From the IMG/VR virus record IMGVR_UViG_3300007513_000004, positions 1 to 64,000 of that record: DNA of 64,000 nucleotides; one strand, 5' to 3'. Positions within the stretch are counted from its first letter, which is position 1. Each line of letters begins with the position of its first letter. Position numbers and translations under genes: made by a program. Below are positions 1 through 64,000 of this stretch, in pieces. The notes below the pieces were generated by a model. That model was not told the origin of the DNA. It saw only the letters and a program-made list of their open reading frames with translations, and did no database searches.

Positions 1-72
1 CTGACTCTGCAAATACAATCCAGCCGTTACTTGCACGACGGATTATTATATCACCAGACTCAATTGTTGGTT

Positions 73-351
73 TCATTTGATATCCTCGTTAAGTTTAAGT
101 TTCTTAAGGCATAGGTCTAGTGACTCGATCAATACCTTCTCGAACCTTTTGTCGCTCCATCTTTTTAGTCCAAACGATTCCTTAAACCATTCTTTGAACT
201 CGTCTTCGAGTTCGAATACAAGGGTTGCTGTTCCGTCTGGGTTGTCGACTACTTCTGTGATTTCTAGTCTCTGCCAATCTTCCTTTTTAGTCTCGCTCAT
301 TACTTTCGTTTCCTTTTGAATAGCAATACGCCTGTCTTGTGATTTACTCAT
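73..351 (-). CDS. hypothetical protein (start uncertain: 351 or 300)
   Basis: ORF; ATG at 351 overlaps the stop of the upstream gene. Confidence 0.65.
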   Translation of the reverse strand: MSKSQDRRIAIQKETKVMSETKKEDWQRLEITEVVDNPDGTATLVFELEDEFKEWFKESFGLKRWSDKRFEKVLIESLDLCLKKLKLNEDIK

Positions 352-646
352 TTGTGCTCTCAACAAACTCTGTCAAATAATCTCGCAACTCTTTTGCTTG
401 CTCAACTTTCATAACGGTTTCGCCAAACTCTCCGTATCGAGAGCGATAGCCAAAAACATATCGAATACCATACCAGATCCGCTTAAAGATGTTTGGTTCG
501 GTGGATAGATGAGACGAAATGTAGATCTCGCTATCCCAATCATCTTGTGGTTCAAAATGCGTGAGCCTTACTGTGTGGGAGTGATCCGAACACTCGCAAA
601 TAACGTGATGCACATAATGATAAACACCATTTAGTTTAATCTTCAT
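344..646 (-). CDS. hypothetical phage protein
   Basis: ORF with TAATG coupling to upstream gene; CECSDHSH motif. Confidence 0.7.
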   Translation of the reverse strand: MKIKLNGVYHYVHHVICECSDHSHTVRLTHFEPQDDWDSEIYISSHLSTEPNIFKRIWYGIRYVFGYRSRYGEFGETVMKVEQAKELRDYLTEFVESTNE

Positions 647-1236
647 TACTCTTCCCACCTTTTTCTTCTAATCTCATCCCAGTTCTTGTGGCATGTATCG
701 CAAAGAGTTCGAATCCAGCCGCCACTTCTTGCTTCTCCTGACTCTCCACACTCTTCGCAGGTTTTACAGGAGAGTGCTTCGGCCTTGTCTATCAACTCAT
801 AGATCTCATCTGTTCCGATTGTCATGTAAAATCTAAGACTACCAAATTTTTCTTTAACTTGTGCTGCTTTTGGATAGCCTCCTATGTAAGCCTCGCAGAA
901 ACAAGCCCTGTAGCTTCCAGGTGGTTCCTCTTCTGAATATGGATCAACATAAATTGATGAACACTTCCCTGGGCTATTTGTTTTACAGGCATAGTGCCTA
1001 TCTCTATCACATGCACAATTAGAGCAACTTAGGTTTGGATTATCGTCAATAAACTTCTGAATCAAAGGTTCAAGCTTGGATGATAGGTCCCAGATAATGT
1101 CGAACCAACCGTCGCCGGGGAATCCCCAGCACATGAGGGTTTCAGTCTTGTCGCCATATCTATCTCCATAGAGAAGGGGAAATGCTTTAACCAGTTTATT
1201 GTCTAGTTCTTCTTTCATTACTTGCTCCTTATTCAT
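646..1236 (-). CDS. conserved-type phage hypothetical protein with C-terminal Zn-finger
   Basis: GDGWFDII...QVKEKFGSLRFY...CEECG...GGWIRTLCDTC motifs typical of a widespread phage family. Confidence 0.75.
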   Translation of the reverse strand: MNKEQVMKEELDNKLVKAFPLLYGDRYGDKTETLMCWGFPGDGWFDIIWDLSSKLEPLIQKFIDDNPNLSCSNCACDRDRHYACKTNSPGKCSSIYVDPYSEEEPPGSYRACFCEAYIGGYPKAAQVKEKFGSLRFYMTIGTDEIYELIDKAEALSCKTCEECGESGEARSGGWIRTLCDTCHKNWDEIRRKRWEE

Positions 1237-1246
1237 GTTCTAAAAG

Positions 1247-1813
1247 TTATTTTGCTAAATTATTATTTTCAACAACAGCTTTGCAAAATAACTTAACTTC
1301 ATCATCTGAAAAAGAATGTTTGCAATAATTTGCTATAATCGCTATAAACCTTACGTTATCTTTAATATAGCCTTTAGAGCTATCAATCCGATCAAGGGAA
1401 GCGCGGTATATTGAGCTGTTATTCCCAGGCTTAGAAGAATCCTCTGGAAGAGAAATGCTCCAACCAGTAAGCGGGCATATGCCTTGCTGCCTCTTCCATA
1501 TATCTCTTAGAAACTCTAAAGTAAGATCAGTCTCACCTTTATTAACCCTTCTCTTAACGGACCTCATAACATAGCGGAACTGTGAAAACTCATCCTTAAG
1601 CCTTCTTCTTCCCTTAAAGCTTTCGAGTGTTCCGTTCCCAAGATATTTTCCTAAGCTCTTCTTGTTTTTTGTTCCAGCGCACGATAAGGAGCAGTACCAT
1701 AATCTATCGGGATTTTTATTAATCTGTCTTTTATGCTCCTTCAACAGTTTCTCGAAGTTTGCGTCACAAATGCCGCACGTTAACATTATCTTCTTTGCTT
1801 TATTCTTTCTCAC
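1247..1813 (-). CDS. HNH-type (homing-like) endonuclease
   Basis: CPLTG...SLDRIDSSKGYIKDNV...ANYCK motif; N-terminal CxxC/YCSxxC; GGAGG SD before GTG. Confidence 0.8.
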   Translation of the reverse strand: MRKNKAKKIMLTCGICDANFEKLLKEHKRQINKNPDRLWYCSLSCAGTKNKKSLGKYLGNGTLESFKGRRRLKDEFSQFRYVMRSVKRRVNKGETDLTLEFLRDIWKRQQGICPLTGWSISLPEDSSKPGNNSSIYRASLDRIDSSKGYIKDNVRFIAIIANYCKHSFSDDEVKLFCKAVVENNNLAK

Positions 1814-1819
1814 TCTGAA

Positions 1820-1864
1820 CCTCCACTGTCTATTGTGCTAAATTAGTAACAAAAACAGTGGAGG
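1820..1864 (-). promoter_or_regulatory. hairpin sequestering the SD of the HNH gene
   Basis: perfect 10-bp inverted repeat CCTCCACTGT (1820-1829) / ACAGTGGAGG (1855-1864); one arm contains the GGAGG SD. Confidence 0.65.
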
Positions 1865-1877
1865 CGCGGAGAATAGA

Positions 1878-2227
1878 TGGTGGAGGCGGGCGGAATCGAA
1901 CCGCCGTCCAAAGCAACTCATACTTCAAGTCATTCACAAGCTTGTCTAGATTTTATAATCTAGCAAATCCTCCCGCTAAGTTATACCATCATATCCGCAG
2001 GATGATATGAGTCGAGTATTTTTTGTTATCAGTGATACTAGTCCACCTATCTCACGTTGGGTAACAAGGCCCTGAGAAGCCCCGGAACTATGCCGCTAAA
2101 GCGACTGGTTCGTAGTAATAATTGTTATTGGCAATTATAGTTTTTTGCAACAAGTTTTGAGTCATTCGTTACCGTAGACTGCTTGCACTATTCGCACTTA
2201 CTACCCTGTCGATACCATTTCGCCCCC
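1878..2227 (-). ncRNA. ssrA: tmRNA; tag peptide ANNNYYYEPVALAA* (2132-2088)
   Basis: 5' GGGGGCGAAATGGTATCGAC, 3' GGTTCGATTCCGCCCGCCTCCACCA, resume context ATAATT-GCC, tag ending ALAA. Confidence 0.96.
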
Positions 2228-2316
2228 ATATTAAATTTGTTAAAGACCAAGGCAAACTACACCTTATCAGATTATAAACGGTGCTAAAATGATGTTAGAA
2301 ATCTTTTAACACCCTA

Positions 2317-2763
2317 TTAGGCGTGAGATAATTCGTAGATACAATAGTTGTTCTTTCTTTCTTTAACCACAGGGTAATCAAGCGAAACATTCCTCTGATA
2401 ACCCCTGGAGGTTTTGCCCTCTTTCTTTATATCACGCCTAACGGAAAGATAGGCTTTTCCGTTTTTCTTTAAATGTTTTAATATATTTGAGATTAGTTCT
2501 TGCTCATCCTTTTCCTCTACAACATTTAAAACATATGTGCAAAGAATTGTATCATACATATTTCTTTTTAAATCAATTGGATTCCAAAATGGATCATAAG
2601 AATCTATAGACATACTTTTTGATGACAGATACCTTTCGTCTGCACCTTTTCCACATCCATAATCTAAAATCTTTCCATTTATTAAGCCCATCTTCTCCAA
2701 AGATAACAATGGAGAAGATGCACCCTTTCTTGATATAGCCGTGTTATGACTTGCAATGGTCAT
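2317..2763 (-). CDS. class I SAM-dependent methyltransferase
   Basis: ILDYGCGKGAD motif I; YDP; YDTILCTYVLNV. Confidence 0.8.
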   Translation of the reverse strand: MTIASHNTAISRKGASSPLLSLEKMGLINGKILDYGCGKGADERYLSSKSMSIDSYDPFWNPIDLKRNMYDTILCTYVLNVVEEKDEQELISNILKHLKKNGKAYLSVRRDIKKEGKTSRGYQRNVSLDYPVVKERKNNYCIYELSHA

Positions 2764-3104
2764 AGCCTTTCCTTTCTATAAGTCCCTCTGGTAATATGAG
2801 CCTTAATAGCTCGAACCTGTGGAGTCTTTAATCCCAGCTTTTTTGCAATAGCATCTGAATCATCGCCTTCGTCAGTAAGGCGGCTAACATCATTCTTTAA
2901 TTCATCAGTATAAAACATAGGAGTGTAGCTAGTTTTGACGCTTAGCTTTCTTCCCCATTTGGATGTGGCATCCAATTCTGCGCTTCTGGCTTTGGGGTAA
3001 GAGCCCCCTATGTTTTCAACCTCTTGTGTATCCTTACACAGAGAGGCAGACCACAAACCACGTTTGTCCATATAAACATTGATAAACTCCATATTAACCT
3101 CCAT
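2760..3104 (-). CDS. hypothetical protein, possible C-terminal HTH
   Basis: ORF; DAIAKKLGLKTPQVRAI resembles an HTH. Confidence 0.6.
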   Translation of the reverse strand: MEVNMEFINVYMDKRGLWSASLCKDTQEVENIGGSYPKARSAELDATSKWGRKLSVKTSYTPMFYTDELKNDVSRLTDEGDDSDAIAKKLGLKTPQVRAIKAHITRGTYRKERL

Positions 3105-3121
3105 GCAGTTTAAGCTTTTGC

Positions 3122-3460
3122 TTAGTGGTCTAGACCTTCATCAGATGGAAACATATCCATTAGTTGAAGGGGTAGATATTCTTTAGCTTTTCTTCTCTCT
3201 TCGTCCGTTGGCTCAAAGCTTTCGCCTTCACGGGTTAAGTCTTCCAACTCACCAGCCGCTCTTACAAGGGCTTCTTCGGGAGAGAGGTTCTTTTCTGAAA
3301 TTAAATAAGAAATCATTTGACTTAATAAATCAAATTCTAAATCTGATGAACTATTTTTGATTAACAAATCAACTGCTTCATCTAAAATATCAGCTTCTTT
3401 TATAAGCCCTAAATCATCAATATCTTGTGCTATTATTGTTAATTCCTTTGCTATCTGCAT
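3122..3460 (-). CDS. shared-leader family protein
   Basis: N-terminus KELTIIAQDIDDLGLIKEADILDEAV matches the leader consensus. Confidence 0.75.
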   Translation of the reverse strand: MQIAKELTIIAQDIDDLGLIKEADILDEAVDLLIKNSSSDLEFDLLSQMISYLISEKNLSPEEALVRAAGELEDLTREGESFEPTDEERRKAKEYLPLQLMDMFPSDEGLDH

Positions 3461-3472
3461 TGCTGCTCCGGT

Positions 3473-3676
3473 CTAGTCTAATGTTTTAATATTAGCATCT
3501 TCAAGCAGCTGATCTTCTGTGCCTGCTCTTAACCTTAGTTGATCATCTATATTTTTAGAAAATTTTAGTAACTCTTCAGACGAAAAGGTTTCCAAATGTA
3601 AAAACCCTATATCATCTCTCCAAATTAAATATCTATACTTTTTATAGTAGTCATTAGACTTGGGCTTGACTTTCAT
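3473..3676 (-). CDS. hypothetical protein
   Basis: ORF tiling with neighbours. Confidence 0.6.
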   Translation of the reverse strand: MKVKPKSNDYYKKYRYLIWRDDIGFLHLETFSSEELLKFSKNIDDQLRLRAGTEDQLLEDANIKTLD

Positions 3677-3705
3677 ATCTATATAATACCTGAAAAGTAA
3701 TAAAT

Positions 3706-3900
3706 CTATTTGCTATTTTTAATATCACGAAGAGCTATTGCTGTTTCTGCAAAAACCTTTTTAAGCTTTTCTCTATAGCCCTCCTGCACCCATCCGTCAT
3801 TGCGAAAGTTTTTCGCTTCATTCTTCCATTCTTTTATTGAAGAAAGTATAGTTTCTAAATCTGCACGTTTTAAATAATCTTTATGATTCATATCACACAC
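3706..3900 (-). CDS. hypothetical protein
   Basis: ORF overlapping the sigma-factor stop. Confidence 0.6.
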   Translation of the reverse strand: MCDMNHKDYLKRADLETILSSIKEWKNEAKNFRNDGWVQEGYREKLKKVFAETAIALRDIKNSK

Positions 3901-4732
3901 CTCTTATGTCATATTGGCTTGCTAATCTTTTCTTCATTCTATCTAAAGCTTTTATCTCTAACTTTCTAACCCACTCTCTAGATATTTTCATATCTTTAGC
4001 CAAATCTCTTAAGGTCTTTGGACTGTCAGAGAAAAACCTTTCTTGTATGATGATCTTTTCATCTGGAGGTAAAGACTTTATAACTTCACACATTGCATTA
4101 GAAACAAACGTATTCTCATTTGTATTAAAGATATGATCCTCTAACGAATGATCGTCCTCAACAAGATCTACCTTTAGAGTTTCTCCATCATTCTTGACTG
4201 GAGAATCAAGCCTTACATCAAACCCTTTTAGGGTTGTAATCATTTGACTTAAAGAGTCTTTGTTTACCCCGATTATTTTTGCAACTCTGTCTAGCTTTTT
4301 ATCTCCGACCAAACCGAGTTCTTCTGCTTCGTTTATGGCTTTGGATAAGTTAGAGAAGATTGCTCTATCTGCTCTTGTTGTTCCCATTCTAACTACGGAT
4401 CTATAGTCCATTACATATCGTCGCATGTTTGCTTTGATCCACCACATAGCATACGTTAAAAACGTAACATTTTGTGTGGAATCAAACATATCGGCGGCCT
4501 TTAATAAGCCTGCCATTCCCTCCTGTATTAAATCATCATATGATATATAATAATTTTTAGCCTTTATCTTTGACGCCTCTTTAGCTACGGCCTTAATGTT
4601 TGATAAAACTAATTTATCAAGCGCTGTTTTATCGCCAATCTGCTGCCAAGACTTTACAAGCCTTATCTGCTTATCGGACGGTAATACTGGATAGCTTTTT
4701 ACAATATGACTTATTAAATCAAAAGCCTGCAT
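3893..4732 (-). CDS. RNA polymerase sigma70-family factor (RpoH/RpoD-like regions 2-4)
   Basis: DDLIQEGMAGLLKAADMFD, FLTYAMWWIKA (region 2), region 4 HTH TLRDLAKDMKISREWVRKLE; AAGGAG SD before ATG 4732. Confidence 0.92.
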   Translation of the reverse strand: MQAFDLISHIVKSYPVLPSDKQIRLVKSWQQIGDKTALDKLVLSNIKAVAKEASKIKAKNYYISYDDLIQEGMAGLLKAADMFDSTQNVTFLTYAMWWIKANMRRYVMDYRSVVRMGTTRADRAIFSNLSKAINEAEELGLVGDKKLDRVAKIIGVNKDSLSQMITTLKGFDVRLDSPVKNDGETLKVDLVEDDHSLEDHIFNTNENTFVSNAMCEVIKSLPPDEKIIIQERFFSDSPKTLRDLAKDMKISREWVRKLEIKALDRMKKRLASQYDIRGV

Positions 4733-4743
4733 ACACGCTCCTT

Positions 4744-4956
4744 TTACCACTCTTGTTTGTTGTATTTGTTTTTCTCAGATCTATCAAGTCTTCTCTTTCT
4801 GTTTTCAAAAATATTCTCATCATATATGTAGTCCCAACTATCATCATAGTCATCACCAACTTGGGGACTGTCTTGATCAGACTTGTCATCGTCTTTTTCT
4901 GCAACATTATTATTCATTGAATCATCATGATTGGTCAAGCTCTTTTGGCTTTCCAT
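4744..4956 (-). CDS. hypothetical acidic protein
   Basis: ORF tiling. Confidence 0.55.
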   Translation of the reverse strand: MESQKSLTNHDDSMNNNVAEKDDDKSDQDSPQVGDDYDDSWDYIYDENIFENRKRRLDRSEKNKYNKQEW

Positions 4957-4964
4957 AGTCTGTA

Positions 4965-5240
4965 CTATATCCTCTCTCTTGCTAACCTAGATACAGTAAT
5001 GGTAACGGTATTGTCGTCATTAAGTATCTTGGTCATAATTTTAGTTCCATACTTCTTAGTAGAAAACTCTTTAAAATAATTTTTTTTCCAATTATCAATT
5101 TGATAATTATATCCTGTAATACTTGTAACAACTCTGGATGGATCAGATTCAGATCTGTGTTTAGTTCTCTCCGTCCAGTTAACTTTAAATCTATCAATTT
5201 CATACATTTTTGACTCCATCTTAATTAAAAAGAGGGTCAA
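4965..5240 (-). CDS. hypothetical protein
   Basis: ORF tiling; start uncertain. Confidence 0.6.
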   Translation of the reverse strand: MTLFLIKMESKMYEIDRFKVNWTERTKHRSESDPSRVVTSITGYNYQIDNWKKNYFKEFSTKKYGTKIMTKILNDDNTVTITVSRLARERI

Positions 5241-5247
5241 AATATAA

Positions 5248-5460
5248 TCAATATTTAGACCTTCCTCTCTTTCTTTCTGATTTTCTCTGACCCTTTGATG
5301 CTTCTAAAATCTTTGTCCATAAACCATCCCATGTTGTAGATTCTACTGAACCAGAAAAGGTATGGCAAATTGCAACAAAATTATCATCTTTTAAATTTTT
5401 ATAGGATTCCCATTCGAACCCATAGCATTTACGGATAGCTTTGAATTTTAAGTTAGTCAT
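5248..5460 (-). CDS. hypothetical protein
   Basis: ORF tiling. Confidence 0.55.
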   Translation of the reverse strand: MTNLKFKAIRKCYGFEWESYKNLKDDNFVAICHTFSGSVESTTWDGLWTKILEASKGQRKSERKRGRSKY

Positions 5461-5564
5461 ATTTTTAACAACTTGTATATAAGTTTAGTTGCTATACTTC
5501 CATTGTAGAATATAGTCATAAAATTTTGATTGTCAATAGTTTTTTATAATTTCTATTAAATAGA

Positions 5565-5999
5565 TTAAGCTGAAATATTAGTTTTAAACACAGCGTCTAG
5601 CACAGGGTATATGCCACCAAAGTTGACTTTGGGATTAACCTTATGGTGATACATGTGATGCTTTGCCCAATCTGCTTCTGACTCATGGTGCGCCTCCCAA
5701 TGTCTATAAGTATAGACTGGAAAGAATGAACAAAGGCCGACAGCAAAGGGTAGGCTTATCGAGCCTAGAACTATCATAATTCCAGCTATTAAAACCTTTG
5801 ACCAATTTGGAAAAAATAATTTCTCTAAGTCTTCTGGTCTTGCATGATGCATACTGTGAATTTTCTTTATCCTTTTTAATACAGGAAGCTTTCCAAGCTT
5901 TCCATGAAATATAAATCTATGGAAAAAATAGAATAAAAATGCACCAAAACAATGACCAGCAATTAGCAGCGAGAAGATGCCAAGTATGTGAAGAAACAA
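5565..5999 (-). CDS. fatty acid hydroxylase / sterol desaturase superfamily membrane protein
   Basis: His boxes HRFIFHG, HSMHH, HWEAHH, HHMYHH plus NFGG and hydrophobic segments. Confidence 0.85.
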   Translation of the reverse strand: MFLHILGIFSLLIAGHCFGAFLFYFFHRFIFHGKLGKLPVLKRIKKIHSMHHARPEDLEKLFFPNWSKVLIAGIMIVLGSISLPFAVGLCSFFPVYTYRHWEAHHESEADWAKHHMYHHKVNPKVNFGGIYPVLDAVFKTNISA

Positions 6000-6056
6000 G
6001 ATAACCGACCCCTTGTATTTTATATTTTTTAATTACCTGATTATCATTGTTTAATG

Positions 6057-6398
6057 CTATTTCTTTTTAGCTTTTCTTATAATTCGTATGATTTCCCAAT
6101 CAAAAGTAAAACTTTCTGTTTTGCTAAGCTTTTCTTTTCCAGAGTATGGAACACAAGCTTCCTTTAACGCATACAAATCTTTCCTTCGAACAAAGCATCC
6201 TTCAAAGCCTTTTGCTTCTATAATTTCTTTTTTATTATGAGCTGAAAGCGATCCCCACTTTGTTTTGGTATGAATCTTTTTTAAAACTCTTTTTTGAATA
6301 ATTGGTCCTGCAAATGTTTTTACCTCTAAAACATCACCAACATCATATTTAATCGCCTTCTTCCGTCTTTTCGTGGTCTTTTTCGTTGTGGTCTTCAT
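6057..6398 (-). CDS. hypothetical basic protein
   Basis: ORF. Confidence 0.65.
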   Translation of the reverse strand: MKTTTKKTTKRRKKAIKYDVGDVLEVKTFAGPIIQKRVLKKIHTKTKWGSLSAHNKKEIIEAKGFEGCFVRRKDLYALKEACVPYSGKEKLSKTESFTFDWEIIRIIRKAKKK

Positions 6399-6729
6399 TT
6401 TGATAACCTTTTTCTAAGATTCCTTTTGTGATAAGAAAGTCCTTAAGACTTAATAGTACCATTATTTTTTCAGAATTAAGATAAAACCAAGGGTCTTTTA
6501 AGACAACTACCTTTTGCTGTTGATCAAACTTGTTAATGGCTGATACCGAATACTGATGTTTATCTACGCACCACCAACATGGGATTCTGAATGACAACTT
6601 CTTTGGTGTTTCTTTTATAAAGACCCCCAATTCCATACCCCATCCTCTTACAGAGAATATGCAAATGTCTCCTGGAGCTATTTCGTTTCCCAATAAATCA
6701 ATTGGATTATTTCGATTAGAATCATTCAT
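6349..6729 (-). CDS. hypothetical protein
   Basis: ORF; DLLGNEIAPGD motif common in small phage proteins. Confidence 0.65.
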   Translation of the reverse strand: MNDSNRNNPIDLLGNEIAPGDICIFSVRGWGMELGVFIKETPKKLSFRIPCWWCVDKHQYSVSAINKFDQQQKVVVLKDPWFYLNSEKIMVLLSLKDFLITKGILEKGYQNEDHNEKDHEKTEEGD

Positions 6730-6940
6730 CTTCTTCGTTATCGTTAGGGTCCTTGTTTATTTGAAGGCTTAACATTACGGCTGCGTAAGAGAAGAGGGAG
6801 AGAAACATAAGCTCAAAGTCATTAATGATAAATCCAAAAATAAAAATAATTGCATTTACTATTAGCAATGATATTAAAAATACTCTATTTTTGAACAACT
6901 CTGCAAGGTTTTTTAACACAAAGATTTTCCTATCTGCCAA
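6722..6940 (-). CDS. small membrane protein
   Basis: two hydrophobic segments. Confidence 0.65.
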   Translation of the reverse strand: MADRKIFVLKNLAELFKNRVFLISLLIVNAIIFIFGFIINDFELMFLSLFSYAAVMLSLQINKDPNDNEEDE

Positions 6941-6963
6941 AAGGCAAGGACATTTAAAAGACT

Positions 6964-7314
6964 TTAGTCTCCACCATAAATGGTATACAACTCTATTTCA
7001 TCTTCATATGTTTCTATATCTCCACACTCAACAAGGGCTTTGTCTAAAGGCAGGTATTTTTCCCAACGCCATTGACCATCAGAGTCTTGTGAGAAAACCC
7101 CATTGTTGTAGAACCATTCGTTAACTCCTTCTTCGTCAACATCTTTTGCAGCTCTTTGTAACTCTTCCGGACAAAGAAGGTTTGTATGACAATAGGAGGC
7201 AAAGCCTTCTCCGTCTTCTCTGTCATAAACCTCAACTAATTTACACGTTTCTTTTGTGTCATTTGAATCTGTTGAATCAACATGAACTAATATCATTGAA
7301 TATTTCCAGAGCAT
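6964..7314 (-). CDS. hypothetical protein
   Basis: ORF with GGAGG SD. Confidence 0.7.
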   Translation of the reverse strand: MLWKYSMILVHVDSTDSNDTKETCKLVEVYDREDGEGFASYCHTNLLCPEELQRAAKDVDEEGVNEWFYNNGVFSQDSDGQWRWEKYLPLDKALVECGDIETYEDEIELYTIYGGD

Positions 7315-7396
7315 ATTAACCTCCTAAGTATAAAATGTTTGGCTATAAAGTTGTTATTTATAAATAGCAAATACTTTTTGTGCAAACAAAAATATA

Positions 7397-7759
7397 CTAA
7401 AGCAAAAAAGACTCCCATTCTCCATTCCAATTTGTATAATAGACCTTCTTTACGCCATGTTCTCGTAAAAACTTTTGACAAAAGTGGCATGGTTTAGCCA
7501 TAGTGACTTCTCCATCTTTCTTAAATCTAATAACATGAATGGTATCGACAGCGTTTTCTTTACACTTTTTTAATAATGCCATTTCTGCATGAAGATGATA
7601 ACCTATTTGTCCATCTTTATACTTTCGTCTAAAACGTACAGAGCATTCATCAGAGTTGGTTCCATAGATGAACGAACTTCCTTTCTTGGTCCAAGCCGCA
7701 AGATGAAAGGGCTGCTCGTTATTCATCGCTATTTCACGAACAAATGGTGGATAGTACAC
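7397..7759 (-). CDS. Zn-dependent cytidine/dCMP deaminase-fold protein
   Basis: HAE...AKPCHFC motifs. Confidence 0.85.
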   Translation of the reverse strand: MYYPPFVREIAMNNEQPFHLAAWTKKGSSFIYGTNSDECSVRFRRKYKDGQIGYHLHAEMALLKKCKENAVDTIHVIRFKKDGEVTMAKPCHFCQKFLREHGVKKVYYTNWNGEWESFLL

Positions 7760-7798
7760 TTGGCATAAGGCCTCTCCTAATTCATTTGAAAATTATAT

Positions 7799-8062
7799 TT
7801 AACACGGCCAAGTATGATAGATCGTGTAATCTTCTTTTGGAATTACGGCAGAAAATGAAAACAAACTCCATCCGTAACTTCTCCACAGATTAGGACTAGG
7901 CGGGACTATACCTTTCATTTTAATGGTTCGCTTAGAACCAGCTCTATCAAAGGCATTTACCGCATCTTGTCTCTTTTCTGGAAAGCAGCTTTGCTCTGCC
8001 AAAAGGTTGTGCGGAAACTTGCCCGCTCCTGTAACTTCAAAATAATATGTATTACCAGTCAT
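7799..8062 (-). CDS. hypothetical protein (paralogue of 17265-17486)
   Basis: FEVTGAGKFP...LWRSYGW. Confidence 0.7.
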   Translation of the reverse strand: MTGNTYYFEVTGAGKFPHNLLAEQSCFPEKRQDAVNAFDRAGSKRTIKMKGIVPPSPNLWRSYGWSLFSFSAVIPKEDYTIYHTWPC

Positions 8063-8324
8063 ATTCTGGAAACTCCTCATAAATAGGTCCATCGGCATCT
8101 AGCTTTAAATACTTACAATTTAATGATACTGCAAATAAAACAAGAAGCTTAAGTCCTTCGCTATAATTTGAAGAAAAAGCGCTTACCGCTTCTTCGTCCC
8201 CTACGTAAACAATCCATCCACATTCATAATCATTTATTCTCCACGCATCATCTAGTTGCAATAATTCAAGATCATCAAATTCGATGTGAACCGTGGATGC
8301 AACTAGGGTTCTTTCGATCTCCAT
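8052..8324 (-). CDS. hypothetical protein
   Basis: ORF; YLKLDADGP...YDW. Confidence 0.7.
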   Translation of the reverse strand: MEIERTLVASTVHIEFDDLELLQLDDAWRINDYECGWIVYVGDEEAVSAFSSNYSEGLKLLVLFAVSLNCKYLKLDADGPIYEEFPEYDW

Positions 8325-8327
8325 AAC

Positions 8328-8840
8328 TCACCAATCAACAGGATCATTCGCCAAAAATCTATCAATATGAGGCTTTGCCTTTCGTTTTCCTGTTTTATTA
8401 TCAAACTCTTTATTGTAACACTCTATGCACCTGCCGCTATCTACCTTTCTAGCTTTTTGATTACAGACAATACAGGTGAAATAACAATCTTCATCGCTTA
8501 TTACTCCATCAGTTTTTATGTTTGACATTTTAACCTCTAATAAAAATGGCTCTTCTATTTCATGGCCTAATTCGATTAGCTTTATATCGGCAACAAACTT
8601 TGCCTGTTCAAGCGATTCAAAGTTTTTTCCATAGCTTACTTTTGTGCTATACTCAGAATCTTCCAAATAAATCTCATACCCATCATTCGCCTTCTTGTCG
8701 GTGTTTGTAACAATCATTCGTATTGCAGGAAAATTACAAATTGGTATACGAAACTCCCCATCCCTAATTGCGGTTTTGCATCCAAGATCGAACCCAAGTC
8801 GCGAGAATGATGGAGACTCTCGCCAAGCTTTTAGTTTCAT
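8328..8840 (-). CDS. hypothetical protein with C-terminal CxxC pair
   Basis: ORF. Confidence 0.7.
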   Translation of the reverse strand: MKLKAWRESPSFSRLGFDLGCKTAIRDGEFRIPICNFPAIRMIVTNTDKKANDGYEIYLEDSEYSTKVSYGKNFESLEQAKFVADIKLIELGHEIEEPFLLEVKMSNIKTDGVISDEDCYFTCIVCNQKARKVDSGRCIECYNKEFDNKTGKRKAKPHIDRFLANDPVDW

Positions 8841-8841
8841 A

Positions 8842-9027
8842 TTATGGCTCTATAATCGAACTTTCTTCTGCTTCTTCGTCCTCTACAAAACTAATTATTC
8901 CGGCCGCAGCAAGAGCTTCGATAACTTGAGATAGCATCAACTCAAAAAACTCCATTCGTTGCTGCAACTCTCCTACGTCTTGTGCTAATGACTTTAATAC
9001 AATATCTGTATGATTTGGTATCGACAT
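8842..9027 (-). CDS. small coiled-coil hypothetical protein
   Basis: ORF with AGGAG SD. Confidence 0.65.
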   Translation of the reverse strand: MSIPNHTDIVLKSLAQDVGELQQRMEFFELMLSQVIEALAAAGIISFVEDEEAEESSIIEP

Positions 9028-9029
9028 TT

Positions 9030-9500
9030 TTAACTCCTTTGTTTTTCTATAAAAGATTCAATAGAGTCACCCTCTGTAACTCCATCTGGATTAATAATCA
9101 GTACTGGTTTGTCCTGCTTTCTGGCCCGCCTTATCGTAGCCCAAGTGCCAGACCTTACTATCTCTTTTTTCTCCGCTGGTGTTGCTACGATAATATCAAC
9201 ACTATTAACAATTTCTTGATTTCTAGCCAAATAAGATAAAGGCTTTCTAGATTCATCGGCAGAACAAAAGGCTCGTTTTGCCTTCTTCTTGGGAGGATGA
9301 AGAACGGTTTTTACAGGACTGTCAAGATACTTCGCTAGAGCTAAAACAGAATCATGAGCATCTTTGTCGGCACCAACACAATCGCCATGATGAAACTCTG
9401 CAAAGCCAATAGAGTCTAGCTCTATTATAACTGCATCAAATATTAGCTTTTGAGAATCAGTCATTCCTTTTTGCGTTCCAGTGAATCCTACTTTATACAT
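9030..9500 (-). CDS. SLOG superfamily (DprA/Smf/YpsA-like) nucleotide-binding protein
   Basis: VGFTGTQ, HHGDCVGAD, YLARNQEIV, SGTWATIR motifs. Confidence 0.8.
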   Translation of the reverse strand: MYKVGFTGTQKGMTDSQKLIFDAVIIELDSIGFAEFHHGDCVGADKDAHDSVLALAKYLDSPVKTVLHPPKKKAKRAFCSADESRKPLSYLARNQEIVNSVDIIVATPAEKKEIVRSGTWATIRRARKQDKPVLIINPDGVTEGDSIESFIEKQRS

Positions 9501-10110
9501 ACTTTTCACCCAGAAGTTTTCTAAGCTCAACAACGGGAAAGGGGTGGCTATCAACCCGAAGATTAACAGTAGGACATTCTTCTTTCGAATAAATGATTAA
9601 TGCAGCAGACCTAAAGTCTCCACCGCGTTTATCTCCACCGCGTTTATCTCCAGCTTCAAGAGCAAGCATTAACCTTTCCTTTAAAGATAAATCGCCAGTA
9701 CTTTGAAATACATCATACATATCCTTGATTACATCTTCGCTTGTAAGCAGGTTTCCTTGAACAGAAATATTTTTATCATTTATATGTCCAGACCATTCAA
9801 AACAATCTTTGCCAGTCCAAGCACACGAGTTTCCATTGTTATCCACTATGCCAAGCTGTCTCTTGTCTTTGTCTTTATCTTTTTCCAAAACAACCTCTAA
9901 AACCTCTTCGACTCTTTTGCCTTTAGCCAAAAGCTTCAACCCATCAACTCCTAGTCTTTGGTTCAACAATGACTGAACAGAGATTGCTCCCAATTCAGCC
10001 TTTACATAAGGACATAGTGAGCCAACATTGGGTACTGCCGTAGAAACAGCAATGCCCAACTGGCCTGTTTTGTCGCATCTTGCACATATTGAAAAGGTAT
10101 TTAACTCCAT
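9493..10110 (-). CDS. DUF1028-type Ntn-hydrolase-like protein
   Basis: TFSICARCDKTGQLGIAVST...GAISVQS...QGNLL...GGD.RSAAL. Confidence 0.85.
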   Translation of the reverse strand: MELNTFSICARCDKTGQLGIAVSTAVPNVGSLCPYVKAELGAISVQSLLNQRLGVDGLKLLAKGKRVEEVLEVVLEKDKDKDKRQLGIVDNNGNSCAWTGKDCFEWSGHINDKNISVQGNLLTSEDVIKDMYDVFQSTGDLSLKERLMLALEAGDKRGGDKRGGDFRSAALIIYSKEECPTVNLRVDSHPFPVVELRKLLGEKYV

Positions 10111-10121
10111 ATTGATTAAAA

Positions 10122-10322
10122 TTATACTTTACTATCTACATCTTCTTCAATCAATTCAGCAGTCCAACTATCAGTATCGGTACAATCAACAAACTCCATA
10201 GAGTTATCTACCCACCGACCATTGCCACTCGCAGCTTGGTCAATAGCATCTATTTCATCCAGGGCTTCAACCTCTATTTGAATCTGATGAATTTCTAAAA
10301 CATAAACTGTATACTTATTCAT
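10122..10322 (-). CDS. hypothetical protein
   Basis: ORF. Confidence 0.65.
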   Translation of the reverse strand: MNKYTVYVLEIHQIQIEVEALDEIDAIDQAASGNGRWVDNSMEFVDCTDTDSWTAELIEEDVDSKV

Positions 10323-10355
10323 TTTAACCTCACGGAATGAAATCTTTTCATTTAA

Positions 10356-10766
10356 CTATAAAAGAATATTGTCTGTATATGGCCTTAGGGTTTCAATTGC
10401 AATTCCAAACAGCATCCATGCAGGATAATGCTTTAAGCTTATGATGCCTTTCCAGTTATATTTTATATCTGAATAATCCCAAAGCTTTCGTTTTGTTGGA
10501 AGTCCGATAACTAATTCGACAGCCCATACCCAAAGAGGATATGAAATCCACCTTAATAAGCTTCCGCCACTAATTAATGACATTGTGTAAAAAATAAAAT
10601 CCAAACCATATGTCAGTCCAAAGCCATAAATAGGAAGCATCCATATAGATGCCGTGCCCTTTAAAGATAAGTCTCTATCCCCATTTGAAAAAAATACTCT
10701 AAAAGCATTAAATACAATCTCGACAGCTATTCCTATTGTTGCATATAAAAATATGGACGCAATCAT
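10356..10766 (-). CDS. putative ABC-transporter type IV-like membrane protein
   Basis: GIAVEIV...PIYG...ELVIG...WDYS...KGIISL. Confidence 0.75.
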   Translation of the reverse strand: MIASIFLYATIGIAVEIVFNAFRVFFSNGDRDLSLKGTASIWMLPIYGFGLTYGLDFIFYTMSLISGGSLLRWISYPLWVWAVELVIGLPTKRKLWDYSDIKYNWKGIISLKHYPAWMLFGIAIETLRPYTDNILL

Positions 10767-10789
10767 TCTATAATAGACCCCTTTGTATA

Positions 10790-10865
10790 TGGAGCGGGGA
10801 ACGGGAATCGAACCCGCAACATTCAGCTTGGAAGGCTGATACTCTACCTATTGAGTTATCCCCGC
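10790..10865 (-). tRNA. tRNA-Gly(TCC)
   Basis: full cloverleaf, anticodon loop CT-TCC-AA, encoded CCA. Confidence 0.96.
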
Positions 10866-10870
10866 ACAAT

Positions 10871-11101
10871 TTAACATTTTCTAACCGTTAGTGTAACTTT
10901 TCTTGTAGCTTCAATCATATATCCATCGTGTCTATATGAGAACTTATCTGTTTCGTTTGAATAGCTAATTGAGACTTGATTTGGGGTACGATTTGCTTGG
11001 TCTTTTATTAGTGACGTTAAGTCTTCCGTAACCCCAACCTCATGAAGCTCCTGCGAAAAACGCCGCATAAGCTCTTCATATTTTTCTTTACTCATTTCCA
11101 T
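10871..11101 (-). CDS. hypothetical protein
   Basis: ORF coupled to upstream gene. Confidence 0.65.
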   Translation of the reverse strand: MEMSKEKYEELMRRFSQELHEVGVTEDLTSLIKDQANRTPNQVSISYSNETDKFSYRHDGYMIEATRKVTLTVRKC

Positions 11102-11544
11102 TATATACTCTTAAATAGATATTCAAAATTTGCAGTAGTTTCATTTACTTGCAATTCAATTGCATCATTTCGCAGATGAAACTTGCGAGCCATTTCTGTC
11201 AATGGAGATAGGGTGACAACTCTTGAGATATTATTTTTTTCCATCAAAAGTAATGCTTGATTTATAATTTCTCTACCGGCACCCTTCTGATAGCTCCAAA
11301 CCGTATAAGGAACAGCTATGTTTCCATCGACAGAAGTTAGCACCCCCATTGATACAATGTTCTTTGGAACGTCTGTAGTATAGGCTATGCACATAAAGGC
11401 TTTATACTCTCCATCTTCGCCCCTTAATCCAAAGACTTCTCTGCCAGCCTTCGTTCTAAACTCAACATTCAAACCGGGCCTGACCGGGTCTTTGTTAAAC
11501 CAAGCATCAATATTTTCTGTTACATTTTCAAGTGTATAATTCAT
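11101..11544 (-). CDS. hypothetical protein, possible acyltransferase-like fold
   Basis: YTVWSY.KGAGREII...VTLSPLTEMARKFHLRN. Confidence 0.7.
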   Translation of the reverse strand: MNYTLENVTENIDAWFNKDPVRPGLNVEFRTKAGREVFGLRGEDGEYKAFMCIAYTTDVPKNIVSMGVLTSVDGNIAVPYTVWSYQKGAGREIINQALLLMEKNNISRVVTLSPLTEMARKFHLRNDAIELQVNETTANFEYLFKSI

Positions 11545-11795
11545 TTTTGCTTCTTATCGTAACTTTCCTTTGCCTGACCACCCAATGCTCCAATTGAGCC
11601 AAGGAAGTCATGCAACTTTTCATCGCCTGTCTTTGAGCCGGTAAAGTATCCTGGGTTAATGCGAACAACATCAGGTGCGTTTGGCATTTTGCCAGTCTGC
11701 ATATTCCTTTGTATTTCTTCGTCTGTATCACCATAAGGTGACCACCAGCCTCCACCGGGTTGAAGAATCTTTCCATCTGGTCCCATCACACTCAT
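11541..11795 (-). CDS. hypothetical protein
   Basis: ORF with ATGA overlaps. Confidence 0.65.
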   Translation of the reverse strand: MSVMGPDGKILQPGGGWWSPYGDTDEEIQRNMQTGKMPNAPDVVRINPGYFTGSKTGDEKLHDFLGSIGALGGQAKESYDKKQK

Positions 11796-11977
11796 TTCAT
11801 ACCTCGTATTTCTTTAATCTTTCTACAGATTCTGTGATTTAATACTGCAACTTCTTTTGCTTCATAAGAAGGATGATCAATCATTAACCAGCATAGCAGG
11901 TGATTGACTTCCTCTAGAAGCTCTATATCTTTGTTGGTAGACAAACATGGTTTATCTTGTATATTACGGCTTTCCAT
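11792..11977 (-). CDS. hypothetical protein
   Basis: ORF tiling. Confidence 0.55.
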   Translation of the reverse strand: MESRNIQDKPCLSTNKDIELLEEVNHLLCWLMIDHPSYEAKEVAVLNHRICRKIKEIRGMK

Positions 11978-12224
11978 CGAATCTCTCTTCGTCAGAAAAT
12001 AACCATCCCTTTGCTTTGGTATTCTCCATCAATTCATCATATTCATTTTTAGATATACTTCCAACATATACTATGCCAATATATTTATTAGCCGAACCAT
12101 CGAAGCCAACCTCTTCTATCTTTATGTCTTCAACAAGCTTCTTGAAGAAGGTTTCTAAATAAGAAAACTCATGATAGTCATCACAATCAATCCTAATTGG
12201 CAATTCTATTGTATACTTGCTCAT
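11964..12224 (-). CDS. hypothetical protein
   Basis: ORF tiling. Confidence 0.65.
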   Translation of the reverse strand: MSKYTIELPIRIDCDDYHEFSYLETFFKKLVEDIKIEEVGFDGSANKYIGIVYVGSISKNEYDELMENTKAKGWLFSDEERFDGKP

Positions 12225-12605
12225 TTATATTTCTTTCCGGTTCGACTTGAACCTTCTATCATATTGTCTCAGAACGTTTACTAAGCCAAACTTATCATTT
12301 TCAAACACTTTGGTCTTTACTTTGCCTCTTGGTGTATCAATATATTCTCTTATTAGATCAGATATATCTGGAACATCCTCTTCCCATTCGTAAGGATATA
12401 CCTCAAAGTCTCCTGGGTAATCCCAAACAGTCTCTTTGGTTTTGCCCTTACCTATTGTAACCCAATAGCGAGGAATCTGTGGACTAGATGATTGAGACTT
12501 TGGCATCCTATATGCTCTACAATGAATCTGAAAGTTATCGCTTCTATCCATCAGGTTGTAGACAGCTTTCTGTAGTTTGCTCCAACGCTTCACTTTTCCT
12601 TCCAA
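12225..12605 (-). CDS. hypothetical protein (RWSKLQ...QIHC...PRYW...WDYP family)
   Basis: motifs resemble a conserved bacterial hypothetical family. Confidence 0.7.
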   Translation of the reverse strand: MEGKVKRWSKLQKAVYNLMDRSDNFQIHCRAYRMPKSQSSSPQIPRYWVTIGKGKTKETVWDYPGDFEVYPYEWEEDVPDISDLIREYIDTPRGKVKTKVFENDKFGLVNVLRQYDRRFKSNRKEI

Positions 12606-12637
12606 TAAGAATGATTCTTCTGCCTCATTCTGTGACT

Positions 12638-12895
12638 CTATAATTGATCTTTCTTCTGCATGATGTAGTCTGGAGCGTGTTCTAATTCATCTTCAAGCAC
12701 GGTTGCTGTGCAGAAGTTCCATACGGCTTGCAACTCTTGAATGTAGGGCTTTCTGCCCCATGCTTCTTCGTATTCTTTGATAACTTCTTCTATAGCATTG
12801 CCAAGAATATCTGCTGGACCATCACCATTGTATAAGCCTATGTTTCCAAACGGAGATATGCCTCCGTTTTTATCAGTAATTGACCACCATCCCAT
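12638..12895 (-). CDS. hypothetical protein
   Basis: ORF with GGAG SD. Confidence 0.7.
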   Translation of the reverse strand: MGWWSITDKNGGISPFGNIGLYNGDGPADILGNAIEEVIKEYEEAWGRKPYIQELQAVWNFCTATVLEDELEHAPDYIMQKKDQL

Positions 12896-12909
12896 TGTTT
12901 TCTCCCGTT

Positions 12910-13095
12910 CTATTCTCCAGGCATTTCGCCTTTAATGCAACACTCGCCATGAGATCCGTTTGGACATAGGTAAGTCCAAATGTCTAATTTTTTAGACAAG
13001 AAGATTGTTCCCTCTGGAAACGTAGCTCCAAGAATATTTGAGTGCCACTTTTCAGTTAAGCGAACTAGCGTTTTCTTGTTTTTAGTGATTTTCAA
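12910..13095 (-). CDS. hypothetical protein
   Basis: ORF. Confidence 0.55.
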   Translation of the reverse strand: MKITKNKKTLVRLTEKWHSNILGATFPEGTIFLSKKLDIWTYLCPNGSHGECCIKGEMPGE

Positions 13096-13131
13096 TTTAT
13101 TATCCCTCTGCCTCTTCCCTCTCTATTTTAA

Positions 13132-13208
13132 TGGTCGGGGTAGCTGGATTTGAACCAACGACCCTCTGCTCCCAAAGCAGATGCGCTGCCAGACTGCGCT
13201 ATACCCCG
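13132..13208 (-). tRNA. tRNA-Pro(TGG)
   Basis: full cloverleaf, loop TT-TGG-GA, CCA end. Confidence 0.96.
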
Positions 13209-13212
13209 TTAT

Positions 13213-13479
13213 CTAACCACCCTTGCAATACCACCAGCCATTGTTGGTCGAAAAAGAAACAACATCTTCTATCTCATGCTCCTCTGTATGCAGGGTGATT
13301 GTGCTAACAATGTTGTCAATTAAACTTATAGTCTGTTCAGAATTGCCGCCGGACCAAAAATCTGTATCTTCGATGCCACAAGCAAAAGCTTCAAGAATCT
13401 GAACAAGCATTTCTGATTCCTCCCTATCTAAAGATAGTTGTATATCATATAGCTTTTCAATATTACTCATACCGGACAC
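13213..13479 (-). CDS. hypothetical protein
   Basis: ORF. Confidence 0.6.
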   Translation of the reverse strand: MSGMSNIEKLYDIQLSLDREESEMLVQILEAFACGIEDTDFWSGGNSEQTISLIDNIVSTITLHTEEHEIEDVVSFSTNNGWWYCKGG

Positions 13480-13778
13480 TCCATATTGTGATCTAATTCG
13501 TCAAAGAAAAAGCCTTGATCATCAGCGTAACCTGACTCTATCCATTCAGTAGGCTCGCCCGCCTCACTCCAACATGCTTCGTGATAACAGCAGCACCCAT
13601 CATCGAAATTAATCTCGTAACAGCCCACTCTGCCATACCCGTCATAACTTCCGTGAATAGGGTCACGCCCAGGCCTGATAAGAACAACATTGTTCATCCA
13701 CGCATTAACTTCATTGGTGGCATAGTTACTAAGCATCGGGTGTCCACACTCATTACAGTTCCAGCTAAAAAATCCCAT
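13467..13778 (-). CDS. hypothetical Cys-containing phage protein
   Basis: MGFFSWNCNECGH...GSYDGYG. Confidence 0.75.
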   Translation of the reverse strand: MGFFSWNCNECGHPMLSNYATNEVNAWMNNVVLIRPGRDPIHGSYDGYGRVGCYEINFDDGCCCYHEACWSEAGEPTEWIESGYADDQGFFFDELDHNMECPV

Positions 13779-13990
13779 TATTTATCCTTGTCGTCCGAAG
13801 GTTCATCAGCATCTTCATTATAAGACTTTTCTAAATTCTGATTTAACCTTTCTAAGTTTTCATTTAACCTTTTAATTTGACCTAGAACAGCCGGAACTGT
13901 TCCTTCAAAAAATCTTTGACCCATTATTGTCTGAAAGAATTTAGGACCCATCATTTTCCTCCCACGGCTTCTCAAGAAACAGCAGTTCAC
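13778..13990 (-). CDS. hypothetical protein (true start probably about 13954)
   Basis: FFQTIMGQRFFEGTVP...coiled coil. Confidence 0.6.
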   Translation of the reverse strand: MNCCFLRSRGRKMMGPKFFQTIMGQRFFEGTVPAVLGQIKRLNENLERLNQNLEKSYNEDADEPSDDKDK

Positions 13991-14156
13991 AAACCTTTCC
14001 TAAGTGTTCTAGAACAGCGGCCTTTTCACCATCCCAAGCTAAAAGCTCTGGAAATGCAGTAATTGACTCATAAATAGTGTTGACGGAACTCTGGCAATCA
14101 TTCTTTGCCATTCCCCGCCAAACGTAACCCATTTTGTACATGAATTCTTCCATCAT
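13941..14156 (-). CDS. hypothetical protein
   Basis: ORF downstream of a CATC-type promoter (14194-14222). Confidence 0.65.
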   Translation of the reverse strand: MMEEFMYKMGYVWRGMAKNDCQSSVNTIYESITAFPELLAWDGEKAAVLEHLGKVCELLFLEKPWEENDGS

Positions 14157-14217
14157 CTTTTATTTTTTGCGAACAATAAACCTCTTCAACTAATTTATAA
14201 GCGATGCAAAAATTGAA

Positions 14218-14487
14218 TTAAATTTCTGCTCCCTCAACCTCTCTTGGTGCAAAACTAGCCTCTGCAAACCACATATCTGATGGGTTTGATTTGTACTCAA
14301 CTTTGTTGAGTTGGTATCTGGTTGTATCATCACCATTCTTTATGATGATGTAATCATCATCAGAAAGCCCTTTTCCCCAACCTGCAAGGCGTAATGATAG
14401 TCCGTTGTTTTCAACATCAATAACCTGGTAATTGTGTCCCCACTCTCTAACGCTATAATCATGTGTACTCATTCTATCTCCTAACAT
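14218..14487 (-). CDS. hypothetical protein
   Basis: ORF. Confidence 0.7.
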   Translation of the reverse strand: MLGDRMSTHDYSVREWGHNYQVIDVENNGLSLRLAGWGKGLSDDDYIIIKNGDDTTRYQLNKVEYKSNPSDMWFAEASFAPREVEGAEI

Positions 14488-14927
14488 TTAAATGAATCAT
14501 AATCAAAATCGGAATGTCCCATTCCATCGAAGATTCCAGAACAATTTAACAAACTTAAAAGATGACACGCATCCGATGGTTCTTCGCCCCAAGACATACC
14601 TCCGGAAAACATATATAATGTATCTTTTAATGTCAGATATGTTACGTCCCGACGATTGTTCAGAATTTCATCTGCCGCCTCTTTGATGCGCCTTCTAACC
14701 ATAGCTCTTATTTTCATAAGATGTAAATCATCTAGTTTATATAAATCATCTTCTTTTAAATCTATTTCTTCTGCATCACTATCTTCATGAAAAAGTAATT
14801 CATCAGCAATCATATCTAAAATATCATTGTTAATATTTTCAATTCGATATTCAACCAAAGGTTTCGCCCTCCTATAAGACGTAGGACATTCGCAATGATA
14901 AAGCAGCATGTCAGCACCCATAATCAC
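14481..14927 (-). CDS. hypothetical protein
   Basis: ORF; SGGMSWGEEP motif. Confidence 0.7.
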   Translation of the reverse strand: MIMGADMLLYHCECPTSYRRAKPLVEYRIENINNDILDMIADELLFHEDSDAEEIDLKEDDLYKLDDLHLMKIRAMVRRRIKEAADEILNNRRDVTYLTLKDTLYMFSGGMSWGEEPSDACHLLSLLNCSGIFDGMGHSDFDYDSFKC

Positions 14928-15145
14928 TCTCCTATAAGTGAGAGGTCAAAAGGATCAACAAACTTTGCTTCATTTCGGTGGCTCACAGGCATTTGTGTAT
15001 CCAAAATGTCAATGATTTCATGACCTGTGATTTCATCATGTTCAAAAGAATAATCCATATCCATAACAACTTCTTGAATAGAATCTTCTGTTTGACCATT
15101 CTTCAAATAAAGTTTTACACTAACATAAACATATGTATCTTCCAT
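14924..15145 (-). CDS. hypothetical protein
   Basis: ORF with GGAG SD. Confidence 0.7.
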   Translation of the reverse strand: MEDTYVYVSVKLYLKNGQTEDSIQEVVMDMDYSFEHDEITGHEIIDILDTQMPVSHRNEAKFVDPFDLSLIGE

Positions 15146-15327
15146 CTTAATACTCCTTAGACTGCTTGCTTCTTTTCTTCAAGCGGCAAAACTTCTGTAA
15201 TATTCCATTCTGGATGGACTTCGTTAAATATTTCCATTATTCGCTTTGCGGTATAATCAATTGCCTCTATAGTGTGTTCTGTTTCAACATCGTTGTTTAG
15301 AACTTTAATTATCCATTTATTCATACT

Positions 15328-16023
15328 TCACTTAACCCCAAGAGTTTTCTTCTCTTTTTTAGAAAGAGTTTTTAATATGACCCTTTTGTTAGAGGACAAA
15401 AGTTTATCAACCCATTCTGGATTTTTACATACATAAAACGAGTAAGCGGCATCCTCCCACTCTTCCAGAGAGGCTTCAAACCATACTCCATCGGTATCTC
15501 GCCTAACAAGAAAGGTTGAAGAATCCTCGGTTTCAATAAGGTTGGGACTCTTCTCGTCTACCCTCCAAGGGGGGCGCTTATCTTTCGGCTCTCTAAGGGT
15601 TCCTTTTTCATCTACATAAAAGGTCCAGTCGCTCTTGTAAAGAGGAGACAGTCCGCCATAACCTGTGCGGTGTGGCTTTCCATCTTTAAAGACAGGGTTG
15701 CGTTCGACAAAGTCAAATAGATGTTGAAAGATATGGTCCTGCACAATACCTCTGCGGTCCATGTTCTCACATATTTCAGAATAAACCTTGTTCCAAGGAC
15801 GGCCACAATTCTTTTTTAAAAACCTAACAAGTGGCTTGAGATATTCGTTAAATTGCTTTCTTTCGTCCCACCTGCGAGACTTTGGCTTCATAGAAGAATT
15901 GCGAGGAAGGCTGTCATAGTCTCCTTCTCTCGATTTTCTTCTTGCTTCCTTAACCTCTCTATTCTTCATACTAGACCCAACGCGGGGCGTAGTAACAAGA
16001 AGCTTGTCCATATCTTTACGCAT
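15328..16023 (-). CDS. hypothetical protein (MRxDMxK...GRPWNKVYSEIC family)
   Basis: resembles a conserved bacterial hypothetical family. Confidence 0.75.
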   Translation of the reverse strand: MRKDMDKLLVTTPRVGSSMKNREVKEARRKSREGDYDSLPRNSSMKPKSRRWDERKQFNEYLKPLVRFLKKNCGRPWNKVYSEICENMDRRGIVQDHIFQHLFDFVERNPVFKDGKPHRTGYGGLSPLYKSDWTFYVDEKGTLREPKDKRPPWRVDEKSPNLIETEDSSTFLVRRDTDGVWFEASLEEWEDAAYSFYVCKNPEWVDKLLSSNKRVILKTLSKKEKKTLGVK

Positions 16024-16031
16024 TGTAAACC

Positions 16032-16235
16032 TTACTTGTAATAACCAATGCCTTTGAAGTTAAAATTACCTGAGCGCACAGCATTTAACTCTGCCTCTTT
16101 AGCCTCATCATATCGAGGGTGTTCTGTTTCTCTCTCCGAACAGTCTGTGCATATTAATCTTTCATCAAACCAAGACATAGAATACATGCTTGTTTTTACG
16201 CCACAACATTGACAAGAGCCTTTCCATTCAGTCAT
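16032..16235 (-). CDS. small Zn-finger protein
   Basis: CQCCG...ICTDC. Confidence 0.7.
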   Translation of the reverse strand: MTEWKGSCQCCGVKTSMYSMSWFDERLICTDCSERETEHPRYDEAKEAELNAVRSGNFNFKGIGYYK

Positions 16236-16244
16236 TTTATTTCC

Positions 16245-16454
16245 TTAGATTTCCGACTCTTCAAGTTCTGCTTTAAACTCTAATCTCAAACAGCCTTTTG
16301 TCATTTTAATCTTTGGCTTATCGTTATTTAGATAGCAGGCCAAAGAGCATGTTTCCACTGTTGATTTAGATCTAGATAGCCAACAAACTATCGCTTCGGT
16401 TAATTCCTCTTCTGAAAGAAGGATGGTTATAGTATTTTCTTTTATGACTTTCAT
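16245..16454 (-). CDS. hypothetical protein
   Basis: ORF. Confidence 0.6.
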   Translation of the reverse strand: MKVIKENTITILLSEEELTEAIVCWLSRSKSTVETCSLACYLNNDKPKIKMTKGCLRLEFKAELEESEI

Positions 16455-16470
16455 TGTTATATTAAATTTA

Positions 16471-16545
16471 TGGAGCCACCTGTCAGACTTGAACTGACGA
16501 CCTGATGCTTACAAAGCAACTGCTCTACCACTGAGCTAAGGTGGC
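16471..16545 (-). tRNA. tRNA-Thr(TGT)
   Basis: cloverleaf, loop TT-TGT-AA, CCA end. Confidence 0.95.
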
Positions 16546-16547
16546 AG

Positions 16548-16817
16548 CTACATTACAACTTCTTTAAGCCATTCTCTATTCTTATTCTTAAATCTAATAC
16601 TGCCATCTTTTTGCCTAACAGCGTATCCTTTCCAGAAGCAAGCCTTAAGATTTCTCAAGCTCTTTATATCAATCCGAGAAGCCATAAGGTTATTGGAACA
16701 ATGAACCATTGATTCTGCTCCAGATTTAGATGATTCAAGATTCCATTTTATTATGGAACCGCAATCTGGACATTTGTTGTTCCAGCTTTTTGGTTCATCA
16801 TCATAATTGAATGTCAT
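16548..16817 (-). CDS. hypothetical Cys-containing protein
   Basis: ORF; CPDCG. Confidence 0.65.
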   Translation of the reverse strand: MTFNYDDEPKSWNNKCPDCGSIIKWNLESSKSGAESMVHCSNNLMASRIDIKSLRNLKACFWKGYAVRQKDGSIRFKNKNREWLKEVVM

Positions 16818-17174
16818 TTAAAATTGTGCGTCCTGTCTTATCTCATCAAATACTGGCCATGAATGATAAAGATAATCCTCTACCCAGCTTGCAACACGGG
16901 GTTCGTGTCCTCCGATGTGCCACTCTGTAATCTCTTCAACTGGAAGTCCGGTTGTTCCGCAATAATTCTTGCCATTCTTCCAGTTATAAATGGTTGCAAC
17001 GAGCCCCCCTTCAAATTCAATTTGCCACTCTGCATCTGTTTTATAATTATCATACGATCCAGATGGTTCTCCAAGTTTTTCAACGAGAAGATGATAGCTA
17101 ACTGTAATCCCCCTCAAATAGCATGACCCATTAATACTTATATCTTCATCGTTTATGCGAACAATCTTAGGCAA
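16818..17174 (-). CDS. conserved-type phage hypothetical protein
   Basis: KTDAEW...VATIYNWK...EWHIGG. Confidence 0.75.
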   Translation of the reverse strand: MPKIVRINDEDISINGSCYLRGITVSYHLLVEKLGEPSGSYDNYKTDAEWQIEFEGGLVATIYNWKNGKNYCGTTGLPVEEITEWHIGGHEPRVASWVEDYLYHSWPVFDEIRQDAQF

Positions 17175-17264
17175 AACAAGCTCCTATTAAATCTCTAATG
17201 GCCGCTTTAGCCGCCTTCTTTATAATCATTGTATAAATTACAATGATTATTAATATCCAAAAAA

Positions 17265-17486
17265 TCATTTTATTATTTTCCACCCAAATGCTTGCCACAA
17301 TTTTTCATCTGGTTTACAAGCACTTTCTAGAGTTACATATCTTACGTTGCTATAAGCGGTAGGGGTTAATCTTGTTACACTAAACGGAATAGAGCTATAG
17401 TCATTTATAGACAACGGATAACACTTCTGAGTTGTTAACAGCGTTGATGGAAACTCTCCCCTTCCACAAACAACAAACCTATACAT
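17265..17486 (-). CDS. hypothetical protein (paralogue of 7799-8062)
   Basis: FVVCGRGEFP...LWQAFGW. Confidence 0.7.
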   Translation of the reverse strand: MYRFVVCGRGEFPSTLLTTQKCYPLSINDYSSIPFSVTRLTPTAYSNVRYVTLESACKPDEKLWQAFGWKIIK

Positions 17487-17611
17487 GAGCTATAGACGGC
17501 CCACGCATAGGTTGTGTGTTAATATTGATGATGCTTTATTCATGATAATGAACAATTATATATATTCCAATCATTATTACAAATGACCAAATAAAAGCTA
17601 TTAACATTAAA

Positions 17612-17687
17612 TGGCTCCCCGAGCAGGACTTGAACCTACGACAAGGTGGTTAACAGCCACCTGCTCTACCAACTGAGCTATCGGGGA
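17612..17687 (-). tRNA. tRNA-Asn(GTT)
   Basis: cloverleaf, loop CT-GTT-AA, CCA end. Confidence 0.96.
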
Positions 17688-17692
17688 ATATA

Positions 17693-17884
17693 TCAATCAA
17701 AGCGAACCTTTTTAAGTCTTGGGTCGGCCTCTCTGCCGGTTCTATAGGGAGGTCTTTCTTCTCCCAACATATATCCCAACTCTTTTTCAAGACCTGCTGT
17801 TGACTTCCCTTTCTTTTCAAATTTGCGAATCTTGCTACTGATACGCCGAATATGTTGATTTTTTCTTTGCGCTTTACTACCCAT
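17693..17884 (-). CDS. small basic protein (paralogue of 44809-44988)
   Basis: KAQRKNQHIRRISSKIRKFEKKG.STAGLEKELG. Confidence 0.8.
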   Translation of the reverse strand: MGSKAQRKNQHIRRISSKIRKFEKKGKSTAGLEKELGYMLGEERPPYRTGREADPRLKKVRFD

Positions 17885-18018
17885 GATTTTTCCTTATTAA
17901 CTAAATTTAACTGCTGGCACCCGCCCGTCAATTCTTATCCAACCAAAATAACAATTGACAACACCAACTTTCCGCTCCTTCTGTATCAAAATATTGAGCG
18001 ACAACACTTTGAATAAAA

Positions 18019-18096
18019 TGGTAGGGCTACTCGGACTTGAACCGAGAACCTACTGCTTATGAGGCAGTTGCTCTAACCTGATTGAGCTATAGCCCT
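18019..18096 (-). tRNA. tRNA-Met/Ile2(CAT), non-initiator
   Basis: cloverleaf, loop CT-CAT-AA, no GGG/CCC anticodon stem, CCA end. Confidence 0.9.
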
Positions 18097-18127
18097 ATAT
18101 AGTATGTTTTAAACATCATAAATTTTT

Positions 18128-18203
18128 TGGTGAGCCGTATAGGACTCGAACCTATAACCTAAAGATTAAAAGTCTTTTGCTCTGCCTGTTGAGCTAACGG
18201 CCC
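18128..18203 (-). tRNA. tRNA-Lys(TTT)
   Basis: cloverleaf, loop CT-TTT-AA, CCA end. Confidence 0.96.
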
Positions 18204-18241
18204 ATATTGTATACATACCATGCTGATTGACAACCAAATCT

Positions 18242-18463
18242 TTAGACAAATTTAGCTAAGTCAACAAGACTGGATCGCAACAGCGGTACAGCAGATGTTT
18301 CACAAACTACTTGCTCTGGAGGGTTTCCGTGCGTAATAACACAGCCGCCTTCTGCTCCAAAGCTTTCAATCTTGTGAATTCTGTCCACAGCAATAAGCAC
18401 AGTGTCCCGCTCTTTGTTGCCCAACAGTTTAGACCTTGTTTCTACTTTTAAAAATAAACTCAT
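18242..18463 (-). CDS. hypothetical protein
   Basis: ORF downstream of a CATC-type promoter (18500-18528). Confidence 0.7.
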   Translation of the reverse strand: MSLFLKVETRSKLLGNKERDTVLIAVDRIHKIESFGAEGGCVITHGNPPEQVVCETSAVPLLRSSLVDLAKFV

Positions 18464-18620
18464 TCGTTGTTTCCCTCTGGATATATTTCTGCCTATGTAT
18501 TCATAGGCGATGCAAAAATCGAATTTAAAAATTTAGTACCCACAAATTATAAAATTGCTTTGCCGGAAGTTTGGTTATACTAATTTAGTTACAAATATTG
18601 TAAGTTATTTAGGAGGAGTG

Positions 18621-19343
18621 ATGGTTGGTGATTTAATTTCAGTTTTGAACGAGTTAACAGATAGGGGTTTAACCAAAGAATCTGAATATTTATACGGAAT
18701 ATTCGAGAAGATTGCTTATGAATCCGAAGCCAGAGCAGAAGCTCTTTTAAACAGGGCTGATCCAAAAAGAAACCCTGAACCTAATGAGAGAAGCGTGGCA
18801 GCAGATCGCCTTGTAAACCTGCTCAAAAACCCCAATCGACCGGAGTTTGGCTATAAAGAACTTGCCAATTTAATTGCTCGAAGTGGCGTGCAAGACACTT
18901 TTGATTCAGAGGGCTTTCTTGGAGGGTCTCTGACCAATGCAGAAGTAACCGTATTGAGGCAGTTGCTGAGTCACGATGAAGCGCCAAGAGAAAGCGGATT
19001 TCGAAACCCCCGTTGGGAACAGGCTTATCGAGAGCAGCAGAGTGCTGGTCGAGAAGACGACACAAAGAAACCAAGATATGATCAGTATGAGGAAGACAAC
19101 CGGGCTGAAGATGTAGAGTTGATAGAAAGAATCCTAAACGCACTAGAGGGTCGAACAAAGCCTGTAAAAATAAAACGAAGCAGCGGCGTTAGTGAAGCAT
19201 GTGTTCTCACAAGAAATGGTGACTATACAACCTTTATAGTTCCGGTTTCAGATGTTAAATTGGGTCACAAGGTTTTATCAATAGATCATCTAATTGAAGA
19301 TTCGTTTCTATTTTTAAATCAAGATTTGGCCGAAATGTTCTAA
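18621..19343 (+). CDS. shared-leader family protein (divergent leader)
   Basis: AGGAGG SD; MVGDLISVLNELTDRGLTKESEYLYGIFEKIA. Confidence 0.8.
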   Translation: MVGDLISVLNELTDRGLTKESEYLYGIFEKIAYESEARAEALLNRADPKRNPEPNERSVAADRLVNLLKNPNRPEFGYKELANLIARSGVQDTFDSEGFLGGSLTNAEVTVLRQLLSHDEAPRESGFRNPRWEQAYREQQSAGREDDTKKPRYDQYEEDNRAEDVELIERILNALEGRTKPVKIKRSSGVSEACVLTRNGDYTTFIVPVSDVKLGHKVLSIDHLIEDSFLFLNQDLAEMF

Positions 19344-19349
19344 AGTAAA

Positions 19350-19856
19350 ATGGCACAATATAAGGTATTTTTAAATTGGTGGTTAGTATTTGTTTTAATA
19401 ATACTATTGTTTTTCCAAGGAACGCTCTCTGGCCTAACGGAGCAAGTATGGCAAAGTGATTTTACAAAATTAAGTTTTGTAAATTTATTATTACTATTGG
19501 GAACGTCAGTATGGTGCGGTTTTCAATCTTGGAATTTTAGCAGTTTAGTTAGTCAGCAAAGAATCCCAACTACAGCTATAAAAAGAATAGAGCAAAAGGT
19601 AGAAGCCGGATGGTTTGTTAGCGACCTAACTCTAACAATCGGCATGATAGGCACGGTGATAGGCTTTATAGCAATGCTTGGTGGGTTTATAAACTTAGAT
19701 ATAGAAAATATAGAGACAATACAAGACTTGATTACAGAACTAGGGTCTGGAATGTCAACGGCTCTATATACAACGCTAACTGGACTAATAAGCAGTGTAT
19801 TATTAAAAATACAATGTTTTAACCTTAGCTACTCTATAGATAAGTTTACAAAATGA
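19350..19856 (+). CDS. MotA/TolQ/ExbB proton-channel family protein
   Basis: GMIGTVIGFIAML...GMSTALYTTLTGL and additional TM helices. Confidence 0.85.
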   Translation: MAQYKVFLNWWLVFVLIILLFFQGTLSGLTEQVWQSDFTKLSFVNLLLLLGTSVWCGFQSWNFSSLVSQQRIPTTAIKRIEQKVEAGWFVSDLTLTIGMIGTVIGFIAMLGGFINLDIENIETIQDLITELGSGMSTALYTTLTGLISSVLLKIQCFNLSYSIDKFTK

Positions 19857-20443
19857 AAAAAAATTATCATTCAAATTTAGCGTTTTTAGACTTATTATTC
19901 AATACACTTTTGTGCTTTGTTGCTTTGTTTGCTATTGCTTTAATTATAGTAAGTCCAGAGAAAGAAACAAAAAATGTAGAGTCAAAAGCTGAGTTTATTA
20001 TAACTGCCAGTTGGCCGGGAGATATCAATGATGATATAGACTTATATGTTGAAGACCCCGAAGGAAATATAGTATACTTTAAAAAGCAAGAAGCAGGTTT
20101 GATGCATTTAGACAGAGATGACTTAGGCTCTCCCAATGATAGAATGAAAACAAAGGTTGGAATTATAGAGCATGATGACAATAGAGAGATCGTTACAGTA
20201 AGAGGCTATATGCCAGGGGAGTATGTTGTAAATATACATGCTTATACAAAAAGAGAAGATGAAGATGTTCCAGTATTGGTAACTGTTGATAAAATAAATC
20301 CTTTTCGTACAATAGTATCTAAGACTATTGAGTTGAGCAGCCAAGGAGACGAGGTGACGGTGTGTAGATTTATACTAAATTCAAATGGAGAAGTTCTTTC
20401 CACAAATGAATTACCAAAATCCTTTACACATTTCGGATGGTAG
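19853..20443 (+). CDS. ExbD/TolR/MotB-like single-TM partner protein
   Basis: TM with conserved Asp (AFLDLLF), ATGA overlap with the ExbB-like gene. Confidence 0.65.
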   Translation: MKKNYHSNLAFLDLLFNTLLCFVALFAIALIIVSPEKETKNVESKAEFIITASWPGDINDDIDLYVEDPEGNIVYFKKQEAGLMHLDRDDLGSPNDRMKTKVGIIEHDDNREIVTVRGYMPGEYVVNIHAYTKREDEDVPVLVTVDKINPFRTIVSKTIELSSQGDEVTVCRFILNSNGEVLSTNELPKSFTHFGW

Positions 20444-20444
20444 T

Positions 20445-21017
20445 ATGGAAGTCACTCTTATATTCGTAATATTAAGCACCATCTTACTATGGGCGGTTAT
20501 AGGTTCCAAGGGAAATTGGACATTAAAGATGGCCGCAATATTTGTTACTTTAATGTTTTCTTTAAACATTATGAGATCATTAGAGAACCTGTCTGGCTGG
20601 CCCTCCGAAGATGATTTGCCCAATCAGTTTTTGGTTCATTGGGTAATGGTAGAAGAGCCAAGCAAAGAGTTCAAAACAGATGGGGGCATTTACTTATGGG
20701 TGCAGAATTTAGACAATGAAACTTATGAAGTTTTGGAGTTCTTTAAGAACAATGAAGACTTTCAACCCAGGGCTTATAGGCTAGACTACTCCGCTGAGTT
20801 ACACGAAATGGCTTTGAAAATGAGGCTTCGACTGTTAGATGGAAGACCAATACTTGGAATGAATGAAGAAGAGTTTAATGAACTTAACTCTCCAGACCGA
20901 TTGCTTCAATTATTATTAGAGGATAATAAGAAAAAACAAATTGGCTCAATACACAATGATGATTCCGACGACCTATTCTTTTATGAGCTACCACCCTCGG
21001 GCGCTCAACAAAAGTAA
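20445..21017 (+). CDS. membrane protein, third gene of the ExbBD-like cluster
   Basis: two N-terminal TMs; co-oriented and abutting. Confidence 0.7.
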   Translation: MEVTLIFVILSTILLWAVIGSKGNWTLKMAAIFVTLMFSLNIMRSLENLSGWPSEDDLPNQFLVHWVMVEEPSKEFKTDGGIYLWVQNLDNETYEVLEFFKNNEDFQPRAYRLDYSAELHEMALKMRLRLLDGRPILGMNEEEFNELNSPDRLLQLLLEDNKKKQIGSIHNDDSDDLFFYELPPSGAQQK

Positions 21018-21031
21018 GATTAAACAAGTCT

Positions 21032-21547
21032 TTAGTCTATTCGGCGCGATTTATTTTTGAAGTCAAGTATATTGGACTGCATTTCTTCGCATCTTTTTAA
21101 GATGCTATACAGATCGCTTGGCGGCAATTGGCTTCTGTTATACAGCCTTAAGCTTTTCCAGTCTACAATGCTGGATAACCCAAGAGCATAAGCTACCCAT
21201 TCACTGCAATACCATTTGTTTATATGCTTTACTCTGAATGGAAGAATATGAGATAGGGTCATTCCAATCCAATCGTAAGATTGATCACAAGTTAGATCAT
21301 AGAAGTCCTGTATTGCCTCCACCTGTTCTGCCGTCGCTCTTAGGTTGATAAAATCCCACTCGTGAAGAAGTTGATCTTCAAGCATGTTATTTCGCACTCT
21401 AGGGCTATCTGGAGGGTATATGCCCATCCACCCCTTGTTGTCCGGTAGAACCAGCTCTACATGGCTGTATGGGCTTCTAGTCCACAATCTTATAAACCTG
21501 TCTCTCAACCGTCCATGGCCCTTATAAAATGCTATTTTGATATTCAT
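21032..21547 (-). CDS. permuted papain-like (NlpC/P60, YiiX-like) amidase/peptidase
   Basis: SPYSHVEL...YDW...WYCSE (His before Cys). Confidence 0.8.
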   Translation of the reverse strand: MNIKIAFYKGHGRLRDRFIRLWTRSPYSHVELVLPDNKGWMGIYPPDSPRVRNNMLEDQLLHEWDFINLRATAEQVEAIQDFYDLTCDQSYDWIGMTLSHILPFRVKHINKWYCSEWVAYALGLSSIVDWKSLRLYNRSQLPPSDLYSILKRCEEMQSNILDFKNKSRRID

Positions 21548-21587
21548 CTAATATACCTTAGGTAATAATATGTTTATTTGGTTTGGT

Positions 21588-21606
21588 TTGACGCGAAATT
21601 ATTTTT
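21588..21606. repeat. 19-bp direct repeat TTGACGCGAAATTATTTTT, copy 1
   Basis: exact match to 22647-22665. Confidence 0.9.
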
Positions 21607-22627
21607 AAGAAACAGGCCCAGGTGTATCGGGATATATTCCAGAGTCATATATTGTTTTTCTTATTATTTCCATTCTTCTTTCTGCATCAATCTTCTCTCT
21701 TCTTAATTTCAGACCTACATTTTTGACCAGCCTAGATACATCGTGGGTTATCACAGGCTCTTCTCCTTTCGCAAGTTCTGCTAACTCATTCATGCCGCCT
21801 GTCTCTGCTAGGATTAAAGCATACGCAATCAATGGAGGGGGAGTTCCTGTGAGAGCTTGTGTTCTTCCGGCTAATGGCGCTCCTTCCAATGCAGCCTGTA
21901 AAGAATTAACGTCTATTTCATTAAAGTCTGCAAGACCTAATGGCCTCGCTCTGCATTGGCCTCTTCTCTTTATTGCTCCGGTCAACCCTTTGTATAAACA
22001 GTTTCTGTTTTTTCTTATGTATAAATCTATCAATTTTGTTTTTGGTCTTCCTATATTATCGAAATTCCATATTGCCAAAGCCGGTATAGCAAAAGCTGCC
22101 ATTGTTCCAAAGCCCAAGTTGAATATACGCTTCATCACAACGCCTTGTAAATGAGATTCCGGTTGGGAACTTATCCAGTCTTGCCAGCTTGAATATTCGG
22201 GAATATTCATAAACATCGAAAACAATGGAGAAGCGGAAGATATGTTGAGCCTTTGTGCTAATTGTGTGCCCAATTGTTTTCCAGCACCTTGTTCAGCCCT
22301 GTCTCTTGTGTCAAGACTTTCTTCTGCAGAAGTCTTTAAGATAAGTTCGTCTACAATGCCTGCCTCTTTAATTAATCCTCTGCTATCCAATTCGTTAGCA
22401 AGAACGATTAGTTTTTTGACAACAAGATCATCAGATGCAAAAGAGTGAACCCTACGCTCCTCCTTCGCGACCCGCTTCTTTGAGGGCTTCCTTGGTCCGA
22501 ACCATCTAAGTATCTTCTTGGGATTGGTCTTTGATACAAGAGCCCATTCTACACGGTCCTTCTTGCCTTTACCTCGCGTCGTCCTTTTCTTTCTTACAAG
22601 CTTTGATTCTTTTATCATATCATTCAT
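21605..22627 (-). CDS. shared-leader family protein with a basic N-terminal extension
   Basis: internal KKLIVLANELDSRGLIKEAGIVDELILKTSA after about 70 aa. Confidence 0.8.
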   Translation of the reverse strand: MNDMIKESKLVRKKRTTRGKGKKDRVEWALVSKTNPKKILRWFGPRKPSKKRVAKEERRVHSFASDDLVVKKLIVLANELDSRGLIKEAGIVDELILKTSAEESLDTRDRAEQGAGKQLGTQLAQRLNISSASPLFSMFMNIPEYSSWQDWISSQPESHLQGVVMKRIFNLGFGTMAAFAIPALAIWNFDNIGRPKTKLIDLYIRKNRNCLYKGLTGAIKRRGQCRARPLGLADFNEIDVNSLQAALEGAPLAGRTQALTGTPPPLIAYALILAETGGMNELAELAKGEEPVITHDVSRLVKNVGLKLRREKIDAERRMEIIRKTIYDSGIYPDTPGPVS

Positions 22628-22646
22628 GTTAGTTTGTTTAGTTTAG

Positions 22647-22665
22647 TTGACGCGAAATTATTTTT
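22647..22665. repeat. 19-bp direct repeat, copy 2
   Basis: exact match to 21588-21606. Confidence 0.9.
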
Positions 22666-22681
22666 GCAACCTAACGGTTGT

Positions 22682-23458
22682 CTATTGCTTTTCCCAGTTA
22701 ACATCTTTTAATAAAATTCCATCTATCCTAGTGTTGCTAAGTGGTTTGTGCAGCCTGCTCCCTCTATCGTCAATATAGTATGCAGTATTTCCATCCGGCC
22801 TCATATACTTTCTCCAGCCTTTAAATCTATATTCAGTTAGATCGCCAGTCTGTGCTTGGGGAGGACTTTCCTCTACCGGCTTTAAGTCATCAGGTAGTCT
22901 CTGTATGAGGTTATCATAACCTGGCCTTCCCTTTTTTATAGAAACAGTCTTCGTGGCGTTTCCCGCTGAATCAAAGAAGCTTGTATTTATCTTTCCTGAG
23001 GTTATTAAAAACTTTGGGCCACCTTTCTCTGGAGGCACATAAACATACTTATAAGGATCTCCAGCTGTATTTATATAATACTCTTCGCCTAAACCATATC
23101 GTCGCAAAACCTTTGCCGTATAAGAACTTGGGCCTATTGCCGTCTTAATCATTCTATAGTTTCTATCTGCTGCCAACTTTTTCCCAGCCTGGAGTCTATT
23201 CTGCGTTTGGGTAATACACTTGTTGTATTGAGGAGGGCCCTTTGTAAGACCCTTGGCTGCACAATGATCTTCTTCCTTTGTCGTATAGGAGGTTGAACCT
23301 TCGCCAAGGTTTGGACTCATACAGCCGTTTAAATCATTGTTCCAGACCATTGGTGGCTTACAATATGCGCTCTTTATTATTGCATCTAAATAGTCAGCTT
23401 CTTTTGTTAAGCCTTTGCTATCCAGATGTGTTGCCAATTTAATTAATTCATTAATCAT
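22682..23458 (-). CDS. shared-leader family protein
   Basis: MINELIKLATHLDSKGLTKEADYLDAIIKSA. Confidence 0.85.
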   Translation of the reverse strand: MINELIKLATHLDSKGLTKEADYLDAIIKSAYCKPPMVWNNDLNGCMSPNLGEGSTSYTTKEEDHCAAKGLTKGPPQYNKCITQTQNRLQAGKKLAADRNYRMIKTAIGPSSYTAKVLRRYGLGEEYYINTAGDPYKYVYVPPEKGGPKFLITSGKINTSFFDSAGNATKTVSIKKGRPGYDNLIQRLPDDLKPVEESPPQAQTGDLTEYRFKGWRKYMRPDGNTAYYIDDRGSRLHKPLSNTRIDGILLKDVNWEKQ

Positions 23459-23533
23459 TTTATAATCTCCTAAAAATTGCCTTGCCCGTTCGAGAAGCTT
23501 TTGGCTTTAATAATATCATTCTTTAAAAGAATA

Positions 23534-24373
23534 TTAATAGGCAATATACGGGCTGGTTTCAAAGTCTTTTGAGAAGGATGCATCAAGAACAACAAGCTCT
23601 CCATTGGAGTTTGTTCCGAGGTTTCCAACCCCCAAATCTTTTGCGTCTATACCAAGCTTTGCCGAGAGCATAGCCAGCCTTCTAAACATTGGGTCTTTAT
23701 TTGCTGAATCCAATAGCTTGCGAATACTCTTCTCTTCTTCGGCGGGGGAACTGAATGGCACATAGGTTCTTAAAGAATTTATAAAAATAAAATCTTCTTC
23801 CCATTGTTTCTCGGTTTCTTTATACGCCGCCCAATGCAATAGTCTTCCTAGTACACTGGAGATAAAAGAAATATTTTGTTCTTCTATTTCCCTGATTAAC
23901 TCAGGAAAGAATTGTCCCAATTCTTTTTCATCCCTTATAACGGATACCTTATCCATTACAACCCAATCGAATTCGGAAGCTTTCATTGGTCTGTCGGAAC
24001 TTGCCGATCTACGTCCATGATGGTGAACTCTTGGAAACAGACCTCCGAATTCTGCTTGTCTATTGAACTCTGACTCATTCATCATTGATCCTCTAGGTCT
24101 TCTAGCTATCTTGACAACAAACGAATCATCCCCCGTTATTCCGATTGCATATCTGAAAGCTCCTGCTCCTGCCCAATAAAGGTTTTTATATTTCTCATGT
24201 ACCGCACGCTTTGCTTCCATGCCATCCGAATGATATAAATCCGTTGCAAGCTGCGGCAACTCTTGAAGCCAATCCCCATAATAACTGTGGATCATTTCTT
24301 CCAACTCTTCGGCCTCTTCTTCATGCTCCATATCTCTCAGGGCTATTGCCAGCTTATTTAATTTATATCTCAT
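23534..24373 (-). CDS. protein kinase-like (PKL fold) protein with a divergent leader
   Basis: Gly loop GAGAFR, VVK lysine, NESE, catalytic DLGVGN, VVLDA. Confidence 0.75.
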   Translation of the reverse strand: MRYKLNKLAIALRDMEHEEEAEELEEMIHSYYGDWLQELPQLATDLYHSDGMEAKRAVHEKYKNLYWAGAGAFRYAIGITGDDSFVVKIARRPRGSMMNESEFNRQAEFGGLFPRVHHHGRRSASSDRPMKASEFDWVVMDKVSVIRDEKELGQFFPELIREIEEQNISFISSVLGRLLHWAAYKETEKQWEEDFIFINSLRTYVPFSSPAEEEKSIRKLLDSANKDPMFRRLAMLSAKLGIDAKDLGVGNLGTNSNGELVVLDASFSKDFETSPYIAY

Positions 24374-24399
24374 CTCTTTCTTTTAACTTCCGAACTCTA

Positions 24400-25075
24400 T
24401 TCCTATTGTAAACGTCCACCAAACCAAACCCAACCGAAAGCATAAAGCATTATGTCCGCAATCCATACATCCGTATGACACCTCGGCTCCCATGCTTTTG
24501 CAATCATTTATATCTATCCTGCAAAACGGTAACATAACTTCTCTCCTATCTAATCTTTATCTTTTATTAGTATGCGTGTGTGTGCATGCCCTGTGTATAC
24601 TTTGCATGCGTGTGTGCGCACTCTATACAGTGCGTGTGGGCGAAGCTCTTTCCGGGGTGCTCGGGCCCTCTTGATTTAAGCGGCCTGTTTCCTTATACAA
24701 AAGTTGAAAAAAATTACCAGTAGAAAAATTTTGAATCCACGTTTTTTCTTATATGAAAAGGCAAAAAAGGTCTGGAGAGAAAAGGGTCGGTGTAGGCGTT
24801 TTTCGCCGTTTTCACAGAAAACTCAAGAATTTCTACCGGAAATATACCCTTTTTGTTCTCAGAAAAAAAGGTCGTCTGTTTTCACAGAAAAAAGGTTCTT
24901 TGGCCCCCAGAAAAAAGGCATTGATGCTTTTTAAAACAAAAAGTCTTTCTCAGCTGGGGAAAAATAAGTCTTTATATACTATATATAATAAAAAAGGCGA
25001 CCTCCGGTTAAGAAAGCCGCCCAATTTGAAGCTGAGTATAATTATATTATTATATCCAACCCATCCCTATGGTAT
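24400..25075. other. long non-coding boundary region with A-tract repeats and (CA/TG)-rich tract
   Basis: no credible ORF; CAGAAAAAA(A)GG at 24860, 24885, 24908; GTTTTCACAGAAAA at 24808, 24878. Confidence 0.6.
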
Positions 25076-25080
25076 TCGGG

Positions 25081-25521
25081 TTATTCATCTTCTGGAATGT
25101 AATCTAATTCTCCTTCAAACATTTCTTCTTCATCTCTATCTCTCTCATCTCTATCTTCATCCTTAATGAATGTGAAATTCATTTGGTAATTGGAATCATC
25201 CGAGTTATGAAACGGATCATACAAAGAATATTCTATTTTATTATCTGTATACATTGAAGTATCCCATTGACTTTGATACTCGGGTAATCCACCCATGTCT
25301 GTGGGACTTACATTCGCAGTATCAAATGTAAATTCAAATGTATTGTTAGAATCTTCTACAACAAAAGGATGAGTTGGTTCATTGAGACTAAGAAAACTTT
25401 TCACAGTATCAACATCAACATCGAAATAAATTTCTTTATCTGTTAATGCATTATACAAGTTGTATGAATCTTCTTCCATTTTATAAATGTAGAAGTTTAA
25501 TGTTTTATTTGTTCCTGCCAT
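25081..25521 (-). CDS. hypothetical acidic protein
   Basis: ORF with GGAG SD. Confidence 0.7.
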   Translation of the reverse strand: MAGTNKTLNFYIYKMEEDSYNLYNALTDKEIYFDVDVDTVKSFLSLNEPTHPFVVEDSNNTFEFTFDTANVSPTDMGGLPEYQSQWDTSMYTDNKIEYSLYDPFHNSDDSNYQMNFTFIKDEDRDERDRDEEEMFEGELDYIPEDE

Positions 25522-25855
25522 TTTGGTACTCCGATGTTTGTTAAGACTTATCTTTCAAATTGATTTAAAGCTAAATACATTTTACTTAGCCGGGTTGGAA
25601 TAGTCTGGAAATAAAAACTAAAATTATGTCAAGACTATTCTGTTCCAATTATAGATAAAAATAATAATATAAAATCTTGGTTGAATATCAAATTGATAAA
25701 CATTCTATTTGTCTGCCCCACTTATTGTCCGTTACAAACTGAGGACATACCGCTCCACATTGGAATAGTCGGTGCCAAACTTCTGTTAAATAATATCTTA
25801 ACAAATTTTGCTGGGTAGGATGGTAAGATAAACGATGGCCGGTTAGAATAGTATG

Positions 25856-26170
25856 TTAAACTTTTGCCCGAAGGATCGGCTCGTAACTCTCAGTCATGAA
25901 GTCTGCACCAAACATTTTCTCCCAACCTAGGTATCTCGTTTTATCGGAAAAGAAAATATCTAAACTATAATGATATTCATCATTAGTTCTGTCTTCTTTA
26001 ATTATCTTATCAGTATTTAATTCAACTTCCTTCATCCCAAAGTATCTGGCTTCAACGAAATAAACATAGTAATAGTTACCATTGCTCTTTTCAAATAAAG
26101 AAATATGGCCCAGCAAATCGCCTCCGCCTCCTGGAGATAAATTTACCATCGTTCTGTCGATAAGTTTCAT
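25856..26170 (-). CDS. hypothetical protein
   Basis: ORF; stop codon lies within a box (ends RAKV*). Confidence 0.65.
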   Translation of the reverse strand: MKLIDRTMVNLSPGGGGDLLGHISLFEKSNGNYYYVYFVEARYFGMKEVELNTDKIIKEDRTNDEYHYSLDIFFSDKTRYLGWEKMFGADFMTESYEPILRAKV

Positions 26171-26417
26171 AACAGAAGTTATGATATTATTAATAGGATG
26201 TTAAGTTTTTGCCCAGGATATTTCATAGCAGTTAAAGCTGGTCTCGAAATCGAGATCCAAGTTTAATTATCATTAGATGGGCATTTAGCGAGCCTTAAAG
26301 TCGCAGCTCCAGAGCTCATGAAGTTTTAAAGACTATTAGATAAGTATCTAATAAAGATTAAAATAAGGAGGCAGCCTGCCGGCACAACTTTAAGGCTCTA
26401 TACATCTGGATGTATTT

Positions 26418-26446
26418 TTCATTTTTAATTTTGCATCGACTACTTC
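26418..26446 (+). promoter_or_regulatory. CATC-type promoter (paralogue 1)
   Basis: TTCATT-TTTAATTTTGCATCGAC-TACTTC. Confidence 0.75.
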
Positions 26447-26499
26447 ATTTCGTAGGGCACAATGTCCTGCACCAACCAATGAGAAAAGGAAAAGATAAA

Positions 26500-27003
26500 A
26501 TGAGCGACAAGACTGCAATTTTTGAGAATGATAACACTGAGTCTCCTCTCCAGGTGATTCGTCAGACTATGAGCGTTTCGCTGTCCGATGGCGGCGCGGC
26601 CCAGGTTTCTTTTGCCACTAATCGTGGTAAGGGTTCCGGTGCCCAGGTTCTTGCTGTCGATGACTTTGCCGAGGTTGTGAGTACTCTCCAGGGTTACTCT
26701 GATGCTGGTATCGAAGAGCGTGAGGAAGAGCAGCTTTCTCCTGCTGATACGATTCGTCGTACCATCCGTATTGAGGATGGTGTGGTCAGCTTCCGTACCC
26801 GTTCGGGTAAGGGCGCGAAGCCTGCTAAGATTCCTGCGAGTCAGTTCGCGGAAGTCTGCGAGCTTCTGTCTGGTACTCTGTCTGCGGTGGAGGCTGCTGG
26901 TCAGTCTCTTTCTCCGGCTGATGAGACTGCTGATGAAGCAGCCGAAGAGCCTGCTATGGACGGAGACTACTCCGACTATGAGGACATGGGTGACGACGAG
27001 TAA
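26500..27003 (+). CDS. tandem-repeat protein, paralogue 1 of 3
   Basis: two internal repeats (SFATNRGKGSG / SFRTRSGKGAK); AGGA SD. Confidence 0.85.
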   Translation: MSDKTAIFENDNTESPLQVIRQTMSVSLSDGGAAQVSFATNRGKGSGAQVLAVDDFAEVVSTLQGYSDAGIEEREEEQLSPADTIRRTIRIEDGVVSFRTRSGKGAKPAKIPASQFAEVCELLSGTLSAVEAAGQSLSPADETADEAAEEPAMDGDYSDYEDMGDDE

Positions 27004-27024
27004 TTAATACTCTGAAACGAAAAA

Positions 27025-27052
27025 GCCCACCCGGTTTAACTTCCGGGTGGGC
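27025..27052. terminator. intrinsic terminator between convergent genes
   Basis: 10-bp stem GCCCACCCGG/CCGGGTGGGC with an A-tract on the left. Confidence 0.8.
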
Positions 27053-27182
27053 ACTCGTTTAATCTATATGTCAAACTTTTGCACGAGGATATGTTGTGCC
27101 GTCGTCTGCCTTATTCCAATTACCGCCTTCTCTTCTGGCTAATTGTGCTGGAGTTAACCTGTGTTCAGGAATGTCTTTTTCT

Positions 27183-27452
27183 CTATCTGCCCAACTGCGA
27201 GAAGACCCCACCGGTTTGTCCCAATCGAGAAAAAGACATTCCATCACCGATAGGTCCTGGAGCAGTTTCTTCAACCTCGCCCTCAGCCCCTACAAGCCAA
27301 CCAGGACCTTCGGCCCCTTCTACTGGGTTTCCATCAATATCTAATGGAATTCCTCCAGCAAATTTAAAAATTACTTTATCAATAACATCAGCTTCTTTCA
27401 CAAGGCCTCTGCTATCTAGTTCGCTGGCTAATTTAATTAATTCTACAATCAT
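27183..27452 (-). CDS. shared-leader family protein (possibly frame-disrupted)
   Basis: MIVELIKLASELDSRGLVKEADVIDKVIFKFAG. Confidence 0.75.
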   Translation of the reverse strand: MIVELIKLASELDSRGLVKEADVIDKVIFKFAGGIPLDIDGNPVEGAEGPGWLVGAEGEVEETAPGPIGDGMSFSRLGQTGGVFSQLGR

Positions 27453-27571
27453 TATAGTCTCACGATATTAATTAAAATAATTAATAGAACTTTAAAGCTC
27501 TCGATAAAACTCTCTATAGAACAAAATTTCTTTGATTAATCTTTTAAAATTACTGGTAGAAATCTTTTTCA

Positions 27572-27754
27572 TCAATCGACTTCTTTACCAAGAGTTAACT
27601 TAACTAATTGAGCTGCATTTTGCTTCAAAGTTCTAAGACCCTTTCTGGCCCTGGTTCCTGCCGCAGCATTACCAGCAGCATTCTTTGAAACATCAGTTTC
27701 TAAACTTGCAACCAACTCTTTAATCTCTTCCCATTTACTTTCTACTGTAGCCAT
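27572..27754 (-). CDS. histone H1-like (Hc1 family) small basic protein
   Basis: GNAAAGTRARK motif; GGAGG SD. Confidence 0.75.
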   Translation of the reverse strand: MATVESKWEEIKELVASLETDVSKNAAGNAAAGTRARKGLRTLKQNAAQLVKLTLGKEVD

Positions 27755-27806
27755 AACTACCTCCTTTGTTTTTTATTATACTATTTGTCAAACTTTTGCC
27801 CAAGGG

Positions 27807-28241
27807 CTACCTGTGGCCCCAGTAAGATTGCGAAGCCTGATTTGGCTCAATAATCCTTACTGTAGTTTGATCATGCCAACATTGACATTCTTCATCATAC
27901 TCTGGGCCGGAGATTTTCTTAATCAAAATCCCATCATCCCTTACTCCTAAAGAGAAATAGTGAGTGGCATTAAACCCAACCTCAAACCATTCCACGGCAT
28001 CGCCACTGAAAGGATCTTTATAAGAATAAGGCCCTGTGGGATCGGAAGAGCAAGAGATAAGCCACTCCTTAATATTGTCGGGACAAAGATTTAGAGCCGC
28101 CTCGGTAGCCGCCCTTCTTTCTGCCCTATATTCCCGATCTCGCTGCTTTGCTGCAATCTCATCTCTGTCGAAATGCCAATCGGGAATCGATGCGAGATCA
28201 TCAATCATGGTTATCTTCCTGTTCTTCCGTAAAGGTTTCAA
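27807..28241 (-). CDS. hypothetical protein
   Basis: ORF ending immediately before a box; start uncertain. Confidence 0.65.
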   Translation of the reverse strand: MKPLRKNRKITMIDDLASIPDWHFDRDEIAAKQRDREYRAERRAATEAALNLCPDNIKEWLISCSSDPTGPYSYKDPFSGDAVEWFEVGFNATHYFSLGVRDDGILIKKISGPEYDEECQCWHDQTTVRIIEPNQASQSYWGHR

Positions 28242-28464
28242 TATTTTCTACAGTTGTGTAAAAGCCTTCCTCGTCATCAATCTGATAACTCATAGAAACA
28301 GCTTTAGATTGATTATGATATCTAACGGCATAATCAATATGCCCCCACTCTGGGAGGTTGGTTATAAAATTATGACCACTATAAAATCTTTCGCCCCAGG
28401 GGACGCCACCACGTTCAATTACAAACATTATTCCATAACCTCCGCGTCGTAAACTTTGATCCAT
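28201..28464 (-). CDS. hypothetical protein
   Basis: ORF; start uncertain. Confidence 0.55.
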   Translation of the reverse strand: MDQSLRRGGYGIMFVIERGGVPWGERFYSGHNFITNLPEWGHIDYAVRYHNQSKAVSMSYQIDDEEGFYTTVENIETFTEEQEDNHD

Positions 28465-28682
28465 TGTTTTTGCTTTTGCGAAAAAGCAAGCGATTGACGA
28501 GAAATATGATTAATTAATTCTTCCCGCTTTTGTGCCTGCGAGCGTCGGATAGGCTCTTCCATCATTAATTCAAAACGAGCCTTGGCTACGCCATAATCCT
28601 TTCCGCTTGACCACCCCATAATATTTCCTGCCAAGTATGCCAAAATTCCAACACAACTAATGACAATTATTTCTGCAATCAT
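28428..28682 (-). CDS. small membrane-anchored protein
   Basis: N-terminal TM; GGAGG SD. Confidence 0.65.
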   Translation of the reverse strand: MIAEIIVISCVGILAYLAGNIMGWSSGKDYGVAKARFELMMEEPIRRSQAQKREELINHISRQSLAFSQKQKQWIKVYDAEVME

Positions 28683-28855
28683 TATTCGGCCCTCCGATAA
28701 TTATTAAAACAATATCCTGCCAAAACTGTGCATAACAATGCAAAGCCCCAGCTGTGGGCAGTAAACGCTTGCCATGCAAATACAGTATTTAGAATTGCGC
28801 AAAACAAGCTGACTCTTCGAGAACTTAAAAAATCCATAGTATTCTCCTATATGTA

Positions 28856-28932
28856 TGGCACGCCCGATAGGATTCGAACCTATGACCCTCGGCTTAGAAG
28901 GCCGATGCTCTATCCAACTGAGCTACGGGCGC
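28856..28932 (-). tRNA. tRNA-Arg(TCT)
   Basis: cloverleaf, loop CT-TCT-AA, CCA end. Confidence 0.96.
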
Positions 28933-28936
28933 TCAA

Positions 28937-29125
28937 TTAAAATTGATGCTCGCCTTCATCTGAATCAACAATCACTCCGCCGTCTCTTAAGGCGATGATT
29001 AAAGTAAGCATAGTATTTTCAATAAAGGTAAGTCTTTCATCAAACGAAGTAACCTGTTCAACCATTAATCTGCATTGGTTCGTAAGCCTCTGCACTTGCT
29101 CTTCCCATAAATCTCTAGTATCCAT
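28937..29125 (-). CDS. small coiled-coil hypothetical protein
   Basis: ORF. Confidence 0.65.
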   Translation of the reverse strand: MDTRDLWEEQVQRLTNQCRLMVEQVTSFDERLTFIENTMLTLIIALRDGGVIVDSDEGEHQF

Positions 29126-29349
29126 TATTCTGACTCTATATCTTTTGGTGCTGTTAACATTATAACACCTAGAAAGTCTAAAATGTCATCCAGCATGGCT
29201 ATTTTTTCTTTCACGCCTTCTTGGTCGCTAGAAAATTCTAAGTCTCTTATAAAAGATAGCAACGCATTATATTGCGCTTCAACTTCTGCGGAATCTTTGA
29301 AAACCTTAATTTGGCTCTTCAACGACTCTATCGTCAGAACTATCTCCAT
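29125..29349 (-). CDS. hypothetical protein
   Basis: ORF, TAATG coupling. Confidence 0.65.
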   Translation of the reverse strand: MEIVLTIESLKSQIKVFKDSAEVEAQYNALLSFIRDLEFSSDQEGVKEKIAMLDDILDFLGVIMLTAPKDIESE

Positions 29350-29857
29350 TACCCTCTTCTTTTATAATTTTCTGAAGTTGACCCATCAGAGCTTCTCCCC
29401 AAGCATCTTCTGTTTCTTGGGACGCCTGATAGTCTTCACTATAATACTCATCTTCTGTAATATAACCTGCATGACGTATAACTTCTCCATCCGGAGGTGA
29501 TAAATAGGTATCACAATCCATGTGCAAGTGCGCGGTCCAACGGTCCTTGGGCAGCGTCATACTCCCAGAGAGGGGAACCAACTCTCGGCATCCTTCCTCT
29601 TTTACAAAGAAGAATTCATCTTCTTGCAAGCCAACACTATCTGCGCCATGCAAGTCCTTGTGCCAACTCGGCTCATAATAAACCTGATGAATCTTGCCGG
29701 GAAAAGCCGTAGGTCCATCATAAAAATATGATGCAACAGTTGGCATAGCCTCCCACCACTCTTTCAGTTCTTCGGCAGACATTTCGGGAATCCAAACCCA
29801 ATGTCTATATCCGTATTCTTCTTCAAGAAGGACGACAATTTCTTCGGCCAAGCTCAT
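29306..29857 (-). CDS. hypothetical acidic protein
   Basis: ORF with GAGGTG SD. Confidence 0.75.
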   Translation of the reverse strand: MSLAEEIVVLLEEEYGYRHWVWIPEMSAEELKEWWEAMPTVASYFYDGPTAFPGKIHQVYYEPSWHKDLHGADSVGLQEDEFFFVKEEGCRELVPLSGSMTLPKDRWTAHLHMDCDTYLSPPDGEVIRHAGYITEDEYYSEDYQASQETEDAWGEALMGQLQKIIKEEGNGDSSDDRVVEEPN

Positions 29858-29874
29858 TCCACACCTCAGTTTTG

Positions 29875-30078
29875 TTACTTGATAACTGATGATAAAACAG
29901 TATTAATTTTTTCTTGAAGATCATAGTTAAGTTTGATCTCAAGAATATTATTAATTTTCTTGCCTGCCTTTTCCAGCAAGCCCTTGGGTGTCTGCACACC
30001 CGCGCATGTGTTACAAGGGTCAACCTCGCCACATAACTCACAGGCTCCTTGGCCTGGATATACCGTTGTTCTATTCAT
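29875..30078 (-). CDS. small Cys-containing protein
   Basis: CELCG...CNTC; AGGAGG SD. Confidence 0.65.
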   Translation of the reverse strand: MNRTTVYPGQGACELCGEVDPCNTCAGVQTPKGLLEKAGKKINNILEIKLNYDLQEKINTVLSSVIK

Positions 30079-30259
30079 TGTCCTTCCTATTAACTATCAA
30101 TTCTAATGCGTGCGCGCACGGGTTCTCTGTCATCATCCTGCACGGTACTCGTTATCCTTTCCATGCTATTGGCAATAGAAAAGAGGGGAAAACTTAAAGC
30201 CATTACCCCAAGGCAGGCTACTATATAAAAAAGAAACTCCATGTAAAACTCCATAATGT

Positions 30260-31387
30260 TTATTCATAATCCCTGACGGCAATTCCGACAGGGAATCTTG
30301 GACGACCATCGTCCGTTAACTCTTGATACCTGACTGTCAAGTATTTTCCAATATAATCATCTAAATTTTTATAGATTACTGCGCGTTCTTCATGACTTCC
30401 GCGTGGACGCACACTAAACTCAAGTCCATCGGAAGTGGTACAGCGATATACGACAAGACCAGCTTCCCGACCGGAACCGTCCTCTCCACCAATAATCTTA
30501 AACTCATCATCAACAAATCTCTTTACCTTTTGCAAATCATATGAACGATGCTTGTACTTGTACGCACTCGCTTGGTTGCGCACCATCATGCCCTCATAGC
30601 CTTGCTGAACAAACATGCTTTCATACATATCAAACTCTGCTTGGTCAACAACATCATATGTTGATATGATTTTAATATTCTTTCCAATGATGGTCCACCC
30701 CTGACAATAATGTGGAAACATTGTTGAGCCAACTCCTTTTTGCGGCAACCTACACTCAAATGCGAGAGAAGGGTGTGGGGAATCATAGATATGATATTCA
30801 AGCAAATCTGTATCATCCCTCTTCTTCTTGACGGCAGCAATGATTCTTTGGAACGTCCACCCATGCACGTACAACTCTCCATCCGTGCATTGCCCGTTCG
30901 CGAGCATGGCACAAAGCTGTGCATTAATCTTATCGGGGATATCAATAACCTTTCCCTTGCGCGACCACATAGTTACAACACCATCGTCTTTGCGTGCGAG
31001 CATACGCACTCCATCCAGCTTAGGCTGAACAAGACAGGGAAAGTTAATCTTCGCGCTATGCTTGTCATACCTGTGCGCGAGCATAGGTAGGAACAATCCT
31101 TCTGACGTAGTAGGAATCTTATCCTTATCCTCTACATATCCTGAATCCTTTTTACGGCTATGTGCAGATTGAGCTTCAGAACATGCCTGTTCGTAGACAG
31201 AGGTTTCGTTTGCTCTACCGAGATTCTTGCCCTCTCCAACATAGCGTTGGTCAAGTTGTTTCTTGCCGTCCTCATAGCCATGTTCAGTTTCGATGTAACA
31301 GGAGCCGTCACCCATCTTGAGAACCGAGATATTCCACTCTTTAATCTTTCCATTGGTGGACTTTCCATATAGTGTAGGTAGATTCAT
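30260..31387 (-). CDS. ATP-dependent DNA ligase with N-terminal WGR-like domain
   Basis: motif I QPKLDGVR, DGELY, GYEGMMVR, LQKVK, OB-fold YLTVRYQELT..G.PRFPV. Confidence 0.93.
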   Translation of the reverse strand: MNLPTLYGKSTNGKIKEWNISVLKMGDGSCYIETEHGYEDGKKQLDQRYVGEGKNLGRANETSVYEQACSEAQSAHSRKKDSGYVEDKDKIPTTSEGLFLPMLAHRYDKHSAKINFPCLVQPKLDGVRMLARKDDGVVTMWSRKGKVIDIPDKINAQLCAMLANGQCTDGELYVHGWTFQRIIAAVKKKRDDTDLLEYHIYDSPHPSLAFECRLPQKGVGSTMFPHYCQGWTIIGKNIKIISTYDVVDQAEFDMYESMFVQQGYEGMMVRNQASAYKYKHRSYDLQKVKRFVDDEFKIIGGEDGSGREAGLVVYRCTTSDGLEFSVRPRGSHEERAVIYKNLDDYIGKYLTVRYQELTDDGRPRFPVGIAVRDYE

Positions 31388-31396
31388 AATATTTCC

Positions 31397-31687
31397 TTAC
31401 AAGCATCCGTCTTTGCGGGCTGTTTCGTATAGATAGTTTGCCGAGGTTGCAAGAAAATCCTCTTGCTTGTGCCACCTATCTCGTTCTCTTTCCCAAACAG
31501 GTTGGGAAACCTTGCCTTGTTTGTAATCTTGAACAGTCAAGCTAAAATCTTTGCCGGAGACATCTCTGAGATTTTGAACATTCAGAATATCCTCAAGTAC
31601 GGGCGTGCATCTTGCCTCAAACTGTTCTTGAGTTTCCTGACTGGAGCATCCCAAGCAAAGAAATAACAATGGTATATATTTTAACAT
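31397..31687 (-). CDS. putative lipoprotein
   Basis: lipobox-like LCLGC after a hydrophobic signal. Confidence 0.65.
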   Translation of the reverse strand: MLKYIPLLFLCLGCSSQETQEQFEARCTPVLEDILNVQNLRDVSGKDFSLTVQDYKQGKVSQPVWERERDRWHKQEDFLATSANYLYETARKDGCL

Positions 31688-31902
31688 TATGCTTCCGCCA
31701 TGTCTGCAAAGGATAACGCAACTTCGCTCATGTATACGTCCGTACCTTCTTTGGAGATTTGAACAAGAGGCTCTCCATCAACCATCCTGATATCAACAAA
31801 GCCCTTTTTATATAAACTCAATAGAGTTTTATCAAAGGCCACCTCGTCTGATGGGCCACTTTTAATCTTGTTTTCCATATATTCAATAACATCCTTACTC
31901 AT
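31687..31902 (-). CDS. hypothetical protein
   Basis: ORF coupled on both sides. Confidence 0.65.
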   Translation of the reverse strand: MSKDVIEYMENKIKSGPSDEVAFDKTLLSLYKKGFVDIRMVDGEPLVQISKEGTDVYMSEVALSFADMAEA

Positions 31903-32482
31903 CTTCATCCTCCTCATAGTATTCTTCTGTGTTTTCAAAAGTTAGGCAACCCTCTTCCCAAACAGCTTCTCCCCGAAAGCCCATACCCGGTTCATCATAT
32001 TGCAAATGAAAGGCAAGGCTGGGCCAATCTTCTGCCACCTTCTCAAAAAACTCCATAGGCGGCCCCCATGCTGTAGTAAAACTATACTGCAAATCGTTAT
32101 CTTCGGAAACATCTAAAGAACTATCGCAGCCTCCCCATTTACAACCCCAATGTGTTCCTTCCCATTTGTATCCACCATACGGGCGAATCTGACCAACAAG
32201 CTCTCCAAGTTCAACAGCTCTTGTGTCATCATAAGGAAAGCATCTAAAGTCTTCCGGCACAGGGTAAAGAGCGTGAAACGAAAGGTCCACAGTGTCTCCC
32301 GGCTCTGGAGGAGAAGATACCATAGACTGCAACCTAATATCATCATGCAAAGGCCAGCTCTCACCACTATGAGGAGAAAAGCTATTGTACGACTGTGTTG
32401 GTCCCCGCGCTTTTACGCGAAACCTTTTGATATCCTTCTCTGGACCTGTAATATACAATGAGTTCATACACCAATTAGGCAT
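31895..32482 (-). CDS. DUF1281/YubB ferredoxin-like family protein
   Basis: MPNWCMN...WGCKWG...FTTAWGPP...YDEPG. Confidence 0.8.
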   Translation of the reverse strand: MPNWCMNSLYITGPEKDIKRFRVKARGPTQSYNSFSPHSGESWPLHDDIRLQSMVSSPPEPGDTVDLSFHALYPVPEDFRCFPYDDTRAVELGELVGQIRPYGGYKWEGTHWGCKWGGCDSSLDVSEDNDLQYSFTTAWGPPMEFFEKVAEDWPSLAFHLQYDEPGMGFRGEAVWEEGCLTFENTEEYYEEDEDE

Positions 32483-32665
32483 TTTATTCCTCGTCTGTTA
32501 GGTTGTTTCCAATCTCTTTAGCTTTACTTACAGTTGCTTCAATGCCTGCATCCACCGAGGCCTTTACGCTTGCAAGGCTTTTCGGATTATTTGTTGCCCA
32601 ATAAAGCAATCCATATACCCCAATACATACTAATGCGATTCTAAATAATTGTTTCATAAGCTCTC

Positions 32666-33061
32666 CTATTCAAGTTCTTGAAGTTTCTCCTCAAACAATG
32701 CACAGTGGCTATCGCATGGTCCAAGCTGCACACCTTCTTTGCACGCATACGTGGACCCCTCAAGCTCTTCTCCCATGATAAACGCACCATGCTCGCAGTC
32801 CATACAAATTTGTGAAGAAGGCCAAGTATTTATTGTAACAGAATCTCCATCATCCCAAATGTCATCTTGGGCAAAAACATTACAACTTTCGTGCTTATCT
32901 CTCAATTCTTGTATTAGTTCAAGCCTTCTTCTTAGCGCATCGTAATGATTGCTTGTGGGAGCAAGCCCTTCCTCAACATCCTTTAGCAAGGCTGAGACAT
33001 GATGAGACAACATCGTGTATTGCCATTCAAGGTCTAATTTATAAATATCTTTCATTACCAC
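32666..33061 (-). CDS. hypothetical protein
   Basis: ORF. Confidence 0.7.
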   Translation of the reverse strand: MVMKDIYKLDLEWQYTMLSHHVSALLKDVEEGLAPTSNHYDALRRRLELIQELRDKHESCNVFAQDDIWDDGDSVTINTWPSSQICMDCEHGAFIMGEELEGSTYACKEGVQLGPCDSHCALFEEKLQELE

Positions 33062-33303
33062 AACCTACCATTGTTATAATCTGCGCCACAGTCCTTACAG
33101 TAAACATCTTCATAGTTGCCCCCACAATTCTTATGTGGGCAGCAATCTACGTGCATAAGATAAATGCCTCCGCTAACAGCTCTGTCGCGAGTATACTCTT
33201 CTGTCTCAAAGACATTATCAAAACATACGCCGCAAGTGCCGATAGCAGCTTTAGCTTCACTCTTCATTCCACTTTCTCCATGCCTCAAGCTGTGGGTCAT
33301 CAT
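33055..33303 (-). CDS. small Cys-rich protein
   Basis: multiple CxxC; start uncertain. Confidence 0.6.
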   Translation of the reverse strand: MMTHSLRHGESGMKSEAKAAIGTCGVCFDNVFETEEYTRDRAVSGGIYLMHVDCCPHKNCGGNYEDVYCKDCGADYNNGRLW

Positions 33304-33505
33304 CCTCTCCCCAACGCTGATTTAGCCCTTGTTCAAGAAACAAACCTTCTTGGTCCAATGCCCAAGCAATAGCTGCTTCCGAAGTTAGAATGTTACTATC
33401 ATCAAGAAAATCAAGAATATCTTTATCATCCCAACACTCGTCCACAGACGTACACGTACCTCTGCCTACCTTTGGATGACTACGAATTGCGTCTACTCTG
33501 TGCAT
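33257..33505 (-). CDS. hypothetical phage protein
   Basis: VGRGTCTSVDECW motif. Confidence 0.7.
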   Translation of the reverse strand: MHRVDAIRSHPKVGRGTCTSVDECWDDKDILDFLDDSNILTSEAAIAWALDQEGLFLEQGLNQRWGEDDDPQLEAWRKWNEE

Positions 33506-33506
33506 C

Positions 33507-33698
33507 TTATTCTCCCGCCTCTTCACTTGTTGCCAAGTCGTGCCCAATTTTGTGCAAAACTTTTACAATTGTTTCTATGGTTTCTTTATCTTCCAAGTCT
33601 AACCCTGTATACATAGCCTCTGAGTATAGAATATCCCAAACAGCTTTCTCTAAACCTTCAGAAAGGTCCACCTGTTTGCTCAACATTGGTGAGGTCAT
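33507..33698 (-). CDS. hypothetical protein
   Basis: ORF. Confidence 0.6.
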   Translation of the reverse strand: MTSPMLSKQVDLSEGLEKAVWDILYSEAMYTGLDLEDKETIETIVKVLHKIGHDLATSEEAGE

Positions 33699-33702
33699 AA
33701 CT

Positions 33703-33969
33703 CTACCCTTCCTCTTTCCAGCGGTCAGTCTTTGAGAAAATCATTGTTGCTTCTTTCGCATCCTCACGCGCAAGTGCATCCTCTGAACGCTTACTGCCAG
33801 AAAGAGCCTTATCTTTGTGATACATGGTTCTACGAGAAGTGTTTACATCCTTTTGAGAAGCATAACGAAGGCGAGTAATCTCCCCACCATCTGATAGATA
33901 CTGCTCAACCATAGCGTTTAGTTCATCGTTAGAAATTCTTTTTGTATCGTCTGACATTGTATTCTCCAA
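33703..33969 (-). CDS. hypothetical protein
   Basis: ORF; YLSDGGEIT motif. Confidence 0.7.
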   Translation of the reverse strand: MENTMSDDTKRISNDELNAMVEQYLSDGGEITRLRYASQKDVNTSRRTMYHKDKALSGSKRSEDALAREDAKEATMIFSKTDRWKEEG

Positions 33970-33991
33970 TATGTAATGTAAAATGTAATCA

Positions 33992-34015
33992 CCGGGGTTG
34001 AAAGGTCAACCCCGG
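33992..34015. terminator. stem-loop
   Basis: CCGGGGTTGA-AAGG-TCAACCCCGG. Confidence 0.65.
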
Positions 34016-34024
34016 CGAAGATGA

Positions 34025-34285
34025 TTAGAAGATTGAAATGGAAGGTCCGTTGCTTTTCTTTGCAGTCCTAACAGACTTCTTCTTTTCAGGCTTTTCAGTT
34101 ACAAAGTCTGACCTTGAACAGCCTCCTGCAATAGCAGACCTTTGAAGCTCACTCCAGAGAGAGACTGGAGCAACAGTGTTTGCTCCGGGGTAAAGCCCTC
34201 CGTTGCCAGATACTCCAACCCAATAGTTGCCTTTCTTTGTCTTACAGTAACGGTATTTGTTTCCGTCAAAAATAGCCTCAATCAC
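34025..34285 (-). CDS. hypothetical basic protein
   Basis: GGAGG SD before GTG 34285. Confidence 0.65.
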   Translation of the reverse strand: MIEAIFDGNKYRYCKTKKGNYWVGVSGNGGLYPGANTVAPVSLWSELQRSAIAGGCSRSDFVTEKPEKKKSVRTAKKSNGPSISIF

Positions 34286-34342
34286 AATAAACCTCCGGTT
34301 TACCCCACGTTGAATCAAGGGGGTTCACAATGAGGTATTCGA

Positions 34343-34358
34343 TGCAAAAACCGTGCCA
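34343..34358 (-). promoter_or_regulatory. sigma54 (-24/-12) consensus site
   Basis: TGGCAC-GGTTT-TTGCA upstream of 34285. Confidence 0.6.
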
Positions 34359-34412
34359 AATAATATTTGAGGACAGTTTGTGGTATTTGTTAAACTTTTG
34401 CCCGGGGATTAT

Positions 34413-34441
34413 TTGATTTCTGTTTTATCATCGACTACTTT
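34413..34441 (+). promoter_or_regulatory. CATC-type promoter (paralogue 2)
   Basis: TTGATT-TCTGTTTTATCATCGAC-TACTTT. Confidence 0.8.
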
Positions 34442-34529
34442 GTATCACAAGGGGTTGAGCCCTTGACCCGCCATCGGGAAGGTGGAGAGCAGCCTCGCTG
34501 GTGTCGGGGCAAACACAAATGGAGTTGTA

Positions 34530-34934
34530 ATGAACATTTTTGGAAATGACAACGAGAGTCCCGCCGCCATTCTTCGTCAGACGATGAGCGTCAGCCTTAC
34601 TGATGACGGTATTCCGGTGGTTTCTTTCGCCACTAACCGTGGCAAGGGTAGCGGTTCGCAGGTGATTCCGGTTGCCGAGTTTTCCGAGTACGTTTCGACG
34701 TTGGAAGACATTTTGGAGTCCGGTATCCCCGAGGATGCTGATGAGGATTTGTCGGCAGGAGAGATGGTGCGTCGTACCATTCGTCAGGATGACGGTGTTA
34801 TCTCCTTCCGCGTGCGTGGAGGAAAGGGTGCAAAGCCCGCCAAGGTCAGCACTGATAACTTCGCAGAAGTTGTCGAGCTTCTTCGGTCCACGGTCGATGC
34901 GGTTGAAGGAGCCTGTGAGTCGCTGACAAAGTAG
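34530..34934 (+). CDS. tandem-repeat protein, paralogue 2 of 3
   Basis: SFATNRGKGSG / SFRVRGGKGAK; GGAG SD. Confidence 0.85.
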   Translation: MNIFGNDNESPAAILRQTMSVSLTDDGIPVVSFATNRGKGSGSQVIPVAEFSEYVSTLEDILESGIPEDADEDLSAGEMVRRTIRQDDGVISFRVRGGKGAKPAKVSTDNFAEVVELLRSTVDAVEGACESLTK

Positions 34935-35069
34935 CGTACACACGCATGCACAATGTACGCACAATGCGTGCGTGTGCGCGAAGTCCCCTCCGCGCAGGGT
35001 AGCGTCGTTAATAGCGGCGCTACCCACTCTTTTAACCTATATGTCAAACTTTTGCCCAGAGGGCAATGG

Positions 35070-35399
35070 TTAGCCAGTCAAAAGATTGATAAAGATATAA
35101 TAATGAAAGATACTTACGGCGAAATAGGCAACAAGTAAAATTCCAATACCCAATTGAGATAACCTGTTGTAAAGAAATTTATTTAATAAATAAATACTTG
35201 GCAAAGATAAAGTTAACTTTGTTATAACAAAGTTAAGCAATGACTTTTCAATTGGGCCGGACAAAACCGGATTAAGTTCTGGAATGTCATAACATGCAAA
35301 CCACACGATAGTCGCAATTAAATCAAACAACACCAGCATCAAAAGTAATTTGGTATGCCGTTGTTTAAAAAAACTTACATATCGCGCATTAGGTGTCAT
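35070..35399 (-). CDS. DUF5658-like membrane protein
   Basis: FDLIAT...ELNPVL...FVITK with TMs. Confidence 0.7.
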   Translation of the reverse strand: MTPNARYVSFFKQRHTKLLLMLVLFDLIATIVWFACYDIPELNPVLSGPIEKSLLNFVITKLTLSLPSIYLLNKFLYNRLSQLGIGILLVAYFAVSIFHYYIFINLLTG

Positions 35400-36047
35400 A
35401 TCACATTACTACCGTTAACTATCCATTTATTCAAACATGTTCCAAACTTCATAAGCCAAACATGTGCCAGCAAGAATCCATAGTGACGATAAAACGCCAG
35501 AGCCAGCAATAATCAATAATGAGTCCATCAAAACCTCCTTCGTCAAGGGCAGTCGTCGCCCTCTAACCCTATGTAGTCGGTGTAAATTTCTTGACAAAAA
35601 ACTTGTAATTACTTTACAAATTGATTTGTAAAACTTTTGCCCAGAACTGGACATTAAAAATCGAATTCTATTTTATCATCGGCTATTTTAGAGTGAAGGA
35701 AAAACGAAGGCAATGCAAAGAGGCAACCAGAATGGCCGTCACGAATCATATCTGATATCCAATTAGTGTTAGAATAGATATATTCAAAGAGCGGGCTGTC
35801 AAGCGGTTACTTTACCGAAAGCGGCGCTACTGTTTAGTCCTTGAGTACCGGGGAAACTCGGTACTCATTTATCTTTATTGTAAATTTTTTGCCCGAAGGG
35901 AAAACCCCGAAGGCACCTAGTACCTTCGGGGTTGAGTTTAATGCCATTGGCATGACCCGCTCACGGGTGAATTATCGGAATGTTTCTGTTTCCAGCCGCT
36001 TGACCCGTTGCAACGGCGCGGCATCTTGTTTATAGTAACCTCCTCGA

Positions 36048-36680
36048 TTAGTGTTTGTGATAGTCGACGTTTGATACCTTGGGGTTCCAACAAGCCCGGC
36101 ACGATCCGCACTTGCCGTCTTGCTTAAGAGCGGGGCAACCATGGCCCATACCCGCATCAATCGTACTCGTAGGCAGGTCGGTGCGCGGCGGCTTGCCACC
36201 TATCATCGTAGCCGATAGCCGGATGACAAGGTTAACGGGCCATGCTGCTACCCGTGCGAACGCTTCCCGGATCATCTTACCTTCACGAGACGGTGCCCAG
36301 AACTCTGCCCATGGTAGGCGTTCGGCTACCTCTACCCACATCAGAACATGATCGACGCTCTGAAAGTCACCGCTATCATGGATACGGAAGTATGGATCGT
36401 CCGGGTTAGTGTAGTGACCGATTAGCTTAACCATACCATCGGTCCATAGTGGATGGGTCAAAGCCTGATAGCGGCGCTCGTGCCCTAACTTGACGTTCGG
36501 GTACATGTAGTTATTTTTCATGGCGTAGCAGTTGCTACAACTTGATCCCTCTATCCCGGCAAGGATACTGCCCAGGATACAGCGTGTTGCACTTAGTGCG
36601 GTGCTGAACCCTGGCATCTTGCTCGGCTTACCTAATCCGCTACGATGCCCGGTTATCTCTTTCGCTTGTTTTAGATTCAT
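36048..36680 (-). CDS. Gp88-like phage protein (Cys cluster, FRxHDSGD)
   Basis: KPSKMPG...CSNCYA...FRIHDSGD...CGSCRACW. Confidence 0.8.
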   Translation of the reverse strand: MNLKQAKEITGHRSGLGKPSKMPGFSTALSATRCILGSILAGIEGSSCSNCYAMKNNYMYPNVKLGHERRYQALTHPLWTDGMVKLIGHYTNPDDPYFRIHDSGDFQSVDHVLMWVEVAERLPWAEFWAPSREGKMIREAFARVAAWPVNLVIRLSATMIGGKPPRTDLPTSTIDAGMGHGCPALKQDGKCGSCRACWNPKVSNVDYHKH

Positions 36681-36929
36681 TGTGTTCCCTTCAATGATTT
36701 GATTTGGTATTGTCAGTATTACCGCCACGTCATCTACTGTCTACAAGTTTTTCAAAAAAGTTTATAATCCCGCTCGGCGCACCCGTCTGGCCCGGTTTAC
36801 ACCGTCGCCCCGTTGATACCGTAGCGGTACTGAATAATATCGGACCCTGCATATTGGGTGAGCATATAATGAAAGGGGTGAGCATTAGCACGTCTGCCCA
36901 CTTACCTGTGACCACCAAACATATTTATA

Positions 36930-37504
36930 TATGTATGATGTACGCACACGGGTGAGTAACACCCTGCACAGGCTTTCTCCCTGTTCTTGTCCTTTGGAGA
37001 CGCTGAACAGCAAGCAATACTTCTGACCGACATTCTGTGCTCAAGTTGGTAAGCTGTACACTTCCCCCGCTTGTTACACGTTATCATTCAACCTCATGGT
37101 AAGGTATCCTAATAACCCCTTTCGGGACGACAAAATCGTTGCCGACTTTGCCAGAGAGACTTCTGCCTTCAGAAGTTAAGTTCTATCAGATTTCTCCGAT
37201 TTACCATGACTCTTTAGTCAGTGCCCTTATCCCGTTTCCACGATGAACCTACAAGTCCGCAGATACCCTCGGCTGCACTTCCACAGTAGTATGTGGACTC
37301 ATGCCTTAGATTACTGAATGATATTCAAGGCCACTACACCTCTTAACTCATTCCCCCTCACAGCCAAGCGGCAGGTCCATATGAATAGCACCCTTCTTGG
37401 GCGGGGTTCTCTCTATCTCCGAAGAGTGCAGGAGCCGGTAACTCCACCTGCATTTAAAGACCCAAGAACGGGGGTCAGTTTAAGTTTTCAAAGAACTTTC
37501 GCTC
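36930..37504 (-). ncRNA. candidate large structured ncRNA (about 560 nt)
   Basis: own promoter, boxA-like leader, more than 12 hairpins including UUCG and GAAA tetraloops, no credible ORF. Confidence 0.7.
37482..37496 (-). promoter_or_regulatory. boxA-like antitermination element
   Basis: GTTCTTTGAAAACTT just downstream of the predicted TSS. Confidence 0.6.
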
Positions 37505-37510
37505 TGTCAT

Positions 37511-37539
37511 AACATAGTTGATGTTAAAACAGAATCCAA
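37511..37539 (-). promoter_or_regulatory. CATC-type promoter driving the large ncRNA
   Basis: TTGGAT-TCTGTTTTAACATCAAC-TATGTT. Confidence 0.75.
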
Positions 37540-37630
37540 AAATTTTCGGGGAAAAGATTTACATAAATGTAAAAGTTTTGCCCCGATGAGTTTATCATAC
37601 GCGTCTGCGCAGATAAACTCAAAGGGAATT

Positions 37631-37825
37631 TTAGAGGTTTTTCCAACTCCAAGGTTCGCCGTCCAGCTTTCGCTGAAGTCGAATTCTGAAGCCCAAAGCC
37701 TTATGCCCCGTCAACGGAGTCAATAACTCAATGGCATACTTGACCTCGTCCTCGGTTGCTTTTCGCAAAAGAGCATCGCGGGCAAAGCCATAAACGAATT
37801 TCCGGTGTTCTGGATTGTCAGGCAT
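37631..37825 (-). CDS. hypothetical protein
   Basis: ORF with GAGGA SD. Confidence 0.7.
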   Translation of the reverse strand: MPDNPEHRKFVYGFARDALLRKATEDEVKYAIELLTPLTGHKALGFRIRLQRKLDGEPWSWKNL

Positions 37826-37887
37826 GTGTGTGTCCTCAAGTTAGGTGGCGAGGGCAGCGGGCGGAAAGTCCACCCGCCGCCTTTGTC

Positions 37888-38328
37888 TTACTCTTCGTCG
37901 GGAGAGCCGCCAGCAAGCTGACTACCCGCGTTCTCGACAGCATCAAGAGTGCTGCGGAGAAGTCCCACGACCTCTGCAAATTCACCGACTGGCATCTTGG
38001 CTGGCTTGGCACCCTTACCGGAACGAACCCGGAAGGAAATCACACCTTCGTCAGACTTGATAGTTCGGCGCACCGTTTCAGCGGCAGAAAGCAACTCTTG
38101 CTCGGCAGTCTCGGGGATGCCATTATCAACGTAGCTTTCCAATGTTTCAACGTAATCCCGATATTCCTCAACAGGAAGAATCTGGGCACCTGAACCCTTG
38201 CCGCGATTCGTGGCAAAGCTGACGACCGCTTGGCCGTCGTCGTCCAGAGAAACAGCCATTGTCTGACGAATCGTCTGGGCCGGAGACTCATTGTGCTCCG
38301 ATGCAAAAATGTTAGTTTTGTCGCTCAT
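37888..38328 (-). CDS. tandem-repeat protein, paralogue 3 of 3
   Basis: SFATNRGKGSG / SFRVRSGKGAK; two CATC promoters upstream (38385-38413, 38452-38480). Confidence 0.85.
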   Translation of the reverse strand: MSDKTNIFASEHNESPAQTIRQTMAVSLDDDGQAVVSFATNRGKGSGAQILPVEEYRDYVETLESYVDNGIPETAEQELLSAAETVRRTIKSDEGVISFRVRSGKGAKPAKMPVGEFAEVVGLLRSTLDAVENAGSQLAGGSPDEE

Positions 38329-38567
38329 TTATTCTACTCCATGCGGCATTTTTGGTTGATAGCTATATTGCTCGCCGCTACTGCGATATAGCCGATGCTA
38401 AAATGAAAATCGAAAATCTCTATCTCTTTCTCTTTCTTCTCTCTCTGCTACAAAGTAGTTGATGTTAAAATCAAATTGAAAAATTGCCAAATGTCAATCT
38501 TTTGCCCCGTCTGTTTTTGAATTCTGTTTTATCATCAGATACATAGAAACATAAGGAGTAAAGCAAT

Positions 38568-38810
38568 ATGTTCATCACAAAAACTTCAATGATTTCTGGC
38601 AGAACCAATACTCTTTGGGTTGAAGGCTTGACCCAGGATATGCTAAAGGCATGGGAAAACGGAGCCTTGATTCAAGACGCCTTGGCAGGAATTCCGCAGG
38701 AATTGCGAGAATTCGTAATGACTGGTGTCTCCCCTGACGAATGGAATAGAACATTCCCGGAAGAGGAAGAAGAGGAATGGGACGAAGATGATAAGAGCCT
38801 TCAGAACTAG
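38568..38810 (+). CDS. conserved-type phage hypothetical protein
   Basis: LIQDAL...REFVMTGV...EW; promoter 38517-38545; AAGGAG SD. Confidence 0.8.
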   Translation: MFITKTSMISGRTNTLWVEGLTQDMLKAWENGALIQDALAGIPQELREFVMTGVSPDEWNRTFPEEEEEEWDEDDKSLQN

Positions 38811-38919
38811 TAAAAGTTTTGCCCAGTGTAGGTTTGCTTCCTGATAAGAAAATATACCGAGAGGGCTGAAAATTTCAACTTTATTTTAGCATCAAATACA
38901 TTTAGACAGGAGAAAAGAA

Positions 38920-39249
38920 ATGGGACTTGACCAATATGGATTTGCCAGAAAAGGCGAAGAACAACTTGATATCGCCTACTGGAGAAAGCATGCCAACCTC
39001 GAAGGCTGGATGGCACGCCTTTATGTTGAAAGAGGTGGGGTAGAGGAAGAGTTCAACTGTACCGAACTACGACTTTTTGCAGATGACCTTTTAGCGTTGG
39101 AACATCAATATCAAAATCTCACCCTTGCTTCTGGCTTCTTTTGGGGAGTCTCGGAAGAGGAAGACGATGCGACGACCAGAGCATTTATTGAAGATGCTAA
39201 ATCGTTGATGGCCGATGGATACGAAATCATTTACACCTCATGGTGGTAG
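38920..39249 (+). CDS. conserved-type phage hypothetical protein
   Basis: MGLDQY...YWRKHANLEGWM...FNC. Confidence 0.8.
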   Translation: MGLDQYGFARKGEEQLDIAYWRKHANLEGWMARLYVERGGVEEEFNCTELRLFADDLLALEHQYQNLTLASGFFWGVSEEEDDATTRAFIEDAKSLMADGYEIIYTSWW

Positions 39250-39258
39250 GAGAATAAA

Positions 39259-39450
39259 ATGGCAAGAGGAATCAACAGGGGCCATCAACGGCGAAGCGAA
39301 ATTGCAGAACGAGTAAAAGTTCTCGCAGAGGAAAGGGCCACGCGCACACCTGCGCAACAACTGGCCTTGCTGGATAAGCGGTTGGGCAAGGACACAGGCG
39401 CACGCAAGGAGCGTGCCAAGTTGACCGCCGAAATAGAATCTAAAAAGTAA
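39259..39450 (+). CDS. small basic protein
   Basis: TPAQQLALLDKRLG...GARKERAKL. Confidence 0.75.
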   Translation: MARGINRGHQRRSEIAERVKVLAEERATRTPAQQLALLDKRLGKDTGARKERAKLTAEIESKK

Positions 39451-39470
39451 ATCTTTTGCCCGGAGCCAGA

Positions 39471-39686
39471 ATGAACATCGAGATTTGTGTCGTGGACGTA
39501 GACGCGGCTTGTTATAATTCGCAAGCCTTGTGTGCTGCCGAGGCACAATTCCCCGGTGGGGCATGGAAGGCTTTTGGTCACCAAGAGGGTACGCCAGCAG
39601 AAAGCACAATTGTGCGTACGCATAGAATTTCGCTCGCTTATGGTCTGCCGAGCTGGGCCTATTGCTACTGGCGGGAGGTAGTTTAA
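39471..39686 (+). CDS. hypothetical protein
   Basis: ORF between two boxes. Confidence 0.55.
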   Translation: MNIEICVVDVDAACYNSQALCAAEAQFPGGAWKAFGHQEGTPAESTIVRTHRISLAYGLPSWAYCYWREVV

Positions 39687-39845
39687 AATTAAAGTTCAGG
39701 CCCAGGAATAATTTAATTTACTTTATTCAATATGTAAAGTTTTTGCACAAGTGCTTATGAATACATAATAATAATGAATATCATAAATAAAGCAATAGAA
39801 GAAAAAGCACCAGTTGCAATTATTACATTACACCATCTGATGAAT

Positions 39846-40136
39846 CTATGTATACTCATTTTCCTGCATCCTAATTTCAGCCATCGGCAGCCACCCGCTC
39901 CATGATTCTTTTTCACCTGGTCGTCCCCACCGAGATAAAGATACATTCTCTTCAAGCGAACGTACGCGTATCCACTTTGCACCACGAGTACAGAACGATG
40001 GTACGGTAGGCTCCTGCAGGATGATAAATCCCGAGCTCCCGTGCTCATGGATTTTATTCCTTGTACGTTGTGATACCTTCTTCCGATCTTGAATCGGAAA
40101 GATATTTATATGGTCGCCTATTTGAAATTCCATCAA
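39846..40136 (-). CDS. hypothetical protein
   Basis: ORF. Confidence 0.65.
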   Translation of the reverse strand: MMEFQIGDHINIFPIQDRKKVSQRTRNKIHEHGSSGFIILQEPTVPSFCTRGAKWIRVRSLEENVSLSRWGRPGEKESWSGWLPMAEIRMQENEYT

Positions 40137-40196
40137 TCACTCGAATCTGTGCTCATTATATTACCACATTCTGCACATTCGCGTATACAAGTTTCA

Positions 40197-40568
40197 TCAT
40201 GCCGGACCACCTTCCGAGCGTCCCTCGATAGGTTGCCGCTCCATCTGAATATCTCCAGAGCAGAGTCCGATGCAAACCTCCAGCATATTCATCCCGAGAG
40301 ATTCTGTATCAACCGGGATGCCCCAATTGCATTCCCGGTCTGGAATCCTCTCAACGAAGATGCCGCTATACTCAACGTTTCCCAAGATGGTAAATGTCGA
40401 CTCATGGCACTTTGGCACCGTAACGGTAACTCGCTCGCCGGATTCATCTTCCTTATCATAAGTAAGGCCGATTCGGGTCATTTGAAGTCTTGACTTTTTA
40501 AAGCCGAGCCTTTTCATGCGGCCAAAAAACTGTCGCCGTGTCATCGGTTTACCTGGGAGTGTTAGCAT
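40197..40568 (-). CDS. hypothetical protein
   Basis: ORF downstream of promoter 40714-40742. Confidence 0.65.
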   Translation of the reverse strand: MLTLPGKPMTRRQFFGRMKRLGFKKSRLQMTRIGLTYDKEDESGERVTVTVPKCHESTFTILGNVEYSGIFVERIPDRECNWGIPVDTESLGMNMLEVCIGLCSGDIQMERQPIEGRSEGGPA

Positions 40569-40792
40569 TTTTCTTTTCCTTTCGTTCAAATTCACGTTCA
40601 AATTCACGCTTGCGACGTTCTTTGATTTGAGCAAGCAGATGCTCCTGCCTGCTCCGGTCTGGCGCGTATACCACTCTAATTCCCCACATTTCCTGCCTCC
40701 ATGCTTACATATGAATGTAAGTGATGATAAAATGAAAATCAAAAATATATGTCAATTTATTGCCCGGAGGGCGGCTATAAGGAAAGCCAGAT

Positions 40793-41122
40793 TCATCGCC
40801 TAATCCTTTTTCGATGTTGAAGCCAAGAAATTCCTTCTTCATCGCAAATATACCTATATGTAGTCTTGGTATAAACCTGTCCAACCTTTATCTTTCCATC
40901 AACATGGTTGCGCCTGCAAGTATGTGTTGATGAGCAAACGAATCGTACCCAGTTGCCATCTTCCCATTCATATCCAGATTCTTGAAGCCAAGGCCTGCTG
41001 GACTCCGCAATAGCACCTTCGTCACAATCACACCCGCCCTCGCTCATGTGATACCGAGTACCACAATAACCACAGTTGGTATAATAGCATCCCCAATCGT
41101 CTGGCACATTATCATAAGACAT
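40793..41122 (-). CDS. Cys-rich hypothetical protein
   Basis: ORF with GGAG SD. Confidence 0.7.
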   Translation of the reverse strand: MSYDNVPDDWGCYYTNCGYCGTRYHMSEGGCDCDEGAIAESSRPWLQESGYEWEDGNWVRFVCSSTHTCRRNHVDGKIKVGQVYTKTTYRYICDEEGISWLQHRKRIRR

Positions 41123-41132
41123 CTTTACTCTC

Positions 41133-41708
41133 CTAAAACTTTGAAGGGAACATATTGATAGAGGCCTGCTTTCTCGTATCCACGAACACAACGCGACTCC
41201 TGCATCCTCGACAGATATGGCCATTGGGCCTCTTTGGCATACGAACCTTCCAGCCCTCGGCGGCACAACCAGTGCAAGTCCACTTGACTTTCTTTTCCTG
41301 CTTCCGACGCAGACCTTCCGTATTGTAGTTATGACAACGATGGTTCTTATACTCTCCGGTGATGTTAGTCATCATCTGCTGGAAACGTCGGGTATGACCC
41401 TTTTCGTTATACTTGTGAACCAAGAAGGCATGAACCATTTCGTGAATCAGAGTTCTCTCAATCTTAGCAAGGTCATAGCCCTCATTTCGAAACAACTTAT
41501 CGGACAGGTCAATCTTGGTAGGCTCAAGATTTTGGCCTCTCGCATAACGGTTGGCAAAAGTTTCGACAAGCCCGCTTCGCTTGTAACGGCAGTAGCCTGC
41601 CGTAGTGGTCATACGGTTATTCCATACGACCGGGATATCGGGAATCTCGCTATTGAAATGCTCATCATTCAATCGGATAAACATTGCTCTGATGTTGGGT
41701 CTGGTCAT
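41133..41708 (-). CDS. SprT-like Zn metalloprotease with C-terminal Zn ribbon
   Basis: WNNRMTTTAG...LIHEMVH...GH...F; CTGC...CRGC; promoter 41727-41755. Confidence 0.88.
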   Translation of the reverse strand: MTRPNIRAMFIRLNDEHFNSEIPDIPVVWNNRMTTTAGYCRYKRSGLVETFANRYARGQNLEPTKIDLSDKLFRNEGYDLAKIERTLIHEMVHAFLVHKYNEKGHTRRFQQMMTNITGEYKNHRCHNYNTEGLRRKQEKKVKWTCTGCAAEGWKVRMPKRPNGHICRGCRSRVVFVDTRKQASINMFPSKF

Positions 41709-41795
41709 GGTTTTCTCCCTTGTTACAAAGTAACTGATGGAAAAATGAAAATGAAAAAAGGCGCAAAACTTTTGCCCAACAATTTAAAAGCAAGC

Positions 41796-41829
41796 TGGCA
41801 TAGTTCTTGCTAATGCAAGAATCGTGCCA
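41796..41829. promoter_or_regulatory. head-to-head pair of sigma54 consensus sites
   Basis: TGGCAT-AGTTC-TTGCT (+) and TGGCAC-GATTC-TTGCA (-). Confidence 0.7.
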
Positions 41830-42032
41830 ATTAAATATGTTAAAGTTTTGCCCGGCAAAGTGTAGGGGCAGGCCCTACACCCAACCCCCTTACTCTTCCC
41901 TGCTACCTTTAGGATGGCACCAGGGTCGAACCACTAATGGTAGTTGCCAAATCTACACGGGGCCTCCCCGAGGCTGGAACTGAACCAGCTTCACCATTAG
42001 CGCACTTCTCGGGCCGACCGGCAGCCCTTGTC

Positions 42033-42428
42033 TTATTCTTCGGAAGAAGACTCTTCCATGGCCTTCCACATCTTAGCTTGCAGTCGTTTTGAGTTTGGAA
42101 ACCGCATTGCCTCAAGTTGTGCTAACTCCAGCTTTACCTCTGGAGTCGCATCGACCTCGCCATCAAAAATGGCGAGATGCAGGTCGGCAGCTTCTTTGCT
42201 CATCGGACTATGCTCTTGAGCTTTGCCATTGATATACATGATTGGAGCTTCACCTTGAAACATCTCAAGAAAGCCAACAAGCTGTCTCCTATGTGCTGCC
42301 TTCTTTTCTTCAGGCGACATAGCTTCATATTCCGCATCCCGCCTGTGCTGCTCAGCAGTCTTCGCCACAGGCTCTGTTCCTTTCCAGTCTTTCTTTTTAC
42401 TCACACACTCTCCTTTGTTGTTGTGCAA
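42033..42428 (-). CDS. hypothetical protein (true start probably GTG about 42403)
   Basis: AAGGAG SD inside the annotated ORF. Confidence 0.7.
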   Translation of the reverse strand: MHNNKGECVSKKKDWKGTEPVAKTAEQHRRDAEYEAMSPEEKKAAHRRQLVGFLEMFQGEAPIMYINGKAQEHSPMSKEAADLHLAIFDGEVDATPEVKLELAQLEAMRFPNSKRLQAKMWKAMEESSSEE

Positions 42429-42665
42429 AAGTTTTTCATATTGTGATTAGGGTTGATGACTCTTCTTATAGAAGAATGAAACAGTGCGGCTTGCCCACGT
42501 CCTTTGCCATCTTTGGGTTCGAATCCCTTTGCTTGCGCGCAAGCAGGAAGAGCCCCTAGCTCCTCCCTTTGTATGAAAAAGTCGGCAGAGTATTGTCCCC
42601 CCGCTCTGCCAGCGGTCGATACGTCGATCTATACAAATGTAGTTGATGATAAAATGAAAATGAAA

Positions 42666-43001
42666 TTAGATAGACAATTCCATCCAAGCATATTCGTGTT
42701 CATCCGCTTCCAAGATACACATGTCTTCCTCGTCGTCAACAAGATTATCAGAAAGACGAGGATATGCGTAAATAATAGGATTAGGAGGTGAGGTTGGATC
42801 TCCAAGACGACGAGTAACAGAAAGACCCGCCACAAAAGTACCAACGGTAGATGCTGCCATATAATGAAAATCACGAAGATCGACAGGACCATCGGCCTCC
42901 ATAAGAGCCAAAATATCTGCTAAAGCGACTTGAACGCTATTAGCTGCACGAGATGCTTCCTCGGTCCAAGCATCCTCTCCTTCAAATAGACGACGAGCCA
43001 T
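42666..43001 (-). CDS. hypothetical protein
   Basis: ORF. Confidence 0.65.
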   Translation of the reverse strand: MARRLFEGEDAWTEEASRAANSVQVALADILALMEADGPVDLRDFHYMAASTVGTFVAGLSVTRRLGDPTSPPNPIIYAYPRLSDNLVDDEEDMCILEADEHEYAWMELSI

Positions 43002-43341
43002 TTTCTTCTTCCTCTTCTTCCTCATCCGCCCAAACGAATGGATTGGTTGTGTCAAGTTCGCTGTTTGCAACGAACGCTATAAATTCCGCTACTTGGTCTG
43101 GGGTTAGCCAGCCCTTAACTTGGTCGCCACCACAGTTGTGCCATTCTCCATCACTGTTCCATGCAGCAACCTCAACGCTCTTTGCTCCCCAATCATCGAC
43201 TCCCATCGGTGCATCAAAAGGCGCATTGCGTCCGCGCTCATCCGTGGGCTCGCAATAGTTGCTCGGCCCCCACTGAACGGAAACGGTATTCCCATTCGCA
43301 AAAGAAATCTGAAAGCCTTTGTTGCCCATTGCTCTAAACAT
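42982..43341 (-). CDS. conserved-type phage hypothetical protein
   Basis: GFQISFANGNTVSVQWG..NYC; promoter 43362-43390. Confidence 0.75.
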   Translation of the reverse strand: MFRAMGNKGFQISFANGNTVSVQWGPSNYCEPTDERGRNAPFDAPMGVDDWGAKSVEVAAWNSDGEWHNCGGDQVKGWLTPDQVAEFIAFVANSELDTTNPFVWADEEEEEEENGSSSI

Positions 43342-43646
43342 TTGTTGTCTCCCTATGTGACAATGTAACTGATGATAAAACAGAAATGAAATAATACCGT
43401 GCAAAAACTTAACATGTGTGTGCAAATCTTTTGCACGGTGGTGCAGCCTAACCCACCCTTTAGGCTGCACCGATTTTCTGCAGGGGGTAGGCCCCGTCAC
43501 ACATTACGCGCAGTTAAGATAATGCCAACCGAAGAAGACCAAGGCAGTCCAGGCTGCAACATCAATAGCTACCACAATCGGAAGCAGGGTCAAACGATGA
43601 GCTAAAACCCATTCAATAGCAGTAGTGCGCCACATAGTTTCCTCCA

Positions 43647-43967
43647 TTATCGGGGCCGACAAGGCCCCTGAGTGGTTCCGGCAGGTCGCGGAGACTTCTT
43701 CCAAAGTCGAAGCTCTGCCTGTTCCGGGGGCGGTGCAATCTCAAAGCCGGAAACGTGAAGCGCAAGGCCCACATGCTTTGAGGTTGTCTGGCTATAATAC
43801 TCGCCACCGCCTCGCGTGTAGTTGAAGACTCGACCAGATTGGCGGTCGCCAATCACAAGGTCATAGGACAAGAGATGCGAACCATCCGTAGTAAGCGACC
43901 CTCGACCATTCGAAGCCTTACTACCAGCAGCCCACGCTCTCACAACTTGTTCATTCGTCATTTTCAA
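43647..43967 (-). CDS. conserved-type phage hypothetical protein
   Basis: LLSY...YYSQTTSKHV; GGAGG SD; promoter 43989-44017. Confidence 0.75.
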   Translation of the reverse strand: MKMTNEQVVRAWAAGSKASNGRGSLTTDGSHLLSYDLVIGDRQSGRVFNYTRGGGEYYSQTTSKHVGLALHVSGFEIAPPPEQAELRLWKKSPRPAGTTQGPCRPR

Positions 43968-44188
43968 AACCCTCCAGGTTAGTACTCCTATGTAGCTGAT
44001 GATAAAACAGAGTTGAGATTTTTATGCAAATCTTTTGCCCAGGGCTAATTTGGTTTCTGTTTTATCATCAGCTACATAAAGACATAAGGAAAGGAACACT
44101 GTTCGCGCTGCCTCCCCATAGGGAATAAGGTGGCCGTCTGGAATCGAAAGATTAGGTTCCCAACCTTTTGACTCACAAAGGAGATTCA

Positions 44189-44446
44189 ATGTTCATCAGC
44201 GCAGAAAAGATTATTGAGCTAATTCAGGCCGCCAACGATTGTGTAGAGAGGTTGCCGGAAGCTGAACAGTGGATTCATGTTAGTGATATTGCCGCTACCC
44301 TTCAGAAGCTGATTGATGATGAAGAGGCAAGGTTGGAAACTTTGGCCGACCAATGGCACGGCGAGGAGTGGGTGGAAATCGACCTTGGGCGGGAACCAAC
44401 TGAAAAAGAGCTTGAAGTAGACTTTAACTGGCCTCATGGAGTATAA
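44189..44446 (+). CDS. hypothetical acidic protein
   Basis: AAGGAG SD; promoter 44050-44078. Confidence 0.75.
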   Translation: MFISAEKIIELIQAANDCVERLPEAEQWIHVSDIAATLQKLIDDEEARLETLADQWHGEEWVEIDLGREPTEKELEVDFNWPHGV

Positions 44447-44454
44447 GACTTTTT

Positions 44455-44530
44455 GGGTCCATAGCTCAACAGGCAGAGCGCCGGACTTTTAATCCGTAGG
44501 TTCAGGGTTCGAGTCCCTGTGGACTCACCA
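44455..44530 (+). tRNA. tRNA-Lys(TTT), second copy
   Basis: cloverleaf, loop CT-TTT-AA, CCA end. Confidence 0.95.
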
Positions 44531-44544
44531 TTTATCAAACTTTT

Positions 44545-44629
44545 GCCCGAGTGGTGGAATCGGTATACACAGCAGACTTAAAATCTGCCGCCTTTGGGCT
44601 TGCCGGTTCGAGTCCGGCCTCGGGTACCA
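44545..44629 (+). tRNA. tRNA-Leu(TAA)
   Basis: class II cloverleaf, loop CT-TAA-AA, CCA end. Confidence 0.95.
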
Positions 44630-44670
44630 AATAAATCAAATCCATTTTAACATCAATTACATTGAGTCAT

Positions 44671-44778
44671 GGGAGGGGAGAAGTAGAACGGCAAGGCCTC
44701 CAGGCGATGAGCCAACCGCTAAATGCGGCATACGGCGTCCGCCCTAAACCAATTGCTGCGCTATTGCTTCCCCCTCCC
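44671..44778 (+). ncRNA. candidate 108-nt structured small RNA
   Basis: own promoter 44635-44663; 15-bp terminal stem with one bulge; U-tract follows. Confidence 0.7.
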
Positions 44779-44808
44779 TTTTTCTTTCACCAACCAGGAA
44801 TAAATCAA

Positions 44809-44988
44809 ATGGGAAATAAAGCACAACGACAGAACCAGCACGTTCGTCGCATCAACAGCAAAATCCGCAAGTTCGAAAAGCGGGGCTGGTCTACGGCGGG
44901 GCTGGAAAAGGAGCTTGGCTTTATGCTGGGCGAGGACCGCCCTTCCTTCAAAACTGGGCGAGATGCTCGCCCAGCAGACAAGGAATAA
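44809..44988 (+). CDS. small basic protein (paralogue of 17693-17884)
   Basis: KAQRQNQHVRRINSKIRKFEKRG.STAGLEKELG. Confidence 0.8.
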   Translation: MGNKAQRQNQHVRRINSKIRKFEKRGWSTAGLEKELGFMLGEDRPSFKTGRDARPADKE

Positions 44989-44993
44989 AACAA

Positions 44994-45010
44994 CCGGGGC
45001 TTTGCCCCGG
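44994..45010 (+). terminator. intrinsic terminator
   Basis: CCGGGGC-TTT-GCCCCGG followed by a T-rich tail. Confidence 0.7.
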
Positions 45011-45049
45011 GCCTTTCTTTATCTTAAATGTCAAACTTTTGCCCGAGGG

Positions 45050-45343
45050 CTACCGAGGGAGTACCCATATATCATCGGATGAAGGATCTCCATATTGTGT
45101 ACACACGCACTTGGATCGAGTAACAGACTCCATCCTTGTTCCAAGATCATCGCACGATTGTTTACATTGAGTTATCGTAGCTTCCTTCAAATTGCAATTT
45201 GACATAAGCATCCCAGCGGTGACCGTGAGGCAAATATAGAATACAGATTTGCTGATTGCTCCAGTTACGGAGATTATCAACTGTCTGTCCGTGTCTGCAT
45301 GCTTATCCATTCCTTCCTTCCTTATACTCTCCATGAAACCCAC
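45050..45343 (-). CDS. membrane-anchored Cys-containing protein
   Basis: TM plus three-Cys ectodomain; stop abuts a box. Confidence 0.65.
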   Translation of the reverse strand: MGFMESIRKEGMDKHADTDRQLIISVTGAISKSVFYICLTVTAGMLMSNCNLKEATITQCKQSCDDLGTRMESVTRSKCVCTQYGDPSSDDIWVLPR

Positions 45344-45992
45344 AACAGTGAAAGTTTATTCCTTTAATCTGCCAATCCTGCAAAACATGATGGTGACCAA
45401 AATACCAATCCACAGGCGCATGGTCACAATAGTCCATGACATTCTGGAGATTTTTGGGGGTGGGATTGGTGTTTCGGTTGAGTCTGTCAATCTCCACACA
45501 AATTGGCGCATCATGGGTTACCACAATTTCTGGCTTCGCCATTTCCATTGACTCGAAGAATGTGTTGAATTCTGCGGCGGAGGGACTTTCCTCGGCCCAC
45601 CAAGAAACTCCTTCGACTCGATGTGCCCGGTCTGTCGATTCGGCACCTCCGAAGAAAATATGCGACTTTCCATCGAGGTCGATAGCCGAACCACGGATGA
45701 CATAAAAGCAGCCTGGCGCCAACTCCACGGTTTTGTCGGAATCTTGGGCCGCCTGCAATTCAAGCCATTTAGTCCAATTTTCATGATTTCCACCGCAGGT
45801 ATACCACGCCGGGCCGGCTCGGCCTTGCCTCTCCCTCTTTGCAAAATACTTTGCGATTGGGCAATTGCTGGCCCAAAGAGCCCCAAAGTCTCCGACTTGA
45901 ACCACAATATCAACACCTGCTGCAATAGCAGCCCGGTCAATTGCAGCAACGTCATCAACCCTGCCATGAATATCGCCAACGTAAAAAATCAC
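45303..45992 (-). CDS. calcineurin-like metallophosphoesterase
   Basis: GDIHG, GDFG, GNHE, THDAP, GHHH; promoter 46008-46036. Confidence 0.9.
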   Translation of the reverse strand: MIFYVGDIHGRVDDVAAIDRAAIAAGVDIVVQVGDFGALWASNCPIAKYFAKRERQGRAGPAWYTCGGNHENWTKWLELQAAQDSDKTVELAPGCFYVIRGSAIDLDGKSHIFFGGAESTDRAHRVEGVSWWAEESPSAAEFNTFFESMEMAKPEIVVTHDAPICVEIDRLNRNTNPTPKNLQNVMDYCDHAPVDWYFGHHHVLQDWQIKGINFHCCGFHGEYKEGRNG

Positions 45993-46101
45993 TCTGCCTC
46001 CTGTTATATGGTAACCGATGGATAAATAGAAATCAAAAAGAAATGTAAAAGTTTTGCCCGGGCTTATTTCAAATCTGTTTGAGCATCGGTTACTTTACGA
46101 T

Positions 46102-46395
46102 ATGGAAAAGAACATTCAGACTTTGGTGGAGTTGTGGCGGGATGCCGAGGCCAGGAAGTTGGAGGCCGACCGTAACGAGTTTGGTGCCAAGATGGAGGTT
46201 CGACGGGCTTTGTCCAAGTCTCTTGGAAGCTACACTGAACCGGGAACCAGTGGCGTTGGAATCTGCGCTGCGGCCATCGATATTGGTCATTGGGCCTGTG
46301 AAACGAGCCCTGTCGCGGTCTGCGTCTATGATGATTGGTCCGACCCGATTCATGACAACTGCCTTTACTGCAACAACCCAGAGGAACGAAAATGA
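46102..46395 (+). CDS. hypothetical protein with C-terminal Cys/His motif (probably leaderless mRNA)
   Basis: promoter 46068-46096, ATG 5 nt after the -10; C..SP..VCVYD..DP.HD.CL.C..PEERK. Confidence 0.7.
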   Translation: MEKNIQTLVELWRDAEARKLEADRNEFGAKMEVRRALSKSLGSYTEPGTSGVGICAAAIDIGHWACETSPVAVCVYDDWSDPIHDNCLYCNNPEERK

Positions 46396-46679
46396 CTTGG
46401 AAAGCCTTTCTTAAATCAAAACTGCGCGAGCGGTCCATCAGTAATCAGACAGTATATATTTCTGTCTTTGTAGCATTCTTCGCCGGGTGGGTCGTGGGAT
46501 AGGCATTTTAATGCCAATAATAAAAACTAAATTATTTACGTCCCCGCCAGCCAATCGTGGGACTGCTCCTTCCAAATTACGAACGCGAATTATAAAATCC
46601 TTTAGCGCAAACCGCCGGGCAAAAAGTTGACATTTATAATAAAAAGAGGCTGCCGAGGCAGCCTCGATATTTAGGCAAT

Positions 46680-47129
46680 TTAGCAACCGTATCGGCGCTC
46701 CATCGCAACCTCCGCTTCGTATTCGGCCTCCCACCGTGCTCGTTCTTCCAAGTCCTGTAGAACCTTCCGATTATTATCGGAGAGCCTATCCTCGTCAACG
46801 ACTGGCGAAACTCGCTTGCCGCCACATTCGTAGCAGGTCACGTCATAGCTTCCAGAAAAATAGTCCCGCTCGAAATCCGGGTCATCATAGAAGTCATCGG
46901 AGGTCAATCCGTTGCAATCGATGGAAGGATTGACGTGGGAGCCTCGACCGGAGCAGGTGGCGCACACCTCAAACTTTACGGGCAGCAGCTCAAAGAATTC
47001 CTCGCCATCCTCATCCTCAATGGCGACTTGAACCATCATCTGGCTCTCGTCAAAGGAATTATACCAAGTGCCACGGCGGGCCGCTCGGGTGCGGGGGTCG
47101 TTGTAATAGTTGTAATCATCGATGGACAT
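46680..47129 (-). CDS. phage protein with DnaJ-like CxxCxGxG motifs
   Basis: CATCSGRG, CYECGG; promoter 47152-47180. Confidence 0.8.
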   Translation of the reverse strand: MSIDDYNYYNDPRTRAARRGTWYNSFDESQMMVQVAIEDEDGEEFFELLPVKFEVCATCSGRGSHVNPSIDCNGLTSDDFYDDPDFERDYFSGSYDVTCYECGGKRVSPVVDEDRLSDNNRKVLQDLEERARWEAEYEAEVAMERRYGC

Positions 47130-47222
47130 TAGACACTCCTCTGTGTATGGATGAGTAAACGATGGAAAAACAAAGTTGAAATAAGCATGTGCAAATCTTT
47201 TGCCCAGAGTAATATTTATCTT

Positions 47223-47363
47223 ATGAAGTGGTTAGATGACATAAAACAGAAACTATGGTGGAGAGGAATTACTGGCAAGGATCTTGCAGTACTTACGCTC
47301 ATGCCCGTATCTTTCGTAGCAATTATATTGTTTTTAATTTGGGGGCTGGCGCAAGGTATGTAA
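47223..47363 (+). CDS. small membrane protein
   Basis: TM ORF between two boxes. Confidence 0.5.
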   Translation: MKWLDDIKQKLWWRGITGKDLAVLTLMPVSFVAIILFLIWGLAQGM

Positions 47364-47378
47364 ATATTTTGCCCGGCG

Positions 47379-47582
47379 TTATAATAAATAAACAAGGCTG
47401 GCGACTAAAACAACACCAGCAGAGAATATTGCCATTGGAACATAGGCTCCAGCGGTGAACGAAAGTGTTGCGCCCGCAGCAGATATCATAAAGGCAAAGT
47501 ACATAACTATAGCTATCAACTCCCCAATATGTTCTGGAACGCCCATTGCCCAGCTTCTATATTTTGCAATTAAGTTATTCAT
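47379..47582 (-). CDS. small two-TM membrane protein
   Basis: hydrophobic ORF between boxes. Confidence 0.65.
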   Translation of the reverse strand: MNNLIAKYRSWAMGVPEHIGELIAIVMYFAFMISAAGATLSFTAGAYVPMAIFSAGVVLVASLVYLL

Positions 47583-47641
47583 TTAACGATGATACTCCGG
47601 GCAAAAAATTGACACAAAGGTTGAACCAAAAGGCTCTCAGT

Positions 47642-47857
47642 CTAAAAGTCATCCCGAGAAACCTTCTTGCGGCAAGCCTTCTTGCTCTGCTCCTTACGAG
47701 CATCACCGTGAGAGCCGGAACCGTTCCGAAGAATCAGTCCAAGCATATCAAGGTTGCGAGTCTTACGTCGCTTACCCTCTCCGCGCATGGTGGCGCGAAG
47801 TTCCCGCTCCTCACGGCGGGCATTACGCTTGCGGTTCTTTCGTGCTGTCTTGGCCAT
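47642..47857 (-). CDS. small Arg/Lys-rich protein
   Basis: GGAGG SD; promoter 47877-47905. Confidence 0.75.
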   Translation of the reverse strand: MAKTARKNRKRNARREERELRATMRGEGKRRKTRNLDMLGLILRNGSGSHGDARKEQSKKACRKKVSRDDF

Positions 47858-47933
47858 GATAGCCTCCTTCTGTCTCTATGTAACCGATGGAGAAATAGAA
47901 ATCAAAAATGTGTTGTAAAACTTTTGCCCAGGC

Positions 47934-48368
47934 TCACCGTCTAATTTTTACATTAGGTATGTCAGCAATCCGGTCAGCCAGTAAATCTCGACCATCAGGA
48001 CAAGAGCGATTCAACATAGTCAGTATAGACTGAATCTCAACCCAAAGCTGTTCTGGGAGCACAAGACAGGAGTATCCAAGATAAACCTTGACCCAATCCT
48101 CTCCCAAGCTACGAAAGGCGCAATCGGATGCAGCGTAAAGATGCTCCGGCTTTACCGAGAAGATTGCGCCCTTTACTGTAAATTCGATGGGTTCCGTATC
48201 AGTAAAGGCAAAGCCACCAGGGTCGAGGTGGGCAACATCAATAGCGGTTTTTTCCTCTGGAGTAACACTATATCGTTCAGCTATGTCATCCTCACACACG
48301 CTCGTACCAACGAGTGAAATGTGCAAACGAATTTTGGAATCTGCGGGGTAACGGATTGACTCAAGCAT
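47934..48368 (-). CDS. hypothetical protein
   Basis: GGAGG SD; promoter 48384-48412. Confidence 0.75.
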   Translation of the reverse strand: MLESIRYPADSKIRLHISLVGTSVCEDDIAERYSVTPEEKTAIDVAHLDPGGFAFTDTEPIEFTVKGAIFSVKPEHLYAASDCAFRSLGEDWVKVYLGYSCLVLPEQLWVEIQSILTMLNRSCPDGRDLLADRIADIPNVKIRR

Positions 48369-48515
48369 ACTTCCTCCTGTGTGTATGTATGTGATGATAA
48401 AATAATACTGGAAAAGTCTGGGGAAAAGATTGACATACGTGTGAATGTTTTGCCCAAATGGGAGTGGGCCCGGTGGAATTACCCCAATTCCACCGGGCGG
48501 CGTGTGCCCATCACC

Positions 48516-48986
48516 TCACACGCCCTCTCGCTCCCAAGGGGGACGCGGGTTACCATTTCTCCAATCATGCTCCCAACGCTCACGCATGTTAGAGATACCC
48601 GTAGCATCAACCCCGTGCTGATTGCGAGTTGCCAACTCCTCATCTGTGCAGCCTCCATCATAAAGAGAGACTACCGAAACCTCGTATCCATGTTCCTCTG
48701 CCATACGCAAGTACGGCTCCATTTCCCATCGCTGGGTAAAAGTATTGTGAACCACCACGGTCGCTGCCAGTCGATTCCTCATGGAATTTTCGGCCTGCTC
48801 CTGACACCAAAAGTGTGCAGCGGGCAGCTTTCGAGGGTTAAAATTGTAAATTCCATCCTCATCAAGAAAGAAATCATCAGCGGCAAAGAAGCACTTGCCA
48901 AGCGGTGCGCCTACGTTCAGTAGCATCCGACCAAGCCTTGTCTTTCCTGAACCGGAAATTCCGCGAACCAAAATAAGTCTATACAT
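48516..48986 (-). CDS. P-loop kinase/NTPase (AAA_33, N4BP2-like)
   Basis: LVRGISGSGKT, AADDFF, AHFWCQ, VVHNTFT..WE..PY. Confidence 0.88.
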   Translation of the reverse strand: MYRLILVRGISGSGKTRLGRMLLNVGAPLGKCFFAADDFFLDEDGIYNFNPRKLPAAHFWCQEQAENSMRNRLAATVVVHNTFTQRWEMEPYLRMAEEHGYEVSVVSLYDGGCTDEELATRNQHGVDATGISNMRERWEHDWRNGNPRPPWEREGV

Positions 48987-49067
48987 GCGTGTCCTCGTTG
49001 GGCAAAAAATTGTCATACTTCTCCCTTGGAGGCCCCCGGCACAATGCCGGGGAACCTCGGGAGGCGG

Positions 49068-49511
49068 CTACTTCTTGACGGCTGCTCCATCAAACTTGAC
49101 GTAGCCTTTGGTAGCAATCCGGGGAAGGTTATCGACAATCTCCGAATCAAACATATCGAGCATCGTCCGATACTTGACCTGCTCATCGGCGGTCAACGAG
49201 CTAACCCGCTTCTCCATCGCAGCTTTGGTCAGACCGGAAAGCCGATTCCAAAGTTCGATAATGTGGTCCGGCGCATACTCTCGCGTGCATCCAAGCTCTT
49301 GAAGGAGCATACAGATAGTCGGAACCGACCGTGCGCGGTTTGTGCCTGCGCGTGTACTGGATGGTCCTCGGGAGAGGACACCTTCCACCTCGGCGGTGAA
49401 CTTGACATGCACATCCGACTCGGGTACAAGCACGGATTCGTCGTTGCAGGATTGAAGGTTGATAACTTTGGCGAGGGCCAACTGTTCGATGGGCGAAAGG
49501 GTCTGGGACAT
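49068..49511 (-). CDS. hypothetical protein
   Basis: AGGAG SD; promoter 49559-49587. Confidence 0.75.
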   Translation of the reverse strand: MSQTLSPIEQLALAKVINLQSCNDESVLVPESDVHVKFTAEVEGVLSRGPSSTRAGTNRARSVPTICMLLQELGCTREYAPDHIIELWNRLSGLTKAAMEKRVSSLTADEQVKYRTMLDMFDSEIVDNLPRIATKGYVKFDGAAVKK

Positions 49512-49640
49512 TGATTGTCTCTCCTAAAGAGGGTGGGTTTGTCTCCCTCTTACATCATAATGTAGCCGATGATAAAACAGAATCGAAAAATGAAATGTTA
49601 AAGTTTTGCCCAGCGGTCTGCAATAATCATGCCAAAAAGT

Positions 49641-49674
49641 TGGCACAGTTCTTGCATTAGCAAGAAGCATGCCA
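49641..49674. promoter_or_regulatory. head-to-head pair of sigma54 consensus sites
   Basis: TGGCAC-AGTTC-TTGCA (+), TGGCAT-GCTTC-TTGCT (-). Confidence 0.7.
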
Positions 49675-49752
49675 GTTAATTAAGTTAAAGTTTTGCCCGA
49701 TTAAATAAATAATTAACTTAATCTGGGCAAAAAGTTGACATTTAAAACAAAT

Positions 49753-50021
49753 AAAAAGAAGGGGGGCAAAGGCCCCTCTGGGTAGCGCGGCTTGTGTGCA
49801 AAACAGCAGCAGGGGAGCTTGCTCTTTGAGAGGTGTGTGGTTCGCGACCCGAACAAATCTCGTGACATCCCTTGGCTTTTCAGTTTGCCTTGCCTTCCCA
49901 GAGGGGCATAGCTGCTCATTACTTTACCGGGGGTCTATCCTGTACCCCGAACAGTTACACGGTATGAGTCAACCGTGCGGTGTATAACTAGTATTCCACC
50001 GTTTCTGAATCTCTCTCCTTG
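49753..50021 (-). ncRNA. candidate 270-nt structured RNA
   Basis: promoter 50028-50056, multiple stems, terminal hairpin plus U-tract, no credible ORF. Confidence 0.55.
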
Positions 50022-50093
50022 TGTTCTAAAGTAATTGATGCAAAAATCGAAATGAAAAACATATTTGCAAAGTTTTTGCCCATACGTAAGGCT

Positions 50094-50127
50094 TGGCACA
50101 CTTTTTGCTAATGCAAGAAACATGCCA
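50094..50127. promoter_or_regulatory. head-to-head pair of sigma54 consensus sites
   Basis: TGGCAC-ACTTT-TTGCT (+), TGGCAT-GTTTC-TTGCA (-). Confidence 0.7.
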
Positions 50128-50181
50128 ACAAACATGTCAATGTTTTGCCCTTGGGCAAAAGTTTGACACAAAGCATAAAAG

Positions 50182-50205
50182 AAGGCCGGGCATATGCCCG
50201 GCCTT
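50182..50205 (-). terminator. intrinsic terminator of ardC
   Basis: AAGGCCGGGC stem followed by CTTTT on the minus strand. Confidence 0.75.
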
Positions 50206-50234
50206 GCGTATGGCCCCACTCGGGGCGTCTGGCC

Positions 50235-51176
50235 CTACTTGCGCTGGCCCTCCCCCTTGTCGATGAGGTAGCGCATGACCTTGCCCGCTTCATTCGCGGC
50301 CCGCTGAATCACGGTAGGGTCATCCTTGAGAGCCTTCCGCCAGTTGGCAAGGTAGGCCACATGGTTGTCCATCAAACCCTCTCGCTTGACTCCCAGATAG
50401 GCGCATGTGAACGCCGCGCCAATCTCGGCAACCAACTCCTCGTAAGCATACGCCTCCGAGCCGAAGCCCGTGAACTTGACGATGCCATCCCGGTTGAGTC
50501 GGTCCTTTGCACCTGACCAGTGGGCGTGCTCATGGATGGTAGTGGCCCAAAAATCAGCAACAGTGGTGAAGGCTCCGGCCTCGGGCACCATGATGTAGTC
50601 CTCGCGAGGGGAGTAGAAAGCACGCCCGCCGCCCGTGCGGAAATCCGCGTCGATACCTTTGACAAGTGCAGCCGCCGCCTCATGGCCCACCTTTGGGTCA
50701 ACCTCTGAAATCTCGGCAGACGGTAGGGGGTTCGTCGTTTGCTGGTTGTTGAAAGTGTACGAGCTTCCAAATCCGATGAACTTTGTGGACCCCTTGACCA
50801 AGAGACTCGCGCCACAGGGCTTGCACTTTTTTGCAAATCCACATGGGCGGCCACAACTGTTGCAGGCCAGCTTCGGGAAGAAAATAGGAGTCCCCTTCTC
50901 GCCTTTGCGCACGTAGTTGCCGCTCTTTTGCCACTGGCCAAACCCGGCCCAACGGTTGTCACCAAACTGAACCCCGGCCATCATCAGCATAAAGCCATTG
51001 AAGTTTCCGCCGTAGGCGCGGCCCGTCAGGATGTTGATTGGCATCCCACCAGCAAGGGACCTATCCCACGGCATAATCCAAGGGGTGCCGTCCTCGGGCG
51101 GGTTGTCGAGGGCTTCGATAATCTGCGCGGCTATACGCTCGCACGTCTCTTGAATCTTGTCGTTGGGCTTGCTCAT
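50235..51176 (-). CDS. ardC: ArdC-family antirestriction / ssDNA-binding protein with an inserted Zn-ribbon
   Basis: WIMPW, N..TGR.Y.G.N, VRKGEKG, RAFYSP..D.I, HEHAHW, YAYEELVAEIGAAF; promoter 51225-51253. Confidence 0.9.
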   Translation of the reverse strand: MSKPNDKIQETCERIAAQIIEALDNPPEDGTPWIMPWDRSLAGGMPINILTGRAYGGNFNGFMLMMAGVQFGDNRWAGFGQWQKSGNYVRKGEKGTPIFFPKLACNSCGRPCGFAKKCKPCGASLLVKGSTKFIGFGSSYTFNNQQTTNPLPSAEISEVDPKVGHEAAAALVKGIDADFRTGGGRAFYSPREDYIMVPEAGAFTTVADFWATTIHEHAHWSGAKDRLNRDGIVKFTGFGSEAYAYEELVAEIGAAFTCAYLGVKREGLMDNHVAYLANWRKALKDDPTVIQRAANEAGKVMRYLIDKGEGQRK

Positions 51177-51432
51177 GGTGGTCCTCCGGGGACTAAAGCG
51201 GGTATTGACGGGGGCTTACATACATGAGTAACCGATGCTCAAATAGAAATGAAAAAACCAATTGCCAATCTTTTGCCCAGACAGGTGTGCTTCTTTATGC
51301 AAAAACCATGCCAACCCAATTGACAAAGTTTTGCCCAGACTCAGACGCATTTCCTTGCAAGAACCATGCCAATGTGTATGAAAATGTTTTGCCCAAATGT
51401 AAAAACATATTTTACAAAACCTCGACAGAGGT

Positions 51433-51466
51433 TGGCATGGTTCTTGCTAATGCAAGAACTGTGCCA
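51433..51466. promoter_or_regulatory. head-to-head pair of sigma54 consensus sites
   Basis: TGGCAT-GGTTC-TTGCT (+), TGGCAC-AGTTC-TTGCA (-). Confidence 0.7.
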
Positions 51467-51567
51467 TATGTTATGCAAATGTTTTGCCCAATGCTTTGGG
51501 CAAAAAAATGACATGTGTACGAAAATACACACGTCTTTACATTTTCTTTACATCGGACAAAAGAAAA

Positions 51568-51595
51568 CCCCTCACCGCCTTTCGGCGGTGAGGGG
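51568..51595 (-). terminator. intrinsic terminator
   Basis: 12-bp stem CCCCTCACCGCC-GAAA-GGCGGTGAGGGG plus TTTTCTTTT. Confidence 0.88.
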
Positions 51596-51623
51596 GTAGG
51601 AGGTTAGCCCCGCCCCGGCCCTA

Positions 51624-52322
51624 CTATGCGTAGGGGATGGGGAGGGGGGAGGAGGCGTCAAACTCGACCCAATCGGCGTCCAGCCACATGTCGGCGGGGA
51701 CGTGCCGCCACTCGATGCGAACTCGGCGGTAGCGGCCAGCGTAGGCACCGGAGCCGAAGGGACGGAGCCAGCACACGGGCTTGCCTTTCGGGGTGGTCAG
51801 GTCCTGACCCTCGGCCCAGACCTTGCTGGCATCGGCGCGGCGCATCATCAGCACCCCGTCAATCTCGGTCAGGAGGCAGACGTAAACCGGGACACCAGCA
51901 TCGACGGCGGCAAGGAAGGCGGCCAGCGGGGTTCCGGCCTTGGCACAGTCGGCCTCAGCATCCCAGACGCCGCTGGTCAGGTCGCGATTCCCGTAGGGGT
52001 CGCCGGTGCTTCCCTTGAAGTTGACCGGGACCATTTCGACAATCGCCGGGTAGGGGTGGCCCGCGAGCGACGGGTGAACCACGGGCCACACGTCATCAAA
52101 GAGGCCCAGACCCCGGCCACGCTGCAAGGGGCGGCCCAATCGGTCCAGGTCGCCATTCTGCGCGACACCATCCCGGCACGGAGGGACCGCGACACCAGCC
52201 GCTTCCATCCAATATGCGACGTGCTTGTACCCGTCGCCCACTCCGGCACCCATTCCGCCCGCTTCCGCGAGGCGGCAGCCGCCCTCAATCTCAAGTCCGT
52301 TTCTGTCGTTCTTCTTAGTCAT
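51624..52322 (-). CDS. hypothetical protein, very GC-rich
   Basis: GGAGG SD; promoter 52339-52367; terminator downstream. Confidence 0.8.
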   Translation of the reverse strand: MTKKNDRNGLEIEGGCRLAEAGGMGAGVGDGYKHVAYWMEAAGVAVPPCRDGVAQNGDLDRLGRPLQRGRGLGLFDDVWPVVHPSLAGHPYPAIVEMVPVNFKGSTGDPYGNRDLTSGVWDAEADCAKAGTPLAAFLAAVDAGVPVYVCLLTEIDGVLMMRRADASKVWAEGQDLTTPKGKPVCWLRPFGSGAYAGRYRRVRIEWRHVPADMWLDADWVEFDASSPLPIPYA

Positions 52323-52395
52323 AGTGACCTCCTACACATAGGTAAGTGATGCTCAAACAGAAATGAAAAACTATTGCCCAAACAAAACGAAAGGT

Positions 52396-52430
52396 TGGCA
52401 CGCGTCTTGCTATATGCACAAAGCATGCCA
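52396..52430. promoter_or_regulatory. head-to-head pair of sigma54-like sites (one mismatch)
   Basis: TGGCAC-GCGTC-TTGCT (+), TGGCAT-GCTTT-GTGCA (-). Confidence 0.6.
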
Positions 52431-52708
52431 ACTTATATGCTTATATATTTTTGACATTTGCCAGCGCATGTTGGCACGGCGCGTGCCACCGCCTACGACG
52501 CATTTCCTGCTCAGGGTATATTTTATTTTGTTTTCTATACCCTATAAAAGAAAAAACCAGCGGTTTGCTGGTTCTTGTATAAGGACTATATAAGGTAGAT
52601 TATATAGTTTATGTTCTTAGGGGATTATTTAAATTACTTATAGGGTTATTGTTATTGGGAACTTACTGTTCTCTCATACTCTAATCAAAAACAATCCGCT
52701 TTTTATTA

Positions 52709-53189
52709 TTATATAATTTGCTTATTATAAAAGAAGTTATAACCAAAGCTTAAAGCCTCTTGTATTTCCCTGCCACCCAAAACATTAGAAATTGCATTGC
52801 CTTTTTTATCATTATATTTCCATCCAGCTTGTGATTCTCTTGTCCAATCATTAATGGCCTGCCAAACAGGCTGTACAGGACTCGCTTTAGCTGCAAGTAA
52901 AGCTTTAGCCTGCTCTTCTGAGGTTGGCTTCAAAGTTATCTTGAAAAGTCCTGGTCGAACTCTTTCCATTGTAACAGGAATATCCAGTTTTGCTCCAGCA
53001 AGAATTTCTTTAAGCTTTGCAACAACTCTGGTGGGTCCTTCGCGCTGCTCACGACGTTGCATACGCTTTTCGGCTTTTGGAGACCTGTCTCTGTTGAGCC
53101 TTCTTAACCACGGCATCCAAATAATCAGCTTCTTTGTGAAGGCCTTTCTTATCCAAATGTGTTGCTAGTTTTATTAATTCGTTAATCAT
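52709..53189 (-). pseudogene. frameshifted shared-leader gene
   Basis: leader ORF from ATG 53189 stops at TGA 53051-53049 (46 aa); body continues in the +1 frame to 52709. Confidence 0.7.
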
Positions 53190-53478
53190 CTTTCTTTTTC
53201 CTTGTCGATTTTGCTATGGCCTTATCATCGCATGGTATACAGAGGTTTCCCGTTGGCGTACTTTCGTGTTCCGTTTTGCATCCGCATGTGGGACAATCGC
53301 GATAATGATATCCTTCATCCATGCCTCCGCGATCATCGTCATACCAGGGATCTCGATATCTTCTTCCCCAGATATCTCTTGGGAGAGCTTTCTTTATAAC
53401 TGCATCAATATAATCAGCTTCTTTGTGAAAACCTTTATTATCTAAATGTGTTGCTAGCTTTATTAATTCGTTAATCAT
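53182..53478 (-). CDS. shared-leader protein with Zn-finger cargo
   Basis: MINELIKLATHLDNKGFHKEADYIDAVIKKA...CPTCG...CIPC. Confidence 0.85.
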   Translation of the reverse strand: MINELIKLATHLDNKGFHKEADYIDAVIKKALPRDIWGRRYRDPWYDDDRGGMDEGYHYRDCPTCGCKTEHESTPTGNLCIPCDDKAIAKSTRKKKDD

Positions 53479-53780
53479 TTTATAATCTCCGTGTAATCCG
53501 GTATCGTGTCTTGACCTATTAAGTTTTCCCCTCTCCAAATAATACCAAGCTCTGCCTGCTTTTCTTTAAGATTCTTTCCCGTATCATTTGGCACAAAGGC
53601 TTGCGGTGTTCGACCATATTGAAATGTTCCAACAACAACTGTATTCCATACATTTTTAATACGCACATTTTTAATGGGTGCTTCCGCATTCTTTTTAATC
53701 ACAGCATCAATATAATTAGCTTCTTTGTGAAGGCCCTTCTTATCCAAGTGTGTTGCCAGTTTTATTAATTCATTTATCAT
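53475..53780 (-). CDS. shared-leader protein
   Basis: MINELIKLATHLDKKGLHKEANYIDAVIKKNA. Confidence 0.85.
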   Translation of the reverse strand: MINELIKLATHLDKKGLHKEANYIDAVIKKNAEAPIKNVRIKNVWNTVVVGTFQYGRTPQAFVPNDTGKNLKEKQAELGIIWRGENLIGQDTIPDYTEIIK

Positions 53781-53792
53781 TATTCTCTTCCC

Positions 53793-54959
53793 TTATTGGG
53801 CGCTTGCCCAAAACATATCGCCCTCATACTCTTTCAAGGCTTCGCCCAAATCTTCATCCTCATCGGTCCTTGCGGCTATTGCCTCCTCCATACTTGAGTA
53901 TTGAGGCTCTTGAGGTCTTCCGGTTCCGAAAAGTTCGTTAACATCTTGAGTAGAAATCGGAGAAGGTTGACCCATAGGAACTGCAGAAGGAACCGGAGGC
54001 GGAGGCGGAGCATCTTGGACCATTGCTGCCAAACTTGGAATCTCATCCCACTTCTTCCAGCCAGGCCAGCCTGTTGTCCAGACTAAATGCCTGGCATTAA
54101 TATCTTCTGAAACCTTAGCCGCTATTTCCTCTACGGATAATTTGGCCTGACCGCTTGGGCCATGATAATGCATTGTGGCTGTCTCCGGAATAGGCGGAGG
54201 GGCTGCTCCTTCTGGGGCGGCTCCCTCTGGGGCTGCAACCGCAGCTGCACCTCCGGCGGCCATCACGGCTGCAACAGCATCTTTTTCTGACATTTCTTTT
54301 TCCGCCATAAGCTGAGAAGCCCTTACGGCCTGCTCTTCGGTTAAGCTCTCTCTCTCCATTAAATCTTTAATTTTTTCTGCTGCTTTGTATTGTTCTTCGA
54401 AAATATCAACTAGGACATTCCAAGCATCAACCCATCCATTTTCATTGTCCAGACCGGTCAACATTCTGGTCGCCGCATTGGCTCCCCAGTAATCATAGAT
54501 GTTATCTTGAAAATATTTTTCATCTATTTTAATATTTTCAAAATCTCCTTTCATCATCTTTTTCATTCTTACATCAAAGATTTCTCGAACAAAGGTTCCG
54601 CCTCTCGCCTTCCCGGCCGGAAAAGAACCAGGGCCGTCTATAAGGTCAGCCTGAGTCAAAGTTGTTCTGAAAGATTCCCAAAGATCTCCGGCAGGGGTGG
54701 CCGTTAGGTCTGTTACTCCCATTGTCTCAAAAACAGACATAGCATCTTCGCTTGCTTTGCTGACGCCAACAGCGGCAGTGGTTCCTGCTACGGCTGCGAT
54801 GATAGCTGCCGTCAGGTATGACACTCCAAAAATGGTTGCAGTTATCGGTTCTGCCATTTTTATCAATGCATCTATCTCATCAGATTCTTTCATCAATCTT
54901 CTTGAATCTAATTCGTTTGCAATTTTAACAAGCTGTTCCAAGGAAGCATTGTTTAACAT
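53793..54959 (-). CDS. shared-leader protein with hydrophobic segment and GYF_2 (DUF4339)-like domain
   Basis: EQLVKIANELDSRRLMKESDEIDALIKMA; YHGPSGQAKLSVEEI...LVWTTGWPGWKKWDEIPSL between Pro-rich linkers. Confidence 0.8.
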   Translation of the reverse strand: MLNNASLEQLVKIANELDSRRLMKESDEIDALIKMAEPITATIFGVSYLTAAIIAAVAGTTAAVGVSKASEDAMSVFETMGVTDLTATPAGDLWESFRTTLTQADLIDGPGSFPAGKARGGTFVREIFDVRMKKMMKGDFENIKIDEKYFQDNIYDYWGANAATRMLTGLDNENGWVDAWNVLVDIFEEQYKAAEKIKDLMERESLTEEQAVRASQLMAEKEMSEKDAVAAVMAAGGAAAVAAPEGAAPEGAAPPPIPETATMHYHGPSGQAKLSVEEIAAKVSEDINARHLVWTTGWPGWKKWDEIPSLAAMVQDAPPPPPVPSAVPMGQPSPISTQDVNELFGTGRPQEPQYSSMEEAIAARTDEDEDLGEALKEYEGDMFWASAQ

Positions 54960-55026
54960 GACCTTTGTCTCCTAGTTGTTAACTCAAATATTACCATGTC
55001 CATTTGACTTTACCTTCACCTTTAAT

Positions 55027-55074
55027 CCACTTTATTACCACTTCAACCCACTTTGCTCCACTATTTACCACCAC
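55027..55074 (-). promoter_or_regulatory. five AGTGG/GGTGG direct repeats at 10-11 bp period (MraZ-box-like)
   Basis: CCAC[T/C] on + at 55027, 55038, 55048, 55058, 55068. Confidence 0.7.
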
Positions 55075-55279
55075 ATAGAAATTATGGGCGAGTTTATCTT
55101 TGATAATCAAAGGCAAATAGATGTATAAAGAGGGTCTGTTCTCTGAAATTCCATTTTTATATAAAAAGATGTGTAATAAAAACCAATGATTTTCAATAAA
55201 AAATTAGTGATGAAAAAAGATGCTTATTGAAACGAATAAGAGATTTTTAAAAAACATATAATTTATATAGTGAAACGAA

Positions 55280-55474
55280 TCAATCAAAGCATCCTATTTC
55301 ATCTGCCCTAATTAGTAATTTCATATGCTGATTTGTGGTCAAACCTTTCTTTCCCAGAGAAATATTTTCATAGCTTTGCTCTATCCTTGGAAGAAGTATT
55401 TTGCATTCCGGTTCGCGGGGCGGTTCACAATAACTAATCATTACAAAAAAGAATATAGATAATTTAAAATTCAT
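55280..55474 (-). CDS. small exported/lipoprotein-like protein
   Basis: hydrophobic N-terminus followed by Cys. Confidence 0.55.
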   Translation of the reverse strand: MNFKLSIFFFVMISYCEPPREPECKILLPRIEQSYENISLGKKGLTTNQHMKLLIRADEIGCFD

Positions 55475-55480
55475 TTAAGA

Positions 55481-55948
55481 TTAAACATCTTCGGGGTTTA
55501 TAAGGCTCCATATATCCTGCCATCTTGCGCTGGGCTTTTGATGATCAGGAGGAACAACATCGTAAACCTTTCGGCCTTCCTCTATTTCTTCCATCTGTTC
55601 TGGACTAACCTTTACCACGGATGCTTCGCCAGAATATGTTTCCTCATCATCTAAAACGACTATATGAAAGTTCATATCTCCAGGCGGCTCTTTGTCTAAC
55701 TCGTCTATAGCCTTTTGTATTTCTGGCCAATTTTCTGCAAGATAACTTCTGTATTCCTCTGGAGTTCTACGCCTTTCTGATCGATCTTTCTTCTTTTCTC
55801 TATATTCATCAAGGTCAACTAATTCGCCAAAGCCTTCTGGACTATCCAGTTCTGTCGAAAGCTTTACAAGGGAATCCAAAAGATCCGCTTCTTTCAGAAG
55901 ACCTCTGCTGTCCAGTTCGTTTGCTATTTTAATTAATTCCTTTAACAC
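55481..55948 (-). CDS. shared-leader protein
   Basis: MLKELIKIANELDSRGLLKEADLLDSLVKLS. Confidence 0.85.
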   Translation of the reverse strand: MLKELIKIANELDSRGLLKEADLLDSLVKLSTELDSPEGFGELVDLDEYREKKKDRSERRRTPEEYRSYLAENWPEIQKAIDELDKEPPGDMNFHIVVLDDEETYSGEASVVKVSPEQMEEIEEGRKVYDVVPPDHQKPSARWQDIWSLINPEDV

Positions 55949-56217
55949 TTTAGGCCACTATTTCCTTCCAGCCTTTCTATGATAATTAAGCATCCAAGAT
56001 TGTACCAATCCTTAAAATAATAATAGAAGCCATGCTCCTTTAGGATGCCAAAAACAAGATCTTTCATGCCAGCACTGTTGCCTGTAATAATCTGAATGGG
56101 GAAGTTTTCCAATAAAACAAAATTAGTTACAGCAGTCTCCGCTTGATCATAGTCCATCCCATGTAAATCAAGGGTTTTTATACTATCTTTTCTTTTTTTT
56201 AGTCTTTTTTTTCGCAT
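55942..56217 (-). CDS. Smr-domain protein
   Basis: TLDLHG...IITG.S..MK. Confidence 0.8.
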   Translation of the reverse strand: MRKKRLKKRKDSIKTLDLHGMDYDQAETAVTNFVLLENFPIQIITGNSAGMKDLVFGILKEHGFYYYFKDWYNLGCLIIIERLEGNSGLKC

Positions 56218-56310
56218 ATTCTTCTAACCTTACACAGTTTGATGTTATATTAATATTTTCAAAAACTTACAAGATGGTCATGAAGACTGTCGATACAAAG
56301 GAGCCGTAAT

Positions 56311-56721
56311 ATGTTAGAATTATTACAAAACTTACTAAATCTTGCCGTAGAACTAGGTATGTCTCTATGGGGCTTGTTGATGTTACTTCTTAGCTTTTCA
56401 GCGGAAACACTTCACTTGTTGCATACAGAGATGCCTCGCCTTGAAGGCTTGCTAGCAGGAGTTTTGCTAGCATGGTTGATGGCAAGGCGAAACAAACACC
56501 CACTGCTTCGCGCTTTAAGCGCACCGCTCAAGCTTGTCTTGGACATACTTGACTTAGTGTGGGACCAATGTGTTGAAGTTCTTCAGGATGTATTGGGAAC
56601 AGCAAAGAATTGGGTAAAAGGATCTTTAGGATGGGTTCGCAATAAGGTTGTGGGATTATACAACTGGAATATGAATCTATTAAAAGGACTTCTGTCCAAG
56701 CTTAAGAGAAAGTCAGAATAA
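56311..56721 (+). CDS. membrane protein of unknown function
   Basis: GGAG SD; hydrophobic and amphipathic helices; terminator downstream. Confidence 0.75.
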   Translation: MLELLQNLLNLAVELGMSLWGLLMLLLSFSAETLHLLHTEMPRLEGLLAGVLLAWLMARRNKHPLLRALSAPLKLVLDILDLVWDQCVEVLQDVLGTAKNWVKGSLGWVRNKVVGLYNWNMNLLKGLLSKLKRKSE

Positions 56722-56751
56722 CGATAATAATCATTGTTATTTTGATACTTT

Positions 56752-56777
56752 AAAAGCAAGGCTTCGGCCTTGCTTTT
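56752..56777. terminator. bidirectional intrinsic terminator
   Basis: AAAAGCAAGGC-TTCG-GCCTTGCTTTT. Confidence 0.9.
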
Positions 56778-57182
56778 TTAGTCTTTACTATATTGAGACC
56801 ATATTTCCAATATCTTTATTAAAGATTCCGGCGTTGGTATAAATTGTAACTCTCGAAGCTTTGTAGGATGAACCCATTGATAGTCATCACTCTCCCAGTC
56901 TATCTTGACTTCTCCTTCCCAGTCAAATGATGTAAAGAAATGAATTTCTTTGTCTTCATCTTTAATTATTGTATCTAAATACATTAAAGTTAAAGGGTTT
57001 ACCTTCAGGGATGTTTCTTCAAAGGTTTCTCGAACAGCACATTCTTTAGCCGTCTCTCCCTCATCTGCGCCACCGCCAGGAAAGCACCAGTAGCCCACAA
57101 AGGTCTCCACTGCGGGACTTCTCTTGACAATGAGAATCTCCTCTTTTTCGTTGAAAACAATTATGACACCAGCATAAAGCAT
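56778..57182 (-). CDS. NUDIX hydrolase
   Basis: Nudix box GGGADEGETAKECAVRETFEET. Confidence 0.9.
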   Translation of the reverse strand: MLYAGVIIVFNEKEEILIVKRSPAVETFVGYWCFPGGGADEGETAKECAVRETFEETSLKVNPLTLMYLDTIIKDEDKEIHFFTSFDWEGEVKIDWESDDYQWVHPTKLRELQFIPTPESLIKILEIWSQYSKD

Positions 57183-57213
57183 TTTGATATTCCATTTTAT
57201 ATTATACTATTAA

Positions 57214-57546
57214 TTAGTTTAAAGTTTCTTTAGAATTTGAATGAAAAGATCCCCAGATATTATTTAGCACATCAAGATCTGGAAGCGATTCTCTCCACGC
57301 GTAAAGCTCTTCAATTGCAACTATTGCATTGCGTAGATCTCGTATAATATAAACCAATTCAATCTCAAGACCCCTGAGCCTCTCTTCGGTGCTTGTCAGG
57401 CGAGCTTGCGACTCTTCATCAAGAGGACAGGGCTGTACATCAACGGCTTTATCCCAAAGCTGTTTTAGTCGCTGATAATTACCTTTTGCAGCAATTTTTT
57501 TCACCTGAATCTCCTGCCAATTACATTTACAGTAATAAGAGTTCAA
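57214..57546 (-). CDS. hypothetical coiled-coil protein
   Basis: ORF. Confidence 0.6.
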   Translation of the reverse strand: MNSYYCKCNWQEIQVKKIAAKGNYQRLKQLWDKAVDVQPCPLDEESQARLTSTEERLRGLEIELVYIIRDLRNAIVAIEELYAWRESLPDLDVLNNIWGSFHSNSKETLN

Positions 57547-57669
57547 ATTTGTGTTAAACTATTTTAAGTAGTTAAAATTGCATTATTTATAGGTTTTTCA
57601 ACCATTTTATGATATTATTTACCATCTTTTTCTTTTTTTCTTCCCGCCCCGGGAAGACTCTTGGTCCGC

Positions 57670-57897
57670 TCACGTATCGACCAAATCATGGGTTTCATTT
57701 TCCTGCTCTGTATCTTCAAGCATTTCAGACAGATTTTTAAAATAATATAGCTCATCACCAAGGCTTTGCTCGCAATCTGATTCATCTCTTTCAAGACTAT
57801 GAGATATCTTTTTAATTATAACATCCAAATAATCAGCCTCGACCTGCAAGCCGTTGCTGTCTAAGAAGTCTGCAAGTTTAATTAGTTCACTTATCAT
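57670..57897 (-). CDS. shared-leader protein (short)
   Basis: MISELIKLADFLDSNGLQVEADYLDVIIKKIS. Confidence 0.8.
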   Translation of the reverse strand: MISELIKLADFLDSNGLQVEADYLDVIIKKISHSLERDESDCEQSLGDELYYFKNLSEMLEDTEQENETHDLVDT

Positions 57898-57899
57898 CT

Positions 57900-58934
57900 T
57901 TAGCCTACCAATGTACCTTCTTCTGAAATATTAGTCGATTGCTTGGACTTATCCACAATTGCGGCTTCTTCTTCGTTTAGATTATAATTAGTCATATGAA
58001 TGAGCCTGTCTGGATCAAGCTTAAACGAAGAAGAAGAATCTTCATGCTCTTCAAACAGCGTTGCAATCTCCTCAGTGGTTAGAGGTCGGTTCTCCCTATC
58101 TCCCAAAGCCTCATTTAAAGTACTTAATTCATCTGGCGCTTTAAGCTCTGAGTTGGGTGTCGATAAGAACTCCTTCCCAGCAGAGGTAACTCCCAATACG
58201 GTGATATGCCAATGAGGCCCTGCCTTAGCCCTTTCTTCCTCGGACAGCTCCATTCTCCTTTCGTCAATTGGATCTAATCTGACCAAATTATTCTTTATAA
58301 TATATTGTAGCATTCTAGATATTTCTTCATCACTATTGCTTACAATGCCATAGTCTATAGCTTCCCCATCCTGATGAGAAGATATACCGCCTGCATCTTC
58401 TATTATCTTTGCAGAAATCTCCATCCCCTCTGGTTTGATAGCATAGCGATGCTCCGGAGGTTGCGCATATTCTTCCCATACAGAAATCAAGTCTTGTGCG
58501 ATAGATCCAGCACTAGCATGACAGCTTGCACAGTTGGAGTAAAGATTTGCTATATATTTGCTTCCTGTATTTTCAGTTCCCAAAAGACCATTCGCAACAC
58601 CGTCTGGTCCTCCATTCTTTTTCCACAGCCCAAGCATGGCCTGGACCTGTCTAAGGGGAGGTCTTAACCCACTTGTTACTATAGGTTCTGAAAATCCCAA
58701 CAACTCTGATAGCTTATCCATTATTAGCGCGAAACCTTGGGCTTCCTGAGTGACATTCAAATCAGAACCACTAAAGGAAACCTCTGTATCTTCCCAGTTG
58801 CCAGAGTAAGCTCCGGCTGCTGGTAGACTCATTTTTTCAGAATATTTTTTAATTATTTCATCTAAACAATTAGCTTCGATAATCAAATTTTTATTATCTA
58901 AAAAATCAGCCAACTTTATCAGCCTGCTTAACAT
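57900..58934 (-). CDS. shared-leader protein with peptidase M15/LAS-type domain
   Basis: MLSRLIKLADFLDNK...; TSGLRP, SSHQDGEAID, PHWH. Confidence 0.8.
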   Translation of the reverse strand: MLSRLIKLADFLDNKNLIIEANCLDEIIKKYSEKMSLPAAGAYSGNWEDTEVSFSGSDLNVTQEAQGFALIMDKLSELLGFSEPIVTSGLRPPLRQVQAMLGLWKKNGGPDGVANGLLGTENTGSKYIANLYSNCASCHASAGSIAQDLISVWEEYAQPPEHRYAIKPEGMEISAKIIEDAGGISSHQDGEAIDYGIVSNSDEEISRMLQYIIKNNLVRLDPIDERRMELSEEERAKAGPHWHITVLGVTSAGKEFLSTPNSELKAPDELSTLNEALGDRENRPLTTEEIATLFEEHEDSSSSFKLDPDRLIHMTNYNLNEEEAAIVDKSKQSTNISEEGTLVG

Positions 58935-59539
58935 TAGCTCTCCAAGAGATCCCCTAAGTCAACAGTCTGGTGTGTTGATCGCTCTCTCTTTGACCCACCT
59001 ATTGTTCTCTCAAGCTCTTTTATCGTCGCCCCAGTTTGCGCCATGGCCTCTCGGGCTCTAGCCTCAGCCTCTTGTTGCTTGAGGTCTCCTTGTGCCTTAT
59101 AGGGGTCAAGGTCATCATATTCTGCTTCTTTTTCTGCACCTGCATCAGGAGGAGAGCCTTTCTCCAACACTAGTTCTTTTTTTCCAGAGAAGAAATCTAA
59201 AACAGCTTTGACCGTCGCCGTATGTTCATCGGCACTTAACATGTCCGTTAGTTCGTCAATGTCCGTTTCTGCGTCTTGGCCAAATACGGGAGTTCCGCCG
59301 ACAATCCATCCCGCCACTTTTCGAGCATCGGCCATCTTTGCGTTCTCTCGGGCATAGAAGTTATGCATTTCTTCGCCAGCCTCTGCTCCGGGAGCTTCCA
59401 AAGACTTAGCGTGTTCTTCATGCTCCATCCCCTCGTCTCTTCCCGCTGTCTTTCCCAATAATGAATCAAGATAGTCAGCTTCTTTTCTCAAGCCTTTCTT
59501 GTCCAATTCATTTGCTAGTTTTATAAGTTGTTTAATCAT
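58934..59539 (-). CDS. shared-leader protein
   Basis: MIKQLIKLANELDKKGLRKEADYLDSLLGKTA. Confidence 0.85.
   Translation of the reverse strand: MIKQLIKLANELDKKGLRKEADYLDSLLGKTAGRDEGMEHEEHAKSLEAPGAEAGEEMHNFYARENAKMADARKVAGWIVGGTPVFGQDAETDIDELTDMLSADEHTATVKAVLDFFSGKKELVLEKGSPPDAGAEKEAEYDDLDPYKAQGDLKQQEAEARAREAMAQTGATIKELERTIGGSKRERSTHQTVDLGDLLES
59442..59529. repeat. 88-bp near-identical leader DNA, copy 1
   Basis: one mismatch versus 60364-60451. Confidence 0.9.
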
Positions 59540-59548
59540 TAGTTCACC

Positions 59549-59884
59549 TTATCTATATTTAATAATCTTAAGATTTGAGTAATCACCGCCCCCGCGAGCT
59601 GTGGTGTCGGTGCCAATAAGATTCTTTGGACCTTCAAAATTTTCATAGCTTCCATCAGACGAAGTAAACTTGTAATTGGGAGGCTTTGCATAAGGAGTTG
59701 ACATCAAAGTGCCAATCCTCTTTGCTTTTGGACACGGATCCTCTCCTGGGCATTGATCACTTGTGGTAATATCATCAACCAATGTCCTAGCCGTTTTCTT
59801 AATCACAGCATCAATATAATTGGCCTCTCTATGAAGCCCCTTCCTATCCAAATGTGTTGCTAGCTTTATTAATTCGTTAATCAT
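59549..59884 (-). CDS. shared-leader protein
   Basis: MINELIKLATHLDRKGLHREANYIDAVIKKTA. Confidence 0.85.
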   Translation of the reverse strand: MINELIKLATHLDRKGLHREANYIDAVIKKTARTLVDDITTSDQCPGEDPCPKAKRIGTLMSTPYAKPPNYKFTSSDGSYENFEGPKNLIGTDTTARGGGDYSNLKIIKYR

Positions 59885-60461
59885 TCTGCTCAGGCCCCCA
59901 GTTTGGATCAGTCCACGATGGATGACCAGTCTCTTCCTTGGGCCACACCTTTGCCTTAACTCCAGAAACTGACACAATTAGACCTTCCTGGGAGGCAAAA
60001 TAAGGCAGTCCATCGAGCCACCGACCGTCCGCTCCTCTGTATTTCTTAGATGATTTTCCGACAATCCTATCCCACATTGGGTCAGACCATGGTTTGGAAT
60101 TTCCTTGTGTATCTGTAAACATTATTGTTGACTCCAAAGGCGATGCTCTTCCCTTATATTTTACATCATACAAAGCTTGCGGAAGCTCTACTTTTATTTT
60201 GTCCTCATCTACCCCAAAGTGTGCTGCGCCCAATGGCCGAGCGTTTTTGAAAACGGAGCCAAAAACATTAAAGATAGACATGGGAGAATCAAGTTTGGCA
60301 TTCCCCAGGTCCACAACCTTTGGGTTTGGATGCTTTTTTTCTACGGGGAAGCTCACCCTGGCCCCCGCTGTCTTTCTCAATAATGAATCAAGATAGTCAG
60401 CTTCTTTTCTCAAGCCTTTCTTGTCCAATTCATTTGCTAGTTTTATAAGTTCATTAAGCAT
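59877..60461 (-). CDS. shared-leader protein
   Basis: MLNELIKLANELDKKGLRKEADYLDSLLRKTA. Confidence 0.85.
   Translation of the reverse strand: MLNELIKLANELDKKGLRKEADYLDSLLRKTAGARVSFPVEKKHPNPKVVDLGNAKLDSPMSIFNVFGSVFKNARPLGAAHFGVDEDKIKVELPQALYDVKYKGRASPLESTIMFTDTQGNSKPWSDPMWDRIVGKSSKKYRGADGRWLDGLPYFASQEGLIVSVSGVKAKVWPKEETGHPSWTDPNWGPEQND
60364..60451. repeat. 88-bp near-identical leader DNA, copy 2
   Basis: one mismatch versus 59442-59529. Confidence 0.9.
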
Positions 60462-60924
60462 TTGCGACCCCTCCTGCCGAGTCAGTGTTTGCTGCGGCCA
60501 ATAATCCGAAGCTGGTTCTAAGATTTGCAATAAATGGCTCAACCTCTGCACCGCCATGAAGCCTCCCGGCATCAGACAGCCAATACCCTATGTCATCATC
60601 TGTCAGCGGTGGATTATAATCATCTTTTGCGCTATTAAAAGCAGCTTTTGTTTCTTGAAGAGTAATTAAGGATGCTCCCAAGTCTTTTTCTTTGTAAGAT
60701 ATGTTTCCACCTGCACCCTCAGGTACAATATGGCCTTTTATTATATTCCTTTTAAGCTTAGGAATAACATTTTCACCAACGAAATATTCTATTAATTCAA
60801 GAAAACTCTGTTGCTCATCTGACATGCCGGCGTGCTTTTTAAGCATGTCATCCAAATAATCAGCCTCTTTGCACAAGCCTCTGCTATCCAAAAAGTCCGC
60901 CAATTTTATAAGTTCATTAATCAT
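60454..60924 (-). CDS. shared-leader protein
   Basis: MINELIKLADFLDSRGLCKEADYLDDMLKKHA. Confidence 0.85.
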   Translation of the reverse strand: MINELIKLADFLDSRGLCKEADYLDDMLKKHAGMSDEQQSFLELIEYFVGENVIPKLKRNIIKGHIVPEGAGGNISYKEKDLGASLITLQETKAAFNSAKDDYNPPLTDDDIGYWLSDAGRLHGGAEVEPFIANLRTSFGLLAAANTDSAGGVANA

Positions 60925-60954
60925 TTGATTCTCTATAATAATCCCACTTTGTTT

Positions 60955-61743
60955 TTAAAAATTAGTAGGTATCTCTTCTTCCGGTTCTTCCGCTTCTTCT
61001 TCGGCGCTTGAAGCTCCCTGATTTGGAAGAATCACGGCCCACACAGGACTCTCCGTGCCGCCCCATTGAGACGACTTGGGCACCTCCTGCCCCTCTATGG
61101 TCATACCACCGGGAAAGGCCGAAGCAAGAGCATATAGATCGCCATCATCGCGCACATCCGCAAGACGCTCTTCGACCAAAGCTTTCGTTGCTTCATCAGC
61201 ATACTTGGGGTCATAGTTAGGAACAATTACCGTTGTCTCATCCGTTGAAAAATCTTCAATACTTGCCGACGTTGCAACCTTGGCCACGGGAATGTCCACC
61301 CAATCACCCGCCTCTTGGCTAAACTCTCGCTTATGAGGAGGGCCATCTTGCCTTTCGGCATCGGGCAACTCCATAGCATGTTCATAAGGTTTAACAAGCT
61401 CGTATCCGCCTCCTGGAAACTTTGCGGAATAAAATGGACTGCCGCCAGATTTTAAATCAGCCGTGGACAAGAAATCAAGAATTTGTTGAGGACTTATGTT
61501 TCCGGAGAAGATAGATCCAATGCCAAGCTCTTGGTGCGTTCCGATATGATCAAGAACTTCTTTTCCAACCAATACAACCTTGCCATCGGTTCGATTTACA
61601 AGCGTCACATCTCCAACCTTTTCAAAGGTTGAGTCTCCCATTTCTTCGGCAAACTTTAAGATCACAGCATCCAATCTGTCCGCGAGCTTTAGATGCCCTT
61701 TCTCATCCAGAGTATTTGCAACTTTTATTAATTTATTAAGCAT
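60955..61743 (-). CDS. shared-leader protein
   Basis: MLNKLIKVANTLDEKGHLKLADRLDAVILKFA; AGGAG SD. Confidence 0.85.
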   Translation of the reverse strand: MLNKLIKVANTLDEKGHLKLADRLDAVILKFAEEMGDSTFEKVGDVTLVNRTDGKVVLVGKEVLDHIGTHQELGIGSIFSGNISPQQILDFLSTADLKSGGSPFYSAKFPGGGYELVKPYEHAMELPDAERQDGPPHKREFSQEAGDWVDIPVAKVATSASIEDFSTDETTVIVPNYDPKYADEATKALVEERLADVRDDGDLYALASAFPGGMTIEGQEVPKSSQWGGTESPVWAVILPNQGASSAEEEAEEPEEEIPTNF

Positions 61744-61761
61744 TTATTTTCTCCTTGATTA

Positions 61762-63999
61762 TTATAATTGTTTTGATTCTAAAGCAAACTTTCGAAGCTC
61801 CAGCCATCTCGAAAAGTCCGAAGCAATATTTTCGTCCAAGCCCGCCTCTTCTTCGTCCTCTTCATCTTCTTGTTCCAAACCCAGCGGTTCGACAGGCTCA
61901 TGCTCAAACCCTTCAGGCTCAAGGCTCTTAAGGTCGGGCACGGCCTCTTGCGGCTCCTCGGCAGCCGGAGGCGCTTCTTTTATAAAGATATCAAACCTTT
62001 CCATCCGTCGAACCTGATCACATTCGCCAGAATAAAGCCTTTCCAAATCCTCTTCATCCAATAAGAAATTAAAAAACGGAATACTTTTTACTTCTTTTAA
62101 ATATTCTTCTTTATTATTTTTTGAAATTCTATTTAATTCATTTCTTTTGCCTTCATAAAATTTTAACACTTTATTCATCACAATCTTAACGCCATTAATT
62201 GATCTGTTCCATACCTTTTGCTTTTCTCCCTTTTTTACATAAGAGCTTACATGCTGGGGATCTTCTTCGGCAATATCCATTCTTCTCCATCCATAAAATT
62301 TTGACATAAGCATACTTGTTTCTGTTTCAGAATACAAAAGCAAAGCATTTCCAAGCTTGGAGTTTACACTTAACATAAGCTTGAAAAAGTTAAAAGCAAA
62401 ATCTTCCACGCCTCTTTCTGTATCAAAGATATCCGAATTTCTTTTGTGAAGAGAACGCAAATAAAGATTGCCATCGGAACATAGTCCGTAAATATTATTC
62501 TTGGAAAAAATCTCTTTCATCTTATCCAACTTCAGTTTGGCTCTTTCTTCGGAAGATGCAGACACTCTTTCATTATACGGTCGAGACTCATCCAAAAGCT
62601 TAATGGCCTCGACTCGATCTCTTTCCAGCTGCTCAATTTCCGACGCTCCATCGGTTACGATGGCCTCTATGGTATGCGCGCAAGGCTCTCCCATAATGGG
62701 GGTCTCATGAGTTATCGGCTTTTTAATTATCCTATTGGACTTTAATACAACACTTCTTATGTATTTTCTTACATCGCCAATTGTTCGAAAGTATGTTTTT
62801 TTGGCATATGTGCGAACCATTGGGTCGGTTATAAGGCTTGTGCTATGCTCTGGGTTTGCCGCTCTTCCAAACCTTGTATCTTTACCGATATCTAATTTAG
62901 CAGCCTTACCATAATATCCTTGAAGCTTATGCCTTGTGAGCCATTTTTCGCCCATCTCCATCTCCAGGGCTTGTCCAGATACATTATGACTTGGCTGATT
63001 GGCATACATGTCTTCTTCGCTCATTCCTTTTCGGTATTGCTCACGAGCCCATGTATACTTCTCTCTATACTGCTCTTGCTCCCATTCGTTTCTTTTTTTT
63101 CTATATTCACAAGGCAAAAAGTTGGTGGCATTTTGTTTAAATGCAGGTATTGCAGCATAGCTGAGTGCTTCTAAGTCTTTTTGAACATCTTCCGAAAATC
63201 CATTTAATAGAATAATTTTTGTTAACTCTTGAACAAGAGGGCTGCGCACATGGTTCCATTGCCTTCCCGGCTTGCCCTGCACGTCCCACAGAGTCTTTAT
63301 TGATAATTCTTTATTGATAATTTTATAAACAAACTCTTCTAAAGACTCCTCTTCTATGTTGTCAACATATTTGTCGTTGATTCTTCTGATTACAGACATA
63401 AAATTCTCTTGCCTTCTCGCTCCGCTATCAGACCTTCTTTTGACTCTTCCGACCAAGTTTCCTCTGATCTTTCTTCGCAAGTATGAATCTTCTTCTGGTT
63501 CTAAATTCTCTGTATCAAAAGAGGTTAGGCCTGCGGCCACATCCTTCATTTCATCATCATATTCGCTTGCCAATGCTCTTTCTATATTTTCAGGATGGTT
63601 GCTGCCTGCTTGAGCACCGGGCCATTTTATCGGAATCCAAGGAGCTTGCTCCAAAGAGCACTGGCCACCGGATACGCCTCTGACAAATCTTGTTCCGACC
63701 AGATTATAAAGCATTATCGTTAGGTCTTGTTCTCTTTCGATTCTCAAGTTCCTTCTTACTCTGCCATCCTCTTTGTCCCAAGGTGGCGTATCTGGACTTC
63801 TGAGGTTTAGGTTTTCTAAATAAAAAATCTCTATAGGCCTATGAGCCCTCGTCCAAATGGCCCCACAGGATGTTGCGGAAATATCAAAGCCATCTTCGGC
63901 AGAATCGATATCTTCAATTATGTTTCTAAAAAGCTTTATCTCTCGCGCAACCACAGATCTCATTTCATTATAATCACGAGGACTTAACTTCTTTCTCAT
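61762..63999 (-). CDS. large hypothetical protein (may extend beyond the window edge)
   Basis: 745-aa ORF, acidic C-terminus, no recognised domain. Confidence 0.8.
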   Translation of the reverse strand: MRKKLSPRDYNEMRSVVAREIKLFRNIIEDIDSAEDGFDISATSCGAIWTRAHRPIEIFYLENLNLRSPDTPPWDKEDGRVRRNLRIEREQDLTIMLYNLVGTRFVRGVSGGQCSLEQAPWIPIKWPGAQAGSNHPENIERALASEYDDEMKDVAAGLTSFDTENLEPEEDSYLRRKIRGNLVGRVKRRSDSGARRQENFMSVIRRINDKYVDNIEEESLEEFVYKIINKELSIKTLWDVQGKPGRQWNHVRSPLVQELTKIILLNGFSEDVQKDLEALSYAAIPAFKQNATNFLPCEYRKKRNEWEQEQYREKYTWAREQYRKGMSEEDMYANQPSHNVSGQALEMEMGEKWLTRHKLQGYYGKAAKLDIGKDTRFGRAANPEHSTSLITDPMVRTYAKKTYFRTIGDVRKYIRSVVLKSNRIIKKPITHETPIMGEPCAHTIEAIVTDGASEIEQLERDRVEAIKLLDESRPYNERVSASSEERAKLKLDKMKEIFSKNNIYGLCSDGNLYLRSLHKRNSDIFDTERGVEDFAFNFFKLMLSVNSKLGNALLLYSETETSMLMSKFYGWRRMDIAEEDPQHVSSYVKKGEKQKVWNRSINGVKIVMNKVLKFYEGKRNELNRISKNNKEEYLKEVKSIPFFNFLLDEEDLERLYSGECDQVRRMERFDIFIKEAPPAAEEPQEAVPDLKSLEPEGFEHEPVEPLGLEQEDEEDEEEAGLDENIASDFSRWLELRKFALESKQL

Positions 64000-64000
64000 C

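What the first reader, a model, noticed from the sequence alone, without database searches (positions are those of the whole stretch)
59442..60451. Leader DNA is near-identical between genes and builds its own translational coupling
Seen: 88 bp with one mismatch shared by 59442-59529 and 60364-60451, with cargo diverging right after KTAG. Leaders at 23458, 53189, 53478, 53780 and 59884 form a second closely similar DNA subfamily. Leader starts (ATGATTAA, ATGCTTAA, ATGA, TAATG) supply or overlap the upstream gene's stop at 53189, 53478, 58934, 59884 and 60461. Inference: leaders are homologous-recombination handles for cargo exchange and array expansion, and any inserted unit is automatically coupled.
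Basis: partly seen in the sequence, partly recalled or inferred. Interest (0 to 1): 0.6.

Follow-up and report, generated by a model that had tools for sequence, protein, structure and literature searches.

The report
Shared hairpin tag, swappable phage genes
An uncultured marine jumbo phage puts the same undescribed 30-residue helical-hairpin tag on about twenty unrelated accessory proteins, and close relatives gain, lose and replace these genes at or just before the tag-coding DNA.

Summary
Window 59442-59529 and 60364-60451 differ at 1 of 88 bases, and all five start/stop overlaps exist.

The "leader" is a protein module, a confidently predicted alpha-hairpin (pLDDT 95-98). It has no Pfam or PHROG match. 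It hits 3,263 metagenomic protein clusters, mostly at residue 1 but also at C-termini and inside proteins. This 223-kb myovirus fragment carries 22 copies, 12 of them in one co-directional array at 53.0-61.7 kb.

The near-identical pair reflects a recent DNA event. They share 27 of 28 same-residue codons, against a median of 56% in 105 leader pairs.

Relatives with about 96% identical flanks carry different genes between the same landmarks. Six of seven breakpoints lie in a leader or within 30 nt upstream of one, and three of those are inside or at a leader. A 486-nt in-frame indel joins a leader end to a degenerate second leader. Fourteen or more near-clonal contigs keep the order unchanged.

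Overlapping starts and stops are common in these phages. Only the 8-nt overlap comes from the leader itself: ATG-ATT-AA holds TGA and TAA in the other two frames.

The tag's function is inferred. It is probably a shared docking or targeting tag, possibly for virion packaging as with T4 internal proteins.

The parts
60364..60462 (-). Tag-coding DNA (leader) of the 194-aa gene; copy 1 of the 99-nt direct repeat
   Evidence: 96% identical to 59442-59540, with an 88-nt core carrying 1 mismatch; leader profile score 66 bits
59442..59540 (-). Tag-coding DNA (leader) of the 201-aa gene; copy 2 of the repeat
   Evidence: the same leader heads the orthologous 201-aa gene in L059, L061 and L063
60955..61743 (-). 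262-aa tag-cargo gene, the first unit of the array; acidic cargo
   Evidence: a 266-aa ortholog in L059 is 87% identical at nt level
60454..60924 (-). 156-aa tag-cargo gene; its stop lies inside the next leader (ATGCTTAA)
   Evidence: absent from L059, which has a different 143-aa unit at this position
59877..60461 (-). 194-aa tag-cargo gene; ORFan cargo
   Evidence: One search found no homologue other than itself; absent from L059 and L061
59549..59884 (-). 111-aa tag-cargo gene of the 'THLD' leader subfamily; 8-nt overlap with the upstream stop
58934..59539 (-). 201-aa tag-cargo gene with an acidic cargo; conserved in relatives
   Evidence: one sample carries a nonsense variant at window 59338
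57900..58934 (-). 344-aa tag-cargo gene; the cargo is a LAS-type (VanY / T5 endolysin-like) zinc peptidase fold
   Evidence: Invariant S-x-H-x-x-G-x-A-x-D and H-W-H motifs; VIA-align Z 5-5.9 to VanXY, VanY, T5 and phage endolysin peptidases; homologues P0180-P0184 lack the tag
57670..57897 (-). 75-aa tag-cargo gene; an in-frame 162-codon deletion form of the relatives' 237-aa gene, with the junction at the leader's end
   Evidence: junction at window 57805-57815 on a shared TTAAAAAG; the relatives carry a degenerate second half-leader at the junction
55481..55948 (-). 155-aa tag-cargo gene (GTG start, 7-nt overlap with the upstream Smr-like gene); relatives carry an extra tag-cargo unit inserted just upstream
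53793..54959 (-). 388-aa tag-cargo gene; the tag follows 5 extra N-terminal residues and is followed by a hydrophobic segment and a weak GYF_2 match
53049..53780 (-). Three consecutive small tag genes (101, 98 and 46 aa) of the 'THLD' subfamily, overlapping by 4 and 8 nt; the 46-aa product is almost only the tag
22682..23458 (-). 258-aa gene carrying the tag and a ~60-aa Cys-rich linker; orthologues in relatives with 95% nt identity lack SD, tag and linker (an indel of about 280 bp)
27183..27452 (-). 89-aa tag-cargo gene outside the array
21605..22627 (-). 340-aa protein with an internal tag copy (residues ~71-100) after a basic N-terminus
   Evidence: 38 bits

Best explanation
The repeated 'leader' DNA encodes a ~30-residue alpha-helical hairpin: helix 2-14, a K-G-L turn, then a second helix. 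L5, K7, A9, L12, D13, E20, A21 and D25 are invariant or nearly so. It is an undescribed protein module, common in uncultured marine jumbo myoviruses. It is usually the first 33 residues of small, mostly acidic, otherwise unrelated accessory proteins, but it also sits at C-termini and inside proteins.

Shown:
- Conservation is at the protein level, because synonymous sites diverge freely between copies.
- The gene units turn over between close relatives, with junctions inside the tag-coding DNA or in the 10-30 nt before it.
- One pair of tags (59442-59540 and 60364-60462) is a very recent duplication or conversion. It brackets a 922-bp block that relatives lack.
- The usual opening ATG-ATT-AA contains TGA and TAA in the other two frames, so an upstream ORF in either frame can end on the start codon. 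About a third of junctions do this.

Inferred:
- The ~100-bp tag-coding repeats act as patches of homology for unequal or ectopic recombination and gene conversion. This works like T4-type PeSL repeats, except that here the repeat is coding.
- The hairpin is a shared docking or targeting tag that takes diverse cargos to one destination. My favoured destination is the virion interior, for co-injection, as with the capsid-targeting leader of T-even internal proteins.
For: Module:
- The profile of 15 copies hits 3,263 representative clusters at E<=1e-3 and 596 at E<=1e-10. Most hits are at residues 1-33 of proteins 38-970 aa long.
- Among the 212 copies in the top 150 proteins, 128 are N-terminal, 22 C-terminal and 62 internal.
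- AlphaFold2 with 118 sequences gives an alpha-hairpin with pLDDT 95-98 over residues 1-30.
- No Pfam, PHROG or PDB sequence match was found.
- Copy numbers: 22 in this contig, 5-16 in five related jumbo-phage records, and arrays of 8-10 copies in other viral contigs.

Protein-level constraint and a recent DNA event:
- The 60461/59539 pair has identical codons at 27 of 28 positions with the same residue.
- The median over 105 pairs is 56%, and pairs with equal amino-acid identity show 50-77%.

Turnover:
- Gene order differs between the window and L059, L061 and L063.
- Nucleotide-level junctions were mapped.
- The tag is present or absent on the 22682-23458 cargo and on the LAS-peptidase cargo family.

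Coupling:
-. Of 79 leader starts, 25 read ATGATTAA. 95% have a stop in an alternative frame within 11 nt.
- 20 of the 59 starts with an upstream ORF nearby overlap its stop: the ORF ends at +1, +4, +7 or +8 in 10, 2, 1 and 7 cases.

Context consistent with injected or anti-defence cargo:
- A LAS peptidoglycan-peptidase cargo.
- An ArdC-like anti-restriction gene next to the array at 50235-51176.
- A tagged CCA-adding/HAD RNA-repair-like enzyme.

T-even internal proteins share only an N-terminal packaging leader and sit in hypervariable loci (PMC12373910; PMC2839356).
Against: - No experiment or virion proteome links the tag to capsids.
- C-terminal, internal and multi-copy tags, and near tag-only proteins of 38-57 aa, fit a cleaved packaging signal poorly.
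- No head genes or prohead protease could be recognised in this 67%-complete contig or in five relatives.
- Three of seven breakpoints lie just upstream of the leader rather than in it, and one indel is unrelated to leaders.
- Near-clonal populations show a fixed array.
- No recombinant joints appear in public contigs.
- 1- and 4-nt overlaps are equally common at non-leader genes.
Confidence: 0.55

Rival explanations
1. This is an ordinary paralogous gene family in a hyperplastic accessory region. The N-terminal domain is kept by selection on the protein. The 99-nt identity is one recent local duplication. Breakpoints fall at gene edges only because other events break genes and are lost. On this view the leader DNA has no special role in recombination, and the overlaps are normal phage gene packing.
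For: - Three of seven breakpoints are 11-28 nt upstream of the ATG, and one indel lies away from any leader.
- Overlaps of 1 and 4 nt are common at non-leader genes.
- The array is invariant in 14+ near-identical contigs.
- Most leader pairs are only 55-70% identical at DNA level, which is poor substrate for homologous exchange.
Against: - Three breakpoints lie inside or at leaders, including a mosaic leader in L059 with 25% divergence in the first 24 nt and under 4% afterwards.
- An in-frame leader-to-degenerate-leader deletion exists.
- L061 and L063 part company inside a leader.
- A block absent from relatives is flanked by 99-nt direct repeats.
Confidence: 0.25
2. The hairpin is a self- or cross-associating 'sticker'. 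Proteins with two or three tags cross-link, and single-tag proteins join as clients of a phage-made protein body, either in the capsid or in the infected cell.
For: - 53 of the top 150 family members carry 2-3 copies, often one at each end of an acidic, probably disordered spacer.
- Residues after the tag are rich in E, D, S, G and P.
- Tag-only mini-proteins exist.
Against: Nothing shows self-association. The top-150 list is biased toward multi-copy proteins because scores add up. In this phage nearly all proteins carry a single tag.
Confidence: 0.15
3. The hairpin binds one host hub protein, so each paralogue brings a different effector domain to the same host machine.
For: The cargos are diverse and fast-turning, the array sits next to anti-defence-type genes (ArdC-like, NUDIX, Smr, SprT-like), and the tag's acidic surface residues are highly conserved.
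Against: A peptidoglycan peptidase cargo would act outside the cytoplasm. The tag is spread over many divergent phages whose hosts are unknown. No partner has been identified.
Confidence: 0.15
4. The conserved stretch works as RNA or as a translation-initiation element rather than as protein.
For: It always includes the start codon in the array, and its 5' end is A/T-rich.
Against: - The consensus RNA structure energy is -0.15 kcal/mol, with 4 trivial pairs.
- Variation between copies is largely synonymous.
- The same motif occurs at C-termini and inside proteins.
Confidence: 0.02

Closest known systems
T-even phage internal proteins (IPI, IPII, IPIII and >30 variants) with the N-terminal capsid-targeting sequence
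   Same: A short conserved N-terminal leader heads otherwise unrelated small proteins. The genes cluster in loci that are hypervariable between related phages, and known cargos are injected anti-restriction proteins (PMC12373910; PMC2839356 citing Repoila 1994 and Comeau 2007).
   Different: From my own knowledge, the T4 leader is about 10 residues and is removed by the gp21 prohead protease. Here the module is a ~30-residue folded hairpin with no similarity to it, and it also occurs at C-termini and internally. Packaging is unproven, and no gp21- or gp23-type genes were found (those searches were inconclusive).
PeSL (promoter-early stem-loop) cassettes of T4-type phages RB49/phi1
   Same: Repeats of about 100 bp flank ORFans in hyperplastic regions. 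They provide homology for excision, insertion and replacement, and bring expression signals with the cassette (PMC2839356).
   Different: PeSLs are intergenic promoter plus stem-loop elements. Here the repeat is coding and brings a start codon with stop codons, not a promoter. Promoter- and terminator-like sites in the array are at background level.
Polymorphic toxin / Rhs / CDI cassette systems
   Same: A conserved coding segment is joined to highly variable C-terminal modules that are exchanged by recombination with cassette arrays (PMC3482391).
   Different: In those systems the conserved part is a large trafficking region on one gene, and the spare cassettes are promoter-less tips paired with immunity genes. 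Here every unit is a complete small gene with its own start. No toxin or immunity pairs are evident.
Encapsulin cargo-loading peptides and the helix-turn-helix coat-binding end of phage P22 scaffolding protein
   Same: A short terminal peptide or hairpin, usable at either end of a protein, is enough to load diverse cargo into an HK97-fold shell. This rests on my own knowledge and was not tested here.
   Different: No sequence or significant fold match was found. No shell partner has been identified for this tag.

Membership tests
T-even internal proteins / capsid-targeting sequence | A conserved N-terminal leader shared by otherwise unrelated proteins clustered in hypervariable loci | tested here: met
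T-even internal proteins / capsid-targeting sequence | A leader of about 10 residues, strictly N-terminal and homologous to the T4 leader | tested here: not met
   The module is ~30 residues and forms a folded hairpin. It also occurs at C-termini and internally.
T-even internal proteins / capsid-targeting sequence | T4-type head machinery (gp23 capsid protein, gp21 prohead protease) in the genome | tested here: inconclusive
   No Gp23 or Peptidase_S77 match in the own contig or in five relatives, one of them complete. The control genomes did not ring either, and the own contig is only 67% complete.
T-even internal proteins / capsid-targeting sequence | Proteins packaged in the head and injected | not testable with these tools
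   Needs virion proteomics
PeSL regulatory cassettes | An intergenic sigma-70-like promoter plus G/C stem-loop flanking each ORFan | tested here: not met
   Promoter-like sites: 29 against 24.6 expected. Terminator-like sites: 12 against 11.9 expected. Units overlap or are 2-30 nt apart.
PeSL regulatory cassettes | Indels and replacements between close relatives bounded by the repeats | tested here: met
   Six of seven breakpoints lie in a leader or within 30 nt upstream of one
Any curated protein domain family (Pfam-A, PHROGs, PDB sequences) | A significant profile match of the tag | tested here: not met
   The Foldseek best hit has E 2.8 and shows generic TPR- or Rop-like hairpins.
LAS metallopeptidases (VanY / peptidase M15 / T5 endolysin), for the 344-aa cargo only | Zinc ligands H-x(6)-D and H-x-H in the conserved order | tested here: met
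   H187, D194, H241 and H243 are invariant in 7 homologues
LAS metallopeptidases (VanY / peptidase M15 / T5 endolysin), for the 344-aa cargo only | The LAS fold | tested here: inconclusive
   More than 10 of the top 20 VIA-align hits are LAS enzymes over model residues 52-250, but Z is only 4.6-5.9. Foldseek's top hit is VanY at E 0.16. Mean pLDDT of the model is 59.

The most novel reading that the evidence does not exclude
The hairpin is a general address label of a large clade of uncultured marine jumbo phages. It would mark the set of proteins loaded into the virion and injected with the DNA, or sent to another single phage-built destination. Its coding sequence would double as the recombination joint of a natural cassette system, letting these phages reshuffle anti-defence and takeover effectors while keeping delivery and translation intact.
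Probability: 0.3. Interest if true: 0.8.

Novelty: new variant of a known kind. Interest (0 to 1): 0.62.

Why it matters
If the tag is an address label, one 30-residue motif would pick out the delivered or co-localised accessory proteome of thousands of uncultured jumbo-phage genes that currently have no annotation. It would also supply a ready-made tag for loading foreign proteins into such phages.

The comparative data give a second, independent example of phages using a short repeated sequence to confine gene shuffling to safe joints, after the T4-type ip loci and PeSLs. Here the repeat is a coding sequence. This makes the idea directly testable by long-read viromics and inverse PCR.

Tried and rejected
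- Complex prediction on two copies of the 40-residue tag returned 'no answer' (score 0.06). This is not evidence either way.
- GenBank/INPHARED phages gave no DNA match for the array, no tblastn match for the 262-aa protein and none for a 40-aa tag. The last search is insensitive for such a short query.
- A PrkA-like gene found only distant Thermus phages and megaphages, so no cultured relative is in hand.
- The search for related loci with the 856-aa flanking protein found only an identical IMG/VR contig and nothing in metagenome contigs.
Logan contigs break at the leaders. The 'joints' and loose ends are other leader paralogues (the sequences upstream of 53780, 53478 and 23458) or have sides under 30 nt. 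No reliable recombinant was seen, and holes in coverage prove nothing.
- Head genes (Gp23, Peptidase_S77, HK97 Phage_capsid) were not found in the own contig or in five relatives. No capsid partner could therefore be tested.
- PHROG scans identified only tail sheath, baseplate, tail fibres, lysins and replication genes.
- The ESM Atlas search with the tag gave only unnamed clusters below the trust level.
- Foldseek on the hairpin model returned only generic helical hairpins.
- An RNA structure in the leader was rejected.
- I looked for a 'scaffoldin' with repeated receptor domains among the 12 largest proteins and found no internal sequence repeats.
- The literature held no hit for the motif strings and nothing specific for leader-plus-cargo arrays in jumbo phages.
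- One top-150 family member hits the Pfam T7 capsid assembly (scaffolding) family at E 1e-4. That is marginal after 150 tests, and I did not pursue it.
Full report
**What the window is.** The 64-kb window is the first part of a single 223,402-bp contig. IMG/VR holds it as a linear virus record that CheckV rates 67% complete.
- It encodes tail sheath, T4-gp6-like baseplate wedge, tail fibres, lysozyme, ribonucleotide reductase, DnaB helicase and topoisomerase. That makes it a jumbo myovirus.
- Public runs holding the stretch are marine or seawater metagenomes from 14 studies.
- A 277,573-bp ENA contig overlaps it and runs about 106 kb beyond its end.
- No cultured relative was found.

**The observation.**
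- Window 59442-59529 and 60364-60451 differ at 1 of 88 positions. The repeat extends to 99 nt at 96%.
- The genes are on the minus strand. The two copies are the first 33 codons of a 201-aa gene (58934-59539) and a 194-aa gene (59877-60461). Their products are unrelated after K-T-A-G.
- The 'THLD' subfamily (starts 53189, 53478, 53780, 59884) is 78-85% identical. The copy at 23458 is 68-75% identical to these.
A sixth exists at the GTG start 55948.
- More than 14 contigs from other samples span the region at 99.9-100% identity, so the repeat is not an assembly artefact.

**What the leader is.** Fifteen copies align to the consensus MINELIKLAxxLDxKGLxKEADYLDxxIKK.
- A profile finds 22 copies in the contig. 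Twelve lie in a co-directional array at 53.0-61.7 kb.
- Other N-terminal copies are scattered across the contig.
- One copy is internal, in a 340-aa protein at 21605-22627.
- Two copies are C-terminal. One is on a 198-aa acidic protein at genome 71439-72035. The other is on a 784-aa enzyme with a poly(A)-polymerase/CCA-adding head and, by my reading of a D-x-D-x-T motif, a HAD phosphatase domain (genome 110494-112848).
- Against 1.84 billion representative proteins the profile hits 3,263 clusters at E<=1e-3 and 596 at E<=1e-10.
- In the top 150 proteins, 128 copies are N-terminal, 22 C-terminal and 62 internal. Most internal copies lack a methionine at position 1, so they are real domains and not fused gene calls.
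- All members examined are unnamed metagenomic proteins on phage-like contigs.
- Other viral contigs carry arrays of up to 10 copies in 8 kb. Five related jumbo-phage records hold 5-16 copies each.
- Pfam, PHROGs, PDB sequences and the ESM Atlas give nothing.
- With 118 sequences, AlphaFold2 predicts a hairpin of helix 2-14, a three-residue turn and a second helix, at pLDDT 95-98 over residues 1-30. Fold search returns only generic TPR- or Rop-like hairpins.
- The cargos are almost all unannotated. A Pfam census of 150 members finds only single hits.

**Protein constraint versus recent DNA exchange.** I compared codons at positions where two leaders encode the same residue.
- The 60461/59539 pair uses the same codon at 27 of 28 such positions.
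- The median over 105 pairs is 56%.
- Pairs with equal amino-acid identity show 50-77%. For example 59884/53780 share 28 of 32 residues but only 16 of 28 codons.
- The family is therefore held by selection on the protein, and this one pair is a recent duplication or conversion.
- An RNA-level role is excluded: the consensus structure energy is -0.15 kcal/mol.

Cluster mates of the array proteins led to contigs L059, L061/L062 and L063. Their shared genes are about 96% identical to the window at DNA level.

| Source | Gene order (sizes in aa) |
|---|---|
| Window | 262-156-194-111-201-344-75-96-NUDIX-136(rev)-91-155-388 |
| L059 | 266-143-201-344-237-96-141(rev)-NUDIX |
| L061 | 275(no tag)-201-344-237-110-NUDIX-136(rev)-84-191 |
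| L063 | 344-237-110-NUDIX-136(rev)-84-188-154 |

Junctions at nucleotide level:
- (a) About window 60940, roughly 16 nt before the 60924 start.
- (b) Inside the 201-aa gene's leader. L059 differs at 6 of the first 24 nt (it has a TTG start) and then at about 1 in 100.
- (c) Window 59550, 11 nt before that start, in L061 and L063.
- (d) Window 57805-57815, at the 'IKK' end of the 57897 leader. Here the window lacks 486 nt in frame. The relatives' 237-aa protein has a degenerate second half-leader exactly at the far junction, with a shared TTAAAAAG.
- (e) Window 57214/57215, a 478-nt insertion in L059 unrelated to any leader.
- (f, g) Window 55976 and 55947. These bracket an extra tag-cargo unit in L061 and L063, with the right end at the first base of the 55948 leader.

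L061 and L063 themselves diverge inside a leader at about codon 17. So 3 of 7 junctions are in or at leaders, 3 more lie within 30 nt upstream, and 1 is elsewhere. Leaders occupy about 12% of the compared 7.4 kb.

The 922-bp block between the two 99-nt repeats (the 194-aa cargo plus the 111-aa gene) is absent from all three relatives. A block flanked by direct repeats is what a single crossover with a circular or ectopic donor, or unequal crossing-over, would leave. That is an inference.

Two further cases show the tag being added or lost as a unit:
- The 258-aa gene at 22682-23458 has SD, tag and a ~60-residue linker that orthologues with 95% identical DNA lack.
- The 344-aa cargo's homologues elsewhere are 230-242 aa and tag-less.

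Near-clonal populations keep the array unchanged. Public contigs gave no trustworthy recombinant joints.

**Translational coupling.**
- Among 79 leader copies that begin at a start codon, in this genome and in fetched loci, 25 read ATGATTAA.
- 84% have a stop in the +1 frame and 56% in the +2 frame within 11 nt.
- 20 of the 59 starts with an upstream ORF nearby overlap its stop: it ends at +1, +4, +7 or +8 in 10, 2, 1 and 7 cases.
- The TGA follows from any second codon that starts with A. The TAA follows from Ile-ATT (or Leu-CTT) followed by Asn or Lys.
- Overlaps of 1 and 4 nt are as common at non-leader genes of these phages (gene tables). Only the 8-nt form is specific to leaders.
- Promoter- and terminator-like sites in the array are at background, with good terminators only at 56752-56777 and 52552-52576. 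Long polycistronic transcripts with coupling are therefore plausible but not shown.

**Function.**
- The 344-aa cargo has the LAS peptidase zinc ligands, invariant in seven homologues.
- Its model aligns best to VanXY, VanY, the T5 and RB49 L-alanoyl-D-glutamate peptidases and other phage endolysin domains, at Z 4.6-5.9.
- An ArdC-like anti-restriction protein sits just beyond the array, at 50235-51176. NUDIX and Smr-like genes lie within the array, and a SprT-like gene lies about 11 kb away at 41133-41708.
- A position-independent folded tag on unrelated proteins is best read as a docking or targeting module.
- Virion loading for co-injection fits three things: the peptidoglycan peptidase, the anti-defence neighbourhood, and the T-even internal-protein precedent (PMC12373910; PMC2839356).
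- It fits poorly with C-terminal, internal and multi-copy tags and with tag-only mini-proteins.
- No partner could be tested. Head genes were not recognisable, and the one complex prediction gave no answer.

**Verdict.** The coupling claim is true as a sequence property but overstated as 'automatic'. The larger finding is an undescribed and very widespread hairpin tag of marine jumbo phages. Its destination is unknown.

Noticed in passing
window 1878-2227 (-), and tRNAs at 10790-18203, 28856-28932 and 44455-44629: The phage encodes a full-length tmRNA (117 bits; tag peptide ANNNYYYEPVALAA) and nine tRNAs.
   Followed up: no
window 50235-51176 (-), in a GC-rich stretch (55% GC at 50-52 kb against 34-44% elsewhere): An ArdC-like anti-restriction protein (ArdC N-terminal domain plus zincin metallopeptidase) lies immediately downstream of the tag array. 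The region 36-52 kb is markedly richer in G+C than the rest of the window.
   Followed up: partly
genome 110494-112848 (L003:6494-8848, -): A 784-aa enzyme has a poly(A)-polymerase/CCA-adding head, by my reading a HAD-type D-x-D-x-T phosphatase motif, and a C-terminal copy of the hairpin tag. It may be a tRNA or RNA repair enzyme.
   Followed up: partly
L052 (JGI 3300007754), equivalent to window 59338: One sample's contig carries a nonsense change (Lys68 to stop) in the 201-aa tag-cargo gene. Either the gene is dispensable or this is a sequencing error.
   Followed up: partly
L057 (ENA, 1,153 bp), junction at window 60996: This short contig joins an unrelated G+C-rich ORF in frame to the last 13 codons of the 262-aa gene and then continues identically into the 156-aa gene. 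It could be a real replacement variant or an assembly chimera.
   Followed up: partly
window 54960-55480: A 521-nt stretch without a convincing ORF lies inside the otherwise tightly packed array. No Rfam match was found there.
   Followed up: partly
L022:9044-10144 and database proteins P0001, P0004, P0016: In other phages, adjacent tag-cargo units are fused into one ORF with the internal Met retained. This suggests that loss of the shared stop/start junction creates multi-tag proteins.
   Followed up: partly
genome 130966-135464 (L004:6966-11464, -): A cluster resembling PrkA/YeaG serine kinase, YeaH and SpoVR, shared with Thermus phages and megaphages.
   Followed up: no
genome 223240-223402 (contig end): A tandem 12-nt repeat (ACAGGAGATCTT / ACAGGAGATGTG) runs into the contig end. 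This probably explains why the assembly stops there.
   Followed up: no
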